From contig JBDRKX010000047.1 of the NCBI GenBank assembly GCA_043813605.1, positions 53,539 to 117,538 of the forward strand: a stretch of 64,000 nucleotides of DNA. The letters are read 5' to 3'. Within the stretch, counting starts at the first letter, position 1. Each line of letters opens with the position of its first letter. The notes under the pieces were generated by a model. That model saw nothing but the letters and a program-made list of their open reading frames with translations. It was not told the origin of the DNA and made no database searches. The DNA is from Elusimicrobiota bacterium (lineage in GTDB: Bacteria; CG03; SLGR01; JBDRKX01). Below are positions 1-64,000 of the stretch, piece after piece. The translations under genes were made by a program, and so were the position numbers.

Positions 1-300
1 GCCACAATACCTTTGAATTTCATCAGTTCGTCCCAGCTAAAAGGTTCTGCGAAATAACCCAAGGTTATATGCGGCATTCTTTCAGTGTGTTTTCCCCACT
101 CATCCCTTCTGGATGCTATAGGGTCCGTATTGTCTTCTGCAAGATATGACTGGACTTCCCAGAAAATACCCATTCCGATATCCCAGTTCAGTCCGCTCAC
201 TTCAGCTTCAAATGAAGGGGAGGCAATATCCGAAGCACGCGCCACTTCATCTTCCTTTATACCGCCCTGGGTAGTCAGGTGCAGTAATTCAGGTGCGACA
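1..300 (-). other. 2H phosphoesterase (LigT/CPDase-like) domain with paired H-x-T-x motifs; truncated by the window edge
   Basis: APELLHLTTQGG (verified at 241-300) and RMPHITLGYF (verified at 41-70). Confidence 0.45.
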
Positions 301-3300
301 AAAACGATCTTTTCCGGGAACGCATATTCAAGTTCTTCCTGGAATTTCCGCATACGGTCTCTTACCGGACCTTCAGGGATAAAATATACTTCAGTTATTC
401 CCTCTTTCTTTGTTTTACCTTTTTCCGGCTGTACAAGCCCGTCTTTTCCTATATACCTCTTCGTCTCTGTCAGATCGCGCTCTGTGATCTCTTTTACCCT
501 GCTGTTTCTCTTCACTATCTCATCATGCGCTTCTTTATAATGATCGTTTCTGACAAACGCTTTAACAGGACCTGCAACAGCACTGGGTATATCCTCTATG
601 ATTTTTTCATCTTCTGTTTCTTCAGCGGGTTTCAGCTCCAATTTAATGAAATTAACCAGGCCTGTTTGCCTGTTCTCATCAAGTGCTTTTTTTGTCTTAT
701 CATAGTTTGCGTTAAAATAGTCAGTAAAATCGTGTTCTTCTTCCTCTACATCTTTTACTATAAGTCCTTTTACTGATGCCCGTTTCACATAACCGTCTCT
801 TACAAGACTGTTTACACTGAAGAAGATCCTGGGTTCAGATACCAAATTTATTACCAGGTTAGATTTTCCGCCGGCAACCGCTTTGTCTATAAGAGATCTC
901 ATTACAGCAGTATGCCACCTGATATCTCTGGCCCAGTCATAGAGCACTATCTCTGTTTCTATAAGCGTGTCCCCGTCTTCTTTCAGGTTGATCTTGCCTA
1001 TAAGATCACCTTTTTCGTCACGGATCCTGTGGTTATATTCGTAATCCCCGCGTTCCGGTGTAAATACAAATCTTTCCGGCATTACTGTTTCTTTAGCGAT
1101 TATACCTAACGGGAGATCGTAGAATTTAGCGATATTACGGTTATAGAATATATGGAATATTACAGCAGCAATAGTGCCGTATACCATACCCACAACAGGT
1201 ACGGAAGCCATTAGCGCTCCGACGCCTATGACAACCGACATCACCGCGGCAAATACCCCGAGTATGATCCTGTCCTGCCAGACAGCTTTCACCGGGTACC
1301 CGTATTTATGGTAATAGACTCCCGGATGGAGAAGAACGAATAAGAACGAGGTAAACGCACCAGAAACGGCAAGGCTGCCGAGCAGGTCGTATCCCGTGAA
1401 CATATTCACAAGATACGATACGAATCCCAATACCCCGGCAAACATCAGTGTCTCGTAAAACGCGAGTTTTGGGGGTTCTTTTGCTACGCGTTCCGGATGC
1501 CAGTACGGGCTGAACGCGGCAGGCACTCCTTTTTTTACAGCTTGTACTTTATCCTTGAGAGTATCATGGAATTCTCTGGGAAAGAGAGCCAGTGCCTGAT
1601 TGATATCATCTCCGTACGTTTTTGCAATATCTTCTGCCAGCCGGTCAAAAGCGCGCACCGATTCTTCAGAATCACCCTGTAGAAACTCTATAATGTTCTC
1701 ATCAAGTCCTTCATTCGCTTTATGCCGTTCATATACAACTTCCAGTCCCAGCAGCCTGTACGCGTTCCTGACACCTATATCTATGTTCTTAAGATTCTTT
1801 TCTGTAAGTTCCGATTCCTGGTTCCTGAACTCAGAAAACTTCTTCATTGCAATGGCTTTGCCGACAAGATCGTCACCGAAAATATTCTCTATAAAATACC
1901 GTATCTGTTTTAATGACGGTTTACGATCAGAAGTAACAGGGATACCCATAGTAACAAGCGGCATTCCTTTATCCGGATCGCTTAAATTGTTAATAAACGA
2001 GAATATCCACCACAGATTAAGTTTCATCATATCTGCATCCAGATACCCGTTTTTATCCAGGAAGGCCGTTAAGGATTTAAACTCAATAGTAGGATCTTTC
2101 TCACCCAGCGTGATAAAAGCAAAATGGTCTTCCGCTACTTTCTTTCGTAAATTCGGGAGCCTGCTCAGGTATTCATCATTAGGCATCTTAATAGATGAAT
2201 TAGTAAGGCCCTTGTAACCGAGATTGGATAAAACAGCCCACATCGATTCGTATACCTTTATCATATGGACAAAATTGTCTATATCCAATTCCAGCCGGTT
2301 TTTATCCCCGTCTCTAACAATCGGCATTGATTTTAGTCCTGCATGCGCATGAAGACTCGCAAATCCGGACTTTACAAAATTCCGGATATTCTTCATTTCA
2401 TTTATGAGCGTATTCCAGTCCTCCACGGTGTTCGTGTGGAAGGTATCTACCATTGACTGTGTTTTAAACTCGAAAAGGCTCCTTGATTCGTCACTCAATT
2501 CCCAGCCGGGTGCAGCTGCACTTTTATTCAGCCTGATATGATTCCAGTATTCATTTTTTATTATCCAGTAATATTTTCCGGGAAGTATATTTTTTGTTTC
2601 CCAGAGATTCCAGTCTGCTTCAGTCAATGGCGGAAGGTTCTCATCTTCAAACACGCCTTCAAGAAAGTCCCTTGAATAGAGGTTCTTTATTTCAGGCTGT
2701 ACATAGAACTCCAATTCAAGCGAGAATGTCGCATCACCCGGTTTCCTGAAAGGAAGCGGTAAGAGGCCCGCATTATCTTTTAAATCGACTTTATCCATTA
2801 AACTGTACAGTTCTTCTGTCTCTTCATCTGAGATGTTCCTGATATTGACCAGATAGAGAAGCAGTTTCTGCTGTTCATTTTCCGGAAGATGAGCCGTTGA
2901 GCTCAGGAGATACTGCTTATGGAGTTCAGGATAATCTTCGGGGATAACTTTTTCTATCGGAGAGGGTTTACGACCGGCCGGTTTGTCTTCGCCGGAACCC
3001 TTTGCCGTTATCATATTGCTAACCGCTTCCTGTTTCGATGAAAGGTCTTTCGGGGTAATTATCTTGGTCTCCAGCATTTCCTTCAGGACAGATAAGCTGG
3101 AAACTGGCTCAATACCAGTTTTCCCAAGGAGGCCGGCAATATGCTGTATATCTTTGCTTTTTATCTGCCCTGTCTTTAAAAGGGCCTCGATTATTGAATA
3201 ACTCTCGTCTATATTTTCATTGTTCTCCGCTATTGAAAGCATATCGTAAACCGCGCCGTTATCTATGAGGTTATCTTTATAAAGGCGGTTTATCGTATCC

Positions 3301-6300
3301 CAGAACTGCGGATTATTCCTGATCCCGTCATATTTTTCGCCCCTGAGCATGTCATGTAACAATTCAACTATCTTGCCTGTTAATGTTTTATTCCCGGAAT
3401 AATCAGCGCCCGTCTCTATTTCGAATGTCCGCCGGACGAGTGTTTCCAGGACGGCTATCCTCTGGTTTAAAAACTCTATTATTTCTTTTGCATCATCATC
3501 CGGATATCCGGCTTCTTTGATAAAAGCAGAAAAATTATTTTTAATTGATTTAAAATAATTTATCGATTCCTCAAGAGCCTGAATATCGTATGAGTCATGG
3601 GATTCAATACGGGAGACCACATTTGAGTAATAATAAAGAAAGTCCGCAAAATTCATGTTCGTATCGAATCCTGCATCGTTGTCAAAGATAACAGGGACAT
3701 CAAACACTCTTATCGAGTTTGAACCATGCTGGTCCCACTTGCCTATCAAAGCATTAAATACGAGTTGCGCGCTTCTGCCTTTCCTGGAGTCACTGTAAAC
3801 GAGTTCTTCCTTTTTATAGTCCTGGGCGACTCTTGTAAGGAAATATCCTTTTTCACTGCTTCCGACATTTTTCAATTTCCTTGATTCTTCGGAAGAGAGC
3901 GATCTTATCTCTACAGTGTCGACTCTGCCTCTGCCCAAAAGATAGCCCAGCAGTTCCCTTTTGTAATCGTTACGGTTTCTATGATTCCCTATCTTATAAT
4001 GCCCCCCGCGCTTCTTTACGAGAAAAACATTGCCTGCTTCATCAATAACAGCCGGAAACCCCCTGGGATTGCAGTTCTGCCCGAATTTCGCTTCAAGTTT
4101 TTTATTGCCGATCATGCTGTAGCTGTGCGGCGTATCAGACCTGACACCTGATTCTGCCAGTACCGTAATCGGCTCCGAATAGAAAGATATCATTTCCCTG
4201 GCGCGTTCTGCGATTGCTTGTGCGGATACTAAAGCTTCTGTTATCTCCTCATTACCTAGCAACGCATCTCTTATTTGATGATCCGGTATAAGTATTTCCC
4301 AAAGTTCATGACTCAATTTCTTCTCATATACCGTGAGATTGCCGCCTTTTTCTTCTGCCATACCGGCGTCTACGATATACGCTCTCATACCAAGCGATCG
4401 GGTCATCCCTATCATTATGTTTGACGGGTTCCATAGATCGTCAACATAAATACCGCTAAAACTCAGATCTCTCACCAACTGCCTGATAAGCTCGAGATTA
4501 TCCGCATTCAGATCTATACGCGGATCATTTATTGAATGGCCGTAAACCCTTTCTGATACTATATATACAAGCTTATCGGTACGGACGATCTCTATCGGAC
4601 GCGGCGCCAATCCTTCCTTGTAGAGCTCTTCGAGCATCCTGTATTCTTCTTTTGCACTGTTAAAGTAGATCTCTTTGTTAATTATTTTGATGACAAGGTC
4701 TTCATTAAAAGGATGTATGAATACAGTACCGTACTCACCGCTTTTTATGAGTTCGGCATTTCTTGATTCACCCGCTATCTCTACTTTAAGTTCGCTCTCT
4801 GCCTTTTCATAGGAAAGTTTAATTTCTCTAGCAGGTTTTGCCATCGCTTTTGCAGGTCTTTCAGCCATAAACTCTTCAACCTGCCAGGCAAGTGCTTCTT
4901 CCCTTTCTTTGTATGTCTTACCGTTTATCTCTTTAATAAAATTACCCAGTCTGCCTTGGAATATTACGTAGAGTGCATCTATGAGACGGTTTTCAGAATA
5001 TTTGCCGGTAGACTGGGAGTATGTGAAGAAATCATACAGGAATTCAGCCCATAATTCTGAATCAAGATTGCTTATGTTTTCCAGTCTACCTGCTATTCGA
5101 GGTGAGATTTCGGCTATTATCTCTTTTATTTCCGGGAATTTATCATCATATTGTTTTATCAGATTAGCGTAATACTCGCGGGGATATTGTATTTTTTCAT
5201 CAGACGCATTATTTATTAATTCCTCAAAAACGCTATCTTCCGGAGGAGCTCTCTCTTCCAGTAGTCTTTCCTCTCGCACTAACTCCAGTATCTCTTTCAT
5301 CACTGTTCTGAATCTATCAGCCGGGTCTACCGGTTTGTGTATTTTTCGCAGAGGAATAGCCACATGAACTATTGCTGAGCCGTTTCTCTGTGCATTCAGC
5401 GCCCAGGCGCCTTCCGCCTTATACGCTTTATCAGCCATCATTGCTGATAAAACAGCCGGATCCCGCACAAGATTCTTAATAAAATCAGCAGAAAATGCAT
5501 ACTCACCGCCGCCTGCCTGTCTGAATCGGCCGTATAACGGGTAAAGTACCAGATCCATCACGCCTGCATCATCATTCCGGTAATCCCTTATATATGAAGA
5601 ACCTACATACTGTTTGTGATCCCTATATACAGGCTCTAAATACGCTTTTACCCATTCGGGATCGATATTCTCTATATCGCCGTCAAATGTGACCCATGCA
5701 TCAGCTTTCAGGAGATTTACAATCTCCCAACCCAGCATCTGTCCCCAGAATTTTCCTTTGATCGCTCCCGGCTTGATCCATGATACCAGTTCGACATTAT
5801 CCACATTGTCTATTGAACTTCTGTCTATTTGCGACAATGTCTGTTTACTTGGTTTTTCTCCGCTAAGGACGATCATAGCCCTTTTCCCGGGATAATATTC
5901 AGCAAGTCCTTCCAATACCGTATCTATACCATGGTTTATCAACTCCAGGGGTTCTTTATTGTAATTAAGCTGTATGACAATGTCCGCTTTATCAATATCC
6001 ACCACTTTTCTCAATTGTTTTTGGCGGAATCTGCTGAATGTTCTTAATTTGTCTTTATAGTCTGAGAATCTACCCGCTAACTCCTTAGTATTGATCAGCA
6101 TTTCTTCTTCCGGGATCTTTCTGGGAAACAGGCCGGTAAAGAACCTTTTTATTCTCTGGTTTATGGACGCGAATAATGAAACTTCTTCTTTTTCCAGGAT
6201 ATATTCAGGTTCTATTTTTTCAAGTGCATCAACAGATTCTAATTCCACATAATCTTCGGCATCCACATAAAGCGGATTAGATGCAGTAAATTCCGAGAGC

Positions 6301-9300
6301 CTTCCTTTATATACAGGATATCCGGTATCTTCGGCATCACCTGCTTCTGCCCGTTTAACATATACTGCAACTTTGTCCAGCGGTATTTCCCACTTTATAA
6401 TATCGAATATCTGTTTTCTCAATGAGACCATTGCCGGATGCATGTTCTCAAAATGTTCTATTCCGTTAATCCTGATAGATATCAGTTTATCTCCGAATAT
6501 AGGCTCACCGGCTGCATCCAGCCCGAGTGAACCGTTTGAATCGACTATCTTATCATCCAACTGGCTGAATCCTATCAATTTCGCAATATACCTGGCTAAT
6601 CCTGACTCGAAATACCTGTGGAATTGTGCCAGGTAATCAGTCTCCTGTTTAGCACAGCTTATAGAAATCAAATACGGAAAATTCGGATGTTTGCTGGCTT
6701 TGCGCATCATATCCTGCCACAACTGAAGGTCCTTTGATCCCGGCCACAACTGTAATACAAGGTTGGTTCTGCCTGTAAAAGCCTTATATAATTTCCAGAA
6801 CAGGTACTGCCCGGTTAATGTAAGATAGTTTTTCGCGCCCCTGCTGTATCCGTTGAGAGCCGCATTCTGAATAAGTCCCGTCGCAAGTCCCGATTTAAAC
6901 TCATCCGGTTTCAGTTCACCATTTTCATCAAAGAACATAGTCGAGATCATATATGTGGTGAACAGGCCGCCCACGCTTATTCCCATCGGGATTATAATCT
7001 TCTTGTCCGCGAACAGGCCGTCGCCATTGTTCAGATGATCGTATGCCTGCCAGATATGTTCTGCTATGTTTTCCCGCAGGGTCTTTTTTATCGTCTTGAA
7101 TATCTGATCAGGATATGAATGTCCCGCAATGAGTACCGAATGGTTCTTAATAAGATCCAAGCCTGTTCCGCTTATATAGTATATACCGAAAAGCCTGTCA
7201 TAAGAGTATCTCTTGATCCACCCGTGTATAGCATCGAGCTCTATCTTTCCCTGTGTAAAGATTATCGCGGATTCAGTTCCGTCATCAAACCATAATTCAA
7301 GGTCCTCGTCTTCAACCTCTCTTTTCTGTCGAGGGGGAAAAACACTTGCAAATATTTTTTTGATACGGCTGGGTTTGGCAATATCGACCGGGTGGGTATA
7401 TGCAATGATATAATCTTCTACATACTGGACTGTCTTATTGAACGCTTCTATATCTCCGCGGGCATAATACTGCTCCAGGAACAATAGAATACGCTGCACC
7501 TTTGGATCCTCTTTCATTTCAGCATCTTCCACTTTCTTGATGATATCATTGACCTTCCTGCCCAGCATCTTCTTCCTGGCAAAAGTCAGCCAATGCCCGG
7601 GAGCTACAAACCTGAACGTCTTATGCCAAATCTCAACCTGTTTTTCTTCAATATTTACGAAATCGAGCTCATTATACTTCTTGGCGTTGTCCATGGCGTC
7701 CATGAACTGCCTTATTACCTGAGCCGTGCCCCTGTACCTTACATTATCCCCCTGGACATCTTTACCGACAATTACATTATCGTATTCCGAAACATATTGC
7801 TTCATTCCGAGAAAAACAGAGAGCAATGATTCGTCTTCAATATCCCACAGGAAACTGTCTGCCGTAGAATCACCCATTGCCAGTATCATACCTACGGTAT
7901 GTTTTCTCCTGATGAAATCCCTGACGCCGTCAGACTTGTTATAGAGGCTCATCTTCATAAAAGCATCACCGAAACTCGGATAGTACTCGTTTTTGGGAAG
8001 TTCTATTCCTCTTGCCGAAAGTATGCTCAATGCCTCGTTGAGCGCCATCTTTGTGTCTATACTGTCCAGTTTATTGTCATTATCAAGTATTACCAGCTCC
8101 GAATCGAATACCTGTATTTCCGTACTTGAGTATCTTTTTATAGCATTCTTGAATATCTGGTTGACATCGGTATAATTACCCGCTTCTTCCAATGCCGTGA
8201 CAGCTTTTTCAAACACATCCTGTCTGATGATCACATTATTAAACAGTTTCAGGTAAGCGATCGTGAACGCTCTTGCAATTTCAAACTGCATTTTAGGATC
8301 GAATGTTTTTTTTGTGTCTTCAGAAGTCTTTCTTTCAACTATTTTCTCTTTTCCGTTATATGTAAAAGAGGTATTCTGTGCGCCTGAAAGAGATATGATC
8401 TCAAGGTTCTCCATATACTTTTCAGTAACATTCTTTTTCATCAACTCCAGTATAGGCTTAATAACACGGGTATTAACCGCTTCTTTTTCAAATCGGATCT
8501 GCTTTTTGATGTGTTTTTCAGAATCCGGTGAATCGTATATCTTAACAGTCTTGATCTCTTCCGCCTGTGTACCGCTCACAAGAAGCACTTTTATTCCTGC
8601 TTCAAGTGCTTCTACGACAATTTTAAGGTTATCTCCTTCAAGCGGAGAAAGCTCGTCACGGGTAAGCGTCCGGTTAATATCAAGGACGATAGTCCTCAGA
8701 TCTACTTGTCTATCGGATTTTATCAGATTATCCAGCGCACTGGTTTTTTCGGTTATCGGTTCTTTACCCACGATCAACCGGCGATATTTTTTGGCCTGAA
8801 TAAATCTTACCCATGGACTTTCGGATATCTTATTAAAATACAATTCCTCGTCGATATCTGTGGCAGAAGGGATAATATTTACGGCACCGTCATCCACATA
8901 ATAGGCTTTCAGTTCACCGTTGTTTATCTTCCCTATGACTATATTATCCGGTTTCCAGCCGAAATCTTTCACATTTACATTGTTATCTATCAGCCCTCTT
9001 ATCAATCTACGTACCAGCTCCATTTCTTCCGTTGTCATCGAGCCGGCTTTTATATTCAATGTCTTTCCTACAACCCGCTCTGAGACAATATACTTGAAAG
9101 AACCGGCAAAACCTTTACTGATTATTCCGGGAGACAATCCCAATCCGGACAGTTTTTCAAGCATCCTTACTTCTTCAATAAAAGTGTTTTCAATACTGTC
9201 TTCGACATCCCACCTGCCTATTTTTATTACCCTGTCCGGATAGAACGGATGGACAAAAGCGCCTCTTGAAATATGTTCCGCCTCTTTTCTGATACCTTCC

Positions 9301-12300
9301 ATTTCTATAATCAGCCGGTTTTGACTGTCATCATATTGAAGAACGGGTTCTTCGGCAGGTTTTTCTGCAACTATTGCAAGCGGTATCTTTGGAAGGAAAT
9401 CGAATCTAGTGGCTATATGCCTGTTATAGAAATGTACAGATATGTTTCCTATGGAATGTAATAGCGCTAATATTCCGGCTACAGCTATTGCCGGAGTAAT
9501 CCCCTGACTTAAAAGAGTCAGGGCTACCGGTACAGCCATAGCCATCGAATGGACCGCAAGGATTATCCGGTCCAGCCGCGTAGCTTTTGCGGGTGGAGCG
9601 TTTATATCATAATACACCCGCCTGTGGGCGATGAGGAAGATGATCGTAGCAATAGAACCTGCGCCTAATGATGCCAGTACATTGTTGATATCAAAAGTGC
9701 TTCCAAGTAACGCCAGCCCGCCTGCAACAAATCCGAGCCCGTATGTCTCTGCGGCTTCGATCAATCTCCGGCCGATTATACTATGCACCCATCTTTCGGG
9801 CCAGTACGGACTGATTGCCAGCGGAGGTTTCCCGTCATATATCACTTCTTGAGAAAGCGTTTCCAGCCGCCGGGCTTCAAGGTATTCAAGTAATGTATGC
9901 CGTAACATAGATACTCTTTCAGCAAGGTCGACAGTAGTCTTGTTCAACTCGGCTATCAGAAACTTGACCTTATCTATATCCAGCCCTTCCCCGTTTTCTA
10001 TCCAATAATCAGAAAGGTCCCTGTTATCGATCACATTGTCTACTTCTCCCTTTATGACCTGTTCGAACGAGGTGAGTGTTTCCCTGATACTTCTCTTCCT
10101 GCCTGTCTCTGTAAGCCCGCGGTACATACGACGCGACAACCTTATCATACGGTCTTCTTCGAGATCATCAAAGTCCGCCTGGATAAAGAATTTCCTCACA
10201 CTTATACCTTCGGGTATTATCTCATCCATTTTCTTGCTTATCGCAAAAACGCCTTCAGCTATTACCAGTTTCTGTCCAGGCTGGAGTTTGACTGTTTTAT
10301 ATCCCACCCGTTTTCTCAGATTCCGGTCGTAATCAGGTATTTGGGTTTCTTTTCCTGCGAGAAGATCGCTGATATTCTTTTCAAGAAGTCCAAAATCATA
10401 AGGCCCGTTTTCAGTTGATTCAGCCACCAGGACAAACCTGGGATCGTTTTTATCAAAATTATATATACCCATACCTATTAACAGGTTACCCTCAGCTATA
10501 TCTTCGACCATCATGGTTTTCCCCGCGCCGGACAGGCCCCCGAGCAGTACAAGGCTGCCGTCAGGCATATCATCCGTAAGCCGCTTGAGTAAACCATCTT
10601 CATACGATATCTTTTGCGGTATTTTTGCAGCAGGTTTTACTTCTTCAGCTTCAGCAGTTTTTTCTGGAACTGCAGGATATTCTTTCCCTTCAGGCGTTCC
10701 CATAGTAACAAGTACTTTATGCCGTTTCCCGTCATTGACGAGGAGAATACCTTCTGCCGTTTCTATCCAGACTCCGTCCATTTCAATTTTTCCGATACCG
10801 GAGGAAACTACATCAGGATTTATCACTTCGATTTCATAGACAGATTTACCATATCTTTTTAAAACCTTAAACCCTTTTGCTCCCCACTCTTCGGGAAGCA
10901 CCGGATCGATAAACAGCCTGCTGCCGTCCCTGAATTTTAATCCCAGCATACTTTCCACCATTATCCTGAAGATCCAGCCGGCAGATCCCGTATACCCTGT
11001 CCATCCCGCCACGCCCTCGGGACTTATATCAGCAGCGGCGACATACGGCTCGCCCCTATAGTTTCTGTCCTTTGCATGTTCCGCAGGATTCAGAACCCTG
11101 TATACTTTCCATAATAGATCAGCGTATTTCCTTTGATCCTTGGAGCCGGTATCCTGACGCGCGATTATTGAAAGGGCCTGCACCATCCATACTATACCAT
11201 GGGTATATTGCCCGCCGTTTTCCCTGTCGCCGGGGTAATATTTTCCAAGATGCCCTTCCGGAAAATCTTCATTTCCGTTCACAGGTCTATCAAAAAGCCT
11301 TATGATATTTAGATTTTCATCATATAGTTCATCAAGCGCTGTCATAAATGCTTTTTTGGCAAGCTTTTCACCGACCGCACCGGATATTACGGACCAGGCT
11401 TGAGGTAAAGCAAATAGTTTTCTTATCCCGATACCCTTATCAGTAAAAGCCCTGATAAACCATCTCTTTCTCAGTCCTTTTTTAGCCAGTGCATATTTTT
11501 CTATATTTTTCGAGAGTTCACTAGCTCTTGATTTATATTCTCCGGCAGTTTCACTATCGCCTTTCTTTTCTGCCAGCGCGGCAAAATCCATCAGGGTCTT
11601 ATACAGAAAAAATGCAAGCCAGACACTTTCTCCTTTGCCTTTGATTCCTACTGCATCCAGCCCGTCGTTCCAGTCACCGGATCCTATCAAAGGAAGTCCG
11701 TGTTCCCCCATCCTTTTATTGATGACAAAGTCAATGGACTTTTTCGCGTGTCCATACACTGAAGCCGTCTGCTCTGGATCATCCGAAGAAATAAATTGCG
11801 TGACATAGTCTTTTTCATCCGCATTAAGAAGCCTGCCGCTCAGATACGGTATTTTCTCATCAAGGATATCCATATCACCCGTTACATCGACATAGTGCGC
11901 CAGGCCGTATGACAGCCACAGAAGATTATCCGATATACGTGTTCTTATTCCCAGGCTGACTTCCTTGCCATTTTCATTTATTCCGTAATCATGCCACCAG
12001 TGAAGGACATCTCCTTCAGGGAACTGCCTGGCCGCACACTTTATAAGATGTTCACGGGCCCTCTTGATATCTTCAGGAGTATTTGATGAAGCCAATGTCA
12101 GCACTGTCTGCAACTGATCCCTGAAACCAAAGGCACCTCCGGGCTGATAGAAACCGGTCTTTCCGAGATAATGCCATACAACTGCCTGATAACGCATCCA
12201 ATCTATCATCTTATTGAAGTTTTTATCAGGTGTTTCAACAACAAGATCATTCAGATAAGAATTCCAATTTCTCTGCCCTTTATTAAAAGTCTCACTAATA

Positions 12301-15300
12301 CTGGAAGGATCACTGTATTTTTTCATCAGTTCAGCAGCTCCGACTCCTGCTGCATCGTTTTCCGTCATGCCAAGTATATAAGTTACCCTGGACTTATACT
12401 CATTTTTTTCATTAAGGTTAAGCCTCACTGTTATCCCGGAAAACGGATCTGCCGCTGTCCTGAACACATCATTTCCCGCTGTAATAACAGAAGCGTCTTC
12501 CGCTATTACATTATGAAATGCTATCGAGTCAGGAACCAGCGCATCGGGATTGCGCGCCAATATTGTATCGTGTCTAACCTCAGTTTTCGTGTTATCTACG
12601 GCATTATTATAATCCCTGCTTAATGCCCACTTAAGAAAACTGCCTATCTCTATCTCTTTACTGCCCTCAGTTTTATCACCAAGATATTCGATATCGATAT
12701 CCCAGAATTCGACAGGCTCATTGTCGCCGGAGACGAACATCGTCATAGAGATCTTCCAGGTGTCTTTCTTATCATATATGTATTTGATATATCCCTGGCC
12801 TATTTCAACCTTATATACATTTTGATCCCTGTCTGGCTTAGGATTTGCAGCTATTGACCATTCCCGGCCGGTCTGGATGTCTTTTACAAGAACGCCTCTC
12901 AGAGGTTCTTCTGTAACTATATCCGGTTCGGCCGCAGTTACTCTCTTCTGCTGGGCATTACCATTAAAACTGAACACCGACCCTGCGGCGGTAGCGGCAA
13001 AACCGTATCCCGATTCATTGGCCACCACCTGGGTATAGGGTTTACCCGTTGCAAAAGGATCTTCTAATGTATAGGCGCGGCCGTCTTCTGAAAATATTCC
13101 GGCGGCTTTCTTTTCTTCCTTCGGTTCAGGGATTTCTCTTTTCATCCTCCATTGACGCCGGGCATGGGATGCGAACCAATCCATATATTTTTTCAAGCGC
13201 ACTTCCCGGAGAACTGCTTTATGAGTTTTTTCGCCTGCCGCCTGTTCCTGCTCTTTCAGATAATTATCATCCCTGTATTTGCCCAGCAGGCTTTTTACTT
13301 CCTTTCCATTTGAAGCCCTTCCGATCATAAATGTCATGCTTTTTTCACTGCCAGCCTTCAGTCTCATTTTCTTTGACAGGGCGCCGGCAGGATCCCTGAC
13401 ATAACTGGTCCCGGATATCAGTCCTTTTATCATTGCTATGGGTGATGACAGATTTCTAAGGCGCCCTATGAAGTTCATCCTGCTTTCAGCATGGCTGTCA
13501 ACTTGCCCGTCTCCGCCTATAGCGAAGAAGCCGAAAGGCTGCTGGTCCTGAGCATCTCCTGTAACCCTGCGGCGGGCGGTTATTACTTTCAGCTCTTTAT
13601 CGTAAGAAGCCCCTAACGTGAGTTTTCTGAATATAGTCGCATCCTTCCAGGCTACCATATGATCCATAATCCATTCAAGGTAACCGATAATATCCAGTTC
13701 CCGGTCAGTACCTGTATTGTTTATAAGCTGCACTTCCCATACCTCAACCGGATCATTCTTCGATACAAACCCGCTAACCTCAACTTTTATCTCACCTTCA
13801 GGAAGTTCCAGAGTACCTGTAATAATTATCTTTCCGTCCTGTACTTTCGTATCTAACGGCTTCAGCCCGACCGGAAGCATCTCACCGGTAGCCACGTCTT
13901 TTATGTAAAATATGCGGTTGTAATAAAGAGCTTCTTCTCCGAGCCAACTCGAACCGCCGCCTTCAGATGGAGCATGGATCGTATAACCGTGATGTCCTTC
14001 AAGAGCATCAGGCAGTTCAACTCCTACCTGCTCCTGCCTGTACTGGTATTGATAGTCATAGGCATTAGCTATATCGCTTTCAACCTTTTCTTCTTCTACC
14101 GCGTATTCGGATTGAGGCGTATTTAAAATCCGTTCAACGATACCGATTCGGGAGACAGCTGATAAGAGTGCTTTTTCTGTCTTTTCATCCAAACCTGCTC
14201 CTTCTATATCTTTTTTACTCCCTGTCACTATATAATACGGTTTCTCCTCCCGGATCAATCCTTTATCAATAAGGGCCGGTATACCTTCCAGTTCATCTTC
14301 AAATACAGCTCCCCTGTTAAAAGGATTGGTATGGAATAACTCCTGCAGATACCCGCCGCTCAGCAGATTGAATATTGAAATAGCTCCCATACCTGCGGAA
14401 TGGTGCGCATATATTCTGGGCGTTATTATTTTTGTTCCATCTTCTTTAAATTCAACCGACTCATAATATCCTACAGGTGTCTTCAATCCCATCTTTTCAT
14501 ATTTTCTTAAAGCCTTAAGGGATTCTTCCGAAGCCCACGGAGCCTCCATCTGGGCCGCATACGGAGAATATACTTTACGATTGATAACTTTACCGTCAAT
14601 GTTCTGCGCGTTACCGGCGACACCTATCGGACCGTAACCGACCCAATCCCCATTATCCTTCGGATCATAGGCTGTCTCGGATTGTCCAAAAACACCTTTC
14701 ATGGAGGCCGCAAGTTGTCTCCGGGTTGTTACAGAATGGACTTTGCTCAGCATTTCGGAATCATCTTCCCGCATAATGATCCCGGGAAGCTTGACTTCAA
14801 ATGATGAGCCGTGCCACGGCAGAGCAGGGACACCGGCTCCTTCCTCATTGGTACCCTTGAGAAATCTCTTCAAGTGTTTCCAGTGATGCTCCGGCAGCTG
14901 GCCTTCCATGATTCCAAGCATACTCGCTATCCTGTTTTCACTTAAAAGAAGGTCATAATAACCGTCACTGCCATGAAGGCCACTTTCAAAACCTTCAGTT
15001 TTCCTGATGTCAGCGTGCTGCCCGACGAAATGAAGGAGTCCGTTTTCTTCATTATAAAGCCTGTCGAACCGCATATCCCTGACTATTTTCAATATCCGCG
15101 CCTGGAGTTCGGGATCGGATATACTGCCTTCCGCCATTAACATAAATGCCGCGAAATTACCGTTATCGACCGTAGATATGGCCGCTACAAAATCATCGGG
15201 ATGGATGATCTTTTTCTGTTTATTATTTCCATTCTTATACCAGCTATCCTCGTATACATATAAATATCGCGTATTGTACCAGTTATATAGATGTCCCTGG

Positions 15301-18300
15301 TATTTGGGCAGTTTCTCAATAACGGCAACGGTGTTCCGCAGCCTTTTCAGGGCTTCTTCTTCTGTTATACTGCCGCTCTTCCATTCCATGACAGCAGTTA
15401 AAATATTTAATCCGATATTTGTAGGAGATGTCCTATGGTCTATTTTACTTCTGGCTTTCATAATCACATTGATTTTATTTTCCGCCCAGTTTCTTGTCAC
15501 AGGCAGCTTTGTAATAAAACTCAGTATCCGGATTTTAAGTTTATCACTGCCGGATAAGTTTAAGATAACATTATCCGGCGTCAGGAAATCGACGCAGGTC
15601 TCGTTAAGAGACCCTGTTTCAGGATCTACTTCACTTATGCCGGTCTTCGGATCGATCTCGGCAGGCAGTTTTTTAATATCTTCAAAAGTTGCATTGGCAA
15701 AAAGGTTATGATACCTGAAAGCCTCATTTAGTATTTCCTGATATGATCTGCGGCCGGCACGGCTCAACTCCGGTATTTTTCTCCCGGCTTTCTCAGGCAA
15801 AGACGGGATCGCAGTAACTGAGGCAGGTTCTTTTTCAGAAATTATGACTGTTTCAGGTATCTTAAATTCCTTCCCATCTCTTGTCCTGAATTTGGCCTGA
15901 TTTATTATTCTAACAGCGCTCTCCGGGCCGCCGCCGATTGTTATCGGCGCATCATCTTCATCACCTACGGATATTGCTCCCTCCAGGTTCAATATACGCC
16001 CGTCATTTCCAAACCCGTTTAAATATTTATCTGCTATGATTAAAATATTCTTATCACGGAGATCAGACAGATTATTTCTTTTCTCAACTGCTGCTTTAAA
16101 AACTTTAAAAGCTTCCAGTTTATCTGAAGTACAAATGTCCAGATTCTGATCTTGTGAAATATATATTTTTAAATCGTTTATCCCTTCAAGCTCTAACTCA
16201 TAACTCATTACATCTAAAGTCAATTTGTTGACGATACTTCTAAACTCCGTTAGAGTTAAGCCGGTTCCCCGTTCTAAATATTCTTTAATTTTGATGTTAC
16301 CTTTCAGGCTGAAAGGAACTTTGGTTTTATCTATGATTTGCTGTATTCTATTAACCTCATCTATACTAACTGTATCAATAAAGCCTCCAATCAAACTTAT
16401 ATTATATTTATTCCCTTCTTCTTCTTCTGCAGTTAACTCATACTTCGTTATTAAATTATTTATATACTTGACATCATTTTCTTTAAATTTTATATTTTCA
16501 ACGTGACCGTTATTTTCCAGTCTTGAACCATTAGAAGTGAAAATATAAAGATTCGCCCTGTCTCCCGTAATATACGGCAGTATATTTTTCCTGAGTGATT
16601 TTATTCCCCTGCCTGAGGCCAGCGCCACAGGTATTCCCATATTGAGAAGAATAGAGATTACATCTGCTATTTCTTTTGAAATCCCGGGAGTTAAAGTCAA
16701 AGTCCCATCTACATCGAAAAAAGCTCCGTGTTTGACCGCTTTTAAGGAATCCTCAAGCAGATTTACAGCGGGTTTTTCTTTTGCCGGTTTGACGAGTTTC
16801 ACGCCGAATTCTCTTTCTATATCTTCAAGCGTTATCCTGGCAGCTGCGCAGTTCGCTTCGCCTGCCCCGTAAGTTATGTGGAATATATTGTCATTTTTAT
16901 TAAAAACGGCTGTCGGATAAACCTGTTTCAGATCCAATTTCAGTAAACCCTTGAACCGTTTATATTTGGAATACCCGTAGATGCCTATAGCTTCAGCTAT
17001 TTCAGTATCTTTTGAGGGATATAGCAGCGGTTTTGGCTGGCCTACAAGCTTCAGGTTTTCATCAAAACCGGCCACCTCAGTAATATATACCCGATCGATT
17101 TCTCCGGCTTCCTTTTCATAAAACGCACGGTGAAGAAACATAAGATATTTTATTTTCCTTCCCTCAACAGGTATGAGCGGCGAGCCGCTTCCTACCCATT
17201 GGCCGTCAGGCGCATATATAACCGTATCTTTATCAAGGTTGAAACTATCCCAGAATTCAGCTCTTATTTTTTCATCAGTGATCAGATCTATCAGTTTTTC
17301 CGCGGAACCGATCTTTGTTATCTGTATGTCAGGTTTTATTCTGTGAATAAGTATAATGTTCCCGTCTTCCATCTGCTGGACTACGGCATTTTTGTGGTAA
17401 TAATCATTAAATCTGCTGCTCCCTATCGGCCCCTGATACTCAAATGTCTTCAGATCTCTGCTGAGAGCTACTGCCGGCCCTAATAGCTCATCCCATCCTG
17501 TTTCGGCATTACGTTCCACTTCGACATAAGTTACACACCACCATTTTTCACCTTTTATGGTTATTTGCGTTAGTCTCGGATTTTCAAAACTCCTGATCCT
17601 GCCACCTACAATTTCATCGTCAGCGGATATAAGCACCCTTAATGACTTTTTATCTACCTCGTATTCAGAAGTATCGCTGTTATAGGTGACATCGCCTATC
17701 CCTATAACGGAAGAAGTATCCTCATACCACGCTCTGAACACGATTTTATCATCTTCTATGTGCGGGTTTATTACACCCAGTATTTTACCTCTGGCGCTAA
17801 ATTCTGGGATGTCTTTTATATCATCTAATCCAAGTATTATCTCTTCACCGGGTTCTTTACCGTACCGTTCAGTATGGAATTTCTCTTCCATCTTCTTCAG
17901 GGTATCCTTATCCGTTACCCCGTAACGGCCATTGATAAATGCTCTTGCAATTGTCCTTATTTTTTGTAATAACCTGCTTATTGCCGGTTTCGGATAAAAT
18001 GTGATCCTCTCCTCAGGCATGATTATACGCTTCACGACTTGAGGCTTTTCGGCTTCAGCCCGCTTAATATCAATGGTTTCGATCACACTTTCAAGATGCA
18101 GTGAATGTTTACTGTTTAAATCGACAAGATAATCCCTTACATTATCTATATTATCCGCGACGACTATTCCTTTCTGCAATATGGTATAAAGAAATTCTGC
18201 TGATAAACTGTGCTCGTTTAATTCATGTTCGACCGCAGACAACAGTTTTACAGCATTTATGATATTTTGCTCAGGATAATCTTTGAATATTCCATCGATC

Positions 18301-21300
18301 TTTTCATCAGTTATTCCCAATTCCTGTAATTTATAACTTACTGCATATCGTTCATCTACATCAACTTTCAATTCTCTGATAATGTCATACATCGAGACCC
18401 TTGCCGCAGCGCAGTGAATATCTCCCGCGCCATAAAAGATATGAAGGACACCGTCTTTTACATAGCCTTCCGGAAAAGTATTCTCCAGATCAAGCATGTT
18501 TCTTGATTTAAATGCTTTATAAGCTTCGTATCCGAACAGACCGATAGTATCTGCCATTTCATAATCTTCTTGCGGAACAATAAATGCTTTAGGCTTGCCA
18601 ATTAATTGTAAATCTTTGTCAAGGCCGACAATTTCCCCTACATACCGGCGCCTTTGCTCTCCCTCTTCTTCTACTCTGAATGCCCGGTGAAGTGTAAAGA
18701 GATACTTTACATTGCCAAAATTATTTACAGGGATCAGTTGTGATCCGCCTCCCAGCCACTGTCCTTCAGGCGCTGTTAGAATTGCATCTTTGTCAGCATC
18801 AAAGCCTTTCCAGAATTTATTTCTATAATCTTCATCATGCATTAAACGATATACATCCTGAATAGAACCTATTTTCGTTATCTGAATGGCCGGTTTCAGC
18901 CTGTGTATCAGGACTATGGTTCCGTCATCAAGCTGCTGGAGGATACCGTCTTTGTGGTCCCTCTTTGAATAATAAGGGGCGCCTGTCCCAAGCACTCCAC
19001 GGTCATCAATCGTTTTTAAATCACTGCTTAGCGCTATCGCCGGGCGTACGGACCATTTACCCTCTAACTTTACCGCTTCGGTATATGTAACACACCATTT
19101 CCCGTCGATTTTAGTTAAACGCGGATCTTCACAAGAAAATGATTTAAAACCATATTTGTCTGCATCTTTTGGTGATATAAGCATCCGTATCGAGCCTTTT
19201 ATTATCTCGAACTCTTTGAGTTCCTTGTTGTAATCGAGGTCAGCAGCGCCTATTGAGGATACTCCGTTCGCATACCAGACACGGAAAACTATTTTATCGT
19301 CCAATACACCCGGATTAAATACACCGATTATTTTGCTCTTGATATCAAAATCAGGAAGCGATTCGATATCTTTTATACTAAGTACCAGTTTTGAATATCT
19401 TTCCGTATTGAAAGATTCTTCCGATTCTTCCAGCTTCTGTCTGTCCGTTACCCCGTATTCAATAGTTGTTTCTTCGATCATCTCAGCGACTACGGCAGGT
19501 TTTTCAATTGAAGCAACAAGATCTGCTATTATCGAACTCTGCTCGGCACCTGATATTTTTTCGAGCATTATTCCCGTGATATCTCTTCCTTCTAATACAA
19601 GGTAGCCCCTGTTATCACCATAGTGCTCGGCATGTCCGACATCCACATTGATTATCAGCTTATTCTTTTCATCATAGACTCTTATCCTATCCCCGATTTC
19701 AGACAAGGGCGGCGTATGGGCAACTATCTGCTTCAGCTCCGCAATTCCAAAATAGGTTACAATATCCCCGTTGTAATCCGCCCAGAATAAGCCGCCAGTT
19801 CCGCGTCCGCCCCGTGACTCACCCTGATTGAAAATATGATCCCTATAGCTGGCTTGCTCTATTCCGGCCTTGAAGCGTTCATTAAATTCTTCGTTTAATT
19901 CAGATGCCGGACGGCCTTGTGATAATTCATTGACCACTCCACCGTGCGCGAATATCATGCCGCCGGCATAATACGTTGCCTGCAGCCTGTCATATGCAAT
20001 ATCATCAAGCATATCAGCCAGCATACCTTTAATAACAGGATGGTCAGCTAATGCCTTAAACTCCTGTTCATCCTTAACAGATTTAATTCCTATGCTTTTT
20101 ACCAATCGATCACCGCCGTCAGCGAAGAAGGCAGGGGCGTAGTTATAATATCTGTTAAACAATTCCTGTTCTGCATCAAAATTAAAGGATGCCTGCAATT
20201 CCATGTTCATCTTATGGAACGCTTGAATAAACTCCAGCTCGTGGTTGCCGAGCAGTCTTACTACCTTTCCGCCCTTTGCTTCGGCTTTTTCCTGGAGATC
20301 CCTTATAAATTTAACCGCCTTGATACCATCCGGACCGCGGCCTATCATATCTCCCATCTGAACCAGTACAGTATCACCGCCGATCCAGTTATCTTTATCA
20401 TCTATCAGACCTGCGTCTCTAAGGTCATGCTTAAAGGCATCTAACGAACCTTCAATATCGCCGATAACGACATGCCTTCTATCAACAGCTTCATCCATCG
20501 TCGCTATACTGCGCGTGTCACCTCGGGTCCAGCCTTCCCGGGCGTTTTCTAATTGAATTCTTTTTGCTTGAACGTCTTCCCTTGTTATAGTGCCGGCGGT
20601 TTCAACCGGTTCTCTGAAATATGGTTCTGATATTTCAGGTATAAAATCCGCATATTTATCACCTAATATCAGTCTGGTTAATGCATAATCACTGCCCAGC
20701 ACTTCCCATAACTTAAGTACTGACTCCTTTGTAACTTTCTTATAATCAATAAGATCTAATTTATTGGAAGCAAAAGGCCAGTCTCCTTCATTAAGATAAG
20801 AGACAGGCAGGATAAAAATTCCTAAATTTTCATATTCGCGGCCGCCTTTTTGAATAAATTGATCCTCAGCTATACTTACTATTGCCGGCATACCGTAGAT
20901 ATCAGCAATAACAAACCTATGCATAGATCCCCCATCTCCAATAGCAGATGACTGATCAGGATAAATCTTTCCGCCTACACGCCTATCGTCATCTATATCA
21001 ACTACAACAGTAGTAAAACCTTTACCACTCAGTATTTTATTGACCTCATTGGCATACTTCTCGCAAACAGCCGGATATTCGATGGAACTTCTATAGCCCG
21101 TCAATTTTACTTCTTTCTCTGATTTTTCTTTCTGTATTGCCAGAAGGCCCATAACTTCTTTGATTTTGGATATACGTTCAGTATTCAGACTATTGCCTGT
21201 TATCTTTTCATATATATCTATGAACTTTTCCAGATCCATATTGGAATATAAATGATACACATAAGTTTCTTTTCTAACTATATCCTGGGCTAATCTAATT

Positions 21301-24300
21301 AATTCTTTCTGAATAGGTGTCTCTAATATTTTTTCATGTGCATCATCAAAGGAAAGGCCTTCTTGAAGGAGTTTCTGGAGGGTAAGTTCGCGCTCTATAA
21401 GAGCGTTAATCATTTTAATAACGGGCTTATTCCCATGCTCTCCGTATAACGCGGCAAACAATTTCTCATGGATTACCAGCATACCTTTGCCTGTCTTGTA
21501 ATCCATATCCAGCCAAGCCAGCATAAACAAGCCTTTATTTCTTATCAGCCTGTCGTCTGCTATTACCTTTACATCAATACCTTCCGGTATACCCAATAAT
21601 TCCAGAAGCTCTTTGTCAGCATTAAATTTTCTCTTTAAATCTTTTATACCGTCTTTTTCAAAGTCTTCCAGTTCCATCAGTTTTATTTCCTTTTTGGAAA
21701 GATATATATTGAGCAATATTTCAAATAGTTTATATATTGATATCCCCTGCAGCATTCCCGGCAGTTCAGGAATCTGTCTTTCAGTTATATCAACTCCAAA
21801 CTGTTTCAGTACTACAAGCGCTTCACTGAAAGGCGATGCCTTTACCAGCAACTTAACCATATCTGAAAGTGTACCTATATGCAGCATACTGATTTTTGCG
21901 ATCCCGGCTGCTGTCATCTCTTTCCTGCCTTTATCTATAACATCAGATTCAACAGTCTCGGTAATCAAACCGGCGGCCGCCTGATCAAGGAATACATTGA
22001 ACGAAGAATGGTTTTGAAAAGCGGTGGCCGGGACTTCGTGTGTTATCTCGCCGAGGATAGTCTTCTGAATAGCAACTGCTTTGCCTTCACCACTTGCAAG
22101 AAGCATTATTTCCCGGGAAGCGATAATATCCGCTATGCCCATGGTCAGAGCCTGCCTCGGAACGTCTTCTTTCCTTTTAAAGAATCTGGAGTTTGCCTCT
22201 CTTGTCTCTGGATGCAGATCGGTAATATGCGTAGATATAGCCGGGTCTGTACCGGGTTCATTGAAGGCGATATGACCGTTATTCCCTATACCGAGTATCG
22301 CTATATCTATACCTCCGGCATCCTTTATTGCCTCCCTGTACCTCGATATCTCCCCATTGATATCCGGAGCAATACCATTAAGGAAATTTATATTCTCTTT
22401 TTTTAGACCGTGGTGGTAAAGATGACTGAACAATTTTTCTTCCATGAAGAACCTGTAACTCTGGGAATGGTTTATAAGGTCTTCATAATAATTCGGGAAT
22501 ATATACTCATCCAGGTTAAAAGTAATAACTTTTGACCAGTCTACTTCGGCACCCTTGTTTATAAGTACTTTATACATGCCCTCCGGGGTAGAACCGGTCG
22601 CGAAGCATACTGTAGCTCTTCCCTTTTCTGCTATTTTCCTATTTATTAAATTAATAAGTTTGGCGGCTGCCTTTTCACTCATTTGATCATAGTCGGCAGA
22701 TAGTTGAATATTAAATCCTGCCGGAGGCTCATATTTATCCAGGAATGCAGCCATTATCATCTCAGGAGTCTCTAATTTTTCGATCTCATTGATAATCCAG
22801 CTTGCTTTAGCACCATACATATTCGTGAAAGACTGATTAAACGTATTTTTCTTGCTAAGAAGAACAGTTTCTCCTCTCTTTTCTACTTTTGTATCATCTC
22901 CTGATCGAAGAATCTCTAAATAATCGTGAGCATCCCGGATAAATCCGACAGCTGCTTCTTCTCCCATAACTTCTTTTATCCCGTTAAATATAGCTTTCAT
23001 AGAAAGTGAATTATCATAAATCATCAATTTGCTTAATACTACGAGTATCTCGAAAGGAGGATATCTCCTGGCAAGATCTATATCAAAAACTTTTAATACT
23101 CTTTCACCATCTCTTGAAACATAACCTAGATTCTCGAATTTAACATCTATAGGAAATTCAAAGCTATAACCGTTATATATTCCGGTTTGTTTCCATGTAT
23201 CCCGGTTAATTCTGCACGCTTCCAGATATGTTTTAACAGCATCGGTTAAAACCAGATACGCCTTATCTTCGCTGAGTCCTTCAAAATCTATACGTTCGGC
23301 ATATTCTTCAGTACTTATTATTAGGCTGTCTGTTCCATCGGAAGAGGTTACATTGTTTCTTGAAATAGCGATTTTTACCGCATTTTCACTCCTTGGCCAT
23401 ATTAAGAAGGTATCACCATAAAACGGATCTTTATCGTGCAAATCATCCCTGAATAATTCTGTTCCTTTGGAACTCTGTGTTTTAAGTACAAATACATATC
23501 TCTTGTTAACAGTAACTTTGTATGCTTTTTTAAAGTTCCCTTCGCCGATATATTCGACATTTACATCCTGTATTTTTTCCAATATGGATTCGTTGTAGAG
23601 TTTTGATACTGTATCTTCAATTATCCATGGATTACTGTTAATAATATCCATGCCCGGTTCTGATTCTTTTTCAAGTTCCGCGTCTGCCAATATAACTTCT
23701 TTACCAACAATCGGCTTTTTACCTACCAACTTACGGAGAATCTTTTTATCCGGTATTAAGTCAAACCATGGATTTCGTTGTATAACAGCGCCTATAATAA
23801 AATGCTCTTTATTTACAATCTTGTTCCTGTAAGTGTTTCTATCGATAAAAACAGGCGTCCTGCTCTTCACTACCGACCCGGTATCGATAAGATATGCTTT
23901 AAGCTCGCCGCCTTTTATGCGGCCGATCATGATATTATTAGGATTCAGATCTGTTAAATATTTATTATCTATTAATTCATTTATCAATTGCCTTATCAAT
24001 TCCAGTTCTTTTGAAGTCAGTTTATCGTATTCAGCGACGCTCGTGCCTTCGACCTTTTCGGAAACCATGTATCCCAGTTCATTATTTATACCGAACCGAC
24101 CGAATGCTGAAGGTTTCTGGCTTAATCCTGAATCAGAGAGTTCCGCCATCATCTTATATTCATGTTCCATACTGACAGTACTGGCCCTGATTATTTTGAT
24201 AACCTGTTCATTATCAAACGGATGGATGAATACGGCGCCGTTCCCGCCTTCCGCGAGGAATTTTGCTTCTCTTACTTCACCGTTGATCTCTACTTTGAGT

Positions 24301-27300
24301 TCATTCTTCGCCTGTTCATAGACAAGTCTGAATTCTTCAGCAGGTTTTACCTTTTCTATTGCTTCATAATGCCTTAATAAAACATCGCGTCTTGCCAGGA
24401 TCCCATTAATTTCCCGGTCAGTTAAATAAGCCGTAAGGGAGGTAAGTACCTCACGGTTCAAGCCTCTTAATTTCTCTATAATCTCTTCGTTAAACTCGAT
24501 AACTTCTAAAGAAGGTGGAAGTAAACTTGGTCTAGTGAAACTTTCGCCATTATCAATAGCGATCAGGTTATTTTCGGAATCGATCAATATGTTCTCCCCA
24601 TGCCAATCCATAATATTTCCAAGATAATCCAGTATAAACAGTGCGTTTAACTGTTTTTTACGGTTTAGATCTTTTGTTTTTTGTGCTTCTCTGTAATACG
24701 TTCTGTCGTATTTAGTAAACAATGCCGAAAAAATACCACTCAATATACTGGAATGCGGCCGGGTATTGTCGATCCATAATTCAACTGTAACTTCTTGGAG
24801 CTCTCCGTTGATCTCTATATCTCTCAGTTCTACAGGCGGAACATTTGTAAAGCCCAGTATTCTTGATAACCTGTAGACAGCAGCAGAATACCTCGGCAGA
24901 GACCTGGCATCTATGGTATCTACTGGTTTTATCAGGACTTCATATCCGCTCTCTGTTATTGCAGTATAGTGTTGGCCAAAAGAAGCTAATCTTTTCAGTA
25001 GAGGGAATTTAGTTATATTCAATATCTTTTCATTTTTCAGAGACTTACCTATATCTTCAAAAGGTATGTTCGTTATATTTCCTATTGTTTTAGATATTAC
25101 GCGCTTTTTGTCATTAATATCCGAAAAACTCCCTCTAAAATATGTTTTCCTGAAATTACGCTGAAAATGCTTTAAATACTTTTTCTGTTTTCTTATCTGG
25201 GATCTTGTCAGGCGTTTGAAAGTATCAGGATAAACAGTAAATACTTCACCAGTTGTCTTATAATCGACAATATTCAGTAGAGACTTATGATGGAATTCTA
25301 CCGAATCAAGTGTAGAAGTAAACTGAAAGGCCTTATATCCCCGTTCACTGAGATTCGCCAACAGTGTCTCAGTAAGGAATGTACCCCGGCCTTTTATACC
25401 GTCCTTTACTGTAGCCACATATATACCGTCAGCCTTTTGACCATCAGCATCCGTTATAACCGGCTCCCACGCTCTGAATCCGGTTACATGCCCGTTATTA
25501 TCTATCAGTACCATCTGGTTCATTATCCGCCAGATCCGGTTATTGTCTATGCTGATATCATTCAGTATATAATCCGCCGCCATATACTTATATTCACTAA
25601 AAGAATCTGTTAGGTGATCTGTGCCGTATTTAGAAAACGCCTCTGACAGATCTACTATACTGCCCAGTTTTTCATCTTTCGCTACAGTAAACTCCTTGAC
25701 CAGAAGATCCGTCATGATATAATTTTTCAGTTCCAGAAGCCTGTTTAAGCGAGAAGGAGACTCAGTACTGTCTCTTTTGTCTTCCACAATATCCAGCACC
25801 CTGATACCGGATTCCGGCCTGATACCCAGTCTGTCATATTGTTCTTTTATACTTTCAACATCGAAAAGATCATCTTCAATTGATCTTATCAGCTCAGCAA
25901 ATTCCTTTTCAGAAACTTCGGAAGGTTTACCTTTATCTTTGAATATGGTCTTTAAGCCCGGATATATATCGGATATCCATTCATTATCCCCTGTTATTCC
26001 CATAAACCTGTATATGACCATCTTCAAGGTCTGGTATGCTATATTCATTGCCCAGGTAAATGAGAAATTCCTGTTATTCAGTTCTTCCAGCGCGACAGAG
26101 TATTTTCTTGTCCATTCTGTCCGGGTGCCCCGCTGCATCGATGTTCCTGCGCCCCTTACGGACGGCAAGATTCCTATTATACCGGGTTTACTGTATTTAT
26201 ATATTTCCCCATATTCATCCCAGAGGTCACTTTCAAGAAGCGGCCTGGGCCCGAATAACGACATGTCTCCTCTAAGTACTGCGAATACCTGCGGTACCTC
26301 GTCAAGAATAGTCTGGCGGAGTTTCATCCCGAACCAGCCCACATGTTTATCCGGTTCCCGCATTGTCCTCAGTTTATAGACATTGAACGGTTTTCCCTGG
26401 TATCCGATCCTTTCCTGCATGAACACCGGTGTACTTCGTGTTTCTATCGCCACGATCGGTGAAATAAAAGTAATAAAAACTATTGCCGGTATCAAAAAGA
26501 GAGACGATATGACAATATCCATTATTCTTACGGATCTCGATCCTGCGATATTTTTACGGGGTTTCTGTATTAGCAATTGAGCCAGATCAGTTACATTATC
26601 CAGTATCGCTTCTTCTATCTTAGCAGGCAGGTTTATCCGCACTGCATCAGTTCTCTCTGCATCCAGCAGTCTTACCGGATTATCGAGCATCAGCCTTTCG
26701 GTGAGCAATACTACAAGCAGCTCTTCAACAAATACTGAGTCATCACTATATTCTTTCCCATAATTGTTTATAAAATATCTTTTAAGCTGTTCGAAATCTT
26801 TTATCTGTGTATCTTCATATATCCCGGGATCTTTTAATTTTGCGAGTATATTCGCTAAATCTTCTTTATACTGCTCGGCGGTTTCTGCCGTAGTTTCCTT
26901 TGCCGGTTCAGTAATGATCTCTACCAGCTGCTTTTTCCTGCCGGTAATAACATTAAACATCGATCTGGCATTACTTACAGTATGGAGTAGGATCGGAGCC
27001 CATACCGTGCCCGTTATATACATGGATAATGCGTATACAAAAGAATCTCCCATAATATAGAAAAGCATATCTTTATCCGGTACTCTCTCCTGGTCTACAT
27101 GTTTCTTAGCAAACCACCAGGAACTCGCAAGACCCGTAATAAGTAATGCAGGTATCTCTCCTATATACGGCGTAAGCAGCGTAAACGGCAGATAGAATGT
27201 CACTCCCCTGTGATATATCTCTTCCCAGACAGGCGTGACAATGACCCTTATCCTCATCCATACGGAATCTAGCATTTCTCTGCGTATTTCAGGTTGATAA

Positions 27301-30300
27301 ACAGTGAGTTTTTCTCCAGCTATGGCAGGTTTACGATTCAATATGTAGTTTATATATACATTCTGCCAAACCAGAACAATGATATAGAACAATGGGAACA
27401 AGAGTATTTTATAATCATATTCAAGTATACCGGGAGCTATGACATAAGCAAGCATAAGAGCAGCCCCGCTCTTTATACCAACACCTAAACTACCCACAAA
27501 AGACATCTCTCTTTTGCTGTTTATATAATTTCTAAATACATTCTTAAGCAGGTTTTCTTCTCCGAAGACCTTCCTCTGGATACCAAGGTATATATCCCTG
27601 TGGTCTTCATAATCCTTTTCGCCAAAAACAGCTGAATATGCTTCGTGAAAAAGTATCTCGTCAAGATACTTCTGATACGTAGAATCGGTTATAAAATCTC
27701 TTGCTATGGCTATTTCGGCGGAATTCGCGTATGCGAGCATGTAATCTTCCCTGCCCTTTACTACCGCGTCAAATGCTACTATATCACCCCGCGCAAAATA
27801 TTCTTCCAGCCTGGCAAGTACAAGCTGCATCTTTTCATCACCCGCAAGTCCGGCACGGTCTATCTTTTCCTTCAATTCGTCCAGTTTTCTCCGGATAAGC
27901 ATTTCTCCTGCACTGTTCAGTTTGACCGTTTCTACCTTTCCTGCTTCTTCAAGCGATCTGCCTTTACCTATAGCGCCGCCGACAGCAAGTACAGGAACCG
28001 CTTTAGCTTCCAATGCCCTGTAAATATCTTTCAGTTCGGTTTCAAGGGATTCTTTTATATTCTGTAAATATTCTTTTGCAGATAACGGCTTGTTTTTTAT
28101 AGCTCTTTTTTCTTTGCTCGGCAGTGTTGTATCAGGTGAATCTGTGATATCAGTACTGTCTCTGGATTCATAACCCCTCATCCTGATACCCTCGGGGCCT
28201 ATAAGCGCATAGGCGCCCTGTCTGTCAAATTTTTCAGACATACCTTTATCTACTCCGAAATGCGCGTATTTCTTATCTTTGACCATAAAAGGAAGGTTAA
28301 GTTTTATCAGCGTATTGTGACCGGTAAACCAGTGTAGGACACCCAGTCTGGACTGTATATCGGCTATACCTATTTTCTTTATATAATAGTTTACGTGGTT
28401 GGGCTTGATCTTTATTATCTTATCCGCATACCAGGAATATACCCTGTCGAGCGCCGGCCATCTTTCCCTGAGACTCCTGCCCGGAGCTCTAAGATCGGAT
28501 GATATGATATCAAACCCTTTAAATAGATTTTTCCCTTTATATTCTTTGCCTTTATATTCAACAATTATATCTGCTCTGTTTTTTCCTGCGGTCTGGACAG
28601 GGAACCAGCTGTGTGTTACCAGGTTACCGTAGATATCTTTAGAATACAGGCTAAAATTCCGGCGGGTATATTCTGACATGGCCTGCAAGGTATGGCTTCT
28701 CAGATAGTTTGCCTGGGTGACTTTTTCGCCTTTAAACTCTCTCCGGTCTTTATTTATCAGTTCGATATCGGTATCCGGATCTTCGATCATACTGTTAAGT
28801 TCTTTAATAACGGATTCTCCCCATCCCTCATGGCTTGACCAGTCTTTGAACCACCATTCGGTAGATTCGTAGGCCTGTGTGTTTATCGATTCGAATACCC
28901 TGTACCACCACTGTTCTTTTCCGCCGGACTTTTTGTCTTTTACCGCAATATCCCGTCTTTTTTCAACTATCCCGGCAAGCTGTCCGGCAAGAGCCACTGC
29001 ACCGTCCCAGGCATCCAGCTCGGTATTATCAGAGATCCAGATGCCCCGTCGGGCCTCCCTGCCTTTCATCAGTTCGCTGTGTATCCTGTGCCACCACTCG
29101 GGGGATGTCTTACCTACACCGTTTAATCCGACAAACGGTGACGGAACCTTTATCCTTTCGAAATTTCCAAGAAATTCTTCCCATATATCCTTCTGCTGGC
29201 CTGTCCAGCGTTTTTTATGTTTATTATGGAGTCTTATATATTCTTTTCTGATATCTCCTATTTTTCCGTCGAGTACTTCCTCCTGGAACCTGTTCTGTTC
29301 ATCATTGTATTCAGCCAGTCGGGCCGCCCACCATAACATGTTTTCGCGTTCCGCTTCTTCTCCCGCATAATTCTCAGTATTTCTGTTTCTTCTAACCAGT
29401 TCTTCTGCTACACTGTCGCCGTGGAAATCAAAACCTTTATACCACGGCAGATGCCCGCCTTCCATATTACCGTGCACCAGGAGACAATGGTTGCCCGGCA
29501 CATAATCGACCTTCTCTTTTCCCGCTTCGTCCAGTTCCATGGCAAGCAGAGTGCACTTTATACCGTGAGCGCCCCTGTCAATATAATCACCATTTAAAAT
29601 TATCTTTGCGTTTATATCATCGAACGATACTCCCTGTTCTTCCAGCTGTTCTGCCAGCGGCACCACCCCGTATTCGATCATCACTTTTTTGCCCGTGAGC
29701 TTGGACAGCGCGTCACTCAAAAGCGAATTAAACCTGTCGATATCTCCGTGAAAATCCGATATAACCACGGTCTTGGGCAGATTACCTGTACCCGGTTCAG
29801 CCAGTTCTTTGTCTATCTCTCTACGCAGTTCATTGATCTGGGCAATACGTCTCGCTTCAAAAAAGATACTATAGATAAAAGGATCAGTAGAGCTCCAGTT
29901 TTCTTCCATGACATTATCTATCATTTCACGTATACCAGGAGTCTCTATCCTGAGATATTTATCGCTTATCCTGCCGACCGTCTTGTCTATCGGCACGTTT
30001 TTACTTATACGGTCATATATGAAAGGGCCGATCGTACTGTTATAGAACGCGGCAGAATCAGCTTCAGATAATGCCAGTAAAGCCTTGTAATAGTGGCTGT
30101 CTTCCGATACCCGTGCTAACATTTCCGTTCCGGCAAGACTTACAGTACCTAATCCGGCGTCATGATGTTCGATCAGAAACATCATATCTTTTCTCACTTC
30201 TTCCGGTATAATTCCTTGAAGCAGATAATCAGCATAGCGGGCACTGTTACGCGGGTGCAATAGTTTTTTTCTTACCTCTTCATCGAGATTGTTGTCAGAT

Positions 30301-33300
30301 AAATACGGCATCCTTGCAGCAGGGAGATACCTCTCTATATCATGAAAAAGAGCCGCAAGTATAAGCGCCATATCCGCATCAGGTTTGATCTTAAGAAGCC
30401 AATCCAGTACTTCTTTATAATGTCGGCGGTCTGTCAATTCAGTATAGGCATCTTCTGGGTCTATAGTATCGTATATGAATTCTGCGAGTTTAAATGCCGC
30501 ATCCAGCCTGCTTTCAGCAGTCTTAACGCCGTACTGCTGCATCCGGTTCAATATAGCCTCTTTCTCTGTCTTAATTACAGCAGGCAACAATATCTTGCCG
30601 GTATTTGTCCTGTAGAGAAGTTCTGCCGCTTCTTTTTCACCTTCTGTCAGTTCATCGTATTTTCTGCCCTGGGCTTTCGTATTGTACCAGGCTATCGCTT
30701 TATCCAATTCAAGCACTTCTTTGCCTTTTGTGTACTTTGCAGTTATCCCTATCAGTTCTTCTTCTATCCTATCAAGCCCCTGGTAACTCAAGGCGGGGAA
30801 CTGGATAATAAAGGATTTTATATCCCTTATCTTTTTCTCCTGTTCGATACGCGTAATATCTTCTTCGCCGATATCTCTGATATTTCCCCAGTTTTCCCTG
30901 GCTTTAACCATCATAATTTTAACATCTTCAGCATTTTCCAGTATCCGGTTCTGATAGTAACGGAAGAGCCACAGTTTCAGAGCCAGCCCCCTGACACCCA
31001 TCCTGCTTATAAGGTATATATCCGCCTGCTGTTCTTCCCAGCGCAGGCTGTCATCAGCTGTCAATCCTTCCCTCTTGAACACCTTTTCAATATCCCAGGC
31101 ATTAATAGCCGTGTGATGGCCTTTTTCGTGCAGTACACCGGCTTCTATGATATTCTCCCCGAGTTGAGGTGAGACTTTTAATATTGAATTCATCAATTCT
31201 ACATATTCATCATCTATTTCCAGTATCTTGTTTTTATGAACAGACATGAAATTATCCATCCTGCTGAGTATCATCCGGCCAAATCCGTGTTTACTTGCTA
31301 TCTCTTTTATTTTTTTGAGCGTCTCGAAATACTCTGCGGTCTTTACCGAAAGCGGTACTGTTTTGCCCGGTTTTTCGGACAATTCTATTACGTCGAGCCC
31401 TTCTATCTCGTCAAGCTCTATGATCCCGAGCATCGCTCTCGGTCTTTCCTGTTCCGCTTCAGGTTGCACTATAACCGTCCGCGCACCTTTTTCTTCTACA
31501 TATACTGTTATCCAGCCGGGTATGTTCACACCATACTCTTCAGCAACTTTAATAAACGTATCATAATCTTTCCCGGAATAGAATGTTATTTCATTTAATG
31601 CTTCAGCAGGCAGTTCTGCTACTCCCTTTAACCGGCCTTCATCTGAGCGTTCGACATTCATTACATATTTTTTCTTTATACCTATAACCGCACCTAACGG
31701 ACCTTTGTTAGCAACAGTCAGCGGTGAAAGATCATCTAATGTATTTATGCCTTCAGGTATATACGCCGAGTATTCTTCATCCCTCATAGCCTCACTTGCC
31801 CGGGCGGCGACATCTTTTTCGGTGAGCATCCTGTAACCCATATACTCGCGCTCATGCTCTCTCCATCTTTCAGCAGTCTCACGGCTTGTTGTTACGAATA
31901 TCCCTTCCTCCACACCGCCCATAGCTTCATAAGTATTCTGCCGGCCGATACCTTTCTGTACCAGTTTCCCGTCTTTAAGGATCTCAAGGAGGTAGCTTGT
32001 TCCCTGCCAGTAGACAGATTCTTCAGGCCCAATACGCTTGAAGTTATATATATCTTTAAGGTGTTCAAGTTTTTTTGAATACTCGATCTCTACTATACTG
32101 TAAGCATCGACAGATGATTCATAAGCAACTTTTAAACTGAAATCTATCTTATCAGGACCGTTCATAAGCCTGCACGCCTCTTCCAGTTCTTTTGTATCCT
32201 GTTCAGATACAGGGAATTCCGGGATATCAACTATACTGCGCCCCGGCTGGCTGGCATTTATTAATTTGGCTATCTTGGGCCACTTCGCCCCTTCTTCATC
32301 CAGTCTCCGGTAATACCAGTCCTTAAATCCTGTCCACCATATCTCAAGGAACTCTTCACGTGTTGCAATACCTCCAATAAAGAACTTGACGGTGTTTTCT
32401 CTCATATCCAGTTCATATGGTTTGTCACCTTCAGGAGATTCATTTATAAACTCTGATTCGAACGGCAAGCTGTAATATCCCAGTCTCATAAGATAAGATA
32501 CCTGTTCATGCTGTATCTGTTCAAAATCGATCTCTTTTGATATTGCTCTCGGTCTCTCTTTTTTTACAGCTTTAACTTTAGCGGCAACTCGTTTTTTTGC
32601 CTCGATCTCTACAGAGAAATCTTCTCTGAGTATCTCCATCGCCTCTTCTGCTGAATCCACTATTCTAAGAATTGATTCCTTCTCATGCCGCTGGGTATCG
32701 TCACTGACAGCTATTGTCGGCGGATCATATGACTGCATTGTCTTGAATATGGTGTCTTTTATTGGTTCCCAGAAATCTTTGCCGATAAGTATTATGGGCC
32801 TCTTGGGGAACTTTTTCGTCTGCATACTGCAGAGTATGCCGAAAAGGTGCATCATTGTCTGCCGGCCGCCGGGAGCTACTACAATCGCCTGGGAGTTCTT
32901 TGAAAGAAGCAGTTGATGATTAGTATTTCCGGAGATTACTACATTGTTTTCTATTGTTTTTTCATTTTCAGTCTTATTTTCATACTTATCCATTGTGAGC
33001 GTAGACTGTATCATACTCATATCTTTGCGGTCTGTGGATTCGACGATCTTATCCAGGAGCGTTCCCCGGCTGCCTATACGTACCGGAACTCCCTCAGATA
33101 TGATTTTGTCTTTGAGTTCCCCTACTGCATCAAGAGCATCAGCATCGTTTATTATATGCGGTTCCCCCATGAATGTCACACTCGTATCCATACTGCTCAG
33201 TTTACGAAGACCAGTATTCAGCTGCTCGTTAATGGCATTGAGCCTGTTTTCATCCATATCGATCGGTATGAAGTTCTTTGAAGCCTTTTTCATGAGTTCT

Positions 33301-36300
33301 ACGGCCTCTTCAGGAGTATCCGCATAAAGCGGTTCGGGTATGTCTTTTGCTGATATACCGGATTTTCTCCAGCTCTCATAGAAAGAATCTACTATCGGTT
33401 TCCAAAAACTCTTATTCATAAAAACTACGGGGACCTGGTAATACCATACAGCAAAGAACTCCTCAAGTGTTCCGAGACCGCCGACTTTTATATAAACACC
33501 TTTTGCATTTTCGTAAAGACCCTGTTTCCGCGGCAGGAAATAACTGCATGCATGGCAATCTTCTATATATGGGTTTACTTCCTGCTCCCACGGGACTACT
33601 ATATTGAAACCCTGGGTGATCAGGTCTTTTGGAAGTTCACCTTCATATTCGTTCTTTGCCATTATAAAACCTTGAGGCGCACCTTCCATAGCCGCCCCGG
33701 GACCTGCCCCTGTCCGGAGAGGCTCCCGCTCGAGGAAAATAAGTCTTCCCAGTTTTTTACCTTCTTCATAGTCTTTAGTACCCGGTTGTGTCCGAGCTGA
33801 ACCGAATACGACATAAGCAGGCGCCCAGCCGCTATGCGCTTCGTATACTTTCCTGCGCTCCATCGCCAGAACCTGTGAAACCGAAACAGCATCCTGTTCT
33901 GTCAGACGGGTCTCTTCACGTTTAAGGGTTTTTAGTACTTCGGCTATCTTCTCAAGAGATTTCCTTCCTATGCCTTTTACTCCCTTAAGTATTTCTTTCA
34001 GTTCCGCCATAGTATCAATCATTGAATAGTTCTCTGTAACTATTCGGACTATTTCATCCCTGTTCCTTAATCCCTTTATATCTTCCAGGTACAGGGTAAC
34101 CTTTCTTGCCATCGCTTCAGCTTCAGTCATCGTATCCAGAGATATCTGCGCGCTCTTTTTCAGGAACGAGTAGTCTTCTACCACCTGTATCTCGACCTGG
34201 TTCTTACGGGATTCCTCGAGTATAGTTGTCAGGCCTTCCAGGTCATCAATTTCAAGGAACGGATTTGAAAGAGTTTTTACCTTTGCCGGGATCCACTTCA
34301 ATGACCCGTTAATAAACCTTTCGACTTCAAGGCTGTTCCAGTCTATGCGGTCAATATACAGTGACCTTATGCCTTTGTCATCCGGTTTCCTTTCGATCGG
34401 TTCGCCGCTGATAAGCTTTTCTTCAGCCGTATATGTCACAACTCTTATGTAGTATCTTTCCGATTTTTTGTTCCGTATGAGTCTCTGAATACCGGGCACC
34501 TTAAAAGCCTCTTTCAGTGTTCTTTCTTTGGAATCGTGGTATTTGATCCTTATCTTTTCCCCTGTCAGAGCCTGGAGGATATCACCGTCATTCCTCACCA
34601 TCGACAGGAAGATGATCCTGGCATCAGGCCTATCTGTGCTCGAATACCATTCTTTAAGAGTCATCACATGCGGTACCCGGTTACTGCCATACTTTCTCTT
34701 CATCTCGGTTAACGCAAACTCTTTCTGAGCATCGGTCAGAGTAACTACCAGCGTATTATCAGGCGTTATCATGGTGCCGAAGAAACCGGCAGTATAATAG
34801 GATTCTATTTTATTCATGATACCTGTTATTTCTGCCGGATTGATATAACCGCCTTCTTTTTTTATCTCCCTGAAAACCTTCTGCTGTATGAGTACAGAAT
34901 AAAAATCAGCCCTGCTTGTCAGCATTGAGGCCTTTATATCCAGTCCGGGATCGTTTACCCTTAATATCTCGGCACGGAGGATAAGCGATGTTTCAGGATT
35001 GTACCTTACGGTTGTGGCAGTAATGGGTATCCAGCGTCTTCTATCGGAAAACTGCCTGTTATACTTCTCTATAGCCTCTACACGGCTTAACAGAGTCTCC
35101 GGCAATATACGCTGAAGCGTCTTTGTCGGATTCAAAGGCAGCGGCAGAATATCCGGCATATTGCTAAACCTGTCGTTTATGCTTCTTATCGCTTTCTTAA
35201 ATTCTTCAAGTCTTCTCTGTTTTATCTTTTCGGACAGTATCTCTTCGGTAACAATCCATTTTTTGCCGTCCCATACAGGATATTTCCATTTATTATTCTT
35301 TTCATCCCATATTCTTATCCGAGACCGGGCAATGTGGGCTCTATCCAGTATAAGCGGCAAACTCTTGACGTTCTTTGCCGGCCAGTTCCTGCCTTTCAAC
35401 CCGTTTACCATCAATACAGTATCGCCGGATTTCCCTGTTCCTATTCTATTGGCTACTGCCTCGAATTCTTCCGGCGCTCCTGCTAACGGGCCGACATCTT
35501 TTTTATCTGCTGAATAACCGCGTATGGTAAATCTTTTCTCTCCTGAAGCAATCAATTCAAAAAGTTGTATTACCTCTTCTTTTAAACGTCCTTTAAAAGG
35601 ATAATGCGTGGTAAATCTTGAAGTGAAATCATGAATTCTGCCTGCAAGTTCAGTATCCCATTTTATCTCTTTCTTCAAGGCGATCTTATTGGCAGCAAAC
35701 TCTATTGCTTCATGGGACAATACCAGGGCAAGTGATGCCGACGGAAGGTCTTCGAATATTTTCCTGCTGATATAAATTGTATTGCGTTCTATATCGGCAG
35801 TCGCTACAAACCCGGGTGGCGCCCTTTCGTTATCAGTATTTACAAGTACCAGGTTGGGAATGTTTATTGCACTCTGTACTTTTATCATCCCGAATTTAAC
35901 AGGAAGTTTCAGCATACCCGATATTATCAGTTTCTTTGCCTCCTGCGATCTTTTTTCGTATTCTTCTTTTCCCTTATCCCAGTACCCGGCTTCCTGTTTT
36001 GCAACTTTGCCTTTTCCATGCTGGATTATAAACCCTTCACCGTTTTTTCGCGCCCACTCTATAAACGCCCTGTCCTGTTTAGCCTCATAGGGACTTACCC
36101 TTTTTGTCGCAGAAACTCCCGCTTCTACAACTGACTGCTTTTCATATTCTTCGGCCATATCCTTTAATTCCTGTTCTATCCTGTCGAGGGCTTTGTAATT
36201 GAGTGCCGGAAAATAATTAAGGAAAGACTCGATCTTTAACAATACCCTTCTTTTATCTGCAAAAGAAAGATCTTTTTCGTGCACAGCCTTTATCAGATCC

Positions 36301-39300
36301 CAGTTACTTTTTTCCAGGCCCATAAATACTTCCACGTCTTTTACACTTTTCAGTATGTTCTCGTAATAAAAATACTCAGTAAACCACAATCTGACCGCAT
36401 AACCTCTTATCCCCGCCTCGCTGATAAGATATATGTCAGCCTGCTGTTCCTCCCAGAAACTTTCTTCCATCATGCCCAATAAACCCATACCGGCCATCTT
36501 CTCCGATATCTCCCAGTAACTCATACCAACATGGTGTCCCTTTTCATGGATCAATAAATCCCTGATTATCTCTTCAGCAAATTCCGGCGACATCTCTGAA
36601 ATTGCAGCTACCTTTTCAACGAACTCATCCCCTATCGTCAGAGTAAAGTCTTTACTTATCGTTAAAGGATACTTTATCTTCTCTAGTTCCATGCTCTGGA
36701 AACCAATATCATTTGCAGTCTTTTTGACTTTTTTCAAGGTTTCAAGATAGACATCGCTTTTTCTTGAAAGATCCAACTCTTTTGATACCCGTATCTCTTT
36801 GAATTCGATAAGTTCCCTGATATTGAAAGCTTTATTGAATGCTGAAGCCATAATAACACCTTGTTCAGCCTCCTGCCCGTTAAAATTATTTTCTATTGAT
36901 ACCCTGTCAAGATAATCAGTATCTATGGCATCATACGAGCCGAAAACAAAATAGACATTTTTAAGACGGTTCCTGTTGGCCTCTTTCAGTACCCACTTGA
37001 TCTCGTTTGTGGTAACGCTCTCATGTGTATCGATATTCTCGTCCGCTACGAAGAATACTACCGGTTCACCTGTTCTTGTAAGTTCATCTACAAAATCCTC
37101 CGAAACATGAGACGATAGTTTCAGATCATGCTCGGCTCTCATAAAATCCTTTAATCCGAATATGGTCGACAGTGCCCAGTATATTCCGTGTTTTTCTCTC
37201 ATTCCCAGTGCATATCCGAAAGTACTGCTCGGCGACAGTTCTTCAGTTTTTTCACTGGTCCTTGAACTTTCATAGATATCCCTGTCCACTTCTCCGGTTA
37301 CACGCATACCTTCTATTTCACCGCGCGATACTGCAGTGAAAAAGTCTGCTATGGTATATACTCCTGCAGAACTTTTTTTCAGTTTAGATAGGCTTATGTA
37401 ACGAGAAACCCCGGCTTTTTTCATTTCTTTCTCAAGGTTAGTCTCTTTTATTGAATCAGCTATAAGGTGGGAATCTGGTTTATCATATTCAATTTCAGGA
37501 GTGGGTTCAGCTGCGGCTTCCGGCTCTGCAGGCAGAGGGGTAGAAGCCAGCCCTTTTATTACCGCCGGTAGTTCGGGAAATTTTACTCTTTCGGCATATT
37601 TCGGGTCTTTCTGATCGGCGATCCTGTAGCGCCAGTTGTACCTGACGAGCTCGGCGCCTGTGAGATTGGGGTTATTTATCCGGTAATGGTCCCCCACTTC
37701 TTCGCCCACGGTAAGATATATCATTGATGTCTTCATGCCGAAAAGCTTTTTGAGCCAGGCAGTGTAATTCTCGATATTCCAGCCGTTATACATGTGTTCG
37801 TCGCCTATTCTCGGTGAATCATGCGAAGTAAGACTCGCCATCACACGCCCGCCGGCCTCCGGCCACCATTTCACTTCCGCCATCTGATGCAGGCCCAGTT
37901 CTTTTATCTTGTTTCCGACCTCGAAAGGCGCGCCGAGCTGTTCCACTATGGGCAGCTTGTCCCTCACAGAATATATCTTCTTTATCTCTTTCAGCAGCCG
38001 GTCCCCGGCAAGATATTCATCGCCGCTCATCAGTTCCTCTTTTCCAACCCATCCGTAAGCCATGTGACCAGCGTCTATCCTGCCGCCATCAAAACCCAGT
38101 ACATCCAGCTTGAACTCGTGCTGTTTCAGTATGAGGTCGAAAGGCCGTTCCGAGGATGCGAGCCCGGTATAACTGTATTGCGCAAGCGAACCCCATGAGT
38201 GCGGAGCACCAAAAGCTATGACGCCTGGACTCTTATCAAGACTCTGGAAATATCCGCTATTATCTCTTGCGCTCGCCCAGACTTCTGCACTGTCCTTCCC
38301 CATGAAATACGGGGCATCATAGAAAACCCGGCCGCCCGCATGATGTATATCCCTGACGGCTTCGTCCCATTGTCCGAAGGCGACGTACTGCATAAATCTG
38401 TAGAATCCAATCATATCCGAGTAAACGGAATACACACTCTCAAAATTCTTACCGAACTTACTGCTCATTTCGGATATGAGATTCCCGAGTTCCGCCTCGA
38501 GTTCGAGTGTATCACCATGCCCCGAAGATATCATATTTTCTATACGGTACCGGGTGAGGACCGCGTTTACTATCTCACTGTTCCAAGTCCACCACGAATC
38601 TTTGAAAGTATTCGTAAAGGCCATAAAACTGGCGTAATCATCGAGCCACCAGGAGTGTTCCTGTGCAAAATCATCGATTTTTCTCCTGAGCTTCATATGC
38701 GCGGGCTTTTCGCTCTGGTTCAATATTGAATACAGTTTTCTGGCATATACTGTTTCCGCCAGTTCCAGTTTTTCGTAATCAACAAAATCATTATTGTATT
38801 CAGGGAGGGAACTGAAATCATTTTCAAAATTATCAGAAGCCACCTTGTTCCAGTTGATGAAGAGTTCATTCAGCGCGTAACTGCTTGCAGCGCTGTACGG
38901 GCTGTGCGCCGCGTCCCGTGTGGGATTGACAGGCAGAAGCTGCAGTGTGTTGATGCCGATTTTTTCCCTGTATTCCCTGAAGGTATCTGCAAGGTCGGTG
39001 AATTTACCTATCCCGAAATCTCTCCCCGCTTTCTGTCTGAGAGAGAAAACAGGCACTTGGAGAGCGAATATCCTCCTTATTTTAGAAACAGGAGGATCGA
39101 CATAGAGCCTGATGTTTCCCGCAGGGCCGGCCACATAGGTCCACGTAACCCCCTTATCAACCGAGAACCGCACCGTATATTCGTAATCGCCGGCGAGCCT
39201 GGGCTTGAGTATCCCCTTGAACCTGTATCCCTCACCATCCGAGCGGTCGTACCTCATGTTTATCGCGCGCCATCTCTTCTTCGCGGGAGCATTCTCCCTG

Positions 39301-42300
39301 TCGAGGTTTGTCCATATCTCCGCCCTGATATCCGCAGGATCTATATCACCGCTGACAACAACAGCAGCGTAAACATTCATCTTTTTTAGGGCATTGGTAT
39401 ATATTTTGCTACCGAGGTCTGGCTCAGCCCAGCCGGCGTTCACTATCTCAGCAGGCGGCGCGCGCGCCGGCGGTAAAACCTTGAACGGGTCTGAAGATTC
39501 AACTCCCATCTCCGATGCGAGCTTCCTTACTTCGGCATAAGCCCTGAGTATCTCGCTCACTCCCCACGCCTGTGCGTCGCACCCGCGCGGAGTATGCGGC
39601 GCATCACCGTCCATTATCTCGGATATGCTGCCAACGCCCGCTTCCCTCAGCTGCTTCTTAACAGGTTCAAGGTACCCCAGCGCTCTGCTCACAGCCTGCG
39701 CGGAATTATTGTTCGCTTTCAGGTAGGCCAGGATAAACTGGCCGTAGGGCCAGGTCCACGCGGTACCGTTATGATAAGCGGGTTTACGCTGTGTATCCTC
39801 ATCTCCCTCGTACCGTCCGCTGTAGGGATCGAACGGGTCTTTGAGGTGCGCTATCCCGCGCAGCGGCACATTGATCTTTTCGTCGGCGAGGCTCCTGAGG
39901 GCGCCGGGTATCACAAGTTTTGAAGCAACGGTATCCATCACCTTCCTGGCCTTGCCGGCACTAAGCATACCGTAGAGCACCGCCGTTACCTGGTTGGAGC
40001 GTATTGAACCATCCGGTATCCCGTCGTAGGCGCCCTGACCGGGCCTCGCGAGGATGCAGTCATTGAGGTAGCCTCTCCTGTTCCAGAAAAGCTCGTTGAA
40101 ACTCTTTTCTATCTTACCTGCCAGAGATGGATCGGCGATACCGAGGGAGGACAGGTATTCCACAGCATTATGCCAGAGAGCCTGTATCTCCACGGGATAC
40201 CCTTCCCTGGGCGTTCCTGCTGGAAAGTTCGTGTCCATCCATGTGAAGTGCGACGGTGAGAATACAAGGCCGGATTCGGTATCCATAACGATTCCGTTCG
40301 GAGTTCCTATCCTGTAATTCGTGTATATTGATTTCAATATGTCCCTGAGCGTCCTGCCCTCGACTACCTCCAAATCCACTATACTCTTGTCCCCCGTAGT
40401 CTCTATATACTGCTTTACTGCCTCTATGAACCACAGCGGCGCATCAGAAGTGTCCCTGTCGGAGGCGTCTTTACCCCTGATTATATTCGGGAGCGTCCCC
40501 TTGTCTTCGAATATGGCGAACTGGATGAGTATATCCCTGACCTCTTCAGTCCTGCCGGCGCTCAGCATCCCGAGCGCGACTATCAATGTGTCGCGGCCCC
40601 AGTCGAGGAACCACGGGTAACCGGCTATTACTGTCTTGTGACTATCCCTGTCAACAATGAACTTATCTAACGAAAGCGCCATTATCCGGGCGAAAGGATC
40701 TTCCTGTAACCTTTCAGGCAATTTTTTTATTACCTTCTTCTGTTCTTCCAGCTCTTTGTTGAACAAGCCCTCTATATTCTCATCTTCGTATAAATATTCC
40801 CTGCCTTTCGGTTCCTCAGTAGAAGCAACCCAGCTTACAGTTTCCCCTTCAGTCAGAATCATTTCAAAATATCCGGGACTCAAAGCATCAGACTTTGTTT
40901 CCATTCCCCTAACTCCTTCTATCGAGTGTTCAATATTATAATGCCACTGAGGATCCTTATGATATTTCCCGCGACCGGAGATAATAGTTATCCCTTTGAA
41001 TGGATACCAGTCACCCGTATTAAACCACAACCCATCCAATCCTTTTTTTAATAAATCCCCCTCTATCCTGCCTGTCTTATCAAACCACAGTCCGTCTTTT
41101 CCTTTGGTTACATTATGAAAATCTCTCCATTCCAAATGATGCCGGACATTTAATTTAACACTGCCTTCACATTTCAGTAAATGGTACCGCGCAATTACTG
41201 TGTTCTCTCCCTTTACAAGCTGAAGAGTTTTTTCGATAAGAATTCCTTCTACTTCATACTTCCATGTCGGAAGCGGATATGCTTCAAAACTAACCATGTT
41301 TTCAGCATCAAGCGGATAAGACACCCCATTGATAACAACATTTTCATAAGACCCTTTCACCAGAACCTTTCTGTCCTCTGGAACATCTGGATTTATATTG
41401 GCTGCTAAAAGAGCATCATACTTGGAATAGTATTTACCGGGTTGTATAGCCGTTCTTAGCATTGCACCTTTTCCATTTGCAAGTGTTATTGTTCTTTCCG
41501 CTCCGAACTCTCCTTTTGATAATACAAGGTCTTTTTCACTTATTTTCTGTTTATCAATTCTTATTGCGTCTTCAGCAAACTCGAATAGTTTTTGCTGAAT
41601 AGGATTATCTTTTACGGCTTCGTGGTAGGCTTCGTAGGAAGGATATGTTTTGCTTACTACTACTTCTTTATACTCCCCGATCTCATGTTCAACAAGACTC
41701 TTGAGGAGTTCATCTGTTTCCGGCGGGCTCCTTCCGGCGAGGCCTTCTAAGAATTTTGCATGGACAAGAAGTGTCACCTCTTTTGTAACCTCGTTCACTT
41801 CCAGTGTTGCAAGCGACCAGACGTCTTCTGTTATCAGATCAGGGTTAGCGCTTACTTCTACGGATGGTGTATACCCTGCCATGATATGGTTTAACATGTT
41901 TTCAAGCTTTTCAGTATATTCTGTTTCATCATAAGGCAGTTCTTTTCGTTTTATTATCTTCTGCCGGTAGATGTCTATTAACGCTTTAGAGACATCTACT
42001 GCTGATCTAACGGGGAGTGTAACAGGAGTCAAAAGCAGTTCCACCTCCTTACCCAGAGAAATGATCTTTTTTTCTTCCGCAACACCAACGAGCTCTTTTT
42101 GCAATTCACGCGCTTCTTCGGCTTTTTCCAAATCACTGATCCATTGTTCTATGTCTTTCAGTTCATCTTCGACAAATGTTATTTTCACAGGTTTCCTATA
42201 TCTGCCGAAAAGCGTGTCCGGCTGTTGATCCGCTTTTTCATAATCGACAATACCCTGACTGTCTAAAAGGAATTTCTTCAGGCCCGATCTGTACTCCAGA

Positions 42301-45300
42301 TCCTTAAGATACCTGTCATGCGCTGCAGTATCTTGTTCAGGCTCTTCATCGAGGAACTGCATACCTATATCCAGGAAGAAGATCACTCCGTCAATCTTCA
42401 ATCCTGATTCACCGGCATGCCGGGCAGCACTTTTTTCAAGAACCCGCCAGTTATCATCTTCAGTGTATGTCCTCATCTTGTATTCCACTTTATCTTCGCG
42501 GACTTCCGCTATCTCGATCTTCTGACGGCTGGATTTACATTCCACTATAAACACTTTGCCGGTTTTCTTGTGTCTTACTACCATGTCGAGTTCAGTAAGA
42601 TATTCCCCGTTCTTATACGCGTCCCGGCCCGCTTCCAGTATTTCAAAACCTGCATCACTGAAAAGTTTTATAGCATCAAGTTCGAGCTTTAAGCCCACAT
42701 ACCTTGAATAAAGAGTACCTGTTATTATCTCGGTGAGCCGTTTGTGTTCATTAAATTCATGCACGAGGTCTATCCACGGTTTTTGAGAATATTCAAGCAT
42801 ATCCGTTTCTATATCTTCGCTATACCTGATCTCTATAACATCATCCAGCCGGGCCTTATTATTCTCAACATATTCCCTGAATTCACTTATTCCCCGGGTA
42901 TCTATGACTATTATGGCTTTATCGAATTGACCTATTGTCTTTGGTACCTTTCCGCCTTTCCCGTAGTTCTCGTTCAGATCGTCCATAAGACCGGCCAGTC
43001 TTTTTATGCCTTCATTGACAATAGACTCATGCTGCTGTTCTTCTGTAGCTGTTTTGTCCGGAGGATGATAGAATACCTGGTGCGTGCTGACCAGAGCGCG
43101 TTTTTTTCTGCCTTTATCATCTGGATCACTGTAGTTATCTATCACAGCATCCACCCATTCAAGACTCCAGTCTATACTTTCATTGGATTTGGCTACAGTC
43201 TCACTCTTTACCTGTCCGGTTTTTATGGCAAAAGCGATTGAAAGCAGTTTTGCTCTCAACTCTGCATATGTGTCGTTCATTATATCGACCGTGTCGCTTA
43301 AAGACTCGTCAGTGTATCCGTATTCGTCTTTCAAAAGCTTAACAAGTTTATCAATATCCCTTCTTAACCAGGCGGCTTTTTTCCTCAATACCGTATAGAT
43401 CAGATCACCTTCTGGTTTCAGGATATCCGACGGCTCTTCATAGGAAGCCTCCGGTAACGGTTCTACTCTGCTTAAACCGAATTTTGTATGATAATGGATA
43501 CCTGTCGCAACATTTATTACGGGTCTCTTATGATACCTGAACACAAGGGCTTCTTTACTGCTCAAGACGGACGGCTGAGCGAGGATTATGCCTATAGGCT
43601 GTTTCTGTTTCCTCAGTTCCGGGATAAATTTTACAAGCTCTCTATACTTTGATTTCTTTACTTTTTTCGTAGGATCTTTCATCAGGTACCCGGGGTCTTC
43701 AATATATCTGAGCATGAGTTCCTGTTTATCCAATTGCTGCATCACATCCCGGTAAGTTGCCCTTTCTATCCAGTTTTTGGATTCCACTGAAAAGAGCCTG
43801 CCTTCTTTATCAGCTACAATGCTGTCCAGCTCAGTTAAATATGCTAGACCACCGCTCTTGTTTTTATACTGGTAACTGACAGATAGAGCTTTAATAGTAT
43901 AACCCCGCTCACTTTCCAGATACAGATCAGATAACAGCTCACCGGTTGTTCCCGCTACTTTATGCGGATAGATATAGGTACCCGAAACATCAGTGAGGAG
44001 ATCCCTTAGAGTATTGAGCATTCCAGGTACATTCCGGTAATAAAACAGCAATGCTAACACGGCATCGAAATTACGATACTCTCCGGATCCCATTATCAGC
44101 TGGTACAGAGCAAATCCGGCTTCCTTAAGTCCCTTATTAAACCCGACAGCTTTGGGTTCTATTTTTGTATTTGAATACATATTTTTTATCAGCCCCTCTA
44201 TCATCAGCAGGAATATCTTCTTGTATTCAGCCGGAACTTTTCTATAGTATTCATCAACATATTTCATGAATTTTTTAGGAATATCGGGCTGTACAGCATC
44301 TTTGGCTGATTTCGCGGATCTTATCAGCGCATCCAGTTTCCTGCCTAACGGAGTACCGGAGAGATCGGGCATGATTTCTTCCGATATAAAACTGTCTATA
44401 TATCTTCTAAAACGCGGCTGGAGCGGGTTCTCTATATTATCCGGTTCATATACACCCAGTTCCGTCCATTTAAAGATCGTTCTCTGTATATTCTTATATA
44501 CGTTTCTATGCGCTTCAAGGTCTGTTTCCGGGTATGTCGCTGAAAAGGCCTCGTGGAAAAGTATCTCGTCAAACAATTCCATAAACTCGGCTCTTCTTAT
44601 AAAATTGCGGCCTATAACTATACTATCATCGAGGGCATAAGCAAGCAGGTAATCGTTTTTGCCTTTTATTACAGGATTAAAAGCAACTATTTTGTCCTGT
44701 TCGTAATAATCCAGCAATGTTCTATGTGCAGGCAAAACATTGAACAATATTGTTTTCAGGATTGTTGATTTTTCTTCAGGAAGGATGGCAATAAGTGATT
44801 GGGTGGTTTCATTTTTCGGATCGATCAGTTCTTCGATCAGTCTGATAGCCTGTTCATCAAGTTTCCCGCGCGCAAAATAGGATTCAAGTTTATCCAGCAC
44901 ATAGAATGCATTATCCGACTGTTCTGCAGGCACATCTCCCAGTAGTGCGAACACTGCATCCAGGGTCTTCTTTTCGAAATTCTTTATACTGCTGTAAATA
45001 AAAGCTTTTTCAGTCTCATTGAAAGAAGAAGTTTTCTGAAGGGCGGCACTGTCGCGCGAAGAGCCATCCCCTATCGCACCTTTAACACCGATAATTCCAG
45101 CCTTTACCGTTTCGGCCTTTTTGCGGCGCGCTGCTTCGCGGCTCACAGACATAAGCTCTTCGGCAGTAACTCCTTTAGGCAATCTTTTCAAATCTTTTTC
45201 GATCGTACTTTTTATGAGAGGAAAGTACTTATGTGAAGTTATGAAATGGTCTGAAGCGATAAAGCCTTCTGTATGCACATAGACATATGGAAGGTCTTCG

Positions 45301-48300
45301 AATGAGAGAGGCCGTCTGACAGCCCGCTTTATCATTGCGAGATCCGTGCTTGGTACTGACTGACAAAGGAGTATTTCTACACGGTCAGTCCGGTTCATGT
45401 CTTTCAGTTCGGGAACGTATTTTAGCCACGCTTTGTAAGGACCACTGTGGTTTTCGAGTTTCGTGAGTATTCTGTCATAGCGCTTCATCTGTTTAATAGT
45501 TGCTCTGGTATCTAGTGAATAGCGGTTGTTCTTCGCTTCGGCCGCAAAAACCTTTCCATCTTTAACGAGCATCATATCCATCTCTCCGGCCATGATATTC
45601 TTAACATATTCCAGGCTGAATGCTCTCAGTTCGTATCCTTTCTCTTCAAGGTATGCCGCGGTCTGAAGTTCCCCGGTCAGACCGGAAATGTGTGTATAGT
45701 ATGCTTCTGTAAACCGGAATCTTCTTGAATGGCCAAGGCCGAGCAGTACATTCTCAAGACCCGGTACTTCACGGAAATGGTATAACATCGCTACTATTGC
45801 ATCAATATCTTTTGCATTTTCGTCCGCCATTATGTTTTTTAGATGATGCGAAACGATAGGCAGCCTGTTTTCAAAACGGAATGGCGGCGCCCTTTCGGAA
45901 GTTACACTGTAAAAATCACGGTTATTTATTATGCCGTTTATTATAGCTCTAAATGCTGTTTTATACTGCTCCGGTATAGCATCAAAGTCCTGCTCTACGC
46001 TTTTCCAGTATTCATATTTAGCAGGTATTTCACTGAAAGAAGAGCCCCTGAGTTCATTTATTATCCTGGAAAATCTTTTCTCGAAAGGCACAACAGTCGA
46101 CATGCTTCCAGTGACTCTTACATCTACATAGTAGCGGAGAGCGTCTTTCAGCGGATTCTCTTTTCCGAAGATCAGCCTCTGTATGCCTTCATAAACCGAT
46201 CTGTGAGTCTTGTAATCATGTTCACCGAACAATGCAGAATACCCTTCATGAAAAAGTATTTCGTCGAAATATTCCCTGAATTCCGTAAATTCGGCATCAA
46301 AAAAATCCTGTGCCAATACGATCCTGTCACCGGCAACATAAGCCAGTAGATAGTCTTCACGGTTGTTGATAAGGGATTGAACTTTTTCTATTTTTCCGTT
46401 TTCAAAATACTCAAGAAGTGTCTTATGGACGGGTATTGCTTTATATAACAGGTTTTCCAGGTTTCCTTTGCGCTTTTGGGGCAGTTTTGACAGTGTGTTT
46501 TTTATTATAAAGTTATTGGGATCGGTCAGTTCATTGAAAAACCCGAGCATATCTTCGTCCAGGTCACTGCGGGCAAAATATTCTGTTAATAATTCCAACG
46601 TATAATCCGTAAACTTTTTATGCTTCTTTTCAGCTGCTTCAAGTTCCACAAAAACAAGTTCCTGAAGTTGTTTACCCAATTCGGCTATTTTGTCTTCTAT
46701 TAAGACTTTATCCTGCGTTTCCAGCCGGTTTGTCCGCTGGTATTCTGCCATTTTAAGGGCTTTTCCCTTGCCTATCGCTCCCCGGAGTCCTGTAACAGCC
46801 TCTATCGCAGGTAAAGTCACCAGATTCCTGTATGACACCTCTTCTGCAGGCACCTCCCGCAGTTCTTGAGTAACACTCTTCCTGATATTGTCAAAAACCC
46901 TGAGTTGAGCCATAAACACCAACATAAGATCCGAACCCTGAAGAAATTCCGCAATTTCAAACTGCTTTTTCTGGACATTCATACCGTGCATCAGATGCAG
47001 TTTCGCTACTTCTTCCGCATGTTTCTGAGGATAACCGTATCGCGTAAAATTGTCTATTTCTCTTCTTGTAACTGCCCAGTCTTTATAGTGCATCTGACCG
47101 AGAAACTGTATCTGTTCTTTGCTAAGATTGAATTTTTTATTTAATTCCATATCCATTCCGGCTTCAAGCAGTTCGTGAATGAGTATTTCCGGCATAGCGG
47201 GATTCTCGGAATCGAACCTCATCTCTATAGCCGGTCTCTTTTGCCACAGATATATGTTCTCTTCAGCCCATGTCTTTTTTCCTTTTTCAAGGCCGTCTTT
47301 AAACTCAATACTTATGTCAAAAGCGCTGATGATCTCCTTAAGTTCGTCAAACCTGTATGCCCTGTCTATAGCATCTTTCAGCTGGGGCAGCATTGCCCGA
47401 TCCATTCTGCGGATATGAAGATCTATTCCTCTGTATCCAATTTTTCTTTTATATAGATTCTTTACCAGTGATATACCGGCCGCCAGCGGAGCTATAGCCG
47501 AAAGGACCCAGGTGACAAAATATGCCGGCAACTCATCCAGCCCGGCAAACAGGCCGCCAAGCATATATTCTCTCATGCCTGACGGTTTTAATCCGGCTTT
47601 TTCCGCCATTACCGTAGGCTGAAACCGGCTCACATGTACTCTCTCGTGGAGGAGACTGGCCATAATATGTATCCCGGATAACACACTGGTCAACACTGAT
47701 CCTGCAGCAATGATATGCCCTACATTCAAATATAGCGTACCGTCTATTATGCCTGCAACGGCATAGTTTCCGCTTAAAGATACAAATTCTTCTGTAGACA
47801 TCAAACGGTAATCATCCTTAAAAAACCTCTTGATCAGTTTAAGCAGGGACGGATCCAGCAAAGCCTCAAGTTCGACAGTTGTATCTCCGGATTTAAAATA
47901 TCCTTTTTCAAAAAGTTTGACCATATCCCCTGTTTCGGGTTCAACTGCGTATATTCTTTCAATCATATTTTTCAGGTATTCTGTACTGCCATATTTTCCG
48001 GCACGCACTGTAGCTATAAGGAACAATCCGAAAAACGAAGCAAGAGAGACGATGGATACGAGAGGCATTCCGAAAAGGAGCATATCAGCACCCAGAAGGA
48101 GAGACCATGAAAGCGCCGCACTCATGAATGCAATGGGAGTATATACTACCTGGCCCGCGATTATACCATGTCTGTTAAGAACTATGTCCCATAACTTATC
48201 TACTTTTTTAAAATCCCCAACAGACATGTTCTTAAAATGATGGCCATATATCAAGTCACTGTCCTCGTGTTCCAGTATAAGCCGGAACGCTTCGCGGTTA

Positions 48301-51300
48301 CTCCGTGAATATACATAATCAAGAAGGTTTGTGTGCACATATATCGAGTCCGTACCTGAATGACCAAGTACTCTTCCTTCTGCAAACTCATCACCGCTTG
48401 AGAGAAGAAGGACCAGCCTACGGCTGCTAAGTGTCTCTGATTCCGATTCTACTGACAGTTCTAGAAAAAGTTTCAGTTTTTCTTTGAGTTTATCAGGGCC
48501 TTTACGCAGGATATATAACTCCAGCTCTCTTTCAGCAAGTCTGCGGGCATCTTCATCCTTAAAATAGAACGACTCCGTAAGATTTGCGGCTGTTTTCGCA
48601 TAATCATCGCTGAACATATGATCGATATCTGACGACAGGATACCGGGTATAAGCGCAATCGCCCTGCCAGAAGTTATTGCGTCCAGTACTGCCCCGTCAA
48701 CATCTTCCTGTATTACGCCTTTTTTCATAAGGTTCTTTTCTGTACCCTGTGCCAACTGTCTCTGCTTGAAGAGTTCCACCCGATTCAAAGCCTTTCTGAT
48801 ACTGCTCCCCGCGCCGACGCCTATTTTCCTCTCTTTTCTCATAGACTCTTTCAGTCCTTTTAAACGGCTCGTAAGTATCTTGCGTATATCTCTGAGTTCC
48901 GGATGTGTTATCAATTCTTTATCAGCCAGTACCGATTCGATCTTTTGTACAAGTATTTCCGCTTTCCTGTCCCTATAAGTGATCTTATCAAGGAACCCTG
49001 TCGTTGCTTCGCCCGGACGCATATTCCTTGTCACACTCAGGAACCGGTTTATTACTTCCCCGTCCGGAGTATGTCCTGACCATAACCATTCTCCCCTAAG
49101 ATCAGTCACATCCAGGTAAGGCATGAATTTGCCCAGATAACGCTGATACATCTGGAAAGCTTTCATAAAGTCCTTTGTCCCTGTTTCCATAATACCGTCA
49201 TACCCCACAACATAGAATTCTCCTTTGATCTGGAGTAAAAGAGCCGGATGAAGCGTGTTCTCTGACCCGAGTTCGGTGTCCGCTGACCTGCGGACTTTTA
49301 TGATATATCCCTCGACATCAGGTATGACATCTACTATATCCGCAATAAAATCGAGCATATGGTAATACAGGGCCATATACCTGGGATTCAGTGAAGTAAT
49401 ATCGTCTATAGCCCACTGTATATACCTTTCCAGATTTTCTTTTCTGTACTGTCCCAGATTCTCATACCATAAGTTAAACTCTTCCTCTGATCTCAATTGG
49501 GCTATTTCATCAAGTATTTTCTGTATCTCCTGGTCGGCATAATGTGCGCCCTTTGGTAAAAGAGCAAGAAATTCACGGGTAAATATCCTGTCTTTGAAAA
49601 GGTTATAAATATCCTTATATACGCCTTCGTGTTTCTTATAATGGTCTATTAGCTTCATTGCAAAATTAACATACGGCGCTATATCTTCGCCATGTGCATC
49701 AAGGAATATTGCCTTCCAGTCATCTGAGAGTATCTCATCAATAATATCATTGAGCTGCAGATAAGCCTCAAGGAGCCGGCGCTGTTCATCGCTAAGACTT
49801 TCGAGCCAGCCCTGGAAATCGAAGGACATATCCGCTCCCAGCGTTCCGGATATCTGTTCTATGATATCCGGAACCAGAGCCAGTATATCTGATATATCCG
49901 CATCTGGTAGAACTCCACTTGCTTCGTCAGCCATATCCTGCATTCCGTTCTGAAGATATACAGCAAGCCACATTGCCTGACTACCGGTCATGTTATCTTT
50001 TACAAAACTTATAAGTTCTTCCTTTGAACTGATGTCAAGCGCCCCTATATCCGTATCCGCCTTTATACTGTCAAATACGCTGCCCATATGACCGGCAAAT
50101 CCGGATATAACTCTATCATGATCAAACTTAAACCCTTTAAATTTGTTTAATAAATAGTCAACAAGCCATTTGGCATGTTCTTCACCAAGTTCTTTTGCCC
50201 AGTCTTTAAATTCATCCAATGATAACCTGTTGATCTTGTCTTCTATATCGTTTATAAATCTTTCCCGGTCAGCAGGGCTCAGCCATACTTCTTCAGGTTC
50301 TTCTTTGGCATAACTCATCCTCGGCCTTTCTACACGAGTCGCGACTTCCCGCATCGGTTTTTTTGCGGGAAATGAAAACCTTATCTGAAAACCTATCCTG
50401 TGCTCCCTGTCCGCGTCCGCAGCCTGTGGATATACTTTTTCGATACTGCTTCCAAAAAGCGTCGTTTCAATATTAGTAGACATATATCTGGCAAGTCCTC
50501 TTATTCCTCCGAGGACTTCAGTCTCGTCGGCAAACATCGGGTGCTCGCTGTCACGCAGCCTGTATTCAGCAAGAAGACCCAGTTTATCAAATCCGGGTAT
50601 AAAAGAGTCCCCCATAATACCGCCCTCAAGCCTGAGCTCGTCATATACGGGAGTATCTTCATATTCTATCTTTGTCGAAAGATCATAAGCATAAGCCTTA
50701 CCTTCGTAACCGAACCCTAATGTCCTGCTCTCCGGGAAGAGTTCAGTATCCTCCAGAGGATCAAAATCTATAAGTTCCAGGACATTACTGATAAACAGTC
50801 TTTCAGTTTCAACTGCCCAGAGTTTGAGAGTATCATCAGTAGTAGGCCTGTATACAAACATAATACCCTTTTCAAGATTGGCATATCCCGAGTGAAATCC
50901 TAAAAGTTGTGTATCTCCTGAATGGTAAGCGAAACTGTTTACAGCCGCTCCTACTGCCAGCGAAAAATTTCTCCAGTCTAGCGGAATACCGGTTTTTAAA
51001 GAGCCGCTCAACACATTAAGCTCTTCCTGTTCAAACGGACTTTTCAGATTAAGGTCTATATGAGAAGCTCCCAGATCAAAATCAAAATTTAAATAATGAA
51101 ATATACTGCCGTCAAAACTGACTTCCACCATACCGTACGGACTTTCCAGTATATCGCTTTCTCCCTCAGGCCCGGCAAGACCGCCTATTCTGAAAATAAT
51201 ATCGCCTTCCTCAAGATAAAATACATTTCTACCTAAAATATTAAGATTGCGCACACTTAAAGTAGGATCGAGATAAGCGTTCATCCCGTAAGGGCCAAGA

Positions 51301-54300
51301 TAGAATTCCGAACCTATATCGAATTCCGGGAAAGGGATATCCAGTCTGGCATCTATGTTAAAACCACCGGAAGCGAATGGAGAACCAACAGGCCATAATA
51401 CCATTGCCGTTATTATTATTATGCTCAGGAACCTCCTCACAGCCGGCATTATCTTTTTTGTAAATATCCATTTCAGTACCCGAAGGTTTTCAGGTATTTG
51501 TTTGGCTTCCCGGGCAAGCACCTTTTTCCAGAATCTGCTGACTATCCTGAAATCCTCAGGGCTCAGGTTTTCTATATGCCTGCCGTAGATTATGTCGTTA
51601 TCTTCATGTTCCGATATCAACCGGAGAGCGGTAATATCATCTTCTGTTTGGACAGCTATCAGAGCATTGAAATGATAATGGATCGAATTTGTGGTTTTAC
51701 CGCCATGGCCAAGGACTTTTCCTTTTGCGAAATGGCCTTTGGGATTCAAATGAACAACGAGCGTACGCTGTTGGAGCGTTTCCTGTGAAGTCTTTCTGTC
51801 TTCTCCTCTTAAAAGTCTGACCTTGTTCTTAAGTTTACTGGCAAGTACTGTGTAGAAGGGTTTCCTTACGGTTCCTATAAGGACCTTGAGCCGGTCCCTC
51901 AATATATTTATGTCCGAAGTCTCCATCCTTGCCAAGTGCCGTTTGAGTTCCTGCATGGACCTGATCCTGGCCCTGTCGTCCTGATCAAATCCTTTTGTCA
52001 GGTTATACGCCAGCATCTTTGGATCAGCAAACCATCTATCTATATCTTTCGCCTTTATGCCCGCAGGAATAGCTACTGCCCAGCCGTACTTAACATTGTT
52101 CCGTATATGTTTTTCGAGCCATTTAAGTTTTACTCCCTTTTTCATAAGGTTCTTGCCGGTACCGCCTTCCTCAGCTTTCTCGAGCTTTATCTTCTCTATT
52201 TCAGCGGCATCTCTTTTTACTGTTATCCTCTCATTTGCCCATCGAAGAGCTTCTGCCCAGAATCTCTGAGATTTACTGCCATTATAGAGCCCTATATGCC
52301 CGGCGTTAATTATTCTTCGGTAAAGGTTTTCCGGTGGTGTGCTCACTTTTTCCGCCATAGCAAGACTCTGTCCCTGCCGGTTCTGCATAAATTCAAATAT
52401 TCCCCTGAGCTGATCTTTGCCTGATGTTTTAATAAACGGATCATCCGATGAAAGAAACTCATCAAATGCAATAGTGAACATCCTGTCTTCAACGACAGCT
52501 ATCTTGCCGGGCTCCCTGTTAACATTGCCTTCACCGTCATCAGAGATGAGTTTATTGCGTTTTAGAAAATCCCATGTAGTATCTGCTATCTCTGCCTTAT
52601 TTACTGTCGCAGGCGGTGTTACATCGTCTTTTGTGCCTTCGAACATAATGACCGGACATTTTATCCTGGAAAGGTCTACCAGTTTCATCTCATGACCTAT
52701 TTGTATCTCCATCTCGCCTTTATAGAGCTGGTTACCCTTGAATATCTTGTCAATACATTCCAGGTACCAGAGTGACAGGTTGTTAGTTGTATAGAACCAT
52801 TTGATAAAATGTTCCGCCCGGGCAACATATTTCTCGTCATCGATATTATCTACCAGGTTCTGCCAGAAATCGATCTTCTTTGATTTACCTCCGTCAGGAC
52901 CCATGTTAAGGAATCCTTCAAGCTGGCTCTCGCCATCATAGATATTCTCACGGCCGAACCCGTGTACCAGCCAGTTAAAAAAATCTTCCGGAGCTTCTTT
53001 TGATACCCTCGTTATATCGTTATCTCCGAGTGTAGCGTGAAGCGGAGTGCCGGCAATATACAAGGCTTCGACTTTTTCCGGATATAATGCGGCTACTATT
53101 GCCGCTACCCAGCCTCCCTGACAGAGACCCGTTAACTGAACTTTACCGCCAACAGCGTCTATTGACTCGACTACATTGTGTACCATGTCGGTAATCAGCT
53201 GGATATCGTCCGGAGTCGCGCTCTTCCAGTCTATAGAATATGTAGGCTGGCCTTCGTTCTGGAATGTCTGAACAATACTCTTACCGTCAGCATCATCTGC
53301 TATTGTAGAGCGATGACCGGAATTCGGCGGTACTATCAGCATCGGGATCCGGCTCATATCTACACTGTGGTCTTCTGATACGGTGAAATCCCTCAGCATG
53401 AAACTGGATTTATCTATTATTACTTCGTTATCCGTAAACCATTCGGGCTCCTTAAATTCCACCCTATTAAGAAACTCAAGAGCTTTTTTTACTTTACGGA
53501 AATAATCGTTATACGGTGCCCAGAACCCTACCCATGGTTCATATACCGACTGGCGCCATAACCTTTGCAGATCTTTCGATTCTTTGGTCCAGGGAATAAA
53601 GTATTCTACAAAAGGAAATCTGGAAAAGAACCTGCCGAGATTCCTGCGGCCGGCTTTATACATATCCTCATTTTCTTTGCGAAGACGGGCAGCTTCAACA
53701 GCTTTTTCTTCATCTGTCAGCTTGATGCCCGCCTCGACTTTGGCCCAGAGCGGTCTAACCAGGGTATCAAACAGGTCTTGCCGGATATCCTTTTCGTGAT
53801 GGCCTCTTATAATATCACCGTCTTCATGTTCGAGTATAAGGGAAAGCGTGGTCTTTTCATATTCCGTTTCAACCGCATCGAGCATGTTTATGTGCAGATA
53901 TATGGATTCCCGGCCGGCGCCGCCGTGGCCGAGTATACGCCCTTCCGAGAAATGGTTTCCTTCAGAAAGCAGAACTACAAGCCTGCGGTTTTTAAGAGTA
54001 TCCTGTTCAGTCTTCTGTCTTGAATGAAGAAGCGTCCGCAACCGGTCTTTCAAATGCTCGATGTCAGAACGCGCCAGGTACTCCGTCAGAGCTTCTTCTG
54101 CCCTCTTACGCGCCCAGTCAAATTCATAGTCCATTGAATCAAGCAGGTTCCGGGCTGTTTTGTTCAAATCGTCCGCAAAGAGCGATTCTATGTCTGTCGC
54201 TGTAAGTCTTGCAGAAAGGCTTATTGCAAGTCCTCTGGTTATACTGTCTTCTATTATCTTATCTGCTTCTTCCGCAGTAACACCGGATTTCATCAGGTTC

Positions 54301-57300
54301 TTGCCGGTACCCAATGCTTTTGAGATCTCTGTCTTTTCTTTTTCTATGACTTCAGGAATTTTGCGAGGAACCTTAACAGGAATTTTACGAGGGATTTCAG
54401 GGGAAACAGCTCCTGCTGCGCGGAGAGCGAGGTTTTTTAGTACATCTTTGAATCCGGATATTATCTCTACAGGTATGTTAATAACACCTGTCGCAACAGA
54501 GTCAGGATTCATCAGTTTTGCGTTACGGATCAAAACCTGATCTTTATGAACAGGGGTATTTGTAAGGAGGTACCCGTTAGTTTTTATTCCTGCCGCATTG
54601 AGAAGAGTCTGTACACTCCTGATACTCTTACCGTCATCAGTCACATAGTCATCCAGGTGCCCCTGTCCGCAGAAGACAGCGATTCTTGCCGAAGGATCCT
54701 TATTGTGAAGTTTCTTTATCTCCCTGGCAAAATACCTGTTACGGCCGTTAGTGATTAACCTTTCTCTTATTCTGGGTATTGCAGCAATAGCATCCGTATC
54801 AAAGAAATGGTTTAATCCGGGTATCATCTTCTCAACTATTTTCCAGAAAAGCATAAGCGGCATATCCATATTTACTATTTTTATACCGGCGGCGCTTGCC
54901 GCTTCATATATCAATCGATAGAATTCAGGGCCGGATTCCCATATTCTCTGCTCACTGAAACCATGTCCCTCAAAGCAGAGGTACTTAACTCCTGATTCAT
55001 TTAAATCCTCCATAATACTCATCAGGTACATCGGGTGAGTCATGTTCTTATGATAGTCGCCGAATATCACTACGCGGGCATCATCTATAAGTTTTTTTAC
55101 ATCAGCGCTCTCTATTTCGGTATTCCTGTAGAAATCCGCCGCTTCAGGATCGGCACCTTTAAAGAGTTTTTCAAAGAGCAATACCCAGTTAACCCTCTCA
55201 CTTGCCTGCACCATATCATAGAATCCCCGGAAACTGCCGGATAAGAGATTCTCTTTCTCTGTTGTTGAAAGACCTGCTAACTTTTGTGTCAGTTTACCGA
55301 AAAAGATCAGTCGGGAAAGCCGAAGCGCTGAATTGGAACTCCTGTAATCATATATTGACCCGCTCCAGATATCCGTTATCTTTTTTATATCTTCTGTTTT
55401 TAACGAAGGCAGCCTGTCTATTATCTCCTGAAGAGAAGGGTCCAGTTCAGCCAGTTCTTTAAGGGAATCATTGATTATCCTGTAATCACCGGCAGGATTT
55501 ATAGCTGTCTCGACCATATCAGAGATGACTTTTACAGGTATTGTCACCGGACCAACCGTATCTATCAGCCTGTCTTTGATAACAGGCAGTATCCTGTCAG
55601 CCGATATCTCTTCTTTTTCAATACCCGGTATCTCTTCTTGTGGAACGATATCAGCTTTAATAGCTTTTACGATGATCATACCAATGCCTGTTGCTGTCCC
55701 GTCAAGCACACTCTTGAAAAAGTCACTATCAATAAACTGATCGAGAGCCGTCACATCACCTCTCTGTCTCTGTTCGATATTTACATTATTCAGGAATCCG
55801 GAATCCCGCGATTTCCTCACGACAAACGGTATAACAGGATTCTTTATGGCACGGAATTCTGCCTTCAGTTTGCCTTCCCCGGCAGATTTCTCAAGTAACG
55901 CGTTCACTACATCCGTTATCCTTCCTTTCTGTTTCCCCGGTATCCCCCTGAACTTAGGATTGATCATGATCCTGTCAATTATAAGCATATCAGGATCATC
56001 AACCAGGTTCACGCCGCCTATATCGATATTTTCCGCATTGTATATCCTGTGATTATAAAGCCCGGCCGCCATAGGGACGAACCTGAGACCGTAAGTCTCG
56101 ACTATAAATCCTTTCTCAGATAATTTAACTATCTTTTCAGGATATAATCCCTCTTCTTTTTTTATAATTTCCTGCAGCTCAAACAACGGAATAGAGTCAA
56201 TATGTTTCTTTTTGAGGTGCTCCTTGAACCCTTCCGGCGTCCCGTCAGGTTCAATACCATAATAATTGTATCTTTCCGTCACATAATCTATCAGCAATTT
56301 TAAAAATAGAGTTTTTCTCGCAAAACCTTCAGGCAGTTCATCTTCCTGGGCTTTCATTATGACTGACTTGTGTATGACAATGACATTTTTATCATCTATT
56401 CTTGCTATTTCTGCCAATCCCAAAGACTCTTCTTCCTTGAAGATCTCAGTCACAAGTTCTTTTTTACTGATCTTTACTTCAAAATCGGTCAGTTCAAAGA
56501 ACATCGACATAAACAGATGCAGCCCTTCAGTACCCAGCTCTCCGGTACTCATGAGATCATCCATATCGTCAAAAAGAGAGCTCGTGGTCTTACCTGCCGT
56601 AACAGGTATAGAAATAGAAGCTACTGCTTCTTCATGATGTTCAAGAAATTTGTCGATAAACAGGGAGATATTGTTTATATCGGTCCTTTTCACTCCAGCA
56701 GATTCTATCGTATTGTAAAAATCTTTAAGGATAACCGGATGCTCTGCCAGCGGCCGGCTCATCAGTTCCGTCATGATATAGATCATATCTTCTTCGACAG
56801 GATATTTCTCGACAAGCTCGATTTGAGCAGTAGTAAACGCTACCAGCTGTTCTAATCCGAGGTTGAGAGCAATAAATTCGACGATTTTTAAGTCATTACG
56901 GTCAATAAGGTTTTTCCTGAAAAGTATGTTAAGTATATCTATGATCCGCTCAAAACCGGGAGCAGTAAAAGTACCCGGCATATCATCCGGATAAGACTCA
57001 TATAAACCTTTTTTTATTATTTCGTGAATGATCTTTAGATCTTTGTCCTGGATATAGTTTTCTCTTGCAAGATTGTTAAGTATAAGAAACGTGCGGTAAT
57101 CTTTTATAAACAATGCGTATATAGAGTTCTTTTTTTGCCTTTCTATGACATAATCCATCATAAGTGTTCCATTACCCTCAAAATCTCTGCCTCTTATCAT
57201 CTCATAGGTCATCTCTGTATCAGAATCAAGGTTTTTAAGGTTCTGCATGATAAATGAGACTTTTTCTTTGAGTTCATTACCCGTATAACCACTGTCAGCG

Positions 57301-60300
57301 GTCATTTTCCTTATATCATCTTCTTTCAATTCCTTAAACTCAATGATCGATTTTTTTATTTCTTCTATACTCAAATCTTTATATAATTTGCTCGGCCTGT
57401 TCTCCCATGTGTTGAACAGGAATTCATTAAAACCCATCTGCGTGTCAAAAGCCACATCATGATCGAATCCGACAGGTACACCGTCAACCATAACCATATT
57501 GCTGTCATGCGGATCCCATTTGCGTATCAGGACATTGAATACAAACATAGCCGCTGCCGCTTTGTCGTAATCATTGTGTACGAATTCTCTGTATCCGGCG
57601 CCAACTGTCCTCGTAAGATAGAATCCTTCTTCACTGCTCCCTATCCCGAATTGTCTCAGATTTTCTGCTTCATCATTACTTATCGTCCTTATCTCCGTCG
57701 TATTTACCCTGCCTTTTCCGATAAGGTAAGCGAGCATCTCTCTCCTGTAGTCGTTCTTGTTCTTGTGATATCCATGGCCGCCGGACTTGAGCTTTTTTAC
57801 TATAAAGTTTTTATTGCCTTCATTTACCTGAAACTCCCAGGTGCCGTCCTCGATCGGATTTTTGCCGCCATAGACATATCTCGGTTCAGGTTTCTCTGCC
57901 GGTACCTCTTCTTTAAACTCTTTATCTATCTTCTTCAGGATTTCTGCCGCCGCCTGACTGATATTCCCGTTTTCTTCATAGAACCCCCGCAGATACTGTC
58001 TAATATAAGCCTGCTCTTCAGGATTTACGCTGTCGTGATACTGGATCATCCTGTCCGTTTCGCCGGACACAAGTATTCCGGCTAATTCCTCTTTATACGG
58101 ATTCGCTATTGTCTCTTTCAAACCCCGGGCATCAGAGAAAAGCAGGGCGATTCTAGGGTCACCTTTTAAAATAAGTTTAGACAGACTGTCGCCTATATCC
58201 TGAGAATAGATCTTTTTATTAAGTTTTATATCTATACTGCCGAGAGTGCTGTTCATGCCGAATATGACTGCCGGGGTACCCATTTCAGCCATCTGAGACG
58301 CGTCCACATGGTCAGAAGCATGAATGATCTCTGTTACCCGCCTGATACCGGGAATTACATATCCCGGTATGCGGTCAGGATGGTGATGGTAGAATACCGC
58401 AAGTTTTATGGAAGCAGGGATCTTTATTCCTTCTGTTTCCAGCTCTTTTTCGATGATAGCTACCGAATCGAGCGCATGGCCCAGAACATCTGTACCGCTT
58501 TCGTATTCCCTGTAATTCTTTCTGGTCTTTGATATATCATGTATCAAGGCAGCTATCTCAAGCGCAGTCTTCTCCTGTCCGGTGATACCCAGTTCTTCTG
58601 ATATTATTGAAGAGTATTCCCTCACACGCTCGATATGGCGATGCCTGTGTTCTATACTCCCGAAAAGCGCGCGGATCTTTTCGGATATTACGGAGACATC
58701 TCCGTTTATGACAAACCGTTCATTTTCAGGTGTATTATTATATTCGGCTATCACTTCGGCGATCCTGGGTATTATATCCGGATTTATTCCGCTCGATGTC
58801 ATCATCCTGGATATCTGCGCGATCTCTTCTTTTATCGGATCAGCTATCTCTGCCGGCTCCACTACTTCAACCGGCGGTTGTTCAACAGTTTCCGGTTCTT
58901 TTTCAGTTTTTTCAGGTAAAATCTGTGGGCGCTGTATTACACGGGCAGGTCTTTGCAGAAACTGTCTGTAAAGAAAATAGCTCATCCCTATACCGCCTAT
59001 CACTCCGGTTGCAACAGCGGAAACTGCCATAGCTGAAGCCGCCAGAGCCCATACAAGTACTGCTGAAACAGCTACTATACCGAGCGCGATCAGGACATTC
59101 CTGTATTTTGCAGTAAATCCCGGTTTTCTTCTTTTCTTTGTAAGATCACGGATATCCGCCGGGCGGGCGGAGACAGGTGTCTCTTCTATTTCACCTTTTT
59201 CTATCTGTACAAGAAGTTTTTTCAACCGTTCTGATTCCGTATATGTTAATCCTTTCTCACCCATACCTATCTCGGCATTATAGCCCTGGAAGAGTCTGAC
59301 AGTCTGGTCGCCCGACTCTATCAGATCACTCAGTATTTCTTCTATCCGCGTGGTTTCAGCAGATATTTCTGAACCTAGAGCAGGAAACATATCAGAATTC
59401 CTCATAATAGCCGTAACCGCATACGGATTGTATATATACAGTCCGTCGGATGTTTCCAGCAGTTTAATATCGTTGCCTGTACTCTCTATCAGGGTTTTTA
59501 ATGCTGTTTTCTCTGAAGCGGTTATCTCCTTCGAAACATCTACCCTGCTGAATGGCCTGGTTTCAGGCGAAATCACCGTTATCATGGCATCTGGATTGAG
59601 GACAATTTGTGTTTCCTGGTCTTTCTGTGCATTTTGCAGTTTGGTGAATGCTTCTCCGGCATCGTGCATTATTTTCTCTTCAAGGAGCCCTTCTGCTACC
59701 CGGACAGGTATTATCTCTACATCATTTTCACCTTTGACACCTACCGTAAACACCTCATTACCCAGGCTCAACGGTAAAATGGTTTTCCCGTTATAATCGA
59801 CAAATTCGTTCAGATGGAAGATGAATTTATCTTTTTCTCCTGCAATCGCCCTGTTTTTAGTGCGCATTTTATTGAACCTGTTCCACCATTTGAACAGAAA
59901 ATCGTCAACCTTATCGGCAAATCCGGCACTCTCATACCCGGATTCCTTCAGTTCCTGTCTTATAAAAGCGCCCAAACCCCTGACAACAACGCGTTTTTTG
60001 AACCATTCCATCGGCTGGAACGAAGAAACTGCAAGTTCTCTCATAAAAGCTTCTTCAAAACTCAGTTGCTCACCACCCCTGAGAAGCGCATAATACCTGC
60101 TCCGGTCCTCTTCGGTATATGCGGTTACCCTCGGTTTGATCACGGTATATGAAATCCCCTCTTTTTTAAGCTGTTCGCTGATACCGTATGAATGAAAACC
60201 ACCGGCTATCATGGCCAGTATCTTATCCTTGTCGTCAGAACTGCTCACAAATTTCTCTACAAAAGTCTCATCCCTTTTGCATGCCGTATCGTAAAAGACC

Positions 60301-61574: not shown

Positions 61575-61591
61575 TTCTGTTTAAAATACAT

Positions 61592-61630
61592 AAAAAAAAC
61601 CCGCACTCTGTTCATCTTAAAACAAAGTGC
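61592..61630 (-). terminator. Rho-independent terminator read on the minus strand: 8-bp GC-rich stem CCCGCACT/AGTGCGGG, 18-nt loop, followed by an 8-T tract
   Basis: + strand aaaaaaaacccgcactctgttcatcttaaaacaaagtgcgggttt. On the + strand only TTT follows the stem, so it is effectively unidirectional. It ends 18 nt before the giant ORF start codon. Confidence 0.7.
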
Positions 61631-62163
61631 GGGTTTACGTTCGGGCACACAGCCCACCCGTAAATACCTCTTATGGGATTAATATCATACTCATCTGACC
61701 TGTTTACAATGCATTTTTGCAGCGGATTCAGGAATCTTAGAGACCACCACTGATAAAACTTCAGTTTAGGCAAGATGAGCACCTCCAGGTCTCTCTTCTT
61801 CATGCTGATTTCTCTGACTGCTATTCCTACAAAACATATCAGCATCAGAAGTATACTCTTATCGCCGGAAATGATTATGGTACTTATTATGTATGCCATA
61901 AACCCCGCGAACTTCCTGCTTTCTTTGCGTTGTTCAGGAACAGTCGGTATCTTTTTCTTAGCAGTAACAGGGTTAAACATCCTTTTTGCCATCCGGTCCA
62001 CTTCAAAGACCGCACGGGAACAATAGTTGGAATTTTTTATGATTATTGATATGTGGTTACTGTAGTTTCTGTAGGACTGCAGTATTCCCATAAATGAGAA
62101 TATTACAACGACTCCCCCCGCAATAATGCTGAAAAATACTTTTCTTTTAGCGAAAAAAGACAT
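61612..62163 (-). CDS. Hypothetical small membrane protein (183 aa, two hydrophobic helices); may not be a real gene
   Basis: Track ORF. Hydrophobic segments SIIAGGVVVIFSFMGIL and YIISTIIISG...LLMLICFVGIAV. The TGA stop at 61614-61612 falls inside the terminator hairpin loop. No recognisable domain. Confidence 0.35.
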   Translation of the reverse strand: MSFFAKRKVFFSIIAGGVVVIFSFMGILQSYRNYSNHISIIIKNSNYCSRAVFEVDRMAKRMFNPVTAKKKIPTVPEQRKESRKFAGFMAYIISTIIISGDKSILLMLICFVGIAVREISMKKRDLEVLILPKLKFYQWWSLRFLNPLQKCIVNRSDEYDINPIRGIYGWAVCPNVNPHFVLR

Positions 62164-62280
62164 AAATCCCCATTAACTAATAATTAAAAAAATTATTAAT
62201 AGTCACACGTGATATATATAATCATACCAGTTGAATATGAAATTAATGTGAAACCCTTTCTCCCCCCGCCGGATTTCGTT
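62164..62280 (-). promoter_or_regulatory. AT-rich intergenic region containing a perfect 21-bp palindrome TAATAATTAAAAAAATTATTA (62172-62192) just upstream of the small ORF start; also a CACGTG palindrome
   Basis: Seen directly in the sequence. No -35/-10 assignment attempted. Confidence 0.3.
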
Positions 62281-64000
62281 TTACGTCGCTTCTACCATTG
62301 ACCTGATATTGTTAAGGTTTTCAAAGAGTCTGCTTTCCTGCTTGCGACTTATTATATTATTAACATATACGAACATATTTTTCAATACCTCAAGCATTGA
62401 ATCGTCTCTCTGTTCGCCCAGAGCATACGCCGCAATTTTATCTAACCTGCCCTGTGTGGTTATCATTGCCAGGGATGTGGGAGTCACAGGTATTCCGACG
62501 ACAGAATTACCCAGTCTCCTTATGAGGTCTACAAACCGTTCCATTCTCTCTTTTTTCTCCTTGATAGGTTTCTTTATTTCTTTGGGAGCGCTTGTTCCCC
62601 TTGCCGTGGGATCGACTACCCTCTTCTGGCCCAGGAAGAACTGCTCATTGAGTTTCTGGACTTTTTCATAAACTATTTCCATAGTTTCAGGCCTGAATCC
62701 TTTAAGCCTGTCCGTTACATGCCATTTCAACATAGTATCATCTCCAAGAAACCCTGCTGAATAGGCTTCAAACCATAGCGTGTAAGGCGCTATTTCATCC
62801 TTATTTATTCCATATGTTGCCATTTTGGACTCAAATATATCGTCTGAAAATTTACCGTTTTCATCTTCACTCATCCTAAACAGCGCATGCAGTTTAATTG
62901 CCTTAATAGCCATAGATGGATTAGCCTCATAGAGGCCTGTTAGTCTACGAACTGTCATGCTGTCTATAACAAGCCGACCCTCATCAGCCAAATAATAGCT
63001 CTTTGAACCGGTCTCTATGCTGTTCAGGCCTGTATTCATCTCCATCAGCGCATTTTTAAGATTGTCAAAATAAAGCTGTTTGTTCCATAGCGGTTTTACC
63101 TTGTTATCAAATGTCTTTACAGGTATATCTTCGGCATGACTGCCTCTTATCAGATCGCCGTTCTCATGCTTGAGGATATGCCTCAAAGCTGTCTTTTCGG
63201 CGTATGAAGTCACGTTAAACAGCGTGTTTATGTGCATATATATCGAATTCGAGCCCGCATGGCTCAACACCCTGCCGGCTGAGAATTCATCATTATGAGT
63301 CAACAGGACGACAAGACGCCTGTTCTGGAGCGTCGGTTGAGCCAGCATATTAACAGGAATATTAAAGAATCCAATCAGGCCGTTCAATATCCTGCTGATA
63401 AATACGCTGACCGGTGATCTTCTGGCTGTTCCGTCAAGCAGTTTGAGCATCGCTTTAAGATGATCCTTATCGGCAGTTTTCAGGTATCCGGCAAGTTCTT
63501 CTCTTGCCGCTTCTCTGGCGCTGTAACTGTCGTATTCAAAAGCGTTCAATAGGTTGCCAGCTATCTGATTACGGTCACCCCTGAACATATTATCTATCTG
63601 ATCCTTCTTAAGTCCCGGACGGAGCCCTATGGAAAGACCGGATTCTATTCCCTGGCTGATATCCGTGTTTACGGTACCTACAGCAACACCGGGTTTCATG
63701 AGGTTTTTGTCATCTACCATCAGTGAAAGGTATTTTATAAGATCCTGAGCTTTTGTTGTCAGGTCTGGCTGTTCTATATCAGCCAGATTGATCTCAAGCG
63801 CTCTCTGCATGAGTACCTGTACCAGTTCAGGTACCGAGAAACCACGCATATCTTCCTGGCTCACGGATATGACTCCTGCTCTCTGTACCGGTCTTTCCTC
63901 AAAAACAAAGGATGAGTTCTCCAACACTGACTTAATATCGATTATACTGCCGAATTCTTCCGGCACTTCCATATTATTTGCTATAAACACCCTGTCTATA
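62281..64000 (-). CDS. C-terminal part (at least 570 aa) of a large protein, open at the 5' end at the window edge. It carries the same KNLMKxGV...LVVLL...GRVLxHxG...SIYxHxN...LxHExxD module found three times in the giant ORF
   Basis: Track ORF 62281..63990. The frame stays open through 63991-64000 (codons IDR...). TAA stop at 62283-62281. Motif KNLMKPGV at about 63715-63690 and RRLVVLLTHNDEFSAGRVLSHAGSNSIYMHIN downstream of it. Confidence 0.8.
   Translation of the reverse strand, partial: IDRVFIANNMEVPEEFGSIIDIKSVLENSSFVFEERPVQRAGVISVSQEDMRGFSVPELVQVLMQRALEINLADIEQPDLTTKAQDLIKYLSLMVDDKNLMKPGVAVGTVNTDISQGIESGLSIGLRPGLKKDQIDNMFRGDRNQIAGNLLNAFEYDSYSAREAAREELAGYLKTADKDHLKAMLKLLDGTARRSPVSVFISRILNGLIGFFNIPVNMLAQPTLQNRRLVVLLTHNDEFSAGRVLSHAGSNSIYMHINTLFNVTSYAEKTALRHILKHENGDLIRGSHAEDIPVKTFDNKVKPLWNKQLYFDNLKNALMEMNTGLNSIETGSKSYYLADEGRLVIDSMTVRRLTGLYEANPSMAIKAIKLHALFRMSEDENGKFSDDIFESKMATYGINKDEIAPYTLWFEAYSAGFLGDDTMLKWHVTDRLKGFRPETMEIVYEKVQKLNEQFFLGQKRVVDPTARGTSAPKEIKKPIKEKKERMERFVDLIRRLGNSVVGIPVTPTSLAMITTQGRLDKIAAYALGEQRDDSMLEVLKNMFVYVNNIISRKQESRLFENLNNIRSMVEAT

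Follow-up and report, generated by a model that had tools for sequence, protein, structure and literature searches.

A first-pass annotation of this locus claimed that three alpha-glucan-processing modules, normally found as separate enzymes, are consecutive in one polypeptide, which raises the question of which protein they belong to and what they could accomplish together. The window (the whole stretch of 64,000 nucleotides analyzed here) contains a giant ORF whose frame is open from 61580 down to position 3, that is 20,526 codons with no stops. Its start ATG is located at 61574-61572 and its product is at least 20,524 aa long; the C-terminus lies off the low end of the window and this length is therefore a lower bound. 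All Pfam domains detected belong to this single minus-strand frame, and the four motifs quoted in the annotation are found in it (Table 1). The modules do form a single chain, although not a trio of ~1,350 aa but an internal segment of a multi-enzyme ORF. The annotated span (37550-41600) agrees with the module limits derived here (~37524-41489) within ~100 nt. Those limits are domain boundaries, not gene boundaries.

Table 1. Features of the giant ORF and its glucan cassette (positions in the window).
Feature	Residues (aa)	Position	Strand	Basis
Giant ORF containing the cassette		3..61574	-	Six-frame stop scan and translation
GDE_N, N-terminal beta-sandwich of bacterial/archaeal-type GDE	6698-6915	40836..41489	-	PF12439
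Compositional (GC3) island	6963-7992	37605..40694	.	Two-change-point likelihood fit
GDE_C, GH133 amylo-alpha-1,6-glucosidase catalytic domain	6972-7346	39543..40667	-	PF06202
GYPWFLDWGRD		40590-40622	-	Motif match
D6997 (WGRD)	6997	40590-40592 (codon)	-	Human GDE D1102
R7042	7042	40455-40457 (codon)	-	Human GDE R1147
D7116, GH133 catalytic	7116	40233-40235 (codon)	-	Human GDE D1261
YHNGTAWTWP		39747-39776	-	Motif match
E7321, GH133 catalytic	7321	39618-39620 (codon)	-	Human GDE E1502
Middle module	7347-7505	39066..39542	-	
Divergent GH77-type 4-alpha-glucanotransferase domain	7496-8019	37524..39095	-	PF02446
SPYS		38892-38903	-	Motif match
48-residue insertion, helical subdomain	7672-7719	38424..38567	-	phmmer
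GGRIDAGHMAYGW		38049-38087	-	Motif match
D7836, GH77 nucleophile	7836	38073-38075 (codon)	-	Alignment
E7880, GH77 acid/base	7880	37941-37943 (codon)	-	Alignment
D7921, GH77 third carboxylate	7921	37818-37820 (codon)	-	Alignment
Pro/Glu/Ala-rich linker closing the module, ...ASTPLPAEPEAAAEPTPEIEYDKPD...	~8012-8040	37461..37547	-	Sequence

Besides the glucan cassette, Pfam detected ~15 further enzyme domains on the part of the ORF within the window, including a LOG nucleotide hydrolase, sugar-phosphate isomerase/6PGL, HAD and HD phosphohydrolases, kinase-like domains, GH94/GH130-type phosphorylases and an Rce1-like CAAX protease, while no glycogen phosphorylase, synthase or branching enzyme was detectable in its 20,526 codons. 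A crude hydropathy scan, the only source of membrane segments here, showed a hydrophobic, signal-anchor-like N-terminus and ~12-15 more hydrophobic segments along the chain. The N-terminal head (aa ~10-560) is common to 15 long representatives, some of which also share the LOG region, and the named sources of these proteins are Omnitrophota and Endomicrobiia genomes assembled from metagenomes. The host of the cassette is a multi-enzyme giant protein, probably membrane-anchored, from a family whose N-terminal head is conserved. Multi-enzyme giants with sugar and glycogen modules have been described in two preprints (10.1101/2023.11.21.568195; 10.64898/2026.06.07.730766), and the Omnitrophota giants among them (the "Archaeovorin" type of West-Roberts et al., 2023 and the "multi-enzyme metabolic cluster" class of the 2026 preprint) resemble the present ORF in exceeding 20,000 aa, in the hydrophobic N-terminus with scattered TM segments, and in the many unrelated enzyme domains tiled on one chain with sugar and glycogen-metabolism content. 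Unlike them, our ORF showed no SecA-DEAD, C39 or S8 domain over the stretch that falls within the window. GDE and GH77 domains are absent from the main text of both preprints.

As had been claimed, a GH77-type amylomaltase domain follows GH133-type debranching domains on one polypeptide chain. Pfam matches in the one frame were significant for GDE_N (E-value = 4e-34, model positions 3-218 of 219), GDE_C (E-value = 1.8e-75, model positions 4-367 of 367) and Glyco_hydro_77 (E-value = 1.4e-34, match from aa 7509), and the catalytic carboxylates of GH133 and GH77 are all present in the alignments. Concerning the glucosidase half, GDE_N is colinear in alignment with P0001 and P0003-type GDEs and its GC3 is native and low (0.32-0.36). 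Residues of GDE_C were mapped by profile-to-PDB alignment against human GDE (8zeq), with roles taken from published work (PMC12219210; PMC4837477); additionally to those of Table 1, G6987 and G7272 correspond to human G1087 and G1448. The mapped residues are invariant across 46 homologues. The module scores 202 bits against the NCBIfam equivalog gde_arch (cut-off 364). Its closest relatives over GDE_N and GDE_C are ~1,450-aa bacterial GH13+GDE_N+GDE_C proteins (40-44% identity overall, ~52% for GDE_C), known from database annotations only, which come from Verrucomicrobiota, Spirochaetota, Desulfobacterota and others and account for most of the 120 best database matches. Like the cassette, they join a transferase-type domain of clan GH-H to GH133, but their GH13 is GlgE-like and N-terminal and the proteins are stand-alone and of normal size.

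The transferase half is a divergent GH77-like domain. Its three carboxylates align with canonical GH77, and all of 17 subfamily sequences keep R7834, D7836, E7880, H7920, D7921 and D7755, which line up with the canonical R-x-D, A-E-D-L-G and T-H-D-N regions. The subfamily profile A2 retrieves canonical GH77 proteins (E-value = 7e-42, coverage >90%). An AF2 model of the domain (pLDDT 88.3, pTM 0.90) had GH77 amylomaltases as best Foldseek matches (E-value = 1e-23, TM 0.70-0.76), with GH13 at TM ~0.46, in agreement with the annotation. Canonical amylomaltases and D-enzymes (MalQ; Thermus 1CWY, Aquifex 1TZ7, Arabidopsis DPE1) share the fold, the SPYS region and the catalytic Asp/Glu/Asp. However, identity to them is ~19%, they are stand-alone enzymes of ~500 aa, and the domain here scores 115 bits against a MalQ equivalog cut-off of 556. 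Its nucleophile motif reads R-I-D-A-G-H instead of R-I-D-H-F-R-G, with no His right after the Asp, and R-x-D-A-x-H is the signature of the divergent subfamily. The 48-residue insertion is missing in all relatives, phmmer coordinates jumping each time at query 326-373. Since that His is missing and the insertion is present, the specificity of the domain could differ from that of classical amylomaltase. We found no published enzymology in the literature for members of this subfamily or for bacterial GH77+GH133 fusions.

Between the two catalytic domains, the middle module consists of a helix running on from GDE_C, a disordered linker and a 7-strand Ig-like beta-sandwich (core aa ~7379-7492). The annotation had proposed a starch-binding-like module here; a beta-sandwich is indeed present, but the label is unproven because its likeness to CBM21, CBM34 and the GlgE N-domain is weak, and it is possibly a glucan-binding module. 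The same beta-sandwich follows GDE_C in P0162, P0165 and P0175.

To collect relatives of the GH77-like domain, 1.84 billion representatives were scanned in full with HMMER, and domains were then mapped locally. GH133 adjoins it in 29 of the 44 nearest representatives, mostly within proteins of 1,000-7,600 aa, and in 28 of these 29 the order is GH77 then GDE_C with a gap of ~50 aa. Only P0151 has the order of the window, glucosidase then transferase, and it bears no detectable GDE_N or beta-sandwich. Long Omnitrophota and Endomicrobiia proteins (for example P0128, P0131, P0136, P0148, P0151 and L071, the last a 7,907-aa ORF fragment from an Omnitrophota MAG) and P0001 of Ca. Aureabacteria all have an R-x-D-A-x-H GH77 with the invariant triad, fused to GH133, and many of them share the N-terminal head. 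They usually carry the GH77-like domain before GDE_C and no detectable GDE_N, whereas the window presents GDE_N-GDE_C, the beta-sandwich and then the GH77-like domain. Moreover, its GDE_C shares ~52% identity with free-standing bacterial GDEs but much less (26-34%) with giant-embedded ones, and lies inside a compositional island.

This island has a GC3 of 0.607 vs. 0.41 in the flanks (delta log-likelihood 52.9) and spans GDE_C, the middle module and the GH77-like domain, with GDE_N outside. Both steps are abrupt, from ~0.34 up to ~0.61 at aa 6963 and down again at aa 7992, and elsewhere in the ORF the best window of equal length reaches 0.47 (mean 0.42, sd 0.028). As a control, the homologous module of the Omnitrophota giant ORF L071 showed no GC3 bump. 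Within the island, GC dips (0.42-0.46 at 38350-38950) where the 48-residue insertion lies. Because the sharp island covers GDE_C through GH77, it suggests that this part was recently acquired or replaced in frame from a higher-GC donor; simple transfer of the whole cassette does not explain it, since the edge of the island falls midway through the GDE_N/GDE_C unit.

Considering these data, the segment at 37524-41489 on the minus strand (aa ~6,690-8,031) is probably an "indirect" alpha-glucan debranching cassette inside the membrane-anchored giant protein, made up of a bacterial-type GH133 amylo-alpha-1,6-glucosidase, an Ig-like beta-sandwich and a divergent GH77 4-alpha-glucanotransferase. Judging from family chemistry, the GH77 domain (D7836, E7880, D7921) would take the outer maltooligosyl segment off a short branch, for instance a phosphorylase-limit stub, and pass it to another chain end, a single alpha-1,6-linked glucose would remain, and the GH133 domain (D7116, E7321) would remove it by hydrolysis. 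The two activities would thereby cooperate on a presumably glycogen-like substrate; that this is intracellular glycogen is an assumption. The expected scheme would follow the logic of eukaryotic GDE/AGL (GH13_25 + GH133; 5D06, 8ZEQ), indirect debranching in two steps, with GH77 substituting for the GH13 transferase. Nevertheless, the cassette differs from that enzyme in its reversed order, its bacterial GDE_N, the lack of M1/M2 domains, a TIGR01531 score of 47 bits (cut-off 1,399), and its embedding in a protein of >20,000 aa. The statement that such enzymes are normally separate stood only in part. Eukaryotic GDE is itself defined by the fusion of a 4-alpha-glucanotransferase and a GH133 glucosidase (PMC4837477; PMC12219210), the ~1,450-aa bacterial proteins carry a GH13-GH133 pair, GH77+GH133 fusions such as P0001 are already in public databases, and curated NCBIfam models exist for GlgX/MalQ and TreY/MalQ fusions. 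Transferase-glucosidase fusion itself is already known; new here are the reversed domain order and the sharp GC3 island over GDE_C through GH77.

The same chemistry could also operate outside the cytoplasm, either on the surface of the cell or after delivery to a host or prey cell. There it would trim foreign alpha-glucans (prey glycogen, capsular or envelope glucans) and so contribute to attachment and cell-wall degradation, the role that has been proposed for Omnitrophota giants. We consider this unlikely. The signal-anchor-like start, the multiple hydrophobic segments and a beta-sandwich of the kind decorating secreted amylases between both catalytic domains speak for such a location, but the TM-free stretch of the cassette and the neighboring ORF parts carry domains with usually cytoplasmic substrates. 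These are the LOG, sugar-phosphate isomerase/6PGL, HAD/HD and kinase-like domains and the GH94/GH130-type phosphorylases, which require phosphate. To our knowledge, the GH133 and GH77 enzymes characterized to date work on glycogen or maltodextrin inside the cell. In favor of an outside location, 39% of long proteins combine a signal peptide with TM helices (10.64898/2026.06.07.730766), although topology predictions are unreliable or unvalidated according to both preprints (also 10.1101/2023.11.21.568195), and those made here come from the hydropathy scan. Cleavage of the giant chain after translation into separate or cassette-sized enzymes, which would reduce the fusion to gene organization, appears similarly improbable. 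It could be accommodated by the disordered linker at the downstream edge of the module (pLDDT <50 over the last 12 residues of the GH77-like model), by the lack of detectable domains over ~2,000 aa before and 1,200 aa after the cassette, and by the CAAX protease domain on the same ORF, and West-Roberts et al. (10.1101/2023.11.21.568195) considered that C39/S8 peptidase domains might perform such cleavage. Yet neither peptidase domain was detected in the 20,526 available codons, no cleavage sites or protease-recognition repeats were identified, and GDE_C, the middle module and the GH77-like domain are consecutive without long linkers. The adjacency of the GH77-like/GH133 pair in 28 other proteins argues that at least this pair acts as one chain.

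It is very improbable that the domains are inactive relics serving as glucan-binding or structural scaffold parts. Both score under NCBIfam trusted cut-offs, the GH77-like domain has an altered motif and an insertion, and a large share of the giant protein has no recognizable function; all catalytic carboxylates and several substrate-contacting residues are nevertheless kept and invariant across the subfamily, the pattern expected under selection for catalysis. Least credible of all is a fusion produced by chimeric metagenome assembly or sequencing error from separate genes or organisms. The abrupt GC3 steps would fit it, and no independent copy of the window's genome was found among genome or metagenome collections, but chance cannot produce 61.5 kb free of stops in one frame at 43% GC, with each Pfam domain in that frame. 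Furthermore, the frame is kept at both island junctions, alignments to independent GDE proteins are colinear and unbroken across the upstream island boundary, and the same domains are fused in very long ORFs of independent assemblies from other samples.

All four motifs quoted in the first-pass annotation lie in frame on the minus strand, and the GH133 and GH77 profile matches that it anticipated were obtained with Pfam. The interval it had proposed, 37550-41600 (giant-ORF residues ~6,661-8,011), outlines the domains well but does not delimit a gene: the six-frame stop scan showed the minus-strand frame open from 61580 to position 3, with 20,526 codons and zero stops. The first ATG is located at 61574-61572 and is followed by a hydrophobic N-terminus (MKLINSIYIKFTSWMLVLSFVFVYVF). 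The ORF leaves the window at its low end, its C-terminus being outside, and comprises at least 20,524 aa. Consequently, the enzymes described as a trio in one protein are indeed consecutive in one frame, but they form part of this giant ORF. About 15 distinct Pfam families were detected along it, most of the chain having no Pfam match, and the hydropathy scan led to ~12-15 hydrophobic segments; the cassette sits within a stretch of ~6,700 residues free of them (aa 4,706-11,392). By its size (>10,000 aa), its many enzyme domains and its membrane segments, the ORF fits the giant multi-enzyme proteins of Omnitrophota ("Archaeovorin" type; West-Roberts et al., 10.1101/2023.11.21.568195; and "multi-enzyme metabolic cluster" class, 10.64898/2026.06.07.730766). 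A divergent SecA-DEAD domain, as most full-length giants are reported to have, had no Pfam match at E ≤ 0.01 among the 20,526 codons within the window.

Domains, mapped residues and neighboring features of the giant ORF (residue numbers are giant-ORF aa; A1, profile of the GDE_N and GDE_C unit; 8zeq, human GDE)
Feature	Giant-ORF aa	Window position	Strand	Match or basis
GDE_N	6698-6915		minus	Pfam, E 4e-34
GDE_C (GH133)	6972-7346		minus	Pfam PF06202, E 1.8e-75, 254.6 bits (cut-off 21), model 4-367/367
Glyco_hydro_77 (PF02446)	from 7509		minus	Pfam, E 1.4e-34, 120.2 bits (cut-off 25)
G6987	6987			human GDE G1087, A1-8zeq alignment
D6997 (WGRD)	6997			human GDE D1102, A1-8zeq alignment
R7042	7042			human GDE R1147, A1-8zeq alignment
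D7116 (TWMD)	7116			human GDE D1261, A1-8zeq alignment
G7272	7272			human GDE G1448, A1-8zeq alignment
E7321 (SEIMDGD)	7321			human GDE E1502, A1-8zeq alignment
HD domain			minus	Pfam scan of whole frame
DUF3141/PHB-depolymerase-type alpha/beta-hydrolase			minus	Pfam
LOG (Lysine_decarbox)			minus	Pfam
Rce1-like protease			minus	Pfam
Bac_transf			minus	Pfam
YrbL-like and PI3/4-kinase-like pieces			minus	Pfam
Glucosamine_iso/6PGL			minus	Pfam
Metallophos			minus	Pfam
GH130, weak			minus	Pfam
HAD			minus	Pfam
Glycoamylase, weak, ahead of GH94	from ~15648		minus	
GH94 supersandwich and catalytic domain, complete	15889-16880	10941-13916	minus	E 1.6e-70
N-terminal head	~10-560	59901-61553	minus	15 long proteins
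ChaN/Tiki-like, weak	406-468		minus	Pfam
~200-aa unit, copy 1	2424-2626	53703-54311	minus	P0152 segment
~200-aa unit, copy 2	3140-3367	51480-52163	minus	P0152 segment
~200-aa unit, copy 3	4279-4470	48171-48746	minus	P0152 segment
Domain directly upstream of GDE_N	6495-6680	~41541-42095	minus	P0142, P0152
Hydrophobic ORF, ~186 aa		~61602-62163	minus	
GC-rich hairpin and T-run		~61596-61640		

The closest relatives of the GDE_N and GDE_C unit are bacterial GH13+GDE_N+GDE_C proteins of ~1,450 aa, mostly from Verrucomicrobiota (40-44% identity; ~52% for GDE_C and ~33% for GDE_N taken separately). A profile of ten GDE_N+GDE_C sequences was aligned to human GDE (8zeq), and equivalent residues were counted along the alignment. 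The human catalytic pair D1261/E1502 corresponds to D1241/E1492 of Candida glabrata GDE, and mutations at human G1087, R1147, and G1448 nearly abolish glucosidase activity (PMC12219210; PMC4837477). Both catalytic acids that the first-pass annotation expected are present in the window copy as D7116 and E7321, which are invariant among the homologues, the other mapped residues being invariant or nearly so. The glucosidase of the cassette is a GH133 member, it appears catalytically competent as far as its sequence tells, and its GDE_C domain would by homology adopt an (alpha/alpha)6-barrel fold. It is a relative of the NCBIfam model gde_arch (TIGR01561) and no equivalog of it, because its 202.1 bits fall short of the cut-off of 364.15.

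The transferase half proved more divergent. Sequence alignment with PDB entries covered only its N-terminal ~150 residues (SPYS region) and one further short segment, a word-indexed homologue search with the single sequence returned four weak matches only, and a word-indexed search with the subfamily profile (A2) returned canonical GH77 proteins alone and zero subfamily members. The subfamily was recovered by an HMMER scan run without an index against 1.84 billion cluster representatives, where ~45 of the closest among 1,509 matches form a distinct GH77 subfamily, most of them within proteins of 1,000-7,625 aa. We aligned 25 members with 11 canonical GH77 proteins of ~500 aa. The three GH77 acids are kept, namely the nucleophile Asp of R-x-D (D7836, window GGRIDAGH), the acid/base Glu (E7880, V-E-Q-L-G for the canonical A-E-D-L-G) and the third Asp of H-D (D7921, S-H-D-S for the canonical T-H-D-N); R7834, D7836, E7880, H7920, D7921, and D7755 are invariant among the 17 subfamily sequences of A2. 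The canonical R-[IL]-D-H, with its His straight after the Asp, is absent: the window reads G-G-R-I-D-A-G-H, and its subfamily has the consensus R-x-D-A-L-H-F-A-Y (pattern R-x-D-A-x-H) where canonical GH77 has R-I-D-H. A 48-residue insertion (aa 7672-7719) is private to the window copy. The structure prediction recommended in the first-pass annotation was run on this domain (AF2, pLDDT 88.3, pTM 0.90), and the top 33 Foldseek matches in PDB are all GH77 amylomaltases (E-value 1e-23, TM 0.63-0.76, ~19% identity), while GH13 enzymes reach merely TM ~0.46. Profile A2 matches canonical GH77 with 93% coverage (E-value 7e-42). The pattern R-x-D-A-x-H is superficially GH13-like, but membership in GH13 was ruled out by the profile and fold evidence. 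The domain misses the MalQ equivalog cut-offs (NF011081, 115 bits vs. 556; TIGR00217, 65 vs. 205.65). Judging from sequence and modelled fold, the transferase is a GH77 member, and it belongs to a divergent subfamily because R-x-D-A-x-H replaces R-[IL]-D-H. The altered nucleophile motif and the insertion make it a candidate new GH77 subfamily, possibly with a different chain-length specificity.

The module between the two enzymes had been called starch-binding-like. No Pfam family, CBM families included, matched aa 7347-7505 at E ≤ 0.01. Its AF2 model, built on the middle-module alignment (A3), is of moderate confidence (pLDDT 67) and presents a helix and, beyond a disordered stretch, a beta-sandwich of seven strands. 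W7437, G7464, and W7480 are the sole invariant positions across the repeats of this module. Relatives of it stand directly after GDE_C in three database proteins (P0162, P0165, and P0175) and in tandem in two others (18 copies in P0173 and six in P0199). On the predicted fold, starch binding would be a reasonable guess.

Of the 44 GH77-like representatives closest to the window, onto which its three segments were mapped, 29 have GH133 adjoining the GH77-like domain. In 28 of these pair carriers the order is GH77-like followed by GDE_C, ~50 residues apart and with no detectable GDE_N; P0151 alone shares the window's order. In P0001 (Ca. Aureabacteria, 1,956 aa), the GH77-like domain follows a beta-sandwich and precedes GDE_N-GDE_C. 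An Omnitrophota MAG stretch of 23.7 kb (L071) is open in one frame from end to end (7,907 aa), with GH77-like followed by GDE_N/GDE_C. The nearest GH77-like relatives (P0125, P0127, and P0128) and L071 originate from Omnitrophota MAGs and P0131 from Endomicrobiia, and the long relatives with a source name are from Omnitrophota, Endomicrobiia or an unclassified bacterium. The N-terminal head of the giant ORF is shared with 15 long proteins (3,235-7,625 aa, 21-32% identity), all of which also have the GH77-like/GH133 pair; since the head, and in some of them the LOG region too, is common to these proteins, the giant-ORF proteins form a family. Close orthologues were sought among genome contigs by protein scan, where the best identity was 43%. 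No exact 40-mer of the window matched the metagenome contigs, and of 103 pattern matches of the GH77-like protein there, none was confirmed. In P0131 (3,501 aa), a phosphorylase/GT1-like piece directly precedes GH77-like and GDE_C within aa 2171-3466, which may represent a fuller glycogen-catabolic cassette. P0125 bears an alpha-glucan-water-dikinase-type Ig domain at aa 86-178.

Eukaryotic GDE debranches by transfer followed by removal of the alpha-1,6-glucose (PMC4837477), and separate MalQ and GH133 enzymes have been proposed for indirect debranching in Archaea (PMC11046441). From the chemistry of its families, the cassette should perform indirect debranching as well: the GH77 transferase would shift the outer part of a short branch, and the GH133 glucosidase would then remove the remaining alpha-1,6-glucose. 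The activities, the way they cooperate, the substrate they act on and the place where they act are inferences here. The cassette would thereby work like eukaryotic GDE by analogy, yet it is outside the GDE family, because its transferase is of GH77 type and not GH13 (GH13_25 in the eukaryotic enzyme), its domain order is reversed and it scores 47.1 bits with the eukaryote-type model TIGR01531, far under the cut-off of 1,399.55. To our knowledge, the GH13-based eukaryotic enzyme is the sole transferase-glucosidase indirect debrancher characterised so far. A GH77 transferase permanently joined to GH133 would represent a second, independent solution.

As for the location, the neighboring domains, which normally use cytoplasmic substrates, speak for the cytoplasmic face, and the giant-protein literature speaks for external exposure. 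An attempt to read the topology off hydropathy and the positive-inside rule gave a contradictory outcome that favours neither face and was set aside. The giant chain may also be post-translationally cleaved.

Base composition sets part of the cassette apart. GC climbs from ~0.42 to 0.49-0.60 across 37500-40750, and a two-change-point fit bounds an island from aa 6963 to 7992 (window 37605-40694), whose GC3 is 0.607 against 0.41 on either side. Equally long windows elsewhere in the giant ORF reach 0.47 at most (mean 0.42, sd 0.028); 37605-40694 is the sole GC3 outlier. It spans GDE_C, the middle module and the GH77-like domain, leaving GDE_N (GC3 0.32-0.36) outside, and within it GC dips at the private 48-aa insertion (38424-38567). 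Amino-acid composition is ruled out as the cause, as the signal sits at third codon positions. The homologous module of L071, in a gene of equal overall GC, has no GC bump, therefore the effect is not intrinsic to the cassette domains and an intrinsic codon bias is ruled out too. An assembly chimera could produce both the island and the fusion, but the alignment with P0001 is colinear across the upstream boundary and the reading frame is kept at both ends, which argues against it. The best reading is that the segment was replaced or acquired in frame from a higher-GC donor. In-frame replacement fits the window GDE_C being ~52% identical to free-standing bacterial GDEs and thus much nearer to them than to giant-embedded copies (26-34%), although the upstream edge falls between GDE_N and GDE_C, a position that replacement leaves unexplained. 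The island offers a concrete, checkable case of how giant genes may gain or replace modules.

The first-pass view that these enzymes are normally separate holds only in part: fusions as such are on record. GH13-GH133 proteins are common among bacteria in database matches, GH77-like/GH133 fusions are present in public databases under automatic names, and curated NCBIfam models exist for GlgX/MalQ and TreY/MalQ. Giants of the "multi-enzyme metabolic cluster" type have a sugar-metabolism module with starch synthase and phosphoglucomutase (10.64898/2026.06.07.730766), and neither giant-protein text mentions debranching or GH77 domains (10.1101/2023.11.21.568195; 10.64898/2026.06.07.730766). Our literature search found no paper describing or characterising a GH77+GH133 fusion or the R-x-D-A-x-H subfamily. 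Multi-enzyme giants, transferase-glucosidase fusions and fusions of GH77 to other glucan enzymes are thus already on record; new are the substitution of GH77 for GH13 as a recurrent giant-protein cassette, the reversed order with GDE_N and beta-sandwich in the window copy, and the GC3 island. Tentatively, and as a combination less likely than not, we propose that GH77-like+GH133 is an undescribed, convergent prokaryotic counterpart of eukaryotic GDE in which a new GH77 subfamily (R-x-D-A-x-H) takes the place of GH13, that it forms a conserved core of a family of membrane-tethered "pathway-in-one-chain" giants, and that a higher-GC donor supplied the GDE_C-GH77 part of the window copy through an in-frame swap. 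If the swap is true, giant genes would be caught evolving through modular cassette exchange. With its intact active sites, the cassette also offers a small assayable handle that could test catalysis by domains of Omnitrophota-type giants.

Concerning the rest of the chain, a PDB sequence search for further glycogen enzymes on both sides of the cassette (1,981 aa before it, 1,300 aa after it) found LOG alone. A second glycan-processing enzyme, unrelated to the debranching cassette, is the GH94-type domain, which we take to be of the cellobiose/beta-1,2-glucan phosphorylase type. The ~200-aa unit is present internally in three copies, which all match one segment of P0152 (28-37% identity). The domain directly upstream of GDE_N has a counterpart in P0142 (41% identity) and three in P0152. 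The weak ChaN/Tiki-like match lies inside the N-terminal head. The tRNA scan found no tRNA genes within the window, and the 572-aa upstream ORF (62284-63999, minus strand), whose N-terminus is outside the window, had no Pfam match at E ≤ 0.01. No obvious Shine-Dalgarno precedes the giant gene's ATG. Upstream of the giant gene lies a hydrophobic ORF of ~186 aa, which ends in a GC-rich hairpin and T-run located just ~20 nt ahead of that ATG.

Follow-up and report, generated by a model that had tools for sequence, protein, structure and literature searches.

A repeated HExxD module in bacterial giant proteins is probably a built-in, latent metalloprotease

We detected a protein module that occurs three times in a giant ORF and once in the neighbouring upstream ORF of an Elusimicrobiota contig (JBDRKX010000047.1; the 64,000-nucleotide stretch analysed is referred to as the window). 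It is probably a built-in, latent metalloprotease of giant membrane-associated multi-enzyme proteins in Elusimicrobiota, Omnitrophota and Auribacter. In our reading, the module represents a new, divergent zincin family, related to the smallest known zinc proteases, in which the His at the second metal ligand has been replaced by Asp. Bacterial giant proteins (10,000 to >100,000 aa) may work as single chains or be cut up, a question not yet settled, and according to the preprint that names giant genes their cleavage points are unknown (bioRxiv 10.1101/2023.11.21.568195). C39 and S8 peptidase domains have been proposed to cleave the giant proteins of Omnitrophota (bioRxiv 10.1101/2023.11.21.568195). 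The module adds a third candidate, unannotated and protease-like, that is repeated in giants of at least three phyla.

Module copies in the window

A single minus-strand frame without stops (3..61580; 20,526 codons) makes up the giant ORF, which fills the window and exits at its start. Counted from the ATG at 61574 (3..61574), it encodes a multi-enzyme protein of >20,524 aa, with Pfam matches to HD, DUF3141 alpha/beta-hydrolase, GDE_N/GDE_C, GH77, LOG, Bac_transf, Glucosamine_iso, Metallophos, Rce1-like, GH94 and HAD. The N-terminus (MKLINSIYIKF...) shares 49% identity with the start of the equivalent gene on an Elusimicrobiota MAG contig. The upstream ORF (62281..63999, minus strand; 572 codons in the window, its N-terminus cut by the window end) comprises one module and a conserved C-terminal region of unknown function. 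Similarity to its homologue P0004 (Elusimicrobiota), which has a GNAT domain in addition, covers the module as well as the C-terminal 230 aa, and gene order is the same around the two. An exact look-up of the small ORF between the giant and upstream ORFs returned no record.

All four modules lie on the minus strand. Copy 1 (53682..54365; giant aa 2406-2633) is followed by the DUF3141 alpha/beta-hydrolase domain (aa 2727-2992). Copy 2 (51435..52223; aa 3120-3382; HMM E 7e-121; BLAST against copy 1 E 2.5e-37) is 50-51% identical to a fragment from another metagenome (P0003), and copy 3 spans 48111..48803 (aa 4260-4490; HMM E 3.5e-107; BLAST against copy 1 E 8e-33). The upstream copy (63040..63753; aa 83-320 of the frame read from 63999; HMM E 2e-115) matches the giant copies with BLAST E 1.5e-39 to 7e-27. 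Run over both ORFs at E<10, an HMM built from the four copies found exactly these four, each at E<=1e-102, and pairwise BLASTP among them gave E 1e-24 to 1e-39 at 35-41% identity; the range over the copies is given more broadly as 33-43%. The initial annotation had placed all four within about 10 nt of where we find them. Its estimate of about 180 aa fits the core of copy 1 from the KNL motif to a conserved Trp (about 186 aa), while the full HMM envelopes are longer (228-263 aa). An insertion of about 24 aa is present in copy 2, where it precedes the catalytic core, and in the upstream copy. The giant protein holds only these three modules, all in the first 4,500 of its >20,500 residues.

Codon alignment of the copies shows just 46-51% nucleotide identity, which makes them old paralogues, and the collapse of assembly artefacts that had been named as a risk does not arise. 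The near-identical string reported for the KNL site, TTCAT[A/C]AGGTTCTTGCCGGTACC, does exist (22/23 identical), although at 52141-52163 and 54289-54311, 3-5 nt from the positions first given.

Family distribution and architecture

An exhaustive HMMER profile search of 1.84 billion (1.84e9) protein representatives identified 45 carriers, 16 of them at E<=1e-30, and the family is thus very rare. With the window's own two ORFs included there are 65 module instances in 47 proteins, often two to four per protein. Most carriers are fragments of 1,000-6,600 aa, and the named ones come from MAGs of Elusimicrobiota, Omnitrophota and Auribacter. The initial annotation's picture of a family of giant proteins is borne out, as the carriers are few and very large and often hold several copies each. 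The module's position varies between related giant genes, which fits the domain shuffling also suggested there. Modules often lie immediately before intracellular-type enzyme or winged-helix domains; in relatives, the enzyme domain directly following is GNAT in P0004, APH in P0001 and PHP in P0005.

Two other searches gave nothing. A word-indexed protein search with the 4-copy and 43-sequence alignments returned no hits, which we take as a limit of the method rather than as absence. Scanning genome, metagenome and viral contig collections with the 4-copy alignment yielded no relatives; the patterns were specific to the window copies, and the result therefore indicates only that the source contig and its close relatives are absent from those collections.

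The module was first described as belonging to no recognised family, and it is indeed a discrete unit without Pfam or NCBIfam match. At E<=1, no peptidase model of either database matched any of the 43 family members or any of the four copies in the window, and none of these sequences belongs to Peptidase_M48 (PF01435) or Peptidase_M56 (PF05569). The Pfam M48/M56 models do match homologues of selecase, the archaeal minigluzincin MJ1213 (PDB 4QHF-4QHJ).

Fold and active-site motif

AF2 was uninformative when given the four window copies alone (pLDDT 51.7). The predicted model described here has a zincin fold, with a backing helix, a three-stranded sheet, an active-site helix and a C-terminal helix in the order of minigluzincins. 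Foldseek searches of PDB and BFVD gave no significant match, and the top entries with names were metallopeptidases. Selecase was the sole PDB match of a core-only profile (E 0.0027-0.016) and was also found with the full-module profile (E 0.0067); hhalign against a selecase-family alignment gave P 4.6e-5 and a probability of 68%. A match to BurrH in the PDB profile search (E 8e-4) was rejected as a sum of weak repeat-protein matches with no single significant stretch, and it disappeared with the core-only profile.

Each selecase alignment places the H-E-x-x-D...G.H of the module on H69-E70-x-x-H73...G77..H80, in which H69, H73 and H80 bind the zinc of selecase and E70 is its catalytic Glu. The candidate third ligand, His2595 of copy 1 (53/63 family copies), aligns with selecase His80 and is of the selecase type rather than the gluzincin Glu type. 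In copy 1 the putative metal site and general base are contained in HEDGDIIRGHH (53796..53828, minus strand; H2585, E2586, D2589, H2595), with equivalents on the same strand at 51576-51608 (copy 2), 48237-48269 (copy 3) and 63136-63168 (upstream ORF). The early suspicion of a metal-binding motif is thus supported by the aligned zinc ligands and the zincin-fold model, but the element is HExxDxxxGxH, not EHED. Compared with minigluzincins, the active-site helix lacks HExxH and keeps its first His and Glu. The proviso that the module might prove to be a well-known fold holds for the fold itself, which is that of zincins, but not at the level of family and motif; a literature search for HExxD metalloproteases retrieved nothing relevant.

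The predicted second strand of the sheet carries LGHGG (53919..53933 in copy 1; equivalents at 51699-51713 in copy 2, 48354-48368 in copy 3 and 63253-63267 in the upstream ORF, all minus strand), whose His (His2552) is nearly invariant in the family (57/63). The order of secondary structures, which matches selecase, suggests that this would be the substrate-binding upper-rim strand.

At its N-terminal end, the module opens with GKNLMK (54288..54305 in copy 1; equivalents at 52140-52157 in copy 2, 48723-48740 in copy 3 and 63694-63711 in the upstream ORF, all minus strand), with a family consensus of (D/G)-K-N-L-x-(K/R). A PSSM scan of the whole giant protein found three such sites, all in modules and none elsewhere (scores 20.6-22.3, against a shuffle maximum of 15.4). 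No short motif other than (D/G)KNLxK recurs, and this one is confined to the N-termini of the modules. The model shows it ordered (pLDDT 93 for block 11-20), with a beta-bridge at Met2430, and the only other isolated bridge, at Ile2549, adjoins the LGH strand, which hints at latency.

Conservation of the putative active site

The first His is present in 54 of 63 aligned instances, and the Glu, Asp and last His are each present in 53. HExxD is found in 53/63 copies, and canonical HExxH only in the most distant member, P0045 (HEDWH). We infer that the module binds metal, based on the selecase alignments and the model. The Glu is kept as strongly as the ligands, which argues for catalysis, and on sequence and model together we lean towards peptidase activity. 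Counting against a protease are the absence of canonical HExxH and of any Pfam or NCBIfam peptidase match.

The same two observations would suit a pseudoprotease, a zincin-derived module that had lost peptidase activity with the change from His to Asp and whose present role in the giants was that of a structural spacer, or else docking, regulation or metal sensing. Conserved interaction surfaces are also suggested by the N-terminal extension (about 90 residues, itself conserved) and by the C-terminal helix with its Trp, and the four to five copies that have lost the catalytic residues and retain the rest show that the module can persist without the motif. We nevertheless consider such a loss unlikely for the family as a whole. 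About 85% of copies retain the general-base Glu along with all three putative ligands, in three phyla and at an overall identity of only 20-40%, a pattern typical of active sites, and zinc sites of the His/Asp/His type support catalysis in LAS and M23 peptidases.

A metal enzyme other than a protease, in which the 2-His-1-Asp site of the zincin-like scaffold would bind Fe or Mn and serve, for example, an HExxH-fold oxygenase or a YbeY-like nuclease, perhaps acting on the sugar or lipid substrates of the neighbouring enzyme domains, has a smaller chance of being correct. Both the best structural match and the only sequence match are genuine peptidases, and the Glu beside the first His, a defining feature of hydrolysis by zincins, is conserved.

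Hydrophobic segments and topology

Hydrophobic helices had been reported after each copy. By Kyte-Doolittle analysis they directly follow only copies 2 and 3, and none follows copy 1 or the upstream copy. The transmembrane-like segment after copy 2 (51375..51431, minus strand; aa 3384-3402) is preceded by a K/R-rich flank, which suggests a cytoplasmic location by the positive-inside rule. The strongest segment after copy 3 lies at 48006..48062 (minus strand; aa 4507-4525), with further ones up to aa 4706. In the family, 50 copies could be assessed, and in 6 of them a hydrophobic segment starts no more than 100 aa downstream; in others it lies just upstream or none is nearby. In three relatives (P0020, P0026 and P0040) the module comes straight after an N-terminus resembling a signal peptide, which implies that these modules are exported.

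Such N-termini would suit an active zincin protease whose targets are foreign and cut in trans, for instance envelope proteins of prey or host or peptidoglycan peptides, rather than its own polypeptide, a role already suggested for predatory Omnitrophota and their giant proteins. The giant-gene preprint links such proteins to cell-wall degradation (bioRxiv 10.1101/2023.11.21.568195). The giant protein also has no KNL-like sites beyond the N-termini of its modules. We find this reading slightly harder to accept than the non-protease enzyme, given the cytoplasmic appearance of the flank between copy 2 and its helix and the intracellular type of many domains that follow modules. The characterised minimal zincins of the clade, moreover, are latent or autoinhibited, as is known for proabylysin, projannalysin and selecase.

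A nucleotide-binding or phosphohydrolase module (GHGG as a glycine loop, EHED as an HD-type site), for which the motif resemblance pointed out in the initial annotation is the only argument, or a chance or assembly-derived repeat, is hardly credible, as there is no conserved glycine loop and only L-x-H of LGHGG is kept family-wide, the residue after HE varies (D/N/Y/L/H/A), the module has no HD or P-loop family match and neither H...HD...D nor a P-loop, the fold is that of zincins, and the repeats are highly significant yet 46-51% identical in DNA.

Proposed mechanism and significance

Under the favoured metalloprotease reading, each repeat would be a self-contained cassette of about 200-260 aa in two parts. 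The N-terminal region of about 90 residues, predicted to be mainly helical, opens with (D/G)KNLx(K/R) and resembles nothing known. The second part, about 120 aa long, would be a minimal catalytic core of zincin fold and of the selecase, minigluzincin or M48-M56 type, with the predicted order backing helix, three strands, active-site helix, His-bearing loop and C-terminal helix, in which HExxD and then xxRGxH stand in place of HExxH. In copy 1, His2585, Asp2589 and His2595 would hold the metal ion and Glu2586 would activate a water molecule for peptide bond hydrolysis, with the near-invariant His2552 on the neighbouring strand. Limited proteolysis of the carrier polypeptide or its immediate neighbours seems the most plausible activity, and the module's own KNL segment may be a site that it cuts or a block on its activity.

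That the giant protein processes itself is a more tentative proposal, which we hold with considerable doubt. Somewhat more doubtful is its specific form, an autoproteolytic "punctuation" cassette in which the KNL segment would occupy the module's own active-site cleft and be cut in cis or on membrane activation. Such a cut would free the downstream enzyme block from the giant precursor. With just three modules, none of them beyond residue 4,500, and KNL-like sites confined to them, a general system that cuts between every domain is ruled out.

If the punctuation reading is right, the module would be the first defined cleavage device, with its site, for bacterial giant multi-enzyme proteins, and would work with a new HExxD variant of the zincin active site. 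The module extends the zincin repertoire by a natural His-to-Asp swap at the putative second metal ligand. The conserved KNL motif offers a testable cleavage or latency site, and annotation would gain a few hundred residues per "hypothetical" giant. Should the module be an ordinary or inactive zincin relative, it is simply a new domain family.

Comparison with known systems

Selecase, the only sequence-level match in PDB, is the closest known system, and in both a Gly turn precedes the His that serves, or in the module would serve, as third ligand. The module differs in its second ligand, Asp rather than His, and in a loop to the last His that is one residue shorter. Selecase and the other archaeal minigluzincins, proabylysin (4JIU) and projannalysin (4JIX), are stand-alone proteins of about 110 aa, whereas the module has its N-terminal extension and is embedded, more than once, in proteins thousands of residues long. 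Relative to M48 (HtpX, Ste24/ZMPSTE24, BepA) and M56 (BlaR1/MecR1) peptidases, it lacks HExxH, the gluzincin Glu ligand and a Pfam match. The catalytic domains of these membrane proteases abut hydrophobic helices, as do some module copies but not most. Metzincins share the spacing of first and last His (positions 1 and 11) with a Gly turn between, and on sequence inspection the module's L-A/G-H edge strand is reminiscent of MMPs, but the full metzincin set of HExxHxxGxxH, Met-turn and five-stranded sheet is not found in the module.

Built-in processing proteases of very large proteins include the cysteine protease domain of MARTX, the proteases of viral polyproteins and the C39 and S8 domains proposed for Omnitrophota giants. 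The module is like them in being a protease-like domain within a multi-domain giant polypeptide, where it lies several times and beside enzyme domains, a likeness of working principle only. From all of these the module differs in catalytic class and fold, and its copies lie within the first 4,500 residues.

Four copies of the repeat module

The giant ORF on the minus strand carries three copies of a module of about 200-260 aa, delimited by profile at 53682-54365 (copy 1, giant aa 2406-2633), 51435-52223 (copy 2, aa 3120-3382) and 48111-48803 (copy 3, aa 4260-4490). A fourth copy is encoded on the same strand in the upstream ORF (63040-63753, aa 83-320), and a profile of the four copies detected no fifth in the two ORFs with the cut-off relaxed to E<10. 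The motifs quoted in the initial annotation were found within about 10 nt of the places reported, as was the near-identical 23-mer at the KNLMK site (52141-52163 and 54289-54311). A hydrophobic helix was proposed to follow every copy, but comes directly after just two of them, copies 2 and 3.

The copies match each other in pairwise BLASTP with E-values of 1e-24 to 1e-39 and 35-41% identity, and each is about as close to copies from other organisms as to its neighbours. Because of this, and because the codon-aligned DNA identity is only 46-51%, the four are, judging from their sequences, old paralogues; the same DNA identity rules out the assembly artefact considered in the initial annotation.

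Fold and active-site motif

AlphaFold2 failed when given the four window copies only (pLDDT 51.7), and with 43 family sequences it returned a confident model of aa 2418-2625 of copy 1 (pLDDT 92.9, pTM 0.89). The structures matching this model are the minigluzincins proabylysin (4JIU, score 7.0), selecase (4QHF, 6.9) and projannalysin (4JIX, 6.2), the HtpX domain (3CQB, 6.4), a zincin-like protein (3E11, 6.0), ZMPSTE24 (5.2) and BepA (5.1). In a PDB profile search, selecase was retrieved with the full-module profile (E 0.0067) and was the sole protein match of the core-only profile (E 0.0027); profile-profile comparison with the selecase-family alignment gave P 4.6e-5 and a probability of 68%. 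In all these alignments, His2585, Glu2586, Asp2589, Gly2593 and His2595 align to selecase His69, Glu70, His73, Gly77 and His80; in selecase, His69, His73 and His80 coordinate the zinc and Glu70 acts as the general base. Structural elements also follow one another in the model as they do in selecase: backing helix, beta1 (RRLVVLL), beta2 (ILGH), beta3 (SIYLH), short helix, active-site helix, His loop and C-terminal helix. A zincin fold is highly probable for the module, and the structural matches, the selecase alignments and the common element order identify its C-terminal ~120 residues as a catalytic core of zincin fold and minigluzincin/M48-M56 type. The N-terminal ~90 residues, modelled as the KNL motif, one strand and four helices, matched nothing in the PDB profile search or the structural comparison.

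Conserved family-wide (copy 1 numbering) are the N-terminal (D/G)KNLx(K/R), Gly2450, Phe2544, Leu2550-x-His2552, Tyr2561-x-His2563, His2585-Glu2586-x-x-Asp2589-x-x-Arg-Gly-x-His2595, Asp2598 and Trp2612. The motifs noticed in the window therefore recur across the family in reduced form, with only part of the quoted residues kept (LGHGG becomes Leu2550-x-His2552). Asp takes the place of the second His ligand in 53 of 63 copies, whereas the most distant member retains HEDWH.

A rare and mobile family

The module has no Pfam or NCBIfam model. A profile search run exhaustively on 1.84 billion cluster representatives yielded 45 module proteins at E<=1e-3 (16 at E<=1e-30), most of them 1,000-6,660 aa long and many truncated by contig ends. 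With the profile iterated and the two ORFs of the window included, the count is 65 module instances in 47 proteins, and a single protein holds at most four. Carriers with a named source come from Elusimicrobiota, Omnitrophota, Candidatus Auribacter fodinae and an unclassified "bacterium" MAG; two fragments come from bins labelled archaeal (Thorarchaeota and Micrarchaeota), labels that we suspect to be binning errors. None of the named family members is annotated as a peptidase.

Partner domains vary. The 3,339-aa P0001 from an Elusimicrobiota MAG contains HEAT repeats, winged-helix arrays and an APH kinase; in its aa 805-2121, three modules alternate with winged-helix domains, including a Penicillinase_R/BlaI-like match (PF03965, E 1e-12), and the last module adjoins the kinase domain. 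A zincin beside a BlaI-type repressor is reminiscent of the BlaR1/BlaI protease-repressor pair. Other partners are GNAT in P0004, PHP in P0005, and methyltransferases and GDE_C in P0007. P0014 is a complete 6,660-aa protein with HD_4, LOG, GH77 and GDE_C domains.

Module positions differ between related giant genes. In P0010 (aa 1-736), a stretch with 54% identity to giant aa 5998-6499 leads into a module that the window protein lacks at this place; likewise, in P0014 (aa 2435-3095) a module directly follows the LOG region, whose counterpart in the window protein, giant aa 9201-9627, is followed by none. These comparisons show that gains or losses of modules have occurred independently of the well-conserved sequence around them; with its positions not conserved, the module acts as a mobile cassette, in agreement with the domain shuffling envisaged in the initial annotation.

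The giant ORF and its neighbourhood

The minus-strand frame from 61580 to 3 is free of stops over 20,526 codons and continues past the window start. Its first ATG, at 61574, opens a protein of more than 20,524 aa beginning MKLINSIYIKFTSWMLVLSFVFVYVF..., with a hydrophobic N-terminus and about 15-20 more hydrophobic segments. The protein contains at least 15 different enzyme domains, GH130 and a YrbL-like kinase among them. Scanning its first 19,400 residues in 5,000-aa chunks, we detected the Pfam domains HD, DUF3141/PHB-depolymerase-type alpha/beta-hydrolase, GDE_N/GDE_C, GH77, LOG, Bac_transf, Glucosamine_iso, Metallophos, Rce1-like, GH94 and HAD. The GC content is 0.52 at 38001-40000 and about 0.43 elsewhere; this stretch encodes giant aa 7194-7860, including the end of GDE_C (glycogen-debranching) and the GH77 4-alpha-glucanotransferase domain. 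The domain content agrees with the "multi-enzyme" class of giant proteins described for Omnitrophota (bioRxiv 10.1101/2023.11.21.568195). Elusimicrobiota, too, have been reported to carry genes for proteins of at least 10,000 aa.

Besides the module, at least five internal repeat families are encoded on the minus strand: pairs at 18381-19328 and 16818-17780, 45402-46481 and 43611-44780, 57162-57827 and 3381-4046, and 36138-36815 and 30726-31394, and a three-copy repeat (23658-24350, 8745-9377 and 4194-4841) corresponding to a YrbL/PhoP-type kinase-like domain (PF10707). One pair consists of ~320-aa units that are 46% identical, and another is separated by 18,000 residues (aa 1252-1473 and 19179-19400).

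The upstream ORF (62281-63999, minus strand, 572 codons, its N-terminus cut off by the window end) and the giant ORF flank a small ORF of 183 aa (61612-62163, minus strand) without a family match. Homologues of the upstream ORF, the small ORF and the giant N-terminus (49% identity) occur in the same order in the Elusimicrobiota MAG contig JBHOUT010000169.1 (GCA_042580625.1), a shared arrangement that supports the ATG at 61574 as the start and makes a related Elusimicrobiota bacterium the most likely source of the window. The small ORF has 37% identity (E 1e-28) to the ORF at the same position there (L001 2442-3041), and this conservation makes it probably a real gene. At its C-terminal end, the upstream ORF has 230 residues (aa 343-572; 62284-62970, minus strand) that match P0004 with 34% identity (E 4e-36) and no known family. 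The first ~520 residues of the giant protein are common to P0014 (24% identity), and aa 406-468 (60177-60365, minus strand) match the Tiki/ChaN superfamily weakly and below threshold (PF04187, E 6e-4), perhaps as a second, unrelated protease-like domain.

Possible activity and processing

The putative general-base Glu and three putative ligands are conserved together in three phyla at an overall identity of only 20-40%, and His/Asp/His zinc sites support catalysis in LAS and M23 peptidases. On both counts an active metal-dependent hydrolase is favoured, a peptidase being the simplest case, and we lean slightly towards an active metallopeptidase. Latency or autoinhibition is found in the characterised members of the minigluzincin-type clade: the protein's own tail blocks proabylysin and projannalysin, and oligomerisation blocks selecase. 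The model shows an ordered KNLMK segment (pLDDT ~93) that makes an isolated beta-bridge at Met2430. A single further bridge of this kind occurs, at Ile2549, directly before the invariant beta2 His, and a beta2-type strand binds substrate in zincins. The two bridges suggest that the cleft is occupied by the module's own N-terminal KNL segment, which would serve as a latency peptide or be cut in cis.

Cleavage there could release the downstream unit, which would fit with modules often directly preceding an enzyme or DNA-binding domain. Self-processing of the giant protein nevertheless seems unlikely. Several observations count against a general processing role: the modules of the window protein number only three and are confined to its first 4,500 residues, KNL-like sites are absent from the rest of it, and a few family copies are catalytically degenerate. 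A further point against such a role is that clues to topology disagree, as modules directly after a signal-peptide-like N-terminus in P0020, P0026 and P0040 point to export, and a K/R-rich flank (51432-51476) before the helix following copy 2 points, by the positive-inside rule, to the cytoplasmic side.

Comparison with known proteases

Whereas the fold is ordinary, the libraries and literature searched contain no description of the family, of its active-site variant or of its context. How giant bacterial proteins are processed is a question explicitly left open by the field (bioRxiv 10.1101/2023.11.21.568195), for which the module offers, as its main value, a concrete and testable proteolytic candidate. 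Selecase, the minigluzincins and the M48/M56 proteases are distant relatives of the module, and it would work like them. Unlike these, it has neither a canonical HExxH nor a match to curated family models, and it combines an N-terminal extension with multiple copies embedded in giant proteins.
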